Part shown: positions 1 to 64,000 of the stretch, one piece after another
Numbering within the stretch: position 1 is the stretch's first letter
Layout: the number at the start of each line of letters is the position of its first letter
The notes under the pieces: model-generated
The model's database searches: none
The model's input: the letters and a program-made list of their open reading frames with translations, nothing else
Told to the model about the DNA's origin: nothing
Program-made: the position numbers and the translations under genes
Assembly: GCA_905178155.1 (NCBI GenBank)
Contig: CAJINV010000004.1
Coordinates: 2,916,460 to 2,980,459 of the forward strand
Source: Amoebophrya sp. A120
Lineage: Eukaryota; Protista; Dinoflagellata
DNA: 64,000 bases
Reading direction: 5' to 3'

Positions 1-2407
1 GGAGGGGAATGGTGGTGGGCGAGTTTTTACTCCTGTTGTTCCAACAACTTCATTCTCTTCAGGACCTTGCTGTTCCCACCCTGTTCCCGACAGGTACTCG
101 TCGAGTTTCGGCTGAAATTCCGCTTCCCAGCGGGTTTTCTGAACTTGGGGCTGCTGGTGCGCGGTTAGAGGTGGTTCTTCTTGCTTTTCGACGTTTTGGT
201 CGTCATTTTCAGCCGCCGGTGGACACTGCAGCATGTGCGCCGCGTCGTTTTCGCCCCAGTTGTGCGGGAATCCGGAGCCGATGTGCTTCCACTTGGCCGC
301 GAAGAAAGAGGTCAAGCCTGTGTCCTTAATCGCCTGCATGACGCCGGGAAAATAGAAGTCGTGGAAGATCAGCGTGTGGACGCAGCACGCCAGCTTCGAC
401 AGCACTGCGTTAATGTCGAATAGCACCGCCGCGTGATCGTGCAGGGCGTCGATGAAGACGACGTCGATTCGGGTCGAGGAGAGCGCTAGCGGCCACGTGG
501 CCCCCTCCTGATACAGGTCGAAGTTGAGCTTCAACAGATTCGGGTAGTTCGGCACCACCAGTTTGGTCAGCTGCGTCCGCTTCTCGATGCAGATCACCCG
601 GTGGAAGAGCTTTACACGGATTTATCATTGTACAGGCGGCAGGGACGAGGAACAAAGGTGCTTTCACTGGTGGCGGTTGAGAATTTGATAATATCGATGT
701 GAATGTACTACCTACGCTACAACTAAATGCAGAAAATACACACAAGTCAGGTCGTCTACCAGGGGGCCCCCAGGGCTCCTTCTCAACTCAATGCGAAAGT
801 GAGCAAGTCAGTACCCACATTGCCCTTGTTACCGAAGCTTCTGCGAAAAAAGAAGCAACAATGCTCCTCACACCGCCACGATCGCTGAGCTTTATTAGAT
901 GAAGGCTCTAGAAGCCAGGTGCGTTCTCCATGACACTGAAGAAGCCGCCGATCTTATCAACGCTATTTTGGATTCGATAATACACGTCGCAATTTTTCCA
1001 TGACGCCTGGCAGGATTTTCATTTGCGTTTCTTACAGTATCCGCGTGGTTTCTCCGCTGGCGCATCCCAATTCCAGAATGGTCTCGTTTTGTCGCCGGCC
1101 GAGAGGTATGCGTTGCAAATAACTATGCCTGGTGGACCTGCTGAAAAAGTCGGAATTGTCTTACTCGTCTGGCACTCCAGGGAAATCGGTACTGCATGAG
1201 TGACTAAGACCCCAGCAGCTTCATTTGTCATGCAAAAACGCAGTTACCATCTGTAAATTGTAGAGCGCATGACCACCACAGAGGGTCCACCGACAAACAT
1301 GTCATGCAGCGTGGCTGCAGTGAGGAGTAGCGCTTCCTTCATGCAAACTGCAACTTCCGCATCACAAATTAGCTCGCTCCAGACGGTCGAGACATATATC
1401 TATTTGCGATGGATAAAACGGAAATGTTTGATCAGGTCGTGGTGGAGCTTGGAGTATCCCGTGCGAAAGCAATGTCGCGCGTGTTGTAATCCTCAGCATC
1501 ACAAATTTTATTTTTCTCAATTTGTCATGTTGACCGAGCTTAAATTTCAACTTGCAATGCCAATGCAGTTACGACTAGCGCAGACTTGTTCTACTTTTGC
1601 AATTCGTATGGACGTGGTCAACGTTTGATTCGCCTGCCGGTCGGAAAACGTGCTGTACGTTTCAAACCGAGCGGAGCCGTCCCCGTCTTCCGCGTCACCA
1701 GCAGGAAGAGTGCTTTTCTCTGGAAGATGTTGAGCAAACACGCCGGCATAGCGGAACTCCGGGAACTGCGGTCCAAAGAGTTCTGTTTCGTTCTGCAGGA
1801 ATTGCGCTGCGTGCACAATCCGCTCGTCTGCTTCATCGGGTGGACGAGGTGACGCAGGCATATGCATACCTTCGTCGTCGAACACGGCCGCGTGTTGCCG
1901 CGGTTCGGTCCTGTGCCCGTTCGTCGCCTTAACAACCCGCTCTCGAACCGAGTCACTTCCCACTGCCCGCGGTCTGCGAAACGGGTAGCGCCCGATCGAC
2001 ACACCCACCTGGCTCCGGCAGAAACCACGTCCGGGGTAATAGCCGGGCCTCAAGGTGTTCGTCGCTGAGCTCTGTCGGCAGAACAGGTTGGCGTGTGAGG
2101 GAAGCACATCGTGGTGGTAGCACATTTCCGACCGTTGGCGCGGCGCATCCAAGAGTCCGGGGTTGCTGGAAATGGAAATGCCGGGTGGCTCTTGATCGTT
2201 CCGCAGAGTCCAAAATGATGACGAACCTCCAGCAGCAGCTGCTCTTGTGAAAAGGAAAGAACTGAAGAGTGTGCCCCTGTACATGTACTCCACGTCGGAA
2301 AACAGGTAGTGCTTGCACCAACTATTTAGGACGATACTCACGGAAATGAGGAAAGACGACGCGCGCATGATTTTAAAAGAATGAGGGTTGACCGCGTCGA
2401 GTCGCAT
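1..2407 (-). CDS. Class I SAM-dependent methyltransferase (Methyltransf_24-like), multi-exon, runs off the window start (3' partial)
   Basis: Manual splicing gives ...TLTTSKLHHDLIKHF|..GRRQNETILELGCASGETTRIL (SAM motif I, ~1035-1100). An open exon at 1-612, absent from the ORF track, then reads KLFHRVICIE...IDVVFIDALHDHAAVLFDI...LIFHDFYFPGVMQAI. Introners at 1107-1415 and 1455-1608; the junction of the 613-1035 intron is unresolved. Confidence 0.8.
1107..1415. mobile_element. Introner-type non-canonical intron (degenerate)
   Basis: TIR TATGCGTTGCAAATA / TATTTGCGATGGATA; flanks AGAGG/AAACG (3/5). Removal links HHDLIKHF to GRRQNETILELG in frame. Internal TTTGTCATGCA and GCATCACAAAT motifs. Confidence 0.65.
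1455..1608. mobile_element. Introner, family A
   Basis: TGGAG|TATCCCGTGCGAAAG...TACTTTTGCAATTCGTA|TGGAC. Ends resemble the copies at 22302 and 37743. Removal gives TTSKLHH. Confidence 0.8.
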
Positions 2408-3109
2408 CTTGGCGTGCGGTGTGGTTCAAACGACACTCAAGATAGAATACGAGTGGACAGGGGACAACAGCACTAGAAATTACCAAAAATGTCGTAAATA
2501 ATTGTGCTAGTTCACGACCAAAAATACAACTATGGATACGAATTGATCGTGGTGCAAGGAGAACGAAGAGTATCATCCCAATCTAGACGAAGCAAAGAAC
2601 CAACAGGAAGAGGTAAAGAAAATAAAATATCAACGTGCCGAATGCGAATTTACGTTTAGCATCTACTTCTACGAAAGCCAAATAAAAAACGCCTAGAATA
2701 GGATATGATATCAGCCTGCTAAACCTCGCCCGGTTGGCCGTAACAAACTTCAGACTAAACCCTATCATAACAGATCTGTCCCTTCGGATTTTGATTTCAA
2801 TGTCTGCCAATTGATAAGAACAAAAAAATAAGGATCGCGGCGCTTACCAGAAGACAATCTCCTGTCAGAACGATGATTACGACATAAAAGCGGCTCCGCA
2901 GAGGCAGAAGTGAAAGTCCTAGGCGTCCTAATAAAAGCACGTAAACACATGGTTCACAAAAATAAAAATAATGAGCGACAGGAACACAAAAATAATGCAT
3001 GAGTTGCAGGAAAAGGCCCTCCAGATGAATCGGGACCACTCAAACAAGAACTAAATAACAACAGCCACGAAGGTGCCTGGTCACAAACATCCACACATTC
3101 ATGCTTCAC

Positions 3110-3570
3110 TGGGCCGGCCGGGGGGCCAGCCACTGCTAGCTAGCCGCGCGCGCGCGGCCCGCCGGCTGCTGCTTCGGGGCACGCAAATTAATGGCCACGC
3201 CCACGGACGAAGCCAGGCGCCTCGGGCATTTCCTGCACAAAGCGACCGGGCAAAGGGCGCCCGGCCGGCGCCCGCGCGCTCCATTCGTAGACGAGACAAA
3301 CACAGCGCCGCCCGGCTACGGGAGACGGCACAGGCAGCCGCAGCGAGCGAAATAATGGCGACCACCACCGAGGGGGTGCGCGCGCAGGACTGCCGGCGCG
3401 CGTAATAGGCCGGGGGCTGCCAAGAACCATGGCGCTGGACCAGCCTACCCAACCAGCCCCGGCGCTGACTGCTCCTGCGCGGGCGAGGTCACCGCCCCCG
3501 CCCCCGGCCCAGCTGTCTGGATGCATTACGCCGGCGCGGCCGCGCGCACATGGGGCGCGGAAGCGCTCGC
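3110..3570. other. GC-rich degenerate island
   Basis: Abrupt, very GC-rich tract (gcgcgc/ggccc runs); ORFs in all frames are Ala/Arg/Pro/Gly-rich with no recognisable motif. Confidence 0.6.
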
Positions 3571-4492
3571 ATCACTGACGCGCAGCGCGTTGATTCTCGA
3601 GTCGCTGACGCCGATCTCTTGCCTCACGCGCCACGACTTGCGCCGGAGGTGGTGTCGCTGACTGCATTCGCCCCCGACCACGCTCTTGCATCTCTTCGAA
3701 GATCAGGCTCGTCCCGATTTCAGTTTCAACTTCCCACGCGAGGCACTCGACCACTCTGAAGCCCCACAATCTCCGGACCACGGGACTGATGACTCGGCTC
3801 TCGACGAAGAGACCTGGTGATGTCGTTGTGTTTATCAATGAAGAAACTCCTCATGATCACGGACAGGTGGGATCTTTCTTTTTGATGCATGTAAAAGATA
3901 TGAAGGCGCAATCATAATACGCAATCGCTCCTCGCGAAAAACATCTGCTTCAGCATCAACAAAACTACGAAACGGTGGTAGTTCTAGTCGTACCGTCTGC
4001 CAATTTTCTGTCAACACTGCGCGCTGCGTAGAGGAGGGCTGGCATACGTGGTACGAAAAAGGTCAACTTAACTCCCGGACGAATGACCTTTTTTTTTTTA
4101 GGTGTTTTTGTGTTATACGATATTCAATGACTCCCTACCATCTCTCGTCGTCATCAGTAAATCCATCACTCTCGTCGTCTCATGCTCCCCATCTCCTTTG
4201 ATTGTAGTGGTCAATTATCGTGGCAACCTCTGCCGTGGACGAATGAAAACTCCAATGCTAGCTTTCAGGAGATAGAGATAATAATAAGTGAAATATAATT
4301 GCGCACGACATGTGCGCTGGTGGTTCGCTACTGGCCACACGACCTACGCCAGAGTTAACTGCTCGCTCTCGTGGCCGACAGGTATACATGCGATGCCGAT
4401 CAACACAAAGATAAAGAAGCAAATATAAATGGCAATGACGTAACTCTTACGCAACGTCCACTGTAAAAAGCGCCTCTCATAGTTTCTTTTTG

Positions 4493-4625
4493 GTTCACTC
4501 CATCCCTCGGCTGCTCAAGATGGGACTGCCCATCGCTATCGCTTTAAGAAGGAAGCCTGCCAGGACTGGGGTCCTTTAAGAAGCCTGCGGGCTATATCAT
4601 ATCAGATCTATGTTGAAGTTAATCT
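4493..4625. repeat. Probable dispersed high-copy repeat / TE end
   Basis: Internal direct repeat CTTTAAGAAG(GAAG)CCTGC x2, lying next to a GC island. I recall its translation from many Amoebophrya predicted proteins, but this is unverified recollection. Confidence 0.35.
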
Positions 4626-4899
4626 TAATTTGCTCAATGATGAAAAAGAATACTAAGGACCGCGCTGAACCAACGACGACCACAATAACAGGCTGTAGTA
4701 GACACGAACATCGAGGAAGGAATAGACACGAACAAGGAAGGTCGAGGCCGAGTGCCTGATCACCAGAAGGCGTCGCTGCTCGGCTGAGTGCGTACAAAGG
4801 TGCCACTGCGGGCCGCACGCAGTCTGTATTTATAGCACCTCCTCTGCAACCACGGCGAAAACAAGGTAAATACCCACCGATCCTCCACCGACGGATGGG

Positions 4900-5330
4900 G
4901 CTGCTAGCTGCAGCGAGCTGCGGAGCGCCTACGTGGCGGGCCCCGGGGCCAAGTGGCCCGCGCTAGCGGGCATGGGGGCAAAAAAATGGGCGATGTCCCT
5001 GGCGGGCAAAACCCCATCTGGCACGCAATCCAGGGTGGGCAGGCTCGTGCACGGTCCCGCCACGGGGCTACCGAAGCTGCCGGGGGCGGGCCCGGGCGGC
5101 CCTTCCGGGTGTTGGCCCCGACATCGCCCGGCCATTGCCGGGGGCCCATTCAAACGGCCCGCGCGCGGCGGAACGAAGCGGGCCAGAAGCAAGGCCGGCG
5201 CCCGGCGGCCTGGGGCCGGCCAAATGCAAAAAATAAGCGGCCCGGGCTAGGGCGCACGGCACAGACAGAGACGGCGCGCGCGGCCCGCCTATAGGCATCA
5301 ACGAAGGAACGCGGCGCGTGCGCGGTCGAT
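4900..5330. other. GC-rich degenerate island
   Basis: Same compositional signature as 3110-3570. Confidence 0.6.
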
Positions 5331-5945
5331 GGAGTCGGCGCCGCTCCTTGTTAGCGCCCGCCCCAGAAAGCTCGATGCTTCGCAGCGTAGTGCTCCAAGG
5401 CGGCGCGATGCTCTGCAGGATGGACGACATTCCTCCTCCATTGATTACCATGGCAGCAGAAGTTGGCGCTCAATTGAAAACGAAAGCTGCAAAGCGCTCG
5501 CCTTTTTTGATGTTGAATTGAGGTCGTGCGTGAGTACTGAAGAACCACACTACGTCTACTTGCGACGCAATTGCATCAAGCGCCGTGTCTCTTGTCTTCT
5601 GATTTCTCCGTAGAGAAGAAGTTTCCTCGTAGTGAATGTTGCTGCTTCGTCCTCTTTCGGATTTGAAAAAGAAACCAAGAGCAAAAGCTGGCTGGCCCAA
5701 CATATGGGTGTGGCCACGCCCAAGATCTCTCTCAGACCTACGCTCGCTCCTGCATGGATCTGCATCTTTCTCAGAAAAAACGCTCGAAGGCGTGTAAAGG
5801 TTAAGGTGACATTTGGCCGAAGAACAATCACAGGAACAGTCCGTAGGACTTGGCGAGCGCGAGACTGACCCTGCGCGACTTAGACATGCCAGGCTCCTGC
5901 CGCTCTGCCTTGGTTCAATAGATTCACACAATTTCAATTACCGCA

Positions 5946-6005
5946 TTTTTTCTCAACAAAAGTCTATCTGAGACTTTTTCCCCAACAAAAGTCAATCCCA
6001 GACTT
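5946..6005. repeat. Two-copy ~29-bp tandem repeat
   Basis: TTTTCTCAACAAAAGTCTATCTGAGACT / TTTTCCCCAACAAAAGTCAATCCCAGACT. Confidence 0.7.
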
Positions 6006-6699
6006 GGCATCCCGCCTTCAAGTTCACTCACGTTTGCAAAATTGCAACTAATAATCAATCCTGCAGTTTTGGCCTCTATCGTACAAGATCAAAATCAAAC
6101 ATGATGAAAACGAAAGGACACCAGTTCGCCCCAGCGAATTAGTTGCCACTGCTTCCTGGAGCGACCAGTGTGCCACCATAGTTCTCCTTAGATAGTGTGT
6201 GAAGACACAGGAATAGAAACGCACTTCATTTTTCACAAACTCAAATTCTGAAAATGGTATAAGGAACAAAAGGAAGTTCTACTATTGCTTTATTATATTG
6301 GTTCATTTCATACTTATTCTTGATCAAATTCAACGCAAAAACAAAATCAGCTATGTGCTCGCTTCTTGCGCCGCACTGTCAAAGTTTCTGATTGTAAGCA
6401 GTTGATGACCAGCGTTAGGTAGTCGCAAAAACAAAATCAAAATCGTGCTTTCAGGTCACGAAAGAAGAATTGGGTCGTAGATCAGTTCAATTCAATTCTA
6501 CACGTTACTTAGCTTGAGTCGGTATAGGGAAGCTTGCCGCACTCAAAGTCGATAAAAACGTGCCTCCTGCGACGCCTGTTTCGATTATTGTTGTGATGAG
6601 TCCGGCAGGAGGAAGTCCGCTTCTTCTAGCGAACCACGAGGTACGTGCCGTCACTTTCTTTTTGAAACCGTAAAAAATCTGCCTGGTTCTGGGAAGATA

Positions 6700-7100
6700 C
6701 AGAAGACGCATTTTTTTTACCATCTTCGAGGGAGCCCAAAGTATATGCACGTCATACTTCTTTCAGTCATGACTTTATACGAGCAGCTCTTGTGGCGGCT
6801 CTCTAGGTCTACCTTTCTTTTTAAAATACATTTTTTTCTCAAGCCAGAATGGCAGCTACTTTTTTCATTACAACTTCTGCTCTGCATCTTTCCAGCACCA
6901 GACTAGTCGTCTGCAATTGGTAGAAGCGGGTCGCAGGCTTTTCGGATTTTTGGTCGTCCTTCTCCTAAGCGTCAATCTCCAGTTTCGTGCGGTCGGAGCG
7001 AAATTGCTCCACCGACGACGCCACGAACCTGCTGAAAACCTGCTCGTCGAGTTTCGTGGCCATGGACACGGTGGGGTCGATGATCAGCTTCTTGGCATTA
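6700..7100 (-). pseudogene. Degenerate coding fragment
   Basis: One frame reads NAKKLIIDPTVSMATKLDEQVFSRFVASSVEQFRSDRTKLEIDA*EKDDQK...KKVAAILA*, with gene-like codons interrupted by stops. Confidence 0.4.
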
Positions 7101-9709
7101 CCTGTTTTTCCGTAGTGTATTGTTTGAAAAGGAGTTTCAGGCTCAGATGAGTATTCTCAGACTCGCCGTAGCAGCTAAGCACGCATGTCAAAATACGGCT
7201 CCTGACGATCGCATCACACTCGTCCCGAAACGCATATCATATGACTTACATTTGCGCTCTTTCTTGCGCGGTTGCAAATTGCTTTTACGAATAGCAATAC
7301 CATGCTCCTTTGTAGAAAAGTATCTATGGACATTCAAATGCTATACCGTTTGCCCACAGCTCGTCCAGCTCGGTGAGTTTATTCAACTTCCGAAACGTCC
7401 AGCTCGATACGTTGAATGTCACGTCAAATCTCGCGAGTAAGGGAGCCGCGGTCTTTACCTTGTTTGTTTTTTTTGGTTGAGGAAACCTTTCTACAGCTGC
7501 AAGCCATGAAGACGTCTGATCAGACCATGCAGAGAAAGTTTTCCAAGACCCCGATGAGGAAGGCAGGCTGACCTCTTCCGACAGCCAGGAGTGATGTCTA
7601 CACGACAGTTGGCATAGATGATGAAAAGCAAATAACAACCAAGAGTTACAGCGATGAAAAACGTATTCGCTTTCAAAAATCAAATTTTTTTTTGCCCCCC
7701 TTGAGGGTGGGTCCAGATAGGACCCCGCCGGTGGCCTCGTTGAACTGGAAGGCGTCGGGCAGGTGAGTCGCGGGACCTTTTTTCGTTACCTGAATTACTG
7801 GAGTATGTTGATGATGTCACTGGAGTTGTCTTATTATCTAGCTAGCTTGTCGCGGTGATAGGTAGGGTAAATTTGAGCTCGCATTTGAAGACGTTTTTTT
7901 GCATAGTCCATTGTTGCCGGCGCCGACGCCCCGGAGCTGCGTATCGTCGTGAGTGGCATGTTGGGCACCACTCCAAACACCAAGCCCCGCAACAGAAATG
8001 AAGAAGGACAAACTCTGGCAGAAGATAGTTGCGGCCTGAGATGAACGGTGGAGACTAGTGGCAGCTGGCGCTCATACAAAAAAGCGACGCTCTTTCACCT
8101 GCCTCGGGTTGTTGCGGTGTGTCCGCCCAATTTTGAACACCTTTGGTCTGGGCCCAGGAAAACAGTTGAACCGGCTCGGGCACGTGTCAAAGACTTGAAA
8201 AAGCTGCAAGGCCACGGCCGGCCTTGGTTTGCGCGCATTTTTTGGCGCAAAACACCCATACGGCCGGGGCGCTTCATAGTGGCCCGCTTCTGAGACGAAA
8301 GCGGCTGGCCGCTAAGTTGGCCGCTATGTCGGCCGGCTAGAGTTCGCCCCTCACGGCCCACCACAGCGCAGGGCCTTTTTTGGGAAATCTGGCGCCAAAT
8401 TTCCAAGCCCCGCGCGGCTTTGGCGCATCACGCATGGCCGAAGAATGTGCCCGGGTCCGCCAGACAATTTCTGCCCGGGCGGATTTGCCAGAGATGGCGC
8501 GGCGAAGGGGGGGCGCGGGAAGACCCCCTACTAGGCGCAGGGGCTTTCCTCATTTGGGGTTCTGGCGCCCCAAGATAAAAGACGCGACAGAGTGGCGCTC
8601 CCGCGGGCGCGCGAGCGGATAGTTTTTCTTATCACCTGTGGCGGCAGTGTTGGCATGCTTTCGCACTACCCCCAACGCGCCGCACCCACCCAAAAAGCGC
8701 TAGCGCGGCCGTTGCCCCGCCTGGGAAAACGGGGGAAAGCGCCTGCGACCGTCCCTCTCCCCGGCCCGCCATGTAAGTCGGGAGCCCCACCAAATGAAAT
8801 GGGCGCAAACTTGGCCAAACAGATTGCGGAGCCGACGGGGCCCGCTGCATGCCTTGAGCAACCGCGGGCGATGCGCTTTTCCGCAAGGCGTTCGCCTTTG
8901 GCAATGGTTGCTCCGAGTAGAGGCCGCATTCGCTCGCCCCTCGGCGGGCAGGTCCGACTGCGAGATGCGCAGTTCCGGGTCGGGCGCGCATGGGCTAGCG
9001 GTGGCGCCGTTTTTTTGCATGCGCCAGAGGGGCAGCCGGCACGCCAACAAGTGCCGCAAGCGGTCGCAAGTCGCTCAAGGCCTGCGGCCTTTCGCCGGGG
9101 GGGAAATAAGTCGCAAGCGCTTGCGCGGCGGGCTGGCTCGCGCGGCCAACCGCCTGGCAGCCACGAAGGCGACACGCAGGCCTTTCAAATACGAAGACAG
9201 ACATGACCGCGATGTGGGCTGCCAAACCGCCGAGATGCCGGGCCAAAGCATTTACCACTTAGGCGGCATCTTTTCACTAGGCTTGGGCGCAGAGCTGTTG
9301 GGTCCGTGGCAATGATTATTTCGGCCTCCCGGGAGCCCGAATAATCCTCGCTCAAGGCGTGCCCTTGACCCTCCTTTATGCCCCCCCCTTGAATACCTTT
9401 TTTTGGCACCCAAAAATCGCGAATACCTTTTTTACAGGAGCGGAAAAAGGTACTCACTCGATTTTTATGCCCCTTCCTATGTGCGGCCAAAGCCCTTCAG
9501 ATGACCGACGCAAATGGCCACGGTTTTGGTCCTTCTGGTGGTCAAGGTTTGGCCATGTCGACTCAGGTTATCAAAATGTTGCAAAACTCTTTTCCTGGTA
9601 CAAAGATAGCGAGCATCGCCCGAATGCGGTGGCTCGGCGCGCAGATGGTAGTAGGGTGGTTTCCCAAAAGTTCCGGGCTTCTGTTGGCGTGTTTGCATGA
9701 GCTGGCCGC

Positions 9710-9960
9710 TATCCGGGACAAAAAACGCGCCCACAGTGGGAATTCACGTCGCAGCCTTGTGCATGGGCATTAGCGTCGCAGCTTGAGCATGGCGAATTGA
9801 GTGGATGTGTCATGCAAGGTAGGGAGTTTGTCACGCAATATAGAGGATTTGTAAAAATGCAGGAAATTCGACGCGGTCGCGATTTTGTCATGCAAGGCTT
9901 CATATTTTGGCAATTGCGATGCAGCCACATTGTGGGTTCGTTTTTCCATACGATAGGATA
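9710..9960. mobile_element. Introner nested in the TIR element
   Basis: GCCGC|TATCC...AAAAACGCGCCCACA ... TGTGGGTTCGTTTTT...GGATA|TCCAC; internal TGTCATGCA copies. Confidence 0.65.
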
Positions 9961-10201
9961 TCCACAGTTTGGCGACGTCGTGCAGCTGCTGGCCGTCCAC
10001 CCCGAAGAGGTCGACCCCGAGACGCTTCCACCTAACGAGGACGTCGAGCCGCCGGGGGTCGACGGTCTTTATGCTGCTCCGCCCGACACGGCTACGACGG
10101 TCCGGAGAACCCATTTGCAGCAAGCGCAGGAATGGATGAGGACGAGCAAGGGAATGACCACGCGGAGAACCATGGGAGTGGCAAGCTGTCCGACCTGCAG
10201 A

Positions 10202-10520
10202 TATGCACGGAAAAACGTCACCCCTGTTGACCAAATTTGTATTGCTGATTTCGTGGCATGGCGCAGATTGCCATGCTGAATTTGTCATGCATGCCGGGGA
10301 GCTGCGACTCCCTATCATCCTGGGCTAAAAATGGTCCCTGCGTTACAGGCTGCACATATCGCGCGTGACAAGTTTTTTGGTATATCTAACTGCGCAAAAG
10401 TGCCGCGGTCTTGCGAAGATTTGTAATGCAGTTTCGGCTCGGTGTGTGAATTTGTCATGCATAACTAAGACGAAAGAGCAATACAAATTTGGCAGGGGGT
10501 GATTCGTTTTTCATGGGATG
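10202..10520. mobile_element. Introner nested in the TIR element
   Basis: About 40-bp TIR GAAAAACGTCACCCCTG..CCAAATTTGTATTGCT / AGCAATACAAATTTGGCAGGGGGTGATTCGTTTTTC; TSD and right-hand TA are degenerate. Confidence 0.7.
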
Positions 10521-10591
10521 ACGAAGGATCCGGAACCTACAGCGGAGTCTCTTGAATATTTCGAAGGAGTGGGGCACATTCTCGGGGAGCC

Positions 10592-10747
10592 TATCCATTG
10601 CAAAAGTATCACACCAACATAAATTGCAGCCATGCGTCTACAGATCTGTTGTCCTAACGTACTACGCATCACAAATCCCGGCTGTCTCCTTGAAAAATTT
10701 AATATTGTGTCGCAATTTATAACAGTGCGATATTTTTGCAAAGCATA
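10592..10747. mobile_element. Introner, family A, nested in the TIR element
   Basis: GAGCC|TATCCATTGCAAAAGTATCACAC...GTGCGATATTTTTGCAAAGCATA|GAGCC. Confidence 0.85.
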
Positions 10748-11258
10748 GAGCCTCTACGCCGCCAATTTCTCCCTTGACAAGCTGCACCTCGCAACGACAT
10801 TCGACGCCGAATATTGAGTCCCGAAGAGATGGCGGGCGTTTCACCGGAACCAGTGGGAGAACTGTTGTCGAGTCTGGGCGTGGTCGATCACTAGCCGCGG
10901 CGCTTCGGACTGGTGCCCAGACCGGATGGCATTGCTGGGAGGCTCCTGTCGCTGATGAGTGTCTACCTGCTGCCGACATCTGTCACAAAACGTCTCAAAT
11001 GCTATCTACTTTACACTAGCTATCACCGCGACAAGCTACATACCTTCATTCGCATTCTCATTCATCACTATCAGGCTACATCTCAAAAAAAAGGAATTGA
11101 TAGGTCGGAGAATCCGGAGCCGCTTGTGGGGCCGCTGAGCCGGGTGACGCGGATGAGGACAGTCGGGCCGGATGCTGTAAAGGGGCCTCAAAAAAATTTG
11201 AATTTTGAAAGCGAATACGTTTTTCACCCTTGTAAGAGTGTACCACCGCTTCGGCCGT

Positions 11259-11409
11259 AACGCCCACTTTTTTGGCGATGGTGGTGCCTGCGGTCGCCGT
11301 CCCGCGCGACGATGCGCGGGGACCGAGGTCTGCTTGAACGCCCACTTCTTTCGCGATGGATGGTGGTGCCTGCGGTCGCCGTCCCGCGCGACGATGCGCG
11401 GAGACCGAG
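11259..11409. repeat. Two-copy ~78-bp direct repeat just outside the element's right end
   Basis: AACGCCCACTT..GCGATGG..TGGTGCCTGCGGTCGCCGTCCCGCGCGACGATGCGCGG.GACCGAG at 11259 and 11337. Confidence 0.85.
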
Positions 11410-12615
11410 ATCTCCTCCCCTCATATGAAGCCACTCGTCGAACACATCGAATTGCTGGACCGTCCAAGCCCCGTATCAAAGAGAAAACTAAGGAGCATGG
11501 TCCCACGTACAGTCAGTCAACACGATGCTACTAATGGTCCTACAATACAAATTCTGGCACCACTGGCTGCTCTGATACAGAAACAGGCAAAGATATGACA
11601 TGCATGGGCGGAGGAAAAAGCGACCTTCTGTGCCGGCCTAGCAATACTGTTACTGCTGCGACGAGCAAATTAAATGCAAATGGACCGCATGCGAATAAGA
11701 AGGACCACAGACTGACAAAGTGGAAACGGACAGCGGCAGCGCGCTCCTATAGTTATCCATGGCTTGCTCGGGCTAATACGGGCGAGGACGTGAGGATCAC
11801 ATCAATCGGGTATTTCTCCGCAGATTCTTTACCGAGGGTTACAGTTTGCCAAATCTGGTACGTGCCGTCATCGATGTGTTTCTGAATCTTTTGCCCCTGA
11901 GTCAGTTCGCGGTGATCCTCCATGATTTTTCTTTCTGGCACTTCTACTTTTTTTTTGCCTACTAGAGTTTGATGCCTGAAATCTGTTCGACTCTAAGCCT
12001 TAGAGTTAGACTGAACCTGTTCGACCCCTACTAGAATTTACTTATCAATATTCGGTAAAGGTGAAGGTGTATAGAATCCCAAATGCAATCCAAATCTATA
12101 ACTTCTCGTCCACGACAGGTACGAAAGAGCCTGCGCGACAAGAATTCTTGCCTTGTCAAATAAGTCTGTGATGAACATAGCGCAACGGTTTTCGTTGACT
12201 TTTTGTAGTTTGGCTTTCGTCGCTCGCATGTCAACATATTAAAGGCGAAGAAACTGTCAACAGACTAGCATCCGTCCTCTCTTCTCCGGCATGTCTCGAT
12301 GAAGCCAATTTCGGTGGTACTTGTTCAGCACAAACGCACTCGTCTCGTTTCGCTCAGCCTCCGGAGCGAAACTTCTCTCGCCTCAGCCTCCGGAAAAAAT
12401 GCGGTCTGTCTTTTGTATGCGTCCTTCTCTCGTGGTTGATATTGTTAGACAAACGAAAACAAAAGCTCGACTATATCGCTCGTCGGTGCCCTTTTTTCAG
12501 CAATCACTGTTTTTCACGAACGACGAACTAAAAAAAAAATCGTTTTGAGGTGTGCGTGTGATGTTCTGTAATTATCAACATCCTGTTCGGCACTGGGAAC
12601 ACGGACAAAGAACAT

Positions 12616-14330
12616 CCGGGGAAAAATGGCTGCTAACAAAGATCACCGAGCTTCCGGGGAAAAATGGCTGCTAAACCAAATGGCAGCCATTTTCCCCCGG
12701 CTCGTGAAGGGGAAGTACAGGGCGAAAATGGCTGCTAAACCAAATAGCAGCCATTTTGCCCAGCAGGTGGCTCTACCGCAAAGAGCAATTATTTTTCCAT
12801 CCGCGAATTTTCAAAATCTTATTTTTATCGCGTTCGAAAAACCGCGAAACTTCAAAAATTTATTTTTATCACCGGTAAAAAAAAGCACTACACTTATTTT
12901 GTCGGTGGATGGGCGGGTAGGCAAGGAGGACTGGCCGGTCACATGGACCGGCATCACCTTCCGGTGAAAAATGGCTGCTAAACCAAATAGCAGCCATTTT
13001 TCACCTGCTCCTCAAGGGGAGCTCCTAGGGAAAAATGGCTGCTAAACCAAATAGCAGCCATTTTTCACCTGTTCTTCAACGGGAGCTTCCGGGGAAAAAT
13101 GGCTGCTAAACCAAATAGCAGCCATTTTTCACCTGCTCTTCAAGGGGAGCTTCCGGGGAAAAATGGCTGCTAAACCAAATAGCAGCCATTTTTCACCTGC
13201 TCTTCAAGGGGAACTTCCGGGGAAAAATGGCTGCTAAACCAAATAGCAGCCATTTTTCCCCTGCTCTTCAAGGGGAGCTTCCGGGGAAAAATGGCTGCTA
13301 AACCAAATAGCAGCCATTTTTCACCTGCTCTTCAAGGGGAACTTCCGGGGAAAAATGGCTGCTAAACCAAATAGCAGCCATTTTTCCCCGGCTCGTCAAG
13401 GTGCAGGGCGAAAATGGCTGCTAAACCAAATAGCAGCCATTTTGCCCCGCAGGTGGTTCTACCGCAAAGAGCAATTATTTTTCCATCCGCGAATTTTCAA
13501 AATTTTATTTTTATCGCGTTCGAAAAACCGCGAAACTTCAAAAATTTATTTTTATCACCGGTAAAAAAAAGCAATACACTTATTTTGTCGGTGGATGGGC
13601 GGGTAGGCAAGGAGGACTGGCCGGTCACATGGACCGGCATCACCTTCCGGTGAAAAATGGCTGCTAAACCAAATAGCAGCCATTTTTCACCTGCTCCTCA
13701 AGGGGAGCTCCTAGGGAAAAATGGCTGCTAAACCAAATAGCAGCCATTTTTCACCTGTTCTTCAACGGGAGCTTCCGGGGAAAAATGGCTGCTAAACCAA
13801 ATAGCAGCCATTTTTCACCTGCTCTTCAAGGGGAGCTTCCGGGGAAAAATGGCTGCTAAACCAAATAGCAGCCATTTTTCACCTGCTCTTCAAGGGGAAC
13901 TTCCGGGGAAAAATGGCTGCTAAACCAAATAGCAGCCATTTTTCCCCTGCTCTTCAAGGGGAGCTTCCGGGGAAAAATGGCTGCTAAACCAAATAGCAGC
14001 CATTTTTCCCCGCCTCGTCAAGGGGAAGCGCAGGGCGAAAATGGCTGCTAAACCAAATAGCAGCCATTTTGCCGAGGTGCGTCTACCGGAAAGAGCAACT
14101 ATTTTTCCATCCGCGAATTTTCAAAATTCTATTTTTATCGCCTCCAAAAAACCGCGAAACTTTAAAAATTTATTTTTATTGCCGGTAAAAAAAAGCACTA
14201 CACTTATTTTGTCGGTGGGTGGGCGGGTAGGCAAGGTGGACTGGCCGGTCACCTGGACCGGCCTCACCTTCCGGTGAAAAATGGCTGCTAAACCAAATAG
14301 CAGCCATTTTTTCCCGGCTCTTCAAGCGGA
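12616..14330. repeat. Higher-order tandem array of 37-bp palindromes (64-bp period) with three ~205-bp spacer units
   Basis: 18 full copies plus 1 partial of GAAAAATGGCTGCTA-AACCAAA-TAGCAGCCATTTTTC, in blocks of 2/8/7/1. Blocks are separated by near-identical long units at about 12760, 13445 and 14070. Confidence 0.95.
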
Positions 14331-14665
14331 AGTCGGCGGAGTTGCATGTTGTAGTTCCCTGTGCAGATGGAGGGCTCAAAGTTTGTGACGAACAAGCTGA
14401 CGAAAGTCGCGGCTGCGCGAAATTTTGGTGTCTCCATTGTTTCATATGTGCAGATGGGGTCCTTAAGGAAACTTTCCCACTTCGGCTTCGACTTCACGGT
14501 AATATTCACCTACATCAGCTAGCTATAGCTTCGCTTTAGTACATACTGTTGTTTGATGGTCCTCGTTGTGTGACAACTCTGTTATATTGGTGGCTCTGTT
14601 TTTGTGCAATTGAAATGCTTGGAATCAGGTGGCGAAGTTGAAACACCTCAACCAACCCGCACCAA

Positions 14666-17600
14666 TCAAATGCGCAACTCCAAGACGGGCGCGTCTGCTT
14701 CCTCGTCGTGGTCCTCGATTATTGCAGAGGCGGAAGAAAAATGTTGCTCGGTATCGTCATGACTTGAAATGGCTTCCTCAGGACCAGCTGACGCCTCTTG
14801 GTGTTCCTTTATCCCTCCGTTTGTCGTCGTCTCACCGGACGAACACTTGGCTCCTTTACCGGCAGCAGCTGCATTTACTCTGGCACCACTCCTAGTACCT
14901 CTACATGGCTCATCTTCGTGCACAAGAAACAGACTCGGGTCGACGAAAGGCACTACGTTCTGCGCATGATCCGTGGTCCTCCCGGAGGTGGTGGAGCGGC
15001 TAGTCTCGCAACTACAACGATGGCCTTCGTCTACTTCATGACGGTAAAACTGACCTCCCAACACCCTAGAATTTTCGTTTTCCTCCCCCGCAGCACCAGT
15101 CGATGCAAGTTTTCCGGAGCCGAAAATAGCAGAAGAGAAAGGCGCGGCGGTTGTTGTTCCTGCCTTTCTTGTGCCGCGGTATGGAAATAAGTCGTCTTGT
15201 TTCGACGTCGTTGTACTAGCGTTAGTAAAAGGTCGCATGATCCTACTTGCATCTTCAGGCTGACTACTATCTAGTGGTGCTGCTCCTCCGTGTAGTGTTT
15301 GTTCCCCTGATGAAGTAAATTGGTCAGCACCTCCTCCTCCTGCTGCCACTTCCAGTTCTCCATCTCTCCCACGGCCCTCCCGATCTTCCTCCAGCTTTTC
15401 CCTTTCCGCGCACAAAGCGTACTTCCGATCCCGGTCCCGCAGCAGCTGCACCATTTTTTTCTTCTTCCGGGCCACACTGGACCCCCGGGCGCGGTGGCGG
15501 TGCGAAAATTTCTGCACGCCGTTCACGCACAGCTCCCAGGGCATCATGCTGGGTCGGCGGAACAGTTTAACGCCCTTGGGCACGTGCACCGCGAACTCCT
15601 TGCTGCCGAACCCGCTGACGGCCACCCAACCAAGCCCGGCGATCGCAATGTCGTCCCACGTATCCAGGAAAAAACACCCACTTCCATTGAATTTGTCATG
15701 CAATTCATGCGTAAGTTCCTTTGTTTGTCCTGCAAAAAATGGATGGGTGTTTTTTCCTGGATACCATGCGCGGTGGTTACTGCCGAAGACACGGACGTTG
15801 TGCTTCACAAAGTCGAACTTCGCAAACGTTTCCTTCAGGTGCGGCGGGTAGAAAAAGGACCCCGCCTTCCGCTCCATCGCGTCTTCGGCTTTGCCCGTGT
15901 TGCACACGTGCAAAGTCACGTTTTTCGAGAAGAAGCACGTCACAAACGCGAAGGTGCTCGGCTCCAGCAGGTCAATCCGGGCGAGGGCGCCAATGATCAA
16001 GCTGCGCCCGGGTTTCAGTGCGTATGTGACCGGCTGGAGCTGCGAACGGGGGACTACATCGTACAGGTCTTGCAGACAGTGTTGCGGAAGATTGGTATTT
16101 CCACCGTCAGCAGAACCCTCAAGCTGCTGCTGACTGCCACCCGGCAGCAACTTGCTCGTCATCTGGTGCGTGGAGGGGACGCCTGGTGTGTCGATGAGCT
16201 TGAAATTTCGGGGCAGGGAAAACGACAAGAAATGCGCAGTTGTCCCAGGTAAGGGGGCGCGGGTGATGCCTCCGCAACCCCGCTTCCAGTCGATCGTCGG
16301 AAGGTGTCGATATCCGATGTACTTCAGATATGCAATGCAGATGTTGTAGTATTTTTCAAGTATTCGTCGTACTACTGTTCGCTGCAATCATCCTGCAACA
16401 CAAATTCAAATCAAATCTTCTACCACCTAATGGTAATGCTCATCCATGCTACTCTGTAGCATGACTAAAATTCCAAATTCACATGCGGATCATATATACA
16501 ACTTCTTCATCATTCATAGCAGAAACCGCTCGACAAACGTCGTCTTTCCGGCGTTCACCCGGCCCGTCACGTAGATGTGCTTCTTGTTCTCGATTTCCAT
16601 TTGCTGTTCGGGCGTTAAGAGCTGCAAACCGTTTTCTTTTTTACCGGATGACGACAATGTCGTAGTACTGAAGATATCGTCCTGATGATCACTAACACCA
16701 CCAGTGTTAATAGCGGTCTTTCCTGCCGACAGTTGGTACTTCTTGACACTTCTATTGCGGCCCTGGTCATGCTCATGCTCATCTTCATCATTCCTCGTCC
16801 CACTTCTCTTCTCCTCTTCCTGGTCCAGTGCGTCTGCGATGTAGTACTTGAGGCGCTCTTCCAGCTGGTCAAAATTCCGCTCCGTCGCGGCGGACACGAG
16901 CACGACATCGGCAGACTTCACGTTTCGCACCTGCCGTGCCATGTGCCGCACCCACAGCTTGATCCGCTGCTCGTTGGCTTTCGCGGGAAGTAAATCCAAC
17001 TTGTTCAAGACGAACAAGACGGAGCAGTGGCGGTTCCGGCAGGCCACGTAGAGTTCCGGACAGAGACTCGCTTCGAAATCCAACAGGTCGACGACCTGCA
17101 GCACGACGGAGTGCGGCCGGATCTGCTGCACGATTTTGTCCACAATCTCGTTGGGGTGCTTGTACAAAGCCCCCGTCTCCTCGTCGACCTTGTAAAAGGG
17201 ATTTTGCAACATGGAAATTGGGGAAATCATCGCCGCAGTGGTTGTTTTCTTCCTGGCGCGTTCTACTTGCGGAGGTTTCTCTTTCTTCATATTCTCGTTC
17301 AACTGTCGTGGTACATCGGAAGGGCCGCGGGCCGCACGAGTGGTGTCTGTTATGGTGCGATCTACTGCGACATCACTAGCATCATGCTGCCTCGTTTTTG
17401 ATTCATTGTCATTTTCATTGCTTCTCTTGGTTTCCGCACACTCGGTGTTCTGGACCACTTCCTTTCCCTGACGACTTCCAGGCTCTTTCTCCTCATCTCC
17501 TAACAGTTCTTTATTCCCTCGGCATGTTGATGGCGTCGGCAGCGGCGGCAGGCACTTGTACTGCTGCAGCCGCCAGCAGCGCTGACAGACCAGCAACCTG

Positions 17601-18928
17601 GTCACCTGGCGAAAGCGGTTCTGGTCGTTTCGCGTTACTTCGACGCCATAGGGGACGTCGTCCACGGGTAAGCCCCGCGGGTGCTTCAGAATCCGCTTCC
17701 GGCCGCCGTTGTACTGCGCGCGAATGTGCGCGTCCACGTATCCGGGCTCCGAGGGGCTGCTGGACTGAAACCTGGACCCGCATCCGAGACACCGCTTTGG
17801 CGTCGTGAGCGGCTGCTGCGACGCGAAGGACGCCGTGGCGAAGGGATGGGACGAGAAGGAAGTTGTGGAGCTTCCGGAAGTCGCAGTCAGATCCGCAGCA
17901 CCCTGACACTGTCCATCTTCCGTTCGTTCATCACTTTGGTCAACAGCAGCACGACGATGCATCGACATACTTAAATCTCTGTTTCTGATAATTTCCTCGG
18001 TCGTGCTGGCACTTGCACGAGAGGAAAAATCGCCTCCGCAAGATGTTGAAGTACTAGACGAGCTTGTGGTGCCTATCCCGTAACTTTCGCCGGTAGCAAA
18101 GTCCTCCTCGTACCGCTGGAGCTGTTCGGGATCAACAACTTCCTCATCTTCAGTGCGCTTTTTCCCTTTACTATTCCAAAGACCTCCATGGGAATCCTTG
18201 TTCCTATTTCTACGGAGAAGGTAAGGATCTTCATCTTCCGCAACGGCAATAGTTCTGCCCTGACCGCTCCGCAAATAACGGTCGTATCCGTGTTTAGGTC
18301 CTCGCACGTTGGAGGTTCTTGCATCTGCAGGAGTAGAACTAGACTCTTCGACATATGGTTGATCGTGCTGCTGCAATGGCGGCGGATTTATCCTGCTGCT
18401 GCTGCTGCTTGCTTTTTCATATGTAAACATCGCTCTTCCATGATCTCTCCCTTCATCGTTCGAAACTCGTGATCGTCCTCCGCTACTTCCACGAGCTTCT
18501 TGTCCAGCATGTGCAGCAACATGATGTCCAGTGCTGCCGGACGAGGACCCCCCGCTATTACGAAGAAGACCACTTGTAGCTACAGGTGTGTCCAATGCGG
18601 AGAGCGCGTCACCCTCGTGCTCACAACCGGGTTGTTGAGCGAGTGAAGAGACCGCGCGACAAGACCTGTGCACCACCAGATGGGAGGGGCTAGTTGTAGT
18701 GCAGCAAGATGGACACGAAACTGGTGCGACACGACAGGTCGAATACGACGACGAAGAGGTAGAGGAGGAGCTGCTAGAAGATGTTGAAGTAACCCCAGCC
18801 ACAACTCCGTTCGACGCAATGCTGCAGCATACGGAAGATGCCCGACGACTCAGCGGAGGTCGTCCTAATGATCCAGGAAAATTTCTCGGAATCGCGGCTC
18901 CTGCTCTCATCGTTACCACGTTCATCAA
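14666..18928 (-). CDS. NOA1: Circularly permuted GTPase, NOA1/YqeH family (organellar ribosome biogenesis)
   Basis: Zn finger CLGCG...PGY...CQRC; VVDLLDFEAS; G4 NKLDLLP; G5 VSA; G1 GRVNAGKTT; G2 PGTT; G3 DTPG; C-terminal DIAIAGLGW. Two introners join ORFs 16514-18928 and 14666-16387. Confidence 0.9.
15661..15763. mobile_element. Introner (108-nt, in-frame, stop-free)
   Basis: CCACG|TATCCAGGAAAAAACACCCA...TGGGTGTTTTTTCCTGGATA|CCATG, a perfect 20-bp TIR. Removal restores HRAWDDIAIAGLGW; the intron can be read GT...TG. Confidence 0.9.
16329..16518. mobile_element. Introner (degenerate TIR)
   Basis: TCAGA|TATGCAATGCAGATGTTGTA...TACAACTTCTTCATCATTCATA|GCAGA. Removal joins GKTTFVERFL to KYIGYRHL. 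Confidence 0.8.
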
Positions 18929-19690
18929 GAGAAAGGAAAAGAGCGCCCCTGCAGTTTACCCTGTGGCGGTACCTTTTTTATCGAAACATAGATGGCTAAG
19001 TTGATGTACCATCAAGAAGCGCGATAAATGCAGACATGGATGGTCGTACAGAATCAACTACAACTTCTATTCGTAAACAGATTGCGCCAAATCAGAGCCA
19101 CACCCAGAACAACTACAACGAAGAGACCCAGAAATAGATCCGTATTTCTCTCTCTGCGTGCCTCGGCTTCCGGTGGAGGCAGTCTCGATGGACAATTTCA
19201 AAATTCGCTTGTCCACCTGCTTACGATGATCGGCGGATAAAACGCGAAGGACCACTGAGATGATCGCTTTCTCGAAAGGCCACGATCCACTGCTTCCAAT
19301 CTGACAACTTCATTGAACGTACAAGATCGCTTCATTGCTCTTTACAAAAGAGCTGAGCAGCTGTAGATCTGAATATCTACTGCTGTTCGGCCGAAGATCA
19401 CGCGGATCACAAAACAAAACGAGAGATGAAAAAAGAAAACGAATGATCGCAGCCAGGAGCTTTCCGTCTGTACTTTGGAATTTCTGTTTTCCTTTTCCAC
19501 GAAAATGCTGGCGAACAGGAGAAATTTTCATTTTGTTCCAGCCGCGGTGCAGCCCGCTGGTAGGAGTAGTGTGCTATCCTTCCTTTGCTAGAGAGGAACA
19601 TGTACGACCATCACACCACGGTCTCTCTGTCTTGCAGAAATTCTTGACGCTGCATCATGGAAAAGAAAAACTCAAAAGTAAACCCCCGCC

Positions 19691-20542
19691 TTACGGCATT
19701 TCCAGGTCCTTTTTCTGTACGCACATGCCCTCCACGTAGTCTGGTTCATACGGCTTGGTGCTTTCAAAAATCCGCACCCGCCCGATGCACTGCGGTACGC
19801 AGGAATTGCAGGGGAGCTGCAGCATCTGCTTCTTCTCGCCGCCACCGTGCCACACGCACAAGCACTGCCCGTCGTTGATCTCGACATTGGTTCCCGCACA
19901 GGCTAAGCTGTGTCGCTCGCACTCTGCGCAGGAGGAAACGTAGGCTTTCGTCGTGTCCAGCAGAACGCCCTGACTGATAAACGCGGTCTTGCGGACGCCG
20001 AGTAACAGCTGGTCCTTCTCTGTCACCGTGCACTGGTCGGCGACGAGAATCTCGCTTTTCGTCGCGCTGCGCGTGTTTGTCTCCGAACGCGGACAGCCGC
20101 AAGCGCGTTTCTGCCGCTGGAGGGAAGATGTGCGCAGTTTTTTGGTGGAGGTAGAGGTGGAGGATAAGCCCGAAGCAGTTTGCAGCAGGGAAAGAGGAGA
20201 TTTCGATTTCTTTCCGTCTGCATCTTCTTCTAAAACATCATCGTGTTGTATTACTTCACTCGTGCTGCTGCACACTTGTCCGCAGAAGTCCGCCCCAGAA
20301 TCTTTATGTGCTGGCTCCAACCGTTTCAAGAGACGACGCAAATACCCGAAGCTCTTATCGTTTTTCGATTGGTCACCAACGTCGAGAGCGGCAACGAAAG
20401 GCGTCGTGCCCGGGAGGGTGTGGGTCGTGGCGCTCCACCAGTTCCAGTTGTAGGCACAGATGGCCAAATAAAGCCGCGGTGGAAGGACGAAAAACATTTT
20501 TCGACAAGAGAGTGTCATACTCACCTTCTCCGGCCCCGACAC
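19691..20542 (-). CDS. Hypothetical protein (upstream exons not resolved)
   Basis: 283-aa ORF on the same strand as its neighbours, with Cys-containing segments; no family recognised. Confidence 0.45.
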   Translation of the reverse strand: MSGPEKVSMTLSCRKMFFVLPPRLYLAICAYNWNWWSATTHTLPGTTPFVAALDVGDQSKNDKSFGYLRRLLKRLEPAHKDSGADFCGQVCSSTSEVIQHDDVLEEDADGKKSKSPLSLLQTASGLSSTSTSTKKLRTSSLQRQKRACGCPRSETNTRSATKSEILVADQCTVTEKDQLLLGVRKTAFISQGVLLDTTKAYVSSCAECERHSLACAGTNVEINDGQCLCVWHGGGEKKQMLQLPCNSCVPQCIGRVRIFESTKPYEPDYVEGMCVQKKDLEMP

Positions 20543-21203
20543 CCCGTAAGAACGGGTCGACTTCTGACGAGTCAGGTGTCAGGATCTCGACCTCAGAAAC
20601 GCGGACCTGGTGCACATTTTGACTAGTGCGGACCGAACTCGGACGCCGAGCTGGCGCCGCGGCCGCCAGGGTGTCCACTACAGTAACTGGGACGACTACT
20701 TACAGGGGGTTTTATGAAGCCAATGGAGAGATGAAACGGTGAAAGGGGTTTCAACAGCTGACTTTCACTTTTCTTCAGATGCGGAAGGCAAAAGTTCTTG
20801 TGCGCACTTCTTATGTTCTTGTAGAGAACACGCCACGGACAAGGCACTTGCGCAGTCTACCAATCAGCAGGTGCAGGGTAGGTAGTATTTCAGCTGCGAC
20901 TGCCACGACTAGCTTACTTCCGTTTGCGGCGCTGACAACCACGACATTGAGTGCAGTTCATGTTGAACTGATTGCAGTTGCTGTATGATCCGCATCGCCC
21001 TGCTCGCTCCAGAACCACAGACGAGTTTCTCTTGCGATTCGCGATTTTTGCAAAATCGAAAATGTGGATCACCACGGCCACCTCAATCATCCATGTGGTT
21101 TCCGCTTCATTCCAGTTGCGTCGTCGAAAACACAGCTGGGATTTTCAGCGTTGGAACTACTAACGACCTTGACCCTCTTTCAACAGCTGATGAAGTAAGC
21201 ACG

Positions 21204-23856
21204 TTACGCTGCACTCGTCGGCGTCGTGTAGTCGGCCTGCTCGTGGTCCTCTCCTCTTCCCGTCAACCCACCACCTAAAAAACCCGCACTTTTACTCCGC
21301 TGCTCACTCGCGAGCCGCTCTAGAATCTTCGACGGCGGCAAATTCGCGTCGACCCGGAGTTCCACACACAGCGTCTTCCAGAAGTTTTTCAGCTCATGTA
21401 GCCGAGCGAAGACCGTGTTCATCGCGGGCAACACCCCTTCGAGTTCCTTCACGTCAAACAGCTGCATGAAGTGCCGCACAATCTTCATGACCAAATCCTG
21501 GCTGCTCTGCAAGTCCACGTCGACCTCCGCGAAAAACTTCTTCGTTTGCAGAATTCGGTTTTCGAACTCCACCAATCCCTGCACTGCGAGCAGGATCTCG
21601 TCCCGCGTCTTCTCCGTCTGTATTTTGTCTTTGCGCATCCTCTCCAGCGCGGTCAGGGTTGCAGAAGGCATGTTGGGGTTGTTCTCGCTGGAAGATAGAG
21701 ATGATTTCAGATTTTTATCGCCGGTTGTCAGTAAGTTCTTCCTGACCTTCTCTCCCCCGATCAAACCGTCGATCGCCTCGTCAACAAGCTGGGCGTTCCG
21801 CACCAGCGACGGCCCGCCGAGAACCTTGCCGCCAGTGGACCGTCGGGTGGCCAGGGCGGCGAGAAGATCTGATAAAAATGCCGTAATATGACACCAAAAA
21901 CGAAATAAAACTGCTAAATGACGTGAACGTGATTGGAATTTGGCATGCACGCATGCGCGGGAAACGAAGATGCCCAAATTTGTATTGCATAGCATGCATG
22001 ATAGAGAAAATTTGTTACTTATGCATCATGATGATGGGCATGCGTTATACCTTCGAAGAATTTGAACCAGTGTTCCAGGCTCATGGCATCGAGCTTCCAC
22101 TTGCGGATTTTCTTTACCAGCATGTCTTGGTCGACGTAGTCGTTTTCCTCGTCCAGACAGTCCCCGAAATCGCGAAAGCGCGCCCGAAACGCGGCGACGC
22201 CGCTGCCCCCCGCGCCGCCGCCCGTCGAGCCGCCGGACCCGAGCCCGGCGCCCGCGTAGATGCGGTAGATTTCCTCGGCAAACGCCCGGAGGTTGGGAAG
22301 ATATCCTGTGCAAAAGTATCGCACTCGTAGTAATCCCAGTCATGCATTACAAATCTCCATCCCAAGGCAAAACAGCATGACAAATTCCATTTGCCATGCT
22401 GGGCCAACTTGTAATGCAATTACTACTAGTACGAGGACTACGATACTTTTGCAATGCATAGAAGACTTCGCTCCACCATCTTGCACATCATCTCGATCGC
22501 CTTCTCGCCCTCCTGCAGGTCGGCCAGCTTCAGCTGCATCAGCACCGCGGTACAGAACCGCCGCAGTTCGATCGGGTCCAGGTGCTCCAGCTCCGGCAGA
22601 TTCTTCATTTTGCGCCGCCGGTTCAGCGAATGCAGCTTGCGGTCGGCGTCCATCATGGTTCGCGGGTCCGCCTTCTTCCACGTCTGTTTCACCTGCCCGG
22701 AGGGGTCGCGCGCTCGCTGCAGCTCGGCACCTAGGGGGAGATGCGAGGTAGATGCAGTAGAGTAGAGCTAGATTCTGCAGAACAGAATATGAACATACAA
22801 GAAGAGAAGACCGAAAGCTTTAGCTTGTGATAAGTCAGCTAGTACATGTACAACATGTTGACTACAGCAAAACATGACTAGTACGCATGGTCGCGATGTC
22901 CCGATGCGAGGGTCGCTCGATCAATTCCTGCTCGAGCTGGTGGATAATCCGGTCCTTGGTCCGGATCTCCTCCAAAAACGTCGTGCGTTCCTCTTCCCAC
23001 TGCTTCAGTCCGCGCAAATACTGCTCCCGCTCGTCCTGCAGCTGTCGGCGCAACGTAGCCATCGTCGTATCGCGGTCCCGTTGCGGCCAATCGTCGCGGC
23101 TGGACGTTGCGGGAACGAAACCAGAGGAACATCCGGATGCCGTTTGGGTCGGAAGTTGTACGGGGCCTTCTGTCACGTACACAGGGGCCGGGTTTGTTCG
23201 AGGAAGGGCTGATGTGTCGTAGGCGGTATACGCTGCTCCTGCGGTACGACCTTCATGGGCATGGGTTTAAACTACACAATTTTTAGCGGCAGCCGCAACA
23301 TTTATTTGGTCGAGACAGGCAATTCTTGCCACTTTTTTCGTGTCATGGAGACTGCACTGAAATCGCTCCACCTTTTTTTGCTCTACTGTACTTGATGAAC
23401 ATACACATGGATGACATAAGTACCTGAAGCACCGCCGCCCCCAGATCCTAGGCCTGTTTGAAGGTAAGACCCTCCTTGTGCCATAGCTGCACTTCCCGAC
23501 GACATGGTGTAACCCCTGGTCGGAGCAGCGCCGGCACTCGCAGCAGAAAGCGGCACAGCTGCCCCCGCCTCCCCACCTCCGGCCGGAAGTGCAGTGCCTG
23601 TAGCTCCTCCAGCACCCTGTGGTATTTCTTGCCCTAGAAGTTGCTGGCGCAATTCGAATTCAGGCGTGATTTGTGTGAACTCCGTGCCCCGGTGGGCGTA
23701 TTCCTTGGCGTACCGAAGCCGCTGCCGCTCCAGCACCGCGGCGATTTCGGGGTCATCGCGAAACGAGGACTCATCACTCGACGAACTACTGCTGGATGGC
23801 GAAGAGCGGTCGCTTTGAGTCGGCGCGGGTTGTCGTTCTTGCGGTGCAGTAGACAT
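21204..23856 (-). CDS. CEP70: CEP70-like centrosomal/basal-body coiled-coil protein
   Basis: C-terminal HFMQLFDVKELEGVLPAMNTVFARLHELKN resembles the CEP70 C-terminal motif. GT-AG introns at 21869-22050, 22731-22884 and 23251-23423 plus the introner at 22302-22460 give a continuous frame. Confidence 0.7.
22302..22460. mobile_element. Introner, family A (159 bp)
   Basis: GAAGA|TATCCTGTGCAAAAGTATCG...CGATACTTTTGCAATGCATA|GAAGA. Highly similar to 37743-37901; removal gives ERSLPNLRAF. Confidence 0.92.
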
Positions 23857-24629
23857 GGTGCAGACAGCAGCTGCACTGGTATACTTTTCCGCGATGGAGG
23901 ATTCTTTGCCGTGAAGATGTAGGTGCTTTATTTCGTTAATGTCTAAAAACACTTGCTGGACACATTGGAGATTCTAATGTAATAGTAAACAGACTTGGTG
24001 GATTTCCTAATCCTCAACACCCTCAGGTAGCGGAACCGCTAGACAAGGTGCAGCCCGTTAATCCATCTCCTGCTGCCCTCCGCTTGGTTGCGCCCTGGTC
24101 GTGCCCCTCCCTCCCTCAAGGAAGCTCCATTTCTTTCACTCAGTGCCCAACCTCTCTGCTGCACCTGCAAGCATGCAAGGCCTGTTGATGGTAGTTGTAC
24201 GGGAAGGTAAGGTAGTGTATCTTGTTCATCTACTGAACAGCGCTGTACATACAAGTACAACATGTTACAGACTTTAGCAGGTGCAGCTGGTGTGCCGGGG
24301 ATTCCCTATGATCCCTCGCAGAGCCCTCGCCTCGTCAGCCGAGTGAGTATACAGCGCCAGCGGCTGCCCAGTTGTAACTAACAGGAGTAGCGCTGAGATC
24401 TGGTGTACTAGTTAGAGTTACGTAAACAAGGTTTGCTTTGGTTTATTTTCCGCCGTTTTATAAATTCGGCGTGATTTATTGCCTTCGCTTCGTCCTTACT
24501 TCCATCAACTCTAAACACTCATCCTCATGTTAAGCAGCTTCGCCGAAGTATGAGTAGAGCGCCAGAATCGGGCGCTCTGAAAAGATAAACTGGCACATCA
24601 ACGTCTCTACTCGTCCTGTTGCTACTTTG

Positions 24630-26678
24630 TCAATAGCTCAAGGAGAAGGGAAATGCGTACTTCCCTCCTGTATTCGTCAAAGAGTGCTTCACCATATGCT
24701 TGAAAATTTCCGCGTGTGCGTTCTCCACGGGTAAGCGGTAGAACCAGTCCCGCGTTTGCCTGATCAGAATTCCGTTCATGGTGATGAAGGCCTTGTGAAA
24801 ACAGTCGAATTCGTCGTACGGTGCCTTGAAGTTGTAGATTTCGCGATAACGGTGATTCACAAAATACGCGTCGTGATACCCAAACGTGACGAAATCGTAC
24901 CCCGCAGTGGCCATCACGCTCACCGCGTAGCTGAGGCTCATACCACGTAACGGCCAGTTGTGCATCTTATACACGACAGGAGCTGCATCATCATCGACGT
25001 CGTTTCTTGAAGATATTTCGGGTTCATCTTCGGAGTTGCTCTTCACGACTTCTTTGCTGTGGTCTACGTCGCTGTCATGATCCGCCTCTTCGTAATATGT
25101 CGACGTGAGCAAGTCATTTTGTTTTTGCGGACTAGTTTTGGTTCTTTTGCTTTTACTTTTAGAGTCCCTTTTCCCTACAATTTCATCCTCCGGCTGCAGC
25201 ATTGCATCGAACAGCTTAGGGTGAAAGCGCGTCGCGAACTTGTGCGGAGGGGGAATCCCTGGGTTCACTTCCAAGAGAAAGTGTTTTGCGGAGAAGCCGT
25301 GGCGAAGCAGGGCATCCAAAAGGTCAGCGTCGTAGGAATCAATGTCGATCTTGATCAAGTCAAAGTGCAGGCCATCCAAACCAGCACTGGTACTACTTGT
25401 TGAGAGTACAGGGTTACTTGACAGGCCTTCTAAAGCAGCTGTTGTTGTCTTTGAAGCACTAATATTCAGCACTTCTTCTTCGTGCACGATGCGCAGCGAT
25501 TTGTCCTTGCTTTCTCCCGGAGCAGAGGTGGTTTGCGTTTCCTCTTCAAACAGCACCCTCGCCCCCATTTTGACTACCGGCACGACGTTGCGGGGCGTCA
25601 GGCCCACACAGAGAACTACGCTTTGCGGCGTTGTGGGGAACAGATTCCGCGCCGCGAGTTTGCACATTTCCGGGTCTTTTTCCACGTAGAGGCCACGCAT
25701 TTTCTTCGGGAACTTTTTCACCACCGGGTACACGGGATCTTCGGACACTCCATCGTACGCGCCAATGTTGAGAAAAGTCCAAGTAAGCAGGCGAGACGAG
25801 GACGTAGTGGCAACGGCATCTTCGTTTTCGCTGTGGTTGTCGTCCCCTAGGTCGTGGTCCTCAACCACATCACCGGCTGACGATATTGCAGCTGCTGCCT
25901 TGGATGATTTCGCGCTCGCAGCTCCTTTATTCGCGGCTGTGTCTTTAGACGCTGACGCACCCCCGCCGCGTCCTCCTCTCCGTCTTTTCCCCGTATTCTT
26001 TTTACCACTTCTACCGCGGCCAGTGTTACCTGTCATCACTGTCGAGTTCAGAAGCAACTCAAAATGCGGTAAATACTCCGTGGTGCTGAGTCCGAGGTCG
26101 CAGTCCGTGGCCCCGACCAGGCTTCTCTGTCGGTTTTCCACCAGGTTTACCCGCCACAGGTGTTCTGCCTCGGCGTGGCTTTGGATTGCGGCTTCGACCT
26201 GATGGACATTTTCTCCGTCGTTCAGGTTGGGGAACAGCGAGAGTATCTGCTCGCCCGTCGCCGGGTCGAAAGATTGGTACTTCAGGGGGTTCACCCACCC
26301 GCGAAAGGAGCTGGCGAGTACTACACCCGGGGTTGATGTGCGGAGGAGGTCGTGGCCCGGCAGCAGGAGGAGAATGAAGATCTCCGTGAGTTGTAGATGA
26401 AACAGCGACCACCGGACGACGCTAGCAGCTATAGATCTTTTTCTTCGCATATGTGCATGATGCATTTTTATTGAACAAGTTCGCGATGTAGTCATCATGG
26501 CGAGCTTTTCATCTATTGCTCTGCTTCTTGTGAATGTGATTATATTGCCATTGTCCTCGTTCGTCTGTTGAATAATCATCGCCGCCGATACGACACCTGC
26601 AGCTCCTGCGTAGTGCGGCGACTGGTTCGCGTGAAAAGATTTTTCCAGGTTACAAGGTAATAAACTTGTTGCTCTCAA
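24630..26678 (-). CDS. FkbM-like SAM-dependent methyltransferase with N-terminal hydrophobic segment
   Basis: FLNIGAYDG..DP; GLYVE; FDLIKIDIDSYD; LLEVNPGIPPP; GMSLS...GYDFV. The true start may be a downstream ATG. Confidence 0.75.
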   Translation of the reverse strand: MRATSLLPCNLEKSFHANQSPHYAGAAGVVSAAMIIQQTNEDNGNIITFTRSRAIDEKLAMMTTSRTCSIKMHHAHMRRKRSIAASVVRWSLFHLQLTEIFILLLLPGHDLLRTSTPGVVLASSFRGWVNPLKYQSFDPATGEQILSLFPNLNDGENVHQVEAAIQSHAEAEHLWRVNLVENRQRSLVGATDCDLGLSTTEYLPHFELLLNSTVMTGNTGRGRSGKKNTGKRRRGGRGGGASASKDTAANKGAASAKSSKAAAAISSAGDVVEDHDLGDDNHSENEDAVATTSSSRLLTWTFLNIGAYDGVSEDPVYPVVKKFPKKMRGLYVEKDPEMCKLAARNLFPTTPQSVVLCVGLTPRNVVPVVKMGARVLFEEETQTTSAPGESKDKSLRIVHEEEVLNISASKTTTAALEGLSSNPVLSTSSTSAGLDGLHFDLIKIDIDSYDADLLDALLRHGFSAKHFLLEVNPGIPPPHKFATRFHPKLFDAMLQPEDEIVGKRDSKSKSKRTKTSPQKQNDLLTSTYYEEADHDSDVDHSKEVVKSNSEDEPEISSRNDVDDDAAPVVYKMHNWPLRGMSLSYAVSVMATAGYDFVTFGYHDAYFVNHRYREIYNFKAPYDEFDCFHKAFITMNGILIRQTRDWFYRLPVENAHAEIFKHMVKHSLTNTGGKYAFPFSLSY

Positions 26679-28852
26679 CTACAAAAAAATTTTCAGGACA
26701 CAACTATAGAAATAAAAACTGCAAATCGATACTGTACTACTGACTCAAAAACGACCGAAGATGATAGCGATGACAAGATGGACACTCGCTGAATCGCTCT
26801 TCCACTTCCGGTGCTGAAGAATGAACGCTGGTGACAGCACGACCACAAGAACAACAGAAACTCAAACCATATGTGAAGACAAGATCGAAAGCGAGGAACA
26901 ACGGTGGACGCGACAGGCAGTGATCTAGATCTTCTGGAACTGCATGGAGTTCTTGGAACTCGCGATCTTCTCTACTTGGAATGGTTTTTGTTCTTTCAAG
27001 GATCGCAAGTTTTTGTTTTCTGTTTTTCTATTGACTTCTTCGAGGTTTCGTGTTCATCTTCTTGATTTCAAAACACGAATACCACAAGCCATTGCTGCAT
27101 AAGCATACGTGAACACGAGAACGAGATGCTCGATCGCCTTCATGCCTTCTTCTGAGCCTTCGTCTTTTCATCGTTGTATCACAGTAGAAGAAAAAGATGC
27201 AGTTCATCACATCCATAAAAAGAAATCTGTATCTCGAGGAGAATAGCTGGCTCCATCTCAACTCGGCGTCGTGTGGTATTTGTTTTTCATTTTCTTTTTC
27301 CCTAAATTAAAGTTCGTTGACTCGAGCAGAGGACGGGTCCGGTTTCATTGTCTTCCCTCGAAAGAGCTGCTGTGCCTACTTCTTAGCATCGGCTGCAACT
27401 ACATCTGCTTGGATCAGGATCAACATCCGAAAGCGAAATCATGATAACTCGAGCTTTTATTGCGTTCGTCCATATCGTTCAATTTCTTTATTTTCATTGC
27501 TGCTCATCGTCATCTAGTTGGTTCCCGGCATGCACAGTATCATTATCTTGTGCTCTACTGTACTCGTGCTCTCAATGAAGACACCTTTTCCATATTTCCA
27601 AAAAATCAATTCCCCTTGCTTAATTACTGAAGTTCGCCGAAAATGTTTTCATTACCACGACCACGAGTTTGCATAGTCCCGCATGTAGTTGCTAAGCGCG
27701 CTTGCTACCGCTCTTTCGAACTGTAACTGAAGCGCCAGGAGCTATACTTCTCTGTGAAGACTAGTAGTAGGTGGAGGCTGCGTGATGTCAGCTCAGTGTC
27801 AAGAAGCGTACCATTTATTTATACTAAATTTTCAACAACTTGATTTAGAACTTCGGTCATGTCGTGGGTTCTTTTGCTTATGTTATGATCTCCTCTTCAT
27901 TCTCGTTTTGCTTGTTGTGCTTTGCAATAAAAGAGAGTTCACGACGGTACCAGCGTACCACACGACAACAACATGTGAAGCAGATATTAGTTTATCACAG
28001 CGCTCATCACACGGTCTGGAAGATGAAACAAGAATAAATGAAGACCGATGAGGACGACGTGCTGATGTTGAATTTTTCAAATATAGGTACTTATGTACAA
28101 ATAACGTCTGCGCAGGTAGATCTAGGTCAAAACGACAAATAAGCGAAATGTGGAGAAGAAAACGTCAAACTTTGTGATGTCTTGGTTGGAGTTCTTCCGG
28201 CTGACAGCGACGGTATGACTCGATGAGAAAACTATTTGTGATAGAAGGAAACTACCACCAGTCATCTCTACTCACCTGTCAGGGAAAATATAGAACAAAC
28301 AAATAGTTCGCGATAGGAGGAAGCTGCCAATGAAACGGCGGGAAAACAAGTACAATTTACAGGGTGGGACAAAAAAGCATGTGGTGATAAAAAGAATGTC
28401 ATACTCTTCATTTATCACTCGTATAAATATTTAGAAATCGTGGTAGTGCTGGATATAATCGACTTCCGGTACGACAACTACTATTCTGCATACAGATACA
28501 AGCTGTGTGGCGATCGCCAGTTTTCAAATGTTCTTTGAGAGCTCAATATGACTCATAGTGGCTCAAGGAGGTTTATTTCGGGATAAATCACCACATAGGG
28601 GTGATTTTATTCAGCTTTCTAATGTACTAAAAAAGAAATCGTCGATCAGGGCGTCGATCGAAAAGCACGAGTCAACACGATAAGTAAATCGGAAAAACAA
28701 GGTCGAATGAAGGTCACAAGCGTGGTTTCGGTTCCTGTGCTACTGTTGGAGTTCATACAATAAACAAAAATTCAACAATTTTTCACTATTGATTCTTCAC
28801 ATGATTCGTACTGTTGAGTACTTACAACCACGGCAAGATGAACTGACAGGTC

Positions 28853-31800
28853 CTACGAGGCCCCGGAGACCGGTTTCACCTTCGTCCCCGTCACCATCAC
28901 TCTGGTCGGATCATTGTCCAAAACCGACAAATTCCCGTTCTAATATGCATTGCAAAAAGCATCGTACTAGTACAAATTGCAATGCAAATTGGTCCAGGAG
29001 AAAATATCCAACTTGTGATGCTGATTTCCCTTCGGCGATAGATCTGTCATGCATGACCATGACCGCGATTAGTACGACTACGATACAACTTTTGCACAGG
29101 ATATCGAAATCGACTCGGCGATCTGCTTGGTCGCAGTGTGAATCATGGGGTTGTTCCAGTGGCAGAGAGTAGCGATGGAAGGATTGTTGCTGCAGTTCTT
29201 ACTATCCAGTTTCGCACACAACCGCTCGTATTCCGCTGCAGTCATGGGCTCGCTTCCATGATTCGCTCCTTCATTTGTTGAAGAACCACCCGAGGCCGTA
29301 GAGTGTTCTGCGAAGAGGGTCAAGCACCGCAGGAAGCCGCCACCATGCGCATAAGCCAGGTCCTGGACGACGGTGGTGTAACCTGTGATGGTCATGGTGC
29401 GTAAACAGCTTGCTCTAGTATGAGAAACAAATGTGGGATTATTACGCAGTAGTACTCCTGCACCACAATTAGGCTGCCATGCAAGTGCAACAACTCGACG
29501 GCATAACAAACTTGCGAAGATATTCATATTCGGGTGTCATCCTAATCTTAGTATTCTCTTATAGTCTTCTTGATGCACATGCAGCGTTTGCGTTGTAGTA
29601 GTTTGTGTATTTTCCTTTCCATTTATCCTTCATCTACTAAAGCACTATACCTTCCTTCTCCAAAATCCCCTGCAAGGTCGGGCACCGGGGCGGAATGATG
29701 GCCAACCGCTTTGCCTTTTCCAACAGGTTCGCGCAGTTGCGCTCGTCGACCAGAATGGAGTTCAGCGCAAACGCCATCCACTCCTGCTTGGGAATCAGAA
29801 ACACCTCGTCGAAGATATAACCTGCTCAGCTGTTACAATTATCTCAAACGTTAGAATAGAATATGAAAATCTATGATGCAAGAAGTGCATGATCTAGCGA
29901 AATCTACTGATAGGGTTGCGCATGACAAGTTCCGGAGCCCTAAACCCCACGACGATCTGGCGAAATTTGTATTGCAAAAGGTGGAACGCTGTGCGAATCT
30001 GTCATGCTCATCATGCAACACAAATCTCAGATTCTATTGTAACGTTTGAGATTGTAACGTTTGAGGAGGTCATAGAACACCTCGCTCCGCAGTTTCTGCA
30101 GCGACGCGTCGGTGAGAACCTGATCGCCCACACACGCTTTCCCGTATGAAAGTGCACGACTCCCCTTCCCCCTCATTTGTATTGCATGAACAGCAACTCA
30201 AGCGTCAGCAAGAATACAGGTTTTGCATGACAAATTTGGGTAGGCGTGTAGTGCTATTTGGGGCCGCCAGAACTTATCATGCAAACAGTGCCAAGAGCCC
30301 AGGCGTAAATTAGGCATTTTGCATGACAAATGAGGCCGAGGCGGAGTTGTGCACTCTCATATCCCGTTGAACAGGGAAAGAATCGCCAGGTCTTGGTGGT
30401 AGCCGTGGGCCTTGTCCTTGGCCTCCACGATGATCACCTCGTCCGGAAAAGAATCGATTTTCAGCACGTCCTTCGCCAAGGTGATCACGTCTTGGTACGC
30501 GTTCTTGTCCGACCGACTGCTGTCAAACCCGAGTAACACGTTCTTCTTTTTCTCCGAAGAAGTTGTCACTTTCACCGACACCAGGTCCGCCATCCCCTCG
30601 AAGGTCTTCGCCAATTCGAGCGGAAACCAGCCGAGCTGCAACGCTACCGCCCGCATGAACGGGTTCTCCAGTTGCCGCTCGAGCATGCGCGGGGATTGCA
30701 CGATGAAAACCTCCTTGTTGTCCAAAACGGGGGATTTCCCGAGGTACAGCCCAAGATTCGCCAAGTAAACGGCGTCCGCCATGCTGCTGATCAGGGAGTC
30801 AAACACAGACTTCACTTTCTTCTCGATAAACGGCTTCTGGATTCTTGCGTCGTCGTCGGATATTAACACTGCGAGGGACGTGCGGTTCTCGATCTTATTT
30901 TCAAGAACATCCTCATCTGCGATATTAGAAGTCGAGTAGTTCTTCGTCTTCGTCACGAGGGAGTCCGTCTTGGCCCGTTTGCGCGGCGGCTCCTCAAGAA
31001 GCAGAGCAGAAGTCATCACTTCGTCCGAGCTCGGTGAAGAACTGCTGGACAGAAACGCAGCGGCATGGTCACGTTTGGTGGAGGACGCGCGGGAGCTGCA
31101 GCTGGTCGTCGAGCGCGTTGAGGTGGAGAAGGAAGCCTTCCGGAACGTGTCGGCGTCTGTTGCGTTTTGGTTAGTGCCGGACGACGAGAGACCGCCCTGT
31201 AACTGCTCCTGGTTTTCCTTTTCCTCCTGCTCATCGTAGTTGTGCTTCTCGTTCAGCCGCAGAATCGCTTCGACCACCTGCTTTTCCAGTTCCGGACGCG
31301 CCTTTTTCAGCTTAGAAGTAGTGGACGAAGCCATGCTGGGAGAAGAATTTGAATTCATCTTTGGCGAAATAGCAGTAGAGCCTCCGGATGAAACACCACT
31401 GTTCTTGTTCGAAGACATCCAGTGCGCTCCCAGCGTTTTCACAATCTCGGCCTTTGCACCCTCCGAAAAGTAGTTGCCCCGAATCCCGGCCAGAATCAGG
31501 TCCAGGGGGAAACAGGTCTGCATCGGCTGGATTGCCTTAACGGTGATCGATGAAGCTCCTCCTTCGCCGCAACTAAAGCCTCCGCTTGATGTTAACGTCG
31601 CGCTGTCATTTTCACCATTGGCGTTGTTCTTCATCTTCTTTGGGCTTTTTGCGCTTGATGCAGTCGTGGCGGTGCCCTTGACCTTGTCCTGCATGGAAGA
31701 AGTAGAAGTAGAACTTTTAGTACTATCCAGCGCGAAATGGCGACTGATCGTGCGGTGCAGTTTGATGAGCTCCGACGAGAATTTGCTCCGCACGTTTTTC

Positions 31801-32066
31801 GGCACGTGCCCCGCCTGCATGAAGGGGTTAATGGAGTACTCCATGGTGTTGATCACCTCCCCAAAGGCCGGAGACGGGAGCACGATGGTCGAACCGTAGG
31901 TGGGCCAAGCGGTGGACGACGAATTCTTCTTGGATGGCGAGTTGACAGTACTACGAAGGTCTCCCTTCTCCTGCTCCTCTCCAGTGCGCTTCATGCCGCT
32001 CTTCTTCGGCGAAATAACCGCGCCAGGCGGCGGCGCAGTAAACTTTTGGTGTTGTTGTTGCGACAT
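28853..32066 (-). CDS. Amidinotransferase / dimethylarginine dimethylaminohydrolase (DDAH) family enzyme
   Basis: Motifs in the expected order: EYSINPFM, DAVYLANLGL, ERQLE, FEGMAD, SRSD, YHQDLA, FALNSI, GGGFLRCLTL (catalytic Cys). The frame is restored by three introners and the GT-AG intron 29383-29650. Confidence 0.85.
28944..29103. mobile_element. Introner, family A, reverse orientation
   Basis: TCTAA|TATGCATTGCAAAAAGCATCGTACTAGTA...TTTTGCACAGGATA|TCGAA. Removal gives ESISNGNLSV. Confidence 0.85.
29816..30074. mobile_element. Introner
   Basis: GAAGA|TATAACCTGCTCA...TGAGGAGGTCATA|GAACA; inner inverted repeat CTCAAACGTTA/TAACGTTTGAG. Removal gives LRSEVFDEVFLIPK. Confidence 0.8.
30145..30361. 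mobile_element. Introner, family B
   Basis: TCCCG|TATGAAAGTGCACGACTCC...GGAGTTGTGCACTCTCATA|TCCCG. Homologous to 46982-47204; removal gives LFNGKACV. Confidence 0.92.
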
Positions 32067-33731
32067 TTTTTTTCTCTTTCTGACGCGGCCTGTGTAGTAA
32101 CAGGCTGTGGTGGAAAAAGGTAAAGCAAAGCTCGTTCTTTTCCAGTTCAGATTTGTGACTAGTTCCACACGACACGGCTGCTAATACTTCACCTCCAGGC
32201 CTATTATGTTTGGAAGGCGAAGTTACAAGTTCGTGAAACTTCGAATTCCGCTCACATTTGTCTCTCTCGATGGATATAGAATATCGTTTGCCCCCTCACA
32301 ATTCGTTAATGCGTCGACTTAGTTTTTGCCTTTATTTTCTTTCTCTCAATAAATAGTTTTAGGTCGTTTGTTTACTACACCAAGTTCAAGGTAGAACTAC
32401 GCTAAACTATGGATACACAAATGGAATTGTGCTGAGGATATTATCAACTCGACTCAACACTTGAAGTAGCTGACGCGGCAAAGAGTATGACTTACCTTAT
32501 CGAAGATGCTTGACGCCTATACGAAACTTAGGCTCAATAGTAGATTGTGATTGTGTCAGTCTCAGTGCAAGAGAAAGCAACAATTACCAGCACCTGTTAA
32601 TACATGCGAGTAGCACATAAATACCTTATGCGAAAAGAGTCAGAGCACGGATATTAATAGAGCAAACTGTAACTACTGAAGCACTTACTTGGTTGTAGCT
32701 CCGAGAAAAAAGTGAAACGTTTTTCCGTTCTTGTGTTGGGTGCCTGGAAGATGATTGCATTAGGTAACGATTTGATTAAAAAACTAGATGCAGAATATTA
32801 TTTGTGCACGGATATGAGCCAACATCGCAAGTTTTTGTGTCTCACAAGTACAACTTGAGGAAGGGCATGGCTTTGTTTCTATTTTCTCTCTGGCACGATT
32901 TCGATTCCCTCGCATCTTCACCGCATGATCTGGCTGTCAATTTAGCTCTCGTCAGCGTCGCTCCTTTGCCCTCGTCTGGTCACGTGAGTGGCAGTAGTAT
33001 GTGCTATTCCGATTGTTTTACTGACTCGAGGAGCAGGAAGAAAGAGATATCGACCGCTGCAAAAAAACTCATCGTCGAAGTCTGCAATCCAGCACGCACG
33101 TAGGGATGAATGCCTCGTACTACCTGCTGGAGAGATTTTCAAAGCGAGGCAACGAGATAAAGGGAGCCCGATGAAGTGAAGTGACTATAGACTTGTCCAA
33201 CAGAAACTACAGTGGTCTACATCTATGTTCTTGTTCTCCTAGTCTGTAGATAGAAATCCACACACTGACACATTACGACACCAACAGCAACAAGTTTGAA
33301 GGACGCATAGAATTATTGGAGACAGGAACAATGCTAATTTCACGTAGTTAAGTAGTCCAGACGCTGCTGGTGTTCGTGGTTATTCTGAAACAAAGCATCC
33401 GCTGCGAAGATTTCAACAGGCCAATAAAACAGAAACAATTGAAGTGTGTGAGTGCTTTAGGAAACGCAAAAAAATGTCATATCGTGAATGAGCAGGAAAG
33501 TAACACTTAACCTTCCATAGAAACGTCCGCGACTTCAGAAAGTGTAAAAAGTTGAAACTCAAATTGAAATTCTTTTTCTGTGCGGTGTGAAATATATTTT
33601 GTAGAAGATACAGCAATCCGACGTCGGTCATCAGTTCCTCTTGCATTTTTTCGGTTGTAGTACAAGACCCTCATGTCCGTAGTTCTTCATCCCGCTCACC
33701 TCTTCATATCTTCCTCCTCCAGTCTTTGTCT

Positions 33732-35229
33732 TCAGTTGTACTTGCAGAGGCACCCCGGAATCCCGCGATTGCAACCCGCCGGCCCCGTTCCGCACGCGTT
33801 AATGTTCAGAGCGGGCATGAGGACCATGGGAAACAACAAAAAGCACAACACCGACCCCGCGCAGATGAGGAGCAGCATGGAGGCGCTGCTGTTCCCGTGC
33901 AGGAGGCCGCAACAGAAATAGCCGCGGTGGTCGTCGTCATCGTAGGTGGTGTAGGCATACCTATCCACAGGAAATTTTCCGCACACGTAGAAATGCAGTC
34001 TCTGCATGAGAAAACTTGACTTCGATCCTAGTTTAGCATGGCAAGTTTTACGCTCCAAATTGGTGAAATTTGTGATGCATTTCGTACATGTAAGGGAAAT
34101 TTGTATTGCATAGTACCCATAGTCGTCGTACACCACACGCGGCCCTCCCCCGCTTTTCCAATGCCCGTGCTGGCAATCGTGGATCAAGCACATGAGGCAC
34201 AAGAGCATCGTGACCAGGAAAATCAGAAAAATGGACATCATGCAGCACTGGTGTTGCAGCCACCAACCGTAGTAGCCACCCAAGGTCACCACACCGCTAC
34301 TGGGGTTGGAGACGCGCTTGCCATTTTCATCGACCTGCGACGTCAGATGAGGCGGCGTGCCACAGCACCTGTTAGAAGATCAAGATTTGGGTGGGCATCT
34401 TCGTGCAATAAAGTCGTGGTGGTCTTTATCATGACAACTAAGTATATTCATTCACATTACCCTTCTTGAATCTTTTTAATCTTTAGCGTGATATTTCTAA
34501 AAAGTACCCTTGCGCAACCACCGCCTGGTGGTTCGCATGCGCTTCGACGGCTGTGGTCAGCACATCGCGCGCGGCACTGACCACGTGGTGCCCGAGCCCC
34601 ACCTTGTGGGTCGACGTCTCGTCAGTTTCATCAGTGCTGGTCTCCGCCGTGGCTTCGGCTTCTTCGTGTGCACCAGCCCCGGCCGCTGCCGTGCCGGAAC
34701 CGCTCGACGTTTTTTGCTCCGTGGTCTTTTCCTCAGCTGATGTGGTGCTGGTGGCAGCGTCAGTCTTCTCTTGATCTTGTTCCACCTCGTCCGCGAATCT
34801 CACTTTTTTGACCTTTTTCTCAGAAGCGGCGGCAGCCCCAACCTTCTCGGCAGGCTTGGAAGACGGCAGCTGCTTGTCCTCCGTTTCAACAGATGCCAAG
34901 TCTTCTCCTGATGGTGGACCGGTGGAATCGTGACCATCTTCCTCGTCTCCATCTTTTTCCGCAAAAGAAGCCGCATTTTTGACGTTGTCCTTTTGCGCGC
35001 CGGCAACCTTGCTCATTTCCCGACCGACGCTCTGCATGTTGCTCACGCTCAGAAAAGAGTTGGCCTCCGCATCCAGGACAACAACGGAGCTAGCGGCTCG
35101 CTCGACGACGCCTGCGAGGTGAAACCACATCAGCACGGAGAGAATCATCTTCAACATCTTCGCGACTAAAAGAAGCAGGAGATGAGGGAAAAAAAAAGAT
35201 TTTGGGTGTTCTGCTTCTGTGTGGAACAA
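33732..35229 (-). CDS. Hypothetical secreted/membrane protein with Cys-rich hydrophobic C-terminal part
   Basis: ORF 34483-35229 (signal-like MLKMILSVLMWFHL) and ORF 33732-34292 (two hydrophobic stretches) are probably one spliced gene; introner at 33962. Confidence 0.55.
33962..34112. mobile_element. Introner (156-nt, in-frame, stop-free)
   Basis: ATACC|TATCCACAGGAAATTTTCC...GGAAATTTGTATTGCATA|GTACC. Removal gives DDYGYAYTT. Confidence 0.78.
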
Positions 35230-36431
35230 GTGTAGCGCGAACTTTGTTGATGTGTATAGTACAACGAACTACAATAGAAACAAAAAAAAACTACTGCTCC
35301 GAGGATAATCATAATTTTCTTTTCTTTATCCGCGGCGCATAAAAGAGTCAGAATGAAAAACTCTACTCGATCTTGTGTTGTCGTCTTGCATGAGATGGGA
35401 CAGACACCACGACCATGCTGTCGGACCTTTACACAACAACAACCAGAAAGCAGCTCACTACTTTCACGAAACGAGATCCACCACGTGATTGAGTCGAAGG
35501 CAACGAAGATAGAAATTCGTGACGTACAACGACAGATTGACCAGCAGGACAAATACTCGAGCCACAAGGTGCAGCGCGTGGTTGTATACCGGTGTATTTT
35601 GCAACAAAACGACGTCGATTCGATTTACGTACGACCCAAACGAACGCCTTCTATCCAGGATGATTCCCACATTCCTCGTGCTAATACACGACCAATGGAA
35701 TTCGTATGGATGACGACAACACATCAGGACAAAAATAGATAGGTGCATATTGGCGGCAAGACGGCATACAAAGACACACCGCAACGAATTGCTAATATGG
35801 TGGCGATCCTGATCCTGATTCAACCGATTCAACAGAAGGTTTCTAGGAGCAGTAATACTACACGATCATCATATGTTGACGAAGATAACGATTCCATGAT
35901 AATTAGAAATAATTTTGATTTCTTGCAATACCACGACCGCAAAGAACTGAAAAGGAAAACAACAGGAGACACTGCAAGCATCAGATCAAAGTAGTATGAG
36001 TTGTTGCGTGGTTTACTTCCGAAAAATTTTTGATTTATCATTCTGTATCGAAGTCGCACCATTCGCAATCGAAATTTTTCGGTCGATTCGCACCGTGGGT
36101 GGTGACGGTTTTTTTGAAGATATTAATGCTCTTTGCGCACTGGCACGCATCCATGTGGTGCGAGTCATAACTGCTTGTTGTACTATTACGGTGCGAGGAC
36201 TCCTCGCGCAGAGGAACACATAGCACGCTGTTGTAGTAATTTCGGTGAGTCGCCAGACGATAAGTAGTTGTATGTTGATGAAGAGGTTTTACTTATTTTG
36301 TTGTTATGATCACTACCTGCTCTTGCTGGTTCTCTTTATTCTTATTCGCTGTTTCTTGTTTCCGCTACTTTCATATAATTCCAGATGAAACAAGGCGGCC
36401 ATAATTTTCGATGAAGCCTGGATGAACTTTT

Positions 36432-39400
36432 CTATCGTCGCTTTTTCTTAGCGGGCCTGGAAGATGCCTCCACGAGCTCCTCATCGTCATCGCTTCGGTC
36501 TTGCCGACGACGCCCTCGCTCCCGATCGCGGTCTCGTCGGTTCGTAACGTCCTCTATCTCGTCGTCGTCGTTGTCTTTATTTTCGTCGGCTGAGCCGCCT
36601 CTAGTTCGGCCACGGTCCCGCTCTGATCTGGTGCCGTTATTCCTTCTACTGCTCTTGTCTCGGCGTTCTCGTTTGGAGGTTGTCGTGTTTCTGTCCTTTT
36701 CGTCCTCTCCACCGCTTACTATTTCATCTGGCCTGTCCTGTGTCGACCGCCGGTCTCGCCTGTCTGCTCGCTCTCGTCTTTCTTCACGAGGGGAAACCTT
36801 ATCACCTCCGCCCCGACGCTTGTTGTCCTTTTCGTCCCTACTTCGTGGACGAGATCTCCGGTCTTCAGCAGCGTCACCCCGACCACCCCGTCTTTCCCGG
36901 TCCCTGTCACGCCGATCGTCGCGCCGAGATCGCGAAGGGGCACGTGGTCTTTCCCGGTCGTGGTTCTCTCCACCTGCTCGTGGCGACCTTCTATCGCGGT
37001 TCTTGTTCTCTCTTTGTTCCCGATCGCGGTCTTGATTTCTTCGTTCTTTCTCCTTCATGTCTCGTGGTCGTTCGACAAGAACTTCATCTTCGCCTTGTTC
37101 CTCGTCCGTTGAACGTTTATTTTCTCCGGTCTTGTTTTCTGGGGTACTACGGTCGTCCCTACGACCCCCTCCCCGTCGCGCCTCCCGGTCCCGCTCCCGC
37201 TCCCTCTCCCGCTCCTTTTCCCGCTCGCTTCTACTCACCGCCTCCTGAATTTTCCTCACGCGCTCCTCGACCTGCTCCTTGAACCGCGTCGGCCACGGCG
37301 CAATCACTGCGGGGAGAAACATCTCGGACTCTTTCTGGAGGAGCAGTTCGTAGTTGTGTTTCCCCAGTCGCCGAAGTAGCTTTTTGGTCAACGTCTTCCA
37401 GAAAGATTTTTCCACCTGGGGTATCTCGTTGGAGGTGGTCCCATCCTCGGCGGAGGAGTTGTCGTTTTGGTTTTTGTCGTTAATGTTCATACTTTCCTGT
37501 CGCTGCAGTTGCTCGTCCTGGAGAAAGTTTCCCACGATCATACCGAGTTCCAGCATTTGCTTCATGGACAGCTGGTTCTGCTCCCGCTCGAGTTCCAACC
37601 GCTTCCTCGTAACTTCGTCAACTTGTTGGTCCTTGTCCGCCTTCCGTTCCTTCCTGTCTTCCTCCTGCAGCAAAGACCAGCTGGATTTCATCTCCGTCAG
37701 CATCTGGTCCCAGAACGCCAGCAATTGGTTCAATTCCTTGCGTATTCTGTGCAAAAGTATCGCACTCGTAGTAATTATCGCAGTCATGCATTACAAATCT
37801 CCATCCCAAGGCAAAACAGCATCACAAATTCCAATTATCATTTTGAGGTAATCGTAATTTGTATTGCAGTTACTACTAGTACGATACTTTTGCAGTTCAT
37901 ATTGCGCAGATCCGCGGACCGCATTTGGAAGTTTATCGTGGAAGACAAAAGCCCTTCCGTGTAGCAAAGGAGCTGCGGAAGCGGTAGGGACGAAACCCGG
38001 TTTTGCACGTCCTGGCTGGCGGCCTCGAAAAATTGCACCACTTCCAGGGGCATGTCGTCCAGGGAAAGCGCGCCACAAACACTGTTGCAAGCGAGCAGCA
38101 CCTTGGTCAGGTCCCTGAGAGGAGTGAGGAGGAAGGTTAGAGGTAGTGCTAGATGTTTTTGATGGTCGTGACAGATTTTTTTGAGGGAACAAGGCAAAGA
38201 ATTCACACAAAAAAAGCTATAAGCCTATCATAAAGGCGACGACGTTCTTCTTGACTTGTTTGTTCTACTTCATCCAGCGGCGCAAGAAGGAATGATAAAT
38301 AATCAAGCCAAAAAAACCGTAATCTCAAGTACTTTCCCGATGAAAAGTCGGCGACTTTGACTTTCCCAAACGCGGTCACGAACGCGCTTGTCAAATGCGG
38401 TCGCACCTCCGTGTCCAACAGCGCCTCACTCTCCGGGTCGGTCGCCAACCGCGCGAAGGCCTTGGCCAGAAGGAACAGGAGCTGACTCACCTCGTTGGTC
38501 TTCAGCGTGCTTTTGATGTGCATTGGTGCCGCTTTCGCGATGTCGGTTAACCGTACCCGACTTAACCGCACCGACTGGCTGGCGGCCTGCGCCAGGTGAA
38601 TCAGCGCGGGCGGCGTGGCAAGGAAGGGTGAGACGTCGTTCAGAATATTTGCCGTCGCTTCCTCGGGCGCCGTTTCGCGATCCAGGTGGGCGGCGACCCC
38701 CAGGGCAAGGACTTCGGCAAAATCGTCCTTATGCAGCTGGCCACGTGAAAACTCCACGATGCAAGCGTCGACTAGGGTGGGGATCTGTCAAGGGTAGTAG
38801 TTTCGTGGAGATGTTTATTTTCAATTTTATCATCGATTATGCACAAAATCGAACTCGAAGTAGTCAAAGAAAAGATTAGCATTAGTTTCGATCGTGCAAA
38901 AAATTGAAGTCCAAATTCATTATTCATCGGGTGAAAAGCAAACATCCATCGTATAAAGTACCTCAGCCACGCAGAGCAGGATGTCTCGCTTTTTCGGGCT
39001 TAGCGTTTCTTTGGGAAGCTTCTGCAGCAGCGCCCGGCCGACCGTCTCGACAAAGAGCGGCATCTCCATTTTCCTTGCGGTTTTCACCACCCCTAGTAGC
39101 TTTTCCGTCGAGCTGCCACTAATCGCGTCCGCGCACAACACGCTCAACTGCGTGTCCACGTCCGCGGCCTTCAATGGCAGAGTGAGCAGCACTTCCAGCT
39201 CCTCAATGCTCGCAATCCGCCAGTACTTGAGCAAGGTGGTCGACACCGTGTCACTACTGCCGTTCGAAAACGCTTGATACGCCCCGTCTAGCTTTTTCGC
39301 AAACAGCTCCGCGAGCTTCTCCCGCACTTTCAGTTTCGCCTGACTCAGGTTCTTATCCTCGATGCTGTTGATCAGTAAATCGAGGGTGACAAACCGGTGC

Positions 39401-41567
39401 AACTCCAAACTCGGATCGTGGAAGCAGCTGTCAACGATCATCGGCAGAGCGGTGAGTAATTTCTTCTGCGCCGTCAGTTTGTCCACCGCGTACTGAATGT
39501 TGTCGCTGCTGGAGGTAGATGTTGCAGAAGTAGATACTGGTCCTCCTGCTTCGTTAGAAGTTGTGCCGCTAGTACTAGCACTACTCCCCGTATCCTTCCA
39601 CAGCACCATCAAGCACCGCTCGACAGTTTCCAAGTGCAGCTTTTCCAGCCCGCTTGGATCCGCCTCGGCGATCGGGCCCGCTAGGTCGGTGCCCTTCTTC
39701 GCTTTTCGCAGCGCGTGGGCGAGCTGCTCGTCCCGGGTACGGAGCTTCACCTTCCCGTTGCTGTAGTACCACTGTTGCCAGTGCGCGTCGAAGTAGGTCT
39801 CGAAATCCTCCACGTCCCACACGGACGTGCCCAGGATGTTCCGGAAGTACATCGCAACCGACTCGTGGGTCCGCAACCGGTCGAGCTCCACGTAGCCGTG
39901 TTCGTCCTTGGAGAGGTCCTTCATGCTATCGCGAGGAAAAATCCCCCCGCACCATATTGAAACGGAAATTTGTGATGCTGATTTGTGACCACAAATCAGC
40001 TTTGTCTTGCGTACAAGGCAAACGGCACCCATGTGCCGCATTGTGCAGCCAGTCTGTCATGCGTTTTCGCCTATGTCAGACTTGTTTCTCATGCGCAGCT
40101 GCAAGCCGGATGCGTGTCCAAAATGGCCTTAGAATATGCCGACAAGCTCTTGCTGCAATACAAAGCTCATTTGTGTACACAAATCCAACAACACAAATTG
40201 TCTTTTGCGTATGGGGTGGGGGCTTTTTTCACTTTGATACATGCTGGGAACCAGGACCTCCTCCATAGTCACATACTTGAACATCGTGTCGTATTTTACC
40301 TGATAGTGGACCAACATATAACTTTGATGAAGATCATGTGGCAATGCTAATGGCAGCTCCTACATGATGTTGAAATTGGTTTTGTAACTACAACTACAGG
40401 CTCAAGATCTACAAGTAGAGAAGCACTACTTATTTCAGCGCAATTTATACAAAAATCGAAATTTATACCAGCATGAAATCGACGCTGGTTTTCTCCGCGT
40501 CTTCCATCTGTTTGATGACCCGCAGATGGTTGGGCTCTTTGTACGCTAAATACGCCCCCGGGTAGTAGGCGGCCTCAAAGCGGAAGGCGTTGGTCATGGT
40601 CGGGGAGGGTACCGCGATGAAGTTGATCAGGTTCCCGAGTTGCGAGCTCGTCAGCTGCAGTTCGGATTCGAGAACCTCATCCGTCAATTCGCTAAAGGTG
40701 AGGTTCATTCCGCCGGAAAATCCCACCGCCGCGGTCGCGGCCGGGCGGATGCGGCACATGTTGTTCACCTCGGGCAGCCAGTACAGATTGAATTTTGTTT
40801 TTTCGAAAAAGGGGAGAAATTCCGCCTTCACATCCTCCCGGGACTGAACGAACAGGTTGCTGCCCTGGTAACGGATGAATTTCTGCGAATTCCCCAGCGG
40901 ACAGAGCATGAACTCCTTCGGGATGGCCATCCGCGGCGCGATGCCGGAGGTGGGGAGGGAGACGCCATTGCGCTTACGCTCCAACGCAGCGATCTGCTCG
41001 TCGTAACTGTAGTTTTTTTCGTTGTGGGGAGGGAATGAGGAAATAGGATTTTTTTGGACATTCTTTTCGACGCGTTGAAACGTTCTTGATATCCGCGCTC
41101 ATCTTGCATAAATCACCATGTGCCAACAGTATCACCAGAACACGGTCACAGAGAGATGTAGTCTCGATCAGGATTCAGGTCACGTTTATGATCAAAACAG
41201 ATTTATGCAACAAAAATACAGAACAAATGTATCAGTTGTATAAGTAGTACGCCTGCTTCTTGGCCGGGTTGCTGAGTGTTTCGTACGCGTTGTTGATATC
41301 TCGGATCATTTCATCCGCCTTTTCCCTCTCCGTGGGGTGTTTGTCCGGGTGCCACTTGATGACCAATTTTCGGTAGCTCTTCTTGATGACCTCCGGCGTA
41401 GTGGACTTGTCCACGCCGAGGACCGCGTAAAAGTCCAGCATTTCGCTGTTTTCCGTTTTCGGCTTGTTTTTTTGCTCGTCTTGCTGGGATGAAGCCCCCG
41501 CCGCGTCTGGGTCTTGGTCATTTGACCCGGTCGTGGCAGGCTTCTGTTGATCTGCTGTTGTGCTCAT
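36432..41567 (-). CDS. DnaJ/J-domain protein with AbfB-like beta-trefoil segment and Arg/Asp-rich tail
   Basis: J domain DFYAVLGV...KWHPDKHP...NAYETLSNP; FRFEAAYYPGAYL. Four GT-AG introns (e.g. 40300-40468) and introners at 39927 and 37743 give one continuous frame. Confidence 0.8.
37743..37901. mobile_element. Introner, family A (159 bp)
   Basis: TTGCG|TATTCTGTGCAAAAGTATCG...CGATACTTTTGCAGTTCATA|TTGCG. Removal gives ADLRKELNQ. Confidence 0.92.
39927..40239. mobile_element. Introner
   Basis: CATGC|TATCGCGAGGAAAAATCCCCCCGCACCATA...TATGGGGTGGGGGCTTTTTTCACTTTGATA|CATGC. Removal gives VPSMKDLS. Confidence 0.88.
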
Positions 41568-42599
41568 CTTGTTGGACGAGGGAGTTGCGAAGGCGAGTCG
41601 TGAAAAATAAGTGCGAACAGGAACAAACCGCTTAGGCGGGCGGGTTTTTGCACAAACTCCGTACTATCGATACAAACCGACGTCGTCCACTCGTTCCTCC
41701 GCTCAGGGTCGCTTGATGGCGGTGGGCGTGGTGTTGCCGCAAGTGATGTCGCCGTCGCTTCTGAGGAGGATAATGCGATTGATCATGTGCAGCCGAAGAT
41801 GACACGACTAGGACTACAGGAACAGACTACGATCACAATGGTCCATCTACAAGAACTTAAGGGAAGAGAGTCACGGACTAGAGCGCTCTATCACTAGGCT
41901 CCACTTGTTGTTGCGAATCATAGTTCTCATTCTGTATATTGTAGGCACACTATGAATGCTCTTGTCAGTCCTTGTTGTAGAAGTGGCAGAAATAAAAGAA
42001 GATGAAGCGCGATTTTGATTTTCTTCGCCATCAAAATTGCTAGAATTTCAGGAGCTGGGTGGAGATCCGCTTACTCAAAGTGTCAAGACGGTACTGCGGT
42101 GGCGCTGCAAGCCACCCCTGATACAGACACACGTATATAGAAGTTTGCGGCTATAGACAATTTATCGATCTTTTCAAATGAGACACTTCAATCAAGAAAT
42201 GAAACGCACTTGCATTGGGTGTTCAGCAACATGATCTACAATGCAAAAGACAAATTTGAATTTCGCTGACCTCATCTTCGTTCTACTTGAATCCTCATTT
42301 TCTGATACTTATCACCCTAAGTACAATCAGTGATCGTGTGTCTGTTTCTGTGCAAATACGCACACTGTCAATACTACTTACGCCTAAAAATTTGCATTTT
42401 GTTTGTTTTGATGATATATTGTGAACAACTAATGCAGTTTGTGGATTGACTCCACTTCTGACGCAGGTCCAGATCCATCAAAAAATCACAAGTGAAAAAC
42501 TAAAAGACAATCGATCTACTTACGCGGCTGGTCGCAGGACGTAAATCTAAGTCAACATGTAGTCTTCTGGCAGAGAAATACGTCATTCATTTCATACAA

Positions 42600-44560
42600 C
42601 ACCGGCCTCTCAAGGTGTGATCTTGCACTAGTGTGCCCCCCCAGTGCTAAAATCCCGCAACTTCATGATCGGTCTCCTTCTCCGGGATGGTGCTTCTAGT
42701 GTTGTATGTTCTTACGCCGCCGAGGGCCAAAATGAGAAAAAAAAAACTAAAACTAGAACTTGAACTACAACTGCCGCCAAGGAGTATAATGCAAGACCAC
42801 GAAGTCACAGCATCAAAAAGATCTGACCAATGAACACCAGCATGGGGGCGGAACCTTGCGTGCGCAGTTGTCAGGCGGGTCGGAAAATCGGACAAATAAA
42901 CATGTCTCATCTATATCGCCCAGGGCGAAATTTGCCCGAAGCACATGTTGCGCAATTCAGAACGGCAATTCGACCCGAAGTCCCTCTGCCACAGGCCGCG
43001 CCCACCCCGGGCGCGCGCGGCGACCGGGGTAAGTCAGTTGACTCACTCCTCTCCCGCGCGCGCCGGCCACAACTAGGTAGCCCGCTGACCATCCAGCAGG
43101 ATGGGCGCGGCAGGATCGGGTTGGTGGGCGAACATCTGGCCGCCCCCACCGCCCACGCAAATTTAACTGCTGCCACCCACCCCTCCCTCAGAGTGAGAGA
43201 GACGCCCACGCCCGCCACGCCCCTACCGTGGCTGGCAGGGCGGGGGCGCAAGAATGCAGCCGCCTATAGGCGACCGCGCCGGGGCCTACCGGGCGCGAGG
43301 AAGGGGCGGGCGCTAGCTAACGCGGCGCGCGAAGGCCCGCCCGCCGCGCGCCCCCCCCGCCGTCCGGCCCAAATACCCGCCAAGAGGGCCGCCCAGCCCG
43401 GGCAATCAACAACAGCACGGACCGCGCTCCCTCTGTCTCCTGGTCCTTCTTGGCGGCGCGCCATCGGCCGCGACCAGTTTCCAACCGGAAGAGCGCGCTT
43501 TGCTCCTTCCGGGCCCGCCGGCCCGCCGGGGCACCCAAAGCGGCCGCCTTCGGGGCCGGAAATATTCCCCCGGAAGGCGGGCCGCCCGAAGCCCCGCGCA
43601 TTTCCCTAGGTGGCCGCGCCGAAGAGGTCCCTACCTTCGGGAAGGCGCGGCCGTTTGGCGGTGTTGCTGCCTGGGCCCCCGCTTCGCACCAACCGAAAAG
43701 CACAAAACGCAAAGCCCAAGGGGGCAGATGCTTTGCGCTCCTAGCAAGCCGAGCGGCGCGGCCGGCCTCTTCCCACTGGTGTACATGGCGACGAAATCCA
43801 ACAAACGCGGCAAGGGTTACGACAGAACACAACTCGCCGCGCTATGCCTATGCGCCACCCGCGGGCGCGCGGGGCTTCGTTCGTGGTGGCTGTGGGAACG
43901 TGGGGCGCAACATGCTGGAACACCCGGGGCGGGCGGGCGCGCCTAAGGCACCGACCCGGGCCGGCCCTTGGGGGGCACAGGCAGCGGGGGGCCCAAGGGG
44001 GAAGGGCCCACCACACCCTGTCCCGCAAACGCGTGCGCCTGCCCGGGAGCGCGCGGGGCCCGCCTGCGCGCGTTCGCTCCCCCTGTGGCGCATGCTTAGC
44101 GGGCTGCGCCTTGCGCTTCGCGCACAATAGTAACTAGGCCCAAGTCCGGCGCCCGCTGTTTTCTGAGGCGTAGCGGCCTGCTTTGTCGAAAGGGGCCGCA
44201 AGAACTTCGCCAAGCTCTGCGCGCTGATCATCGCACGGACGCCCGGCGCCTCCCGCGGCGGAGCGGGCGCCCGCTGCGCCTCTCGCCTTGGGCCGACTGG
44301 AAAAACCTGCGCGCCCACCCAAGCAGCGCCGTGCCGCGGCTGTGTCTGTTCGCGCGAACTATGTCACGCGCGGCATCCTTTCCACACAACGCACCAGCCG
44401 GAAGCCCATGCCACGCACTGCCGCGGCCCCCGCCGGGGGGCTTTATCGACGGCGCAACCGCCGCGACCTTTCTGCCCCGGCCCCTCGACGCCTTCACGGC
44501 CCTGGCAACGGCCTTCCTCTAGTTGGCCTTTGCGGTGGAGAAGCGCTCTAGGGACCCAGC
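42600..44560. other. Intergenic repeat relic with GC-rich degenerate island (~42960-44560)
   Basis: About 1.6 kb of extreme GC content with spurious ORFs in all six frames, between the DnaJ and DPY19 genes. Confidence 0.6.
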
Positions 44561-44957
44561 CTAAGGCTCTTTGACTTTGACATCGAGACCGCATGATGCA
44601 ATTACAGAACTCCGAACACATCCTTTTCGGTATTATGCTTCAGTTCAGACATTGCAAAAGTGTCTGAGGAACGTTCTAGCTCTAGGGCTTTTGAAATTTT
44701 AATACTTATTTCGCGAAATAGCAAACATCCCGGCATCTTGTTCGATGCGCGCTACATTCTTTCACTTCTTAGTAAGTACCAAGGTAGTGCCACCTATAAT
44801 GAACGAGCATGATCACAACTACTCGCTAACAGCCAAGTCACTAGAGCCGCCTTCTCGAAACGCATTCCACGACAATGTCAACGATCATTTCATACGGTCC
44901 ACCACCTTTCCATCCAAAAAACACATCAATTCCACACCAACTCCACACTAAAACTCT

Positions 44958-47900
44958 TCAACACCACCTGCCCAAATCCGCTTCCGTCTTGACCCCGTAC
45001 CCCTTCAGCGGGATGTTCATCAACGGTTGAAAATCCGCGAACACGTCCCCGACGTAACTCGCGTACGGATCTTCTTGCTTCCAGTTCATCCGCACCAGCA
45101 GCGGCTCCACCACCGCTGCGACTTGTGGGAACGCCGAGCGCAAAACCGTTTCGAACTTGACGCGGTCCGTAACCTCGCGGTCGTGCTGGTCGGTTGCCAG
45201 GTACACGTTGTTGCTCAAACACCAGTGCACCGGCGAGCGTTTGCGGACGTAGCTGATCAACTTCGCCGCGGTGGCTTTGTCATTCTCAAAGTTGTCCTTC
45301 AGACTCACGTATCAAATGCAAAAATGTCTGGGTCTGGAAGACTACGAGATTTGTCATGCTTGTCTGGGATGACCAAAAAGTTTGTGATGCGTGTCCTAGA
45401 AGAGACGATTTTGCCTGTCATGCAAAAACGCAGTTTGTCATGCGAAAAACGCAACACAAAGAAGCGCAGATATTTCTCATGCTTGACTGTGCATGACAGA
45501 GCATTCCCTAGTCCCAACGCAGCATCACAAGTTTCCAGACCCAGACATTTTTACATTTGATATCACGGCGACGTCGCACAGCAGCCGCTGGTTCGCATGG
45601 TGCCGCCAGTCGTAGGGGGCGTGGAGGATCGTGTGCACCGCCTCACGGGACTTCTCCGGATTTTGCACGGAGAGATCCAGGTAGTTCAAATACTCCCCCG
45701 CCATCATGGCATTCATCGAGGGAGGTGGGAGGTAAGAGTCTGACTTCGACGAGGACCACCTCGATGTCGTCGTCGTATCGTTATTGTTCCCCCCGCCGTT
45801 ATTTTGTACTATATCCCTACTTCCAAACACCGGCAGTGGCACCGCGATGTCGTTCACAATCCGTGCCACTTGCTTCTTCACTTCACTGTGCTGCTGCTTT
45901 TTTGATAACCGCGAGCTAGATTTGCTGCGGTGGTGTGCTGTTTTTTCCAAAAGTCCGCTTCTTTGTTGATGTATCATCTCAAACGCCTCCCCGTACTTTT
46001 TCTCAGCCTGTTTCTGGTTTTTGAAGTTGTAATCTAGATACCGACCTTTCATAAACACGACGAGCGGATCTCTCCCACAAGTACTCGCGAATTGCTTCTC
46101 CAAGGCGTCCATCAACGCAATACCGATCTGCTTCAAGTGCGGACTTTTCTCCCGTGAGTCGGGGCTGAACCACATCTGCGCCAGCTCCGCGAAGCTGGCA
46201 CAATCGGCATCCGACTCCTGAATAATCGCGGCCCAGTAATCTTCGGAGAGCAGGGACTCCTCTAAACTCAGGGTAGAAGTGAAGGAGTCGAGAAAAAAAG
46301 GGAAGGTGGAGGAGTCTGCCAATACGCCACCGCTCGTGGAGGTGCTCTTTTTTGCTTGTTTTCGTCGTTTCTCCCTCTTCTTCTCATACTTGAGCCGCTC
46401 TTTGCGCTCACGAACCAACTGCTTCTCGATGAACTTCTGCATCCGCGGCCCGCGGGTTGTTGTAATTGTCTGCGTAGTTCGTGTCGGAGGCGCTGCTCGT
46501 CGTGTAGTTCCCCCGCTCGATGACGGCGCGTCATTATTCCGGCTTGTCTTGACATTTTCCACCTCACCGTCGATCGCACTGCCATCGAGAGCACTACTGG
46601 AGCGCGGTGGACTTTCAGTCGCAATAGACGTCATCTCTTCGTCAACTCCCGCTGAGTCCCAGCCGAGATCATCGTCGTCCTCCCTGCCACCTCCAGAAGC
46701 AGAGGACCTTGTCGTAACAACCCGCCGATACGACCGGTAGTTCCGCTGGGAAGTTGTGCTTGCAGCACTTGTTGAGGAAGTAGTTGTGGAGCTGGTTGCG
46801 GAGGGTTGCGGAACCGGTATTGATCCACCGGAAGGAGCTCCGACTTCACTACTTGGATTGTTCACAGTCTGCACGCCCTCGTCCGGGGAAACCCGTTCAA
46901 AAAGCGAATACGCCGTGTTCGCAAAGCGGAACCGGAAGTGGAGGGGATTGAAGAACAGGCTTCGGCAGACCAGGGCAAACTTATGACAGGGCACAACTCC
47001 CCATCCCCTTCCCCCTCATTTGTGTTGCATGAACAGCAACACAAGAAACAGCAGAAAAGCGGCTTTCGCATGACAAATCTGCATGCGGATTGTAGTACTA
47101 TTTGAGGTTTCAAAATTTGTCATGCTAGCAGCGCTTACGAGCAAGGCGCGAGTTTGGTATTTTGCAAGACAAAGGAGGGGGAGGGGGGGTTGTGCACTGT
47201 CATAAAACTGGTCCACTTTCTCCCTTTCCCCCGTTTCCGCGTCTAGTACTTTCCCAAACTGCTTTTCCGTGTTCCTGTCACAATTCGAGCCTTTGATTTT
47301 CGAGGAATACTCCTCGTCGACGAGGAAGGGCGTGAAGAAGCACCGCCGGTTGTCAATCACCACGAAGCGCGCGTGCAGCGGTTTCATGATTTGGTAGGAA
47401 AACACCTCCGGGGTGGTGCAGTGGTACAGACCGGAGTAGAGAAACTGCACCCGGCGCCGCAACTCCTCCGACTCGTAGTGGGGGTGCACGATGAGGGGCG
47501 CCTTGGTGAACTGCCGTAGGGCGCCCAGAGTGCTCATCGAACCGGCTATGGAAGTAGAAGGCCTTGGGCTCGACGGTAGAGCGATGGATGTGGTAGCGGG
47601 AGAGGGCCGCGGTACTATGTTCGCGCTTCTGCTTGTCCTTGCTGGCTGCAACGCAGTTGAAGTGCTTGGAATCACGAAATCAAACCCGTTCTGATTCCAC
47701 ATGATTCGCTTTATTTTCCCAGAGGTCGTGTGAGTGTGCAGACGATTGACATGCGCGTGCTCCTGTGCAGCTGCAGCCTCAAGAGCAGGAGAACCAACAT
47801 TAATACCTTCAAGCTCTTCACGACTATCGACAATGCGCTGATTAATGTACCCAGCGAGTTCTAAAATGTCTTTGCTGCCGCTGAAGACGTAGCTCACAGC

Positions 47901-50900
47901 CCTTCCACAAACGTGGTTTTCGTTTTTGTCCGTGGGTAGGCCGCAGGGCAGCCAGGAAAGCGTGAGCTTTGCGTAGAGAAAGAACCCGTAGCAAGAGGCC
48001 GCAAGCAGGACGAAGGAAACCAGGCGTCGAATCTTACTTAGTAAGGCTGCTAAGGTGCAGAGTGTGGCTCTACTATTTTTCGGCACAAGGAAGTTGCTGT
48101 TATTTTCATCACCTCCGTTACCGTTTTTGCTGCAGAGGATGCTGGCTATCCTTCCGCCAAACGCGGCGCGCCTTACCCGCGAGGCGCAACAACTTACAGA
48201 TTCGGTCACCGGGTCGGTTTGGCAATAGACAGTTATTTTTCTGGACAGTGGACCCTGATGTTGCGCTTGCGCAGCAGAAGTGTCCTTTCTTGTATTTTTC
48301 ATCGGAGGTGGAGGTCCACCTCGCAGCAAAGGTTGCTGGCGCGCCGTTTTGTTCACAGTCGGCGTACTTACCCGATTTTTCTTGGTGGTTGTGTTACAAG
48401 AACCTGTCGTCTCACTCGCCGAGTTTTTAGCCGCTGCCACTACCTTGTCCCTGTCCTCGTCACGAGTAGATAAAAATGCCAAACAACTCAGTTCCCCAAC
48501 CGGACACCGTTGCAAAAACCTCCAGGCTGTCGGCGCAGCGTTTATACAGGCGAAGACAATTGCGAACGGGGCGGCGAGTGACCTTAGCCTAGCGATCTGG
48601 TATCCAAGAAACGAGAACAGCACAAGCTGCAGGCAGAAAAAGTTCCGCATGTGTATCCCCGGACCGTAGGCGTTTGTCGTGAAGAGGTCCCTTCGCAAAT
48701 TGCGCGCCAAGACTTTCACAGACGGACTCATCTGCAGAAGTGCGGTGTACTTCGTGTGGTCTACTGTTTGAAGATGTTGAAGTTCGTTAGACCACCCTTC
48801 TTCTTCTTCATATTCGCTGCCGCTGGAAATTTCTGCACCACCGGTTTTAGTACAGCCATGTCCTCCAGCTGGCGAGGAGGAAGAGGATGCTACAAATTTT
48901 GTGTCCTCTTCATGGTTCCACATCGTCCCGCTTTTATTTTTCTTGAAGAACAGCAATACTCTCAGTACCGGGTCCACGAAAAAGTGCCACAAATTTTGCA
49001 GAAGCAACAAAGTTGCCCCCGCTAAACAAAGTTGCACAGTGTAGGTAGTGTGAAAAAAATCCACCACGTCCTGCGCGACCTTGTGGAAGACGCCCATGAC
49101 AAGATACAGTCGCGCGTTGAACGTTCGCGTTGCCGGACAGGGCCAGGCCTCGTACTCCGCTTTCGCGCAAAAAATCTCCAGAATGTGCGCGTCCCCGGTG
49201 AAACTCTTGCTGATGAAAAATCGCAGCACGCAAAAAACGAAAACCGCAAGCAACCCCTCCTTGAAAAACTGGAAGAAGCGAAAGCGGAATTTCGTAACGT
49301 AGTCGGCGCAAGAAGTGGAACTACTGCGATCCTCGCCGGCTGTGGGCGGTGTTGAAGTTGTGTAGTAATTCGCTTTGTTCTTGCTCCTCGACCCGTCGTC
49401 CCTGAAAACCCAGACCACCACTCTGAACGCCAGTAACTGCGACAGAAACAGGCTGCTGAGAATCAGTTCACTCCCCGAGAAGAGCACGATCGCGGAAGCG
49501 TAGGCGAGAAAGTAGAGGTTCAATAATTTCGCAAAAGTCTCGAAGGAAATGCCACGGCAGATGTACACAAAATACACCGCTGCGCCCTGCAGTGTGAGCA
49601 CAAACGGGGTAAACTGCCACACGAGCAAGGAAGCGAGCGTCGTGGTTGCGAAGAGGAGTTGTGTGGTCTTGAAGGAGGTGGTGTGTGCGAGGTTAATCCT
49701 GACGGGATTTTTCTCCTCCTGATCGTGTCGGCCAGCGGCACCACAACTTTTCTCCACGACACGTTGCAGCTCCGACTGCCAAAAGAACCGTAGCAGAAAG
49801 AAGATCTGCATGGCCAGCACCGGCTGCGCCCAGTTTTCACGCAGATTCATGCCGGTCGGGAGGAGCAAACGGGAAATTTGCGCTCGTTGTGTGTACAGGC
49901 AAACTAGGATCAAAAAACCTGCGCAAAGAGAAGAAATGCAGGCCTGCTGCAGGACGAAAACTTGAACTACGCCGGCCGCGGGGGTGCGACAACTACGTCG
50001 CGGGGAGAAATTATTGCTATGTCGCGACAAATTTCCGGTTCCTTTCTCAGTTGCACCTTCTTTGTCAAGTGGGTCCTGCTGCTCGTCAACCTTTTTGTGT
50101 GACGTCATTCCGGGACGTCGATCCACGACGACCTGCTGATCCTCCATGTCACAGTCGTCTCCTCCTTGAAGTGAAAACCCACTTCCTGCCCTGCGATTTC
50201 GAGCGTCAACACTACTAGTATCCTGTAGTTGTACCCCTCCTTGCTCCTCTTGCTGTGCGGAGGTGAACACGACCTCGCCATCATCGCTTGTCTCTTCTTG
50301 TTCTTCACCACGCGTCACCATTATCTTCACCCTCGGCACGAACTCGAACGCCATTGCCACCAGTGCTCCCTGTCCCAGGGCGTTGATCAGGAACAACACC
50401 AATTGGTAGAAATGCCAGGAGTACAGCGTGACTTCTTCCACCGACCAGCGTCTAGTGCTGGAGGTTGTAGTGGAAGTTGACTGCTCGTCTTCAAGCGCCA
50501 TAAACGCAACCCACAGCTCGTGGCAGTCATGCACCGCGCGGAACAAAACCCCGCATGACACCTCTGCGTAAATGTTGAAGCGCGACAACGCGTTGATATT
50601 GTTCGGATATTCCGACCTCTCGTCAAACAGCAGCTGCCTCCACGCGTCGGCCCAGCTCTCCGCGCGGATAAATTCTTCGTAGAACGAGTAGTAGAAACCA
50701 GACTCCGTGGTCAACGCCGAGGCCTGCACGACCAAAGTCGGGTGCTGGCTCCCCAGCTGCGAGTGGTAGGCAGCGAGGGTCTCGACTAGTAGCGCGAAAG
50801 AGGAGAGAGAGATCAGAAGCAGCTTGGCAGAGTAGAGGAAATGGTCCGACCAGGTGGGAAGGAAAGACGTCATCAACTTGGTTGACGAAGAGGATCTTGT

Positions 50901-51392
50901 TTTGCTGTCGTGAAGATTCCATGCTGGTACTGCAGTTCCAGTTGTTGTTCTTGTGCCGCAATCGTAACTTGTTTTCCTGGACAAAAATGAGGCGCCACCA
51001 CAACTGCTGAAGAAACTCTTGAAGAGCGTCGTCCTTCTCTTGCTACTTCCATCCACATCGAGAGGATGACCCGGCGAGTGCGTTCTGGCTTTGAAGATTT
51101 TTGTGCCGAAAAGCCCAAAGTTGTGACCTCCCTCGTCTTGTAGATCGTGACACTGGAGGTTCTGGCTCTGTTCGTCTTTCTCTCCTCCGCCTTCACTCGC
51201 TCCGTCCACGCGCGCAGACGGCTTCCTGAGTTTCGCAGCCTGCTTGTAGTTCTCTTTTTTCTTGGCTAAATTCTGGCATGTGCTAGCGCCTCCATCTGCG
51301 CGTTGCTCGAAAGCAGACACGTCGGCTTCGGCGTTTTTGTTGTGATTGCCGAGGACGCCACGTCTGCGAGGACCTGTGTTGCTGGTAACCAT
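44958..51392 (-). CDS. DPY19: DPY19-like protein C-mannosyltransferase with long C-terminal extension
   Basis: ESGFYYSFY, DERSEYPNNINALSRFNIYAEV, LRENWAQP, WQFTPFVLTLQ, AGSMSTLGALR, HPHYESEELRRR. Introners at 46982 and 45310 join the 1458-, 489- and 116-aa ORFs. Confidence 0.88.
45310..45562. mobile_element. Introner with 30-bp near-perfect TIR
   Basis: TCACG|TATCAAATGCAAAAATGTCTGGGTCTGGAA...TTCCAGACCCAGACATTTTTACATTTGATA|TCACG. Removal gives DVAVSLKDN. Confidence 0.93.
46982..47204. mobile_element. Introner, family B
   Basis: AAACT|TATGACAGGGCACAAC...GTTGTGCACTGTCATA|AAACT. Removal gives VDQFALVCR. Confidence 0.92.
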
Positions 51393-52499
51393 TACCTTTA
51401 TTCTTTTTGTAAAAGGTCAATCAAAATCACACGGATGCAAATCGTCACACAGAGACAGACATCAAAACGACTGCTGAACGGAGCCACCGCAATAAACTGG
51501 TCTTGGTTGTTCTTTTTGGTGCTGCCTCGTTCAAAAATAATCGTGACCCACAGTGGACGATGAGGTCTCACACTTGGCTTCATGATCGTGAACATACGAC
51601 CTGCAAATACAAAAATCATTTTTATTCAGAGGGGCTGGCTGCGAACAGCAAAAAGGGATCTTTTTCGCGCTGGCACCGGGCAGGACAACAAAAAATAGTG
51701 TTGCAGGGATCGAAAGATAACAAGGAAAGCGAGAGCAAGAGGATCCTCATATCAGCTCAGCGCATCATCACGACCGACCTCTTTGTCGACCCGACATGAT
51801 GTTGCAACAGAGCTAAGATCACGTCCGTTGTCCTTACACGCAAGAAATACAAGACAAAACACGAAACCTCCAGAGAAGGCGAACAAACCATACTATCTTC
51901 TAAGAAGATATCACATCCTTTTAATCATGATCGGCACACACACCGACACGCGAGTGTGCGAGATGCACGACATCTTGGAGTCTTATCTTTTTGAAGTACG
52001 TCTGCATCTGATGAGGTGAAGGTGACACAATTCAAAAGCGAAAGCCAAATGCAAATCACTATCACATTCTTCATGCTATTGGCAATTTTAGACGACGTTC
52101 ATTTAAGATTCAAGGTCTGAGCCAGGTAAGGGCAAACGGGAGGTTATTTACGACTACAACTACAGGTTCATTTTCATCTTGTAATGGCCGCGACACTTAC
52201 TTTGCGTCATGTTGGACACAGTTTATTTTTGCATATTCATCATACTTCCTATGTTACGTATTGTCCATTTTTGCTTTTGATTTTTCATTATCAAAGGGAT
52301 AAAGACATAAGTACGCTTCCCCTTTTTCTTCGTCTTATTCTGCTTACATCACGACGTAGAAGTCGTGTACTTGTACAAGAACGCGGCATTTGTTTGAAAA
52401 CGAATAGCACTGTTTCACTGTAGAATTCAGATGGATATTAAGAAAGTCGTACAAGAAGAAACCACCCAGCGCAACTTCTCAGGTGGAAGTGCATTGTAG

Positions 52500-52581
52500 C
52501 TGATCGTGACGAGTTTTTGTGTCGCTGCTACGATGCCGATGGTGTCTGATCGTGACGAGTTTTTGTGTCGCTGCTACGATG
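52500..52581. repeat. Two-copy ~35-bp direct repeat at a gene 3' end
   Basis: CTGATCGTGACGAGTTTTTGTGTCGCTGCTACGATG occurs twice. Confidence 0.85.
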
Positions 52582-54495
52582 GTTCTCGCTGACGTTCTTG
52601 CTCGCGGATGTTGACAGACCACTACCGCAAGAAGTTTCTCCACCGCCTCCCCCTTGGACACGCGCGGCGATGCTGGGCCGACGTCTTGCCCGACTAATTT
52701 TCTCATTCCTCCTCGGAGCACAGGCAATCAGTGAAAACTTGCACTGTTTTTTCTCGTTGTTCTTTCTCATCATTTTCATTGTCGTCTTGGCCGAAGCTGC
52801 TGTATCTGCTGTATCTGCAGCGTAATGTTGTAGTAGTGCTGCTCGTTCAACATCTACTGTCCCTCCCGCACGACGATCTTCGCCTTTCTTTTCTCGTCGA
52901 CTCTCCTGCTCCCGTCTGTCCCTCCGTTCCTGGAGCGCGGCCATTTGGTCCATTTTCGCGTAAAGCTTCCAGTTGTTCTTCCAGGTATTGCTTTTCTTTT
53001 TCATGCTTTTGGTTGGTTTTTTATGCCCGCCACCGGGGGCCGAAGATCTTTTCATTTTCTTGTTCTTAGTAACCGGAGACGAGCTTTTGCTTTTGCTTGC
53101 CTGGTTCACGAAGGTGTCGTACGTGAAAACCAACGGTCTGTTGACGCTGTCGTTGTTGTCGGTGCGCGGAATGCTGAAGAGGTTGCTAATCTCCATCATC
53201 TTTCTTCTTCTTTCCAGCGCGATTTGTGCTTTTTGTTCCCACGACTCGGTGGGGCTATAATTGAAGTATTGTTCCGAGGGTTCATCTACTTTACGGGGGC
53301 GTGGCGGGGGTTTGAAGGAGAAGTAGCTGGGAAGATAATTCTTTCCATCATGATGATCTACTCGACGGTGGTGGTCTTGTTCGTAGTCCTGCTCCTGCTT
53401 ATTCAGCATCCAGCTCATCTTCATCAAACTGTGGCGGGCGGTACTAGTAGGAGTTGATGTCCTGAGAGTTGCAAGTAGTTGTGCCCGTTCATGATCTGCT
53501 TTATCGTCTTCAGCGACCTCCGGGTCACGACGAAATAAACCACGAGCAGGCCGCCCCGGCTCCTCATCTTCAGGATCTGGTGTTGCAGCCAGTAGTGGAT
53601 CTTCGTCATCATCGTCTTGAAGATCATCTTCTACCTGCAGCTCGTCGACCACTGCCGTGCTGCTCTCAAAGGCTCGCCGCGCGTCCATCAGATCTTGCAT
53701 TCGGCGCTCGACAAAATCTTCCAGCTTTGTTTTACGTGCTTCATTTTTGACCTCGACCAGCACTGGATGTTGAACAAGCTGCTCCGAAGCAGGTTTAGTG
53801 TTTTTAACACTGCCTGTTGTTCTACTGGTCGCACCGGTGGTACTGCCGCTGGTGGTGTGTTGAAGATTATCATCTACTTTCCGACTGCTCGTTGTAGGTT
53901 TTGATTTGGACCGCTGCTTGGCGATTTCTTTTACTTTTTGCCTTGCTTTTAGGTACGTCGCCTTTTGTGTGGAAGATGTTTTTATCCTCGCCTTCGAAGC
54001 AGAGGTGGCATCATTCTCGTCCTGTTTCTTGTTCTTTGCAACAGAAGGCGGCCGTGAAGAGGAGCCCTCCTTCGTCGGGAAGTCACCAGGCTGTTCGGAT
54101 TTGATGGAGGTTCTTGCACTTGCTTTTGCATTTGCATTCGCGGGAGTTTTCTTGGCTGGCGTCGCTTTTCGACTGCCCTTGTTACTTTTTGACGGGTTGG
54201 TGGGAGTTGTCAACGCTTTTTTTCCAGAAGAGGCCGTGCTGCGTAGTGTCGTCGACGAGAAGGCTGGTGCGGCGGAATTAGAATTTTCAATTTTACCTCT
54301 ACTTCTGTGCTGCTCCTTGTTCGGTTCGTTCTCATTGTCGTTCTTCATCCCCTTTTTTTTACTTGCTGCAGGAACAGTTCCACGTCCACTTCGCTTCTTT
54401 GGGTCTTCTGGCTTCTTTACGGCCGCGACCCGAAAAACTACGCTCCAGCTGGCAAGTTCTGCCGCGGCGAGGACATGAACAAAGAGGCCCTTCAT
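52528..54495 (-). CDS. Hypothetical secreted Lys/Ser-rich protein
   Basis: 655-aa ORF with a signal-peptide-like N-terminus (MKGLFVHVLAAAELASWSVVFRVAA). Confidence 0.6.
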   Translation of the reverse strand: MKGLFVHVLAAAELASWSVVFRVAAVKKPEDPKKRSGRGTVPAASKKKGMKNDNENEPNKEQHRSRGKIENSNSAAPAFSSTTLRSTASSGKKALTTPTNPSKSNKGSRKATPAKKTPANANAKASARTSIKSEQPGDFPTKEGSSSRPPSVAKNKKQDENDATSASKARIKTSSTQKATYLKARQKVKEIAKQRSKSKPTTSSRKVDDNLQHTTSGSTTGATSRTTGSVKNTKPASEQLVQHPVLVEVKNEARKTKLEDFVERRMQDLMDARRAFESSTAVVDELQVEDDLQDDDDEDPLLAATPDPEDEEPGRPARGLFRRDPEVAEDDKADHERAQLLATLRTSTPTSTARHSLMKMSWMLNKQEQDYEQDHHRRVDHHDGKNYLPSYFSFKPPPRPRKVDEPSEQYFNYSPTESWEQKAQIALERRRKMMEISNLFSIPRTDNNDSVNRPLVFTYDTFVNQASKSKSSSPVTKNKKMKRSSAPGGGHKKPTKSMKKKSNTWKNNWKLYAKMDQMAALQERRDRREQESRREKKGEDRRAGGTVDVERAALLQHYAADTADTAASAKTTMKMMRKNNEKKQCKFSLIACAPRRNEKISRARRRPSIAARVQGGGGGETSCGSGLSTSASKNVSENHRSSDTKTRHDQTPSAS

Positions 54496-55241
54496 TTTTT
54501 TGGGCTACTCCCTGTGTAGAAATTTCTCGGTCGTATTTTTTTTTCTGACTGCGAGTTATTTCTGAAACCGATCAAGACGCAAAGTCTCAAGCTTTTTCCT
54601 ACCTAGCGACGGGGCGGCTCTCGGTCAACATTTTAGTGCGCCTGTTCAAAAGTGTAAAAATACTCTCGTCCAAATACTTTATCTTCCGAGGTTGTAGCGA
54701 ATTGGTGACGACGATAGTTGCTCCGAGTATGATGCTGATGGAACAATCGAATCGATCCCGATCGCGACTCCTCTGCCATGTTGAAAATAATGCACTTTCG
54801 GGCAGCAAGACATCCACAACCTAATTGACATGATCTTGTTCCGGGCGAGCAAATCCAAATTGACACAGAAAATACCAGTACTGCAACATAATACAAACAG
54901 AATCTGAAGACGGAAGAATATTCGCGCAAGAAAAAAACTCCAGAAAGACCAAACACAAGGCCGCCAACCACCAGTGGCTCTGGCTGGGGCTGCCGACGAA
55001 CTACTTAGGTACATGGCTAGTACCCGCAGTTTTTGTAGCAGTTTTTCTATGTTAGTACTACCAAGATGACTAGTTGAATGATGACACCTGAGGAGTGCCG
55101 TCGTGGTCTCTCTTTTCGAGAAACCCACTTCTCACCCGGCAAGAAGAGGAGGCGTTTACGTCTCTTCCACCAGGATAGTTTTTTTCTTCATTTCACATTC
55201 ACTACAAGAATCTAAGTACTCCACCGAGGAATTATATTAAT

Positions 55242-58200
55242 TTAGAAACGGTTCATCTCTACACTGCCAACTGAACAAATGGTGCCGGGGTCTTTCTTGT
55301 TCGTACTACTCATCTGCTCGAGTTGCGGTCGTTCTCCTTGTTCTTCATCTAGCAAGAACCCGTCTATGTCGACCGTTTCTTGGGAATTGATCCTGGTAAA
55401 AATATTCAGCTGGCTTCTACTTCGGGCTGCTCCTGCACTGTGTACTAGCTCCTCCAACGAAGCAGATCGTGCAGGCACCACCCGGCCCGAAACGTGCGAC
55501 ATCACCGTGGCCGACTCAGCAAGATCCTCAAGAACAGGATCATGCTCGTCCACTATTGTGCTGCCTTGCATCTGGATTTGCTGTTGATCTACTAATCCCG
55601 TCGGGTAGAAGTAGTTTCCGTTCCTCTGCAGTTCTCCTTCTTCCACCTCCGCCGAGCTTTTTTTCTTCCCTTCCAGTTTTTCCAGCCGCTGGCGCAGTTC
55701 GTCTACCTCGGCCTGCAAGTCATCGACGGGGTCCCCGAAAAACTCCGTCACAAACTCCCCGACGCAGGACGCCCGACGGATGCCCATGAACAGCAGAATG
55801 CAGGCGTAGACCACCATCACCTCCACATAGGGAAACGTCGCCAAGACGTTCGGCAAGGCGGTCTCCCAGGTCGGGCACTTCACCTTCTGCACCAGCCCAA
55901 TGCCGTGGCAGTCTGGCATGCGGGTCCTGCGGGGTTCTTGTTGTGGGTTGGAAGAACTAGTACCTGAAGCAGAAGCTGGAGATAAAGTCGAAAATGAATC
56001 ATCTCCATTTGAAGATGACTGTCGCCCCTGCTCCCCATGGTCTAGCCGCCTGCTTGTCGTACTACTAGAAGAAGTACTAGTTGAGGGGTAGACATAGGTT
56101 GTTGTAGCAGGTGGCACCCCGAGCAGCTTTTGCATTTCATAGGACTTGAATTCGTTCAGCACGTGGGTTGGTAGCCGCTCGGAGAAACAATCCTTCCCTT
56201 CGTTATACCAGGAATCGATCGCCCCATAAGACTCGCACGTCGGGCTCGGAACGGCGTTGATTATATCATCAACTCCCGGCGTCAACACATTGTTCTCGGA
56301 AAGAACAACAAAATCTTCTTGTGCCGTATTTTCTGTTTGATATCGGTCGGTATGCAGCTCGTGTTCGAACGGTTCCTCAGAAGGTGCGAAGGTGGTGCTG
56401 GTGGTCGCGGAGACTTTATTGTCTTGTTTGCTACCTTCGCTACTCGCCTCCGCCTCGTCGGTGATCCCCGAATAATTGGAGGCTCCGCCCAGCACTCCCG
56501 CCCTGCTTTCCCGTGCCTGTCGCGCCTCTGCATCCGTGGTGCAGTGAATTTGACAGAACAGCGTGCGATATCGAGCGCAAATACATATCTGGAGCAGGAA
56601 AAATGGAAAATTTGCTTTGCAATTCGCGGACCACGCACATCATGGTCATCTCGTCTGGAATGCACAAAAAATTTTGCGAGACCTTCTTGTTCATGATGCC
56701 TCTCCAGCAAGAGCAGCCTGCCTTTAAAAGCCTAGAAGAAATAAACGGACAGCAACTTTTGGGATTCGTGCAATACAGATCATGTGCTTTTTGTGAAGAT
56801 CGGAACTACTTCGGATGACAAGCCGCATCCTTCCAGACCCAGATCGATTTTTGCAGCGCATATGCGGAAATGCGTTTCGTCGTCGCCTTCGAACCAGAAA
56901 GGTTCCAGCATCCGCACCGAGCAAATGCTCCAGCCTTCGTGCGCCTGGCGGAAGTTGCCGTAATCTCCCGCGTTCATGCCACAGGCGCGGCCGACGTGGC
57001 TGTGCGGCGGGAGGTCACCGTGATCTACTTGTGGATTATTTTCATTTTCCGGAGGACCGTCTGTGTCTGTCGTGCTTGTATTGTCGATAGAAGTACTTGT
57101 TCTCTCAGACTGCTCTGTCTCGCCGCTACTAGTACCACCTGCAAGATCATTATCATTTTGCAAGGCCGCTGCATCAAGAACCAGTCGTGCGTCGATCGCG
57201 GAAGTGGTCGTGCTCGTGCTGGATGAGCTGGCTTGTTTCCCTACGGCGGAGGAGGGTAATTCAGCATGATGTAGCTGAGGATGGACACCAACATGATCAT
57301 GCGCTGTTGCACTTTCTACACTTTTGCTCGTGTGGTCCTCCGCGAGAATCCGCCTCCTGGTTCTGTGCCGAGTAAGAACCTGGCTTCTCGTTGCTTGCGC
57401 ATCTACTGCTTCGGCAGTCGTGGTACCAGGAACCGCCGAGGAACCCGGAGCCGGCGTCGTGCTACTACCGATGGAGAGCGTGCTGCTGCTCCCGTGGTAT
57501 CCGTAGATGGAAGAAGCGGTGGTGGTTCCCAAGAAAGCCAGTCCCGCCTCCATCTGGCAGGTTTGCATGTTCTGCATTGCAAAGCTATCGCACTAGCATA
57601 AATTGCATTACAAATTTTGGCAAGAAGACAAGCGGAATTTGTAATGGTGTTTTACCTTAGAAGGGAGATTGCAACTCGTACGAGCTGCACGATATTTTTG
57701 CACAGGATACATGTAGTGGCGGAACAAAACCAATACGCTCGAGCCGAGCGCGCCAACCAACGTGATCGCGAACGGCGCTAATTGCCACCACTTCAGAATT
57801 TTCGCCGCTTTCTGCTGCTTCAGTTGGTGGTGCATCCGGTAGGGCAGAAACGTCCCGAGCACCGAGAGAAACAGCCGGCTCAAGCATCCGATCGGCTTTT
57901 TCTGTTTTTTTCGTGTGGTTGATTTTGATGCATTTCTAGAGGTCGTCATATCGTCGTCGTGTTTTGCGTCCGAGGCTGCAGACGGGCCTTCCTCTATGAT
58001 CATACTGGAAGTGCTGGACCGTGAAAGGCCACGGCGCGGCCGCACAGAAAGCTGGCGACCTTTATCGGGGGATAATGATAAATTCTGGCAGTTTCTCCTA
58101 TTTTTACTGCTGCCTGAGCCTCGCTCGTCAACATCTGCAGGCGGTCTGCTGCTGGGTGGAATAGAGTGAAAAGACGACGCGGCAAGAGCCGTGTGCTGGA

Positions 58201-58318
58201 AACTAGCGCTGCGACTGGGTACGGCAGAGGCGAAAGATGCTGCGCCACCACTATTCGGTCGTCCCGAATTAGCGTTGGTTCTTGACCTCGACGATGACAA
58301 CATCTTTTTCTTTGCCAA
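55242..58318 (-). CDS. Hypothetical two-TM membrane protein
   Basis: ORFs of 236, 265 and 417 aa are joined by the introner at 57571 and an intron at about 56590-56808. TM-like segments APFAITLVGALGSSVLVLF and YVEVMVVYACILLFMG. Confidence 0.65.
57571..57709. mobile_element. Introner, family A, reverse orientation
   Basis: CATGT|TCTGCATTGCAAAGCTATCG...CGATATTTTTGCACAGGATA|CATGT; the left TA is mutated to TC. Removal gives RHYMQTCQ. Confidence 0.85.
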
Positions 58319-59269
58319 GTTCCTCTAATTAGGTGAAAGACTCAACAAAAGGATCCGCCTGATGAAGATGTAGATGATTGCAGATCGGTCTTCACGGAAC
58401 ACCGGGCACTGAAGAAGATGACCGAGGGTCATTTTTTTTCCTGGACGATGCAACAACTGGACGTCGAACGATGACTGTCATTTCCATTTCCACCGAACAG
58501 CCCACAAACTAATAGGTAGCCAGAAGGAACCGGAGGATCAGGATGTGGATGAACTACATCAAAAAGAAAAACAAAGTGGTTGACCACACACACGAAACCG
58601 ATCCAGGACCAATGCGTACACTACCGATGGAAAGCTCAGTCGTTGTCGTAAGCCTTCTGTTACACTCTTCGTCTTCCACGGTCAAAGCCAGTTTCAGCTT
58701 CAGGCCGCATAGCTGCGTCTTGCTTTCGTTTTTGTTTTTTACTTCTACTGAAAAAGATAAAATATCTGCGCGTGCGTCGGTAGTACTTTTTTTGGTAAAC
58801 ATAGGTTTCAAAGTCTGCGACTGCAACTTTAGCGTGAGAAGTGCCGATCCGATGGCGATGTCCTTCCCTCCATACTCGTAGCCGGCTCCCGCTCCGGCAC
58901 CAAAAATTACTATATTTTCCCTATCCACAACATCCTTGTTAAGGTTATTTCACCAGCAGGAGCATGCTACCACAAACGGTCTACTCATCGCCTGTTCGCT
59001 CGTTGCAACGACAACAGGAAGTTGTAGATCACGCTTGTAATAACACCTGCAACATTTTTGTTTCACCACAATTTCAAGGCCTTAACAACTGGCGCTGTTG
59101 AAAATGATGCGTCGCGCAGGCTGACGCTGAGCATTCTCGACGAATGGACGAGAAAGCTGCAGCGTCAAGCACAAAACAAAAGGTCAAAGTAGAGTGACTA
59201 GAAAAGGAGTTCGAGGTTTGATCTGAATTAAATCAGATCGCTTTGCTTTTGGTCGTCGTGGTCTAAAAA

Positions 59270-61530
59270 AAGCATTGGCTGCTTCACAGCAAGAAATACT
59301 TCTAGGTTGCGGTCTTGTGTTTCCTTGTTCCATTACACAAATGGTCCCTGCTACACAATATACTTTTTTGGACTATACTTTTTTACGTTCGTTTTCACAA
59401 ACATCTTCCCTGTTGCAAATGATCCTCTGTACGAGGCGGCTCAAAATATCTTGCTTTTCTTGTTGACCAATACAAGCTTTTATTTTTGAGCCAACGTCGT
59501 CGGGATAGCGCTGACGTTCTTACCTGGTGCAATTTGAGTTTGTTCTTGTTGTGCTGTTCTACTTCGAATTATTTATTGTTACTTTCATCTGACAGCTCCC
59601 GCACCAAATACAAGCGATTTTGGATAAATCATCTGGCCCGTTTCTGTCTGTGCAATGGCGCGCTTAAATTTCAATGAAGTGGATCAGTGGCCACAAATAG
59701 AAATTTTACTTTTTAGTTTACAACCCCTTGCGTCGTCCTCCGAGTGGAAAACCGATCACAAAGAGGAAAGTTAAATACGGCCATAATTCCTGTGCATTTG
59801 CCACATTTTTGCTCAATGCTCCTGTACAACAGAAATTCTTTGCTGCAGTACAGAGCGCCGCGCGCAGACGCGCTGGCGCCATCAAAAAACAAAATGAAAA
59901 CAAACAGATACTATCAAGATATTGAAAACAAATCTGATACAAGAAGATTAGAAGCGTTACCTGCCAGATTCGATACCAAAACTGTACTTTTTTTCTTGTT
60001 CATCCCATGCCCATCGACAGAGTTGTGAGCTAATCATATGACAAGGTTATTGGTCGTTCTTAACGTAAGAAAGACGCACTACCCGTTTCAATAGAGCGGT
60101 ATAATCCTCGAAGTGACATTCGTTCCAACACTTCGAGCCGTGTTTATACTGCTATTCTTGTTGACCCATTGTGATTGTTCGAACTGCAATATTAAAGCTC
60201 GCGGACTAGTTAAACATCTCCCTTCTATACTGTACTTCTATTTCTAATAACCTGTGCAAACTGATAAAGGTTTTTTTCGTGTTCGTTCGAGTTTTTGTTC
60301 AGCGTAATAAGCGAAAGCGAAACGGAAACATGATATTCTTCAACACTGGCGACAGCACGACTTCCCACCGCTGCTACAATTGCCGACGTGCTCGCCTATT
60401 TTTGCTGTTTGCTAGTCTGGAAAAAGTATTCTTCAAATTTTTGCAATTGGTAGAATGAAGTTCAAATGTACTGGAAAAAAGGTTCATCTTCTCCCGCGAA
60501 AGTGTAACAGTTCAAGTTGAAGTTTTATTTCATCCGAACAAGAAGTTTCAAAACAATAAAGAAGCTCAGCTGCGGGTTGTGCTTTAGATATTTACGAAAA
60601 GTTTATTGGCCTGACGTAAGTAAAGCTCTCATACTGGTTGAAGATTTGTGTCCTTGCGTAAATTTTTCTACTGTAGCGACTTGTTTTGGTCGTGTTGCAA
60701 ATTTTAGTTCAAGCTGCGCGATCAGCTATAGCTTTTTCTTTGAGTTCTTCTCTTCCAGCTTCTAAACTGTCTACTCATCAGGTTTGATGTTTGCTGTAGT
60801 TGTTTTCTTAATTTGTTGTGTTTCTCTGCCATAAAGTAGATGGTGCTTTTTCTAGTATGCGATTTTTACGCCTTCATCTGGATTGATTGATGAGTTGTTA
60901 TTTTTGTTGCGTAATTTTTATCTCCTATTGAAACTCCTTCTGAAGCCTTTAGTCTATAATCTGCCGTCGATGTGCGACGGCACCTTCCTGGAACGGCTAC
61001 GCAGTGACCTCCATACTAGCGCCGTGCCCATTAGCTGTGGCGCCAGCGTCGGAATGCCCGTAATTGTCTTGTAGCCAGCGACGCATCTCCTCGGTTTTGT
61101 ACCGGAATTGACCTGTTCAGAATCATTTTGGAAATACTTATAGAAGCGCCCTGCAATGTTTCGTCTTTAGTTGTCATGCATTTCTTATTAGTACTATACC
61201 TATGCGTATGCGTTAAACCTAAAGGGCACTGCTGGAGAATATGAATAAGTAAATTTGTATTCATTGCCTACAAGAACCAACCTCTTCCAAAACAAAGCAT
61301 GATCAATCTATACGATTCGAGTCTTTCATTGTGGGTGTGGACGGATGGTGGCCTTCCTCGCGCCGTTCCTTGGGTACGTCAGCCAGGTAGAGCTTGTACT
61401 CCGGGAGGTTTTTCAGGGTCTTTGCGAGCCTCTCCGTGCGCTTTTTGTCTTGCGCTTCTTGGTTCAGTTTCTGCTGTTCCTCATCGATCGGCTCAGATAC
61501 GGAGGACGCGGAAGAACGGGGATAATTGCC
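59270..61530 (-). pseudogene. AT-rich degenerate coding relic
   Basis: Protein-like frames with many stops, e.g. EMRRWLQDNYGHSDAG...VTA*PFQEG...IID*RLQKEFQ*EIK. Confidence 0.35.
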
Positions 61531-61785
61531 TGATTTGTATAAATAAATTTTCGATCATACCATAACCATACGGCTACGGTTCCAGCACATTCAAGAACTT
61601 CATATCGCACTTGAATGAAGTAGCAACATCACGTTCACGGTGACAACATAACAAGAGAACAAATAAAAAGCGTTGGTCCACCAAGTTACTTGGACTTGCA
61701 CCACCAGATCTAGACTGAATGTCTACGTCAACACAATCAACTACGAGTGCAGCTGGCATCGTGGCTACAACACGCGCAGCGCAAA

Positions 61786-64000
61786 TTATGTCAATATAGT
61801 ACCTTCGTCCGCGTTTTTCTTTCTCTCCTTGGTCCCTGAAGTACTGCTGCCTCCTGACCCCGGTCTTTCCACCTGCTCCCCTAAAAGGTTCAGCTTTGGC
61901 GAGGCTTTCAGCCTATTATTCCTATTTCCGTTTTTGATGTCTGGTGTGTCTCCCCCGTTGTTCATCATAGGTGGTACTGCGACTGCGTTGTTCAGATACA
62001 GATTCAGCTTTTTCTTCTGTCGCTGCTTCCCGTAGTTCCCCTCGACCGGAGTCCACCCGACCACGTAGGGCGCCATGATGAAATCGCCGGAAAGCACACT
62101 CATCGTCGCATCGCCGTTGCTGGTTGGCGTGTCCATGCCCGACATTGTGGAGGCGATCAGCATGTTGTTGTTTGTACCATGTACCCCGGACGAGTTCCCC
62201 CGATTTACAACTGCTCCCGCACCTACGCTGGGTGGATTCATCGGTGTGATGATGGTCGTTCCTACTTGATGATGTTGGCCGCCTACGGAGACAGACGATG
62301 TTCGAGACACGCCTGCCGCTGCGTTGAGGTTGCCGTTGTTCACAACATCCCCTGTCGTGCCAGAAGTTGCTGCACCACCATTGGCCTGTGGCTGTGGTCT
62401 GTTTTCCCCCTCAGGAGCTGCCCGGACTTTGCTACTGGGCCCCGCGGAGGAAGAAGTCGACGTGGAGGTCGAGGTGGAGTTGGTCGGCTGGAAAAGGATT
62501 CCGTTGCTCCCCGTCAGATCGATCTTCTGCATCTTCTGCAGGTACCCCGCGTGCGCGCTGCTTGCCGGCGTGAGGCAGTCGCGGGTGCGCTTGATGCCCT
62601 GTCCGGCGGGTACCGTTTGGAAGCAGGTCACCTGCGTGCCGCCCGGAAAACCACCTGATTTTTATAATGAATTTCTTTTCGTGCTGACACTATATTTGAC
62701 TTGTGCATGTTGGATTGTTGATTGTACAACAAACAAATAACTAAAAAATCGGTCGTCGTCGTTCTCGTAATGCTAATGAAGCCTACTTCACGTCAACGTC
62801 TTCCTTCATGTTCTCGAACTCGACAACGTACGCCAGTAGGATGAAGAATGTAAACATCATGGGGAACGCCGGGAACAAGCAGTCCGTTATCTTCATGCAC
62901 AAAAAAAGACCAGCAACCACCTGTTCTTTCACTTTCGAGTTTTACCTGGTATGAACGCCGGCGCGCTTGCGTTTAACGTGCTATTCGCCACGGTTTCGCT
63001 GACCGACGGGACTTTTTTCTGCACGACCTGCGACTTTTCCTTGTCCTCCTCCGTCAGCGTCTTGCCGAAGGCCGCTGCCCAGTTCGCGGGCGCGGGTCGC
63101 TCCTCAAAAATTTTCTTCGGCGACGGAGCAGCTGCTTCGTCCACGCTCATCTTGTCGTCGTCTTCCTGTATCGGATCCCCTGAGTCCGCGGCTTTCCCGC
63201 CCTTGGACACGCCTTTCTTGCCGCCTGAGAGTGGAAGTAGAAATGAATCTGCACAAGCACAACGCTTTTACAGCGTACACACAAAAAATGTAATTGATGC
63301 GTTCTATCTTCAAATAAACCTAAGCGTAATCTGCCCAAAAGGTGGTATTATGATGGACCACCACCGTGGTGGTCCATCTCCATCGCATCATAAATAAAGA
63401 AGAATCTCATCTCAAAATTACCTTTATGATCCGATGAGCCCTTCGTTCCTTTCTTGGAGCCCTTGTGGTCTACATGCGGCGAGTCGCCCCTGCTCTTTCC
63501 CGCACCCTTTGCTCCACCGGGCGTTATGTCCTCGGACACCTCGGCACTTTTTCGCGGGCCGCGTTCTGTCGTGTTTTTTGGAAAAAAATTCAATTTGATT
63601 GATTGTCTCCATACATTTTCATTTTGATTTTCACAATTACAGGTCTTTGAAGAAAAAAAAATGAAAGATAATTTTCATCCAAAAAAAAACAGTACCACGC
63701 TCCGTTCTTTTCGTGCTGCTGTAGCTGGAGTGTCCGAGCACGATTTTCGTCGTGGCCTTTTTCGCGCCACCATCCGCGACACTAGCTGTCCTGGTGGTCC
63801 TGTTTTGCTGTGAAACTGTATTTGCGCCGGCGGTCATTTCTTGTTCCTTACTGATGATCTCCATCAGCGAAGGGGCGTTCTTTCGCTTTGACCACGCGTC
63901 GCTATTTTTATCCTCGTCGTTGTCCTCATCATCGACTTTCCCCCATTTCTTCGTCGTCGGTGGTGGAGCGGTCGGTGCTGCAGCTGGTGGGGGCTTCGAT
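61786..64000 (-). CDS. Partial multi-exon low-complexity protein with a PAM2 (PABP-binding)-like motif
   Basis: Exonic ORFs at 61786-62631, 62929-63210 (STLNASAPAFIPG), 63348-63593 and 63637-end. The 5' end lies outside the window and the 3' end is uncertain. Confidence 0.55.

Follow-up and report, generated by a model that had tools for sequence, protein, structure and literature searches.

Introners have been described in Amoebophrya, and 29,850 repeated introns were reported in A120, where the inverted repeats carry the motif TAT, seven nucleotides and AAA and the direct repeats measure 3-5 nt (Farhat et al., 2021; PMC7789003). The available text of the same report gives two putative transposases, in A25 only and none in A120, and rejects a general mobilisation by transposase. 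More recently, Gozashti et al. (2025; PMC12130899) classed most A120 introner families as TIR DNA elements, as judged from the 50 of 58 A120 rows covered, and assigned the A120 introners to many types of transposable elements. In that work, family 38 is annotated as 'Ginger' and '5-bp TSD, TA/TA Termini'; it is about 810 bp long, has TIRs of 49-53 bp and holds Copia/Gypsy-like frames, and an integrase-like homology is noted for it.

Termini of the TA..TA type are also found in the IS3EU/GingerRoot superfamily, which makes a 6-bp (rarely 7-8 bp) duplication and has an integrase-like transposase; the ends of fungal IS3EU read TAYGG..CCRTA, and the GingerRoot copies with gene fragments are mostly devoid of the DDE motif, which is retained by 6 of 22 (PMC10045372; PMC6839031; PMC12730594). 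The N-termini of IS481EU have been described as TetR-like. For TIR elements it is established that a 5-bp duplication corresponds to a 5-nt staggered cut, and a 5-bp target duplication is attributed to hAT5 in the title of a reference of PMC12730594. In the literature on Amoebophrya and dinoflagellate introners, transposases and autonomous elements, as far as its available text goes, no 3.6-kb element of the kind reported here is described.

This element lies in a stretch of 64,000 nucleotides from Amoebophrya sp. A120 (the window, from whose first letter all positions are counted), which has a GC content of 51%. The parts that make up its ends are as follows:

7642..7646, + strand, left copy (AGAGT) of the 5-bp target duplication, from the sequence
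7647..7702, + strand, left outer TIR, 56 nt, first letters TAC-N7-AAAAA
7843..7897, + strand, left inner mirror block (offset 197-251), containing the exact 19-mer
7962..7977, + strand, left third mirror block (offset 316-331)
10904..10919, - strand, right third mirror block
10987..11038, - strand, right inner mirror block
11179..11234, - strand, right outer TIR, with several differing flanks beyond 11234 among the contigs listed
11235..11239, + strand, right copy (AGAGT) of the 5-bp target duplication, from the sequence

As proposed by an earlier reading made from the letters alone (the sequence-only reading), the element starts with TACA and ends with TGTA between two copies of AGAGT (AGAGT/TACA..TGTA/AGAGT) and covers 3588 bp, from 7647 to 11234. 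Its outer inverted repeat, then estimated at about 55 bp, measures 56 nt with 86% identity (offsets 1-56 from either end), and the 19-bp inverted match placed 196 bp from both ends does begin at offset 197 on either side and can be extended to 55 nt with 85% identity. These blocks had been joined into bipartite TIRs of about 250 bp. The two end blocks stand, but the repeat is not continuous, the left and right spacers at offsets 57-196 giving an alignment that 131 of 1000 shuffles equalled, and a third mirror block had been missed. This block, a new observation of the present analysis, includes an exact 9-mer on the same diagonal (1 of 2000 shuffles). The ends of the element are three mirror blocks in register across unrelated spacers, not one long repeat. 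The inner mirror blocks have no further match within the 64-kb window; that the inner 19-mer might terminate a nested element was also considered and rejected, a flanking duplication being absent from the sequence. With TIRs and a flanking target duplication both present, the element is a real TIR DNA transposon.

The evidence on other copies comes from contigs of public sequencing runs, and the variants, loose ends and pieces cited are among those listed; only one copy is known in full. In a DNA run, a contig that covers the left flank breaks off at 7676, after 30 nt of the TIR, which would be expected at an assembly branch. Among the listed loose ends, two on the left in X3 have flanks ending in TACTT and AGCTA, which are possibly right ends placed on the left TIR, those on the right have flanks beginning with ACCCG (X3) and TTGAC (X4), and the DNA run X2 provides two more, with mixed flanks. 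The same boundaries are accordingly found with different flanks in X2, X3 and X4, as in copies dispersed to different sites, and the expectation that flanks vary between copies was borne out, a constant AGAGT flank being refuted. Summed over contigs, the depth in X2 rises from about 46 in the flank and 67 in the interior to 538-554 on the right TIR; although not a copy number, it would agree with a small number of complete copies and a larger number of ends. One other copy has no 8310-9368 (joint 8309-9369), another joins 7865 to 11044, and in other copies the strand switches, at 7913/9618 and at 9019/10976. In the rearranged copies, the outer breakpoints lie just inside the second mirror blocks. 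These observations support a multi-copy TIR transposon with varied flanks and rearranged interiors.

At this locus the whole element is enclosed in an intron of the host:

7459..11243, - strand, canonical GT-AG host intron, 3785 nt (joint 7455-11241, CT..AC, in the probable RNA runs X3 and X6)

The joint in X3 and X6 omits 7456-11240, and after a 3-nt shift its ends are CT..AC, which on the minus strand makes a GT-AG intron. The RNA status of X3, X4 and X6 is a guess, none of the listed runs being registered as RNA, and the strand of the transcripts is not given by the contigs; this status is deemed probable because these runs skip canonical introns, skips which are absent from the DNA run X1. 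The element sits 9 nt behind the intron donor and is followed by another 188 nt of intron; once the element and one copy of the repeat are taken out, 192 nt of host intron are left. Instead of being an intron itself, as an introner is, the element rides in an existing host GT-AG intron and created no intron here. The gene-like sequence of the element had been described as oriented against the host block, which agrees with the finding that all 10 stop-free frames of at least 350 aa in the window are on the minus strand.

The interior contains a GC-rich island, three nested inserts and a spliced frame:

8200..9300, no strand, GC-rich island, 64% GC, by composition (8310-9368 missing from another copy)
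9501..9704, + strand, inner frame exon 1 from the first Met (frame open from 9393)
9705..9955, no strand, nested introner-type insert with TIRs at 9710-9955 and a decayed direct repeat (joint 9704-9956 in X3 and X6)
9956..10197, + strand, inner frame exon 2 (another copy diverges after 10087)
10198..10522, no strand, nested degenerate insert (joint 10197-10523 in probable RNA contigs; the letters between its sides are not known)
10523..10586, + strand, inner frame exon 3 (contig joints)
10587..10747, no strand, nested introner GAGCC/TAT..ATA/GAGCC, 156 bp, plus one repeat copy (joint 10586-10748 in probable RNA contigs)
10748..10777, + strand, inner frame exon 4, up to the stop codon (contigs and in-script splicing)

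The island resembles three other islands of the window in composition and not in sequence. In probable RNA contigs, joints bridge all three nested inserts, and the spliced + strand frame is open from 9393 to the stop at 10775, giving 215 codons, or 179 from the first Met. As 3 of the 27 frame combinations across the three joints give at least 179 codons, the preservation of the frame across the joints is weak support. Among the 40 variant rows listed, 30 were classed, the others, 2 from the left spacer and 8 within 10273-10537, being dropped. In 9393-9704, 6 of 9 listed variants are synonymous (0.28 expected, P 0.019, one of six frames), or 4 of 6 when counted from the first Met (P 0.054), and in exon 2 none of the 5 listed are, so that the coding evidence for the inner frame is mixed. 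The stops at 10775 and 10892 are untouched by any of the 19 variant rows listed, and the RNA-type contigs that span 10748-11032 do not differ from the window sequence. The spliced frame, the variant counts and the invariant stops together make a short inner gene likely and leave the longer decayed gene of the sequence-only reading unsupported. A hairpin at 9360-9500 was no better than shuffles (z -0.76), and a search of Rfam gave 0 matches.

No transposase is detectable in this copy. A Pfam search with 24 frames, and then with all 82 stop-free frames of at least 30 aa and two exons, returned unrelated weak matches only (best E 0.013), and none of these frames matched DDE, recombinase, HUH or hAT families. 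Nothing named was found in NCBIfam (10 pieces) or PHROGs (13 pieces), phmmer with 9701-10276 against 1.84 billion proteins gave 0 matches, and no relative was returned by word-based protein searches, whether with exon 1 (at near and longer lengths) or with 10748-11035, translated through its stops with X. For integrase-type enzymes we used our own profile of 9 transposases, all bacterial and of the rve type; on the spliced and unspliced frames it reached -2.2 bits at best, equalled by 27 of 100 shuffled sets, whereas held-out IS groups scored 18-90 bits. The spliced products were compared with our own small profiles only. Neither a transposase nor a recognisable relic of a known family was found in this copy; the proposal that the element is an autonomous master is therefore unsupported.

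By tblastn against plasmids, 14 records appeared at E 2-5, none a relative; the TIR gave 0 matches as a 23-mer in metagenomes and as a 24-mer in viral contigs, and the 3 metagenome matches of the inner 19-mer are put down to chance, since their likeness is confined to 19-22 nt. An exact look-up found 2 of 8 host frames in the protein collection, so that the host annotation lies within it, and in this collection, which includes the host proteome, no protein-level parent gene for the cargo was found, so that a captured host gene, as in Pack-type elements, is a conjectural reading. A MaoC dehydratase was rejected for exon 1 (Atlas 0.84, below the 0.9 mark, on 115 of 256 features; no Pfam match; a one-sequence profile equalled by 320 of 2000 shuffles), a second Atlas run gave unnamed clusters only (0.75-0.76), and a single-sequence model of the exon consists of two helices of poor quality (pLDDT 64, pTM 0.36), whose Foldseek search, with no match at E 0.001, is uninformative.

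The ends of the element were then compared with those of the short introners of the window, which had been said to share its end geometry. This holds in a chance test that demanded TA..TA ends flanked by a 5-bp direct repeat and a pairing of no fewer than 16 in 20 bases, with 10 simulated windows and with the satellite at 12450-14450 excluded: seven structures passed in the real window, namely the 3.6-kb element and six short elements (156-253 bp), against none in any of the 10 simulations. At a laxer cut of 12/20 the real window has 12 structures and the simulations 0-6 each, so that some of the weaker ones will have arisen by chance. In the ends of the short elements, TAT is followed by seven variable bases and an A-run; this is the motif published for A120 (Farhat et al., 2021) and, with the GC content and the placing of all 10 long frames on one strand, it points to an A120-like genome. 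The A-run at positions 11-15 is common to them and to the 3.6-kb element, and one nested insert has GAAAAACG at positions 10-17 in common with the end of the latter. A profile was built from the 16 ends of eight short elements, of which one is nested in the 3.6-kb element, one has a mismatched repeat and one comes from the laxer cut. On its positions 4-16, the two ends of the long element rank 142 and 57 of 4662 TA sites, inside the leave-one-out ranks of the short-element ends (1-347); when position 3 is included they drop to 247 and 118 (top 1-5% overall), their third base being C and that of the short-element ends T in 16 of 16. As the two ends are not independent, these ranks give moderate support to a link with the introners. 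The earlier statement that the TIR differs from the introner TIRs beyond the terminal TA did not hold, and the closeness of TAC-N7-AAAAA to TAT-N7-AAA would make the link somewhat stronger than had been supposed. The common end geometry and the subterminal A-run fit a mobilisation by the same kind of enzyme.

Compared with the published systems, the element shows the A-run and the short direct repeat of the A120 introners, and three inserts of their type, with TAT, seven nucleotides and AAA, are nested in it; A120 introners are, however, short and non-coding, whereas the element is about ten times longer, starts with TAC and has inner mirror blocks. With family 38 it shares the 5-bp TSD and the TA/TA ends, a comparison by description only, but that family is about 810 bp long, forms introns and has Copia/Gypsy homology, while the element has 3588 bp, lies in an existing intron and is without such homology. 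As the 5-bp TSD with TA/TA ends is already published for A120 (Gozashti et al., 2025), the element is a further member of that end class. Judged by its ends, IS3EU/GingerRoot appears to be the closest superfamily, with TA..TA termini, a similar size range and a cargo of gene fragments often accompanied by loss of the DDE motif. The element is not filed there, though working like one, because its duplication is of 5 bp instead of 6 and no integrase-like transposase was detected; three-block TIRs are a further difference. The 5-bp duplication would fit hAT5, but no hAT family match was found in any frame of the element.

With moderate confidence, we suggest that the locus holds a 3.6-kb TIR transposon in a host intron that carries a short gene as cargo, has no detectable transposase and is likely moved in trans by an introner-type cut-and-paste enzyme. 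The GingerRoot copies with gene fragments, mostly without the DDE motif, provide a precedent and were counted for this passenger reading. A DDE transposase encoded elsewhere would have its binding sites at the inner mirror blocks as well as at the TAY-N7-AAAA end and, to judge from the 5-bp repeat, would cut the target with a 5-nt stagger; the termini would place it in the integrase-like group (IS3EU/GingerRoot, Ginger). The mobile unit would be roughly 260-330 bp at each end and the interior an exchangeable cargo, which may later have gained three introners of its own. Counted against this explanation are the single full copy, the C at the third base, the non-independent ends, the missing parent gene of the cargo, the mixed coding evidence and the guessed RNA status of X3, X4 and X6.

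The alternative that survives best, although we consider it doubtful, is that the element is what internal deletion has left of an autonomous one: its frame would be an accessory or DNA-binding part of its own, and the catalytic part would be in a longer copy, such as the one that diverges after 10087. A better-supported probable transcript (depth 151 in X3 and 88 in X4) does share exons 1-2, with 10 letter differences, and has at least 255 unlike letters after 10087, but this continuation opens with a stop codon in the exon-2 frame, and the part of it that is visible, 30 letters, overlaps with a loose end running into a TIR. No host parent gene was found by protein search, and exon 1 has an ungapped match at E ~1 to TetR helix-turn-helix chains, in line with the TetR-like N-termini of IS481EU; this candidate nevertheless failed in a direct test, made with a profile in which 2 of the 13 rows are probably mis-cut, as 172 of 2000 shuffles do equally well, and no integrase-type remnant was found in the spliced frames.

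It is unlikely that the element represents a separate family, with a different transposase, that has TA ends and a 5-bp stagger in common with the introners via their superfamily only. The A-run and the letters shared with the nested insert speak against it, while TAC in place of TAT, inner mirror blocks unmatched elsewhere in the window, ranks within the top 1-5% only and the many element types among A120 introners (Gozashti et al., 2025) would be in its favour. A decayed master copy, encoding a transposase too divergent for present libraries, is more improbable still: a frame of 179-215 codons is all there is, its stops are invariant in the listed DNA and probable RNA contigs, the read-through part has no relative and exon 2 no synonymous bias, even though the frame is antisense to all long host frames and readable past two stops to the right end, and blank library searches are what a new fold would give. 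Finally, it is hardly credible that the ends are CA..TG with a duplication of TA, as in a Tc1/mariner-type IR/DR element, and that AGAGT matches by chance, despite TA at both ends and two-part inverted repeats, which are typical of IR/DR elements, for 5 bp would agree by chance about once in 1000 cases, and a TA-only duplication, named by the sequence-only reading as evidence against itself, was not seen, the 5-bp repeat lying outside the TA both here and in the 6 short elements of the window, whose ends pair strongly.

A further hypothesis can be put forward, quite tentatively: the family of the element would stand at the long-element extreme of the A120 introner lineage, and one of its full-length members, located elsewhere in the genome, would encode an unrecognised integrase-like transposase (5-nt stagger, TAY-N7-AAAA ends). 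The tens of thousands of TAT-type introners would descend from this member in minimal form, the transposase would bind at the three mirror blocks, and the TIR would serve as a probe for it. The exact spacing of the three blocks across unrelated spacers does predict putative binding sites. So many repeated introns coexist in A120 with no transposase reported in the available text (Farhat et al., 2021), and the element does not supply the enzyme behind this intron invasion. Nonetheless, it makes clear that there are low-copy elements of kilobase scale which carry genes, have an introner-like end geometry and move, and its value is that of a probe for the missing transposase, its long and specific ends being a clean query for longer relatives.

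Seven short introner-type elements with TAT..ATA ends lie in the window outside the 3588-bp TIR transposon:
15661-15763, short TAT..ATA element
22302-22460, short TAT..ATA element
30145-30361, short TAT..ATA element
37743-37901, short TAT..ATA element
39927-40239, short TAT..ATA element
45310-45562, short TAT..ATA element
46982-47204, short TAT..ATA element
The flanking 5-bp repeats are exact in six of these, each with a different sequence, and mismatched in one, and the inner sequences divide the short elements into at least three subfamilies. An introner-like TAT end, at 11474, also opens a non-canonical host intron of 307 nt (11470-11776), with no clear partner end. Within a host exon, an 82-bp tandem duplication (11277-11416) would shift the reading frame, unless splicing removes one copy.

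Three islands with a GC content of 67-69% were observed:
3000-3700, GC-rich island between minus-strand genes
4800-5450, GC-rich island between minus-strand genes
42900-44600, GC-rich island between minus-strand genes
Since the second contains a TATA-like word on the minus strand (4827-4835), these islands may be promoters. A satellite at 12600-14300 consists of 64-bp units, each with an internal inverted repeat, and recurs in larger blocks together with a 41-bp unit.

In another copy of the 3588-bp TIR transposon, the alternative continuation beyond 10087 overlaps a loose end running into the TIR start (7647), which suggests a self-insertion or a tandem junction; the first 7 bases of the TIR also occur at 10538-10544 within the 3588-bp copy. 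Contigs of probable RNA origin, identical to this copy at 10523-11032, lack the nested 156-bp introner. The host intron around the transposon belongs to a gene on the strand opposite to the transposon's + strand frame, and the introner-free contigs reflect either a + strand transcript of the transposon itself or excision inside the host intron.
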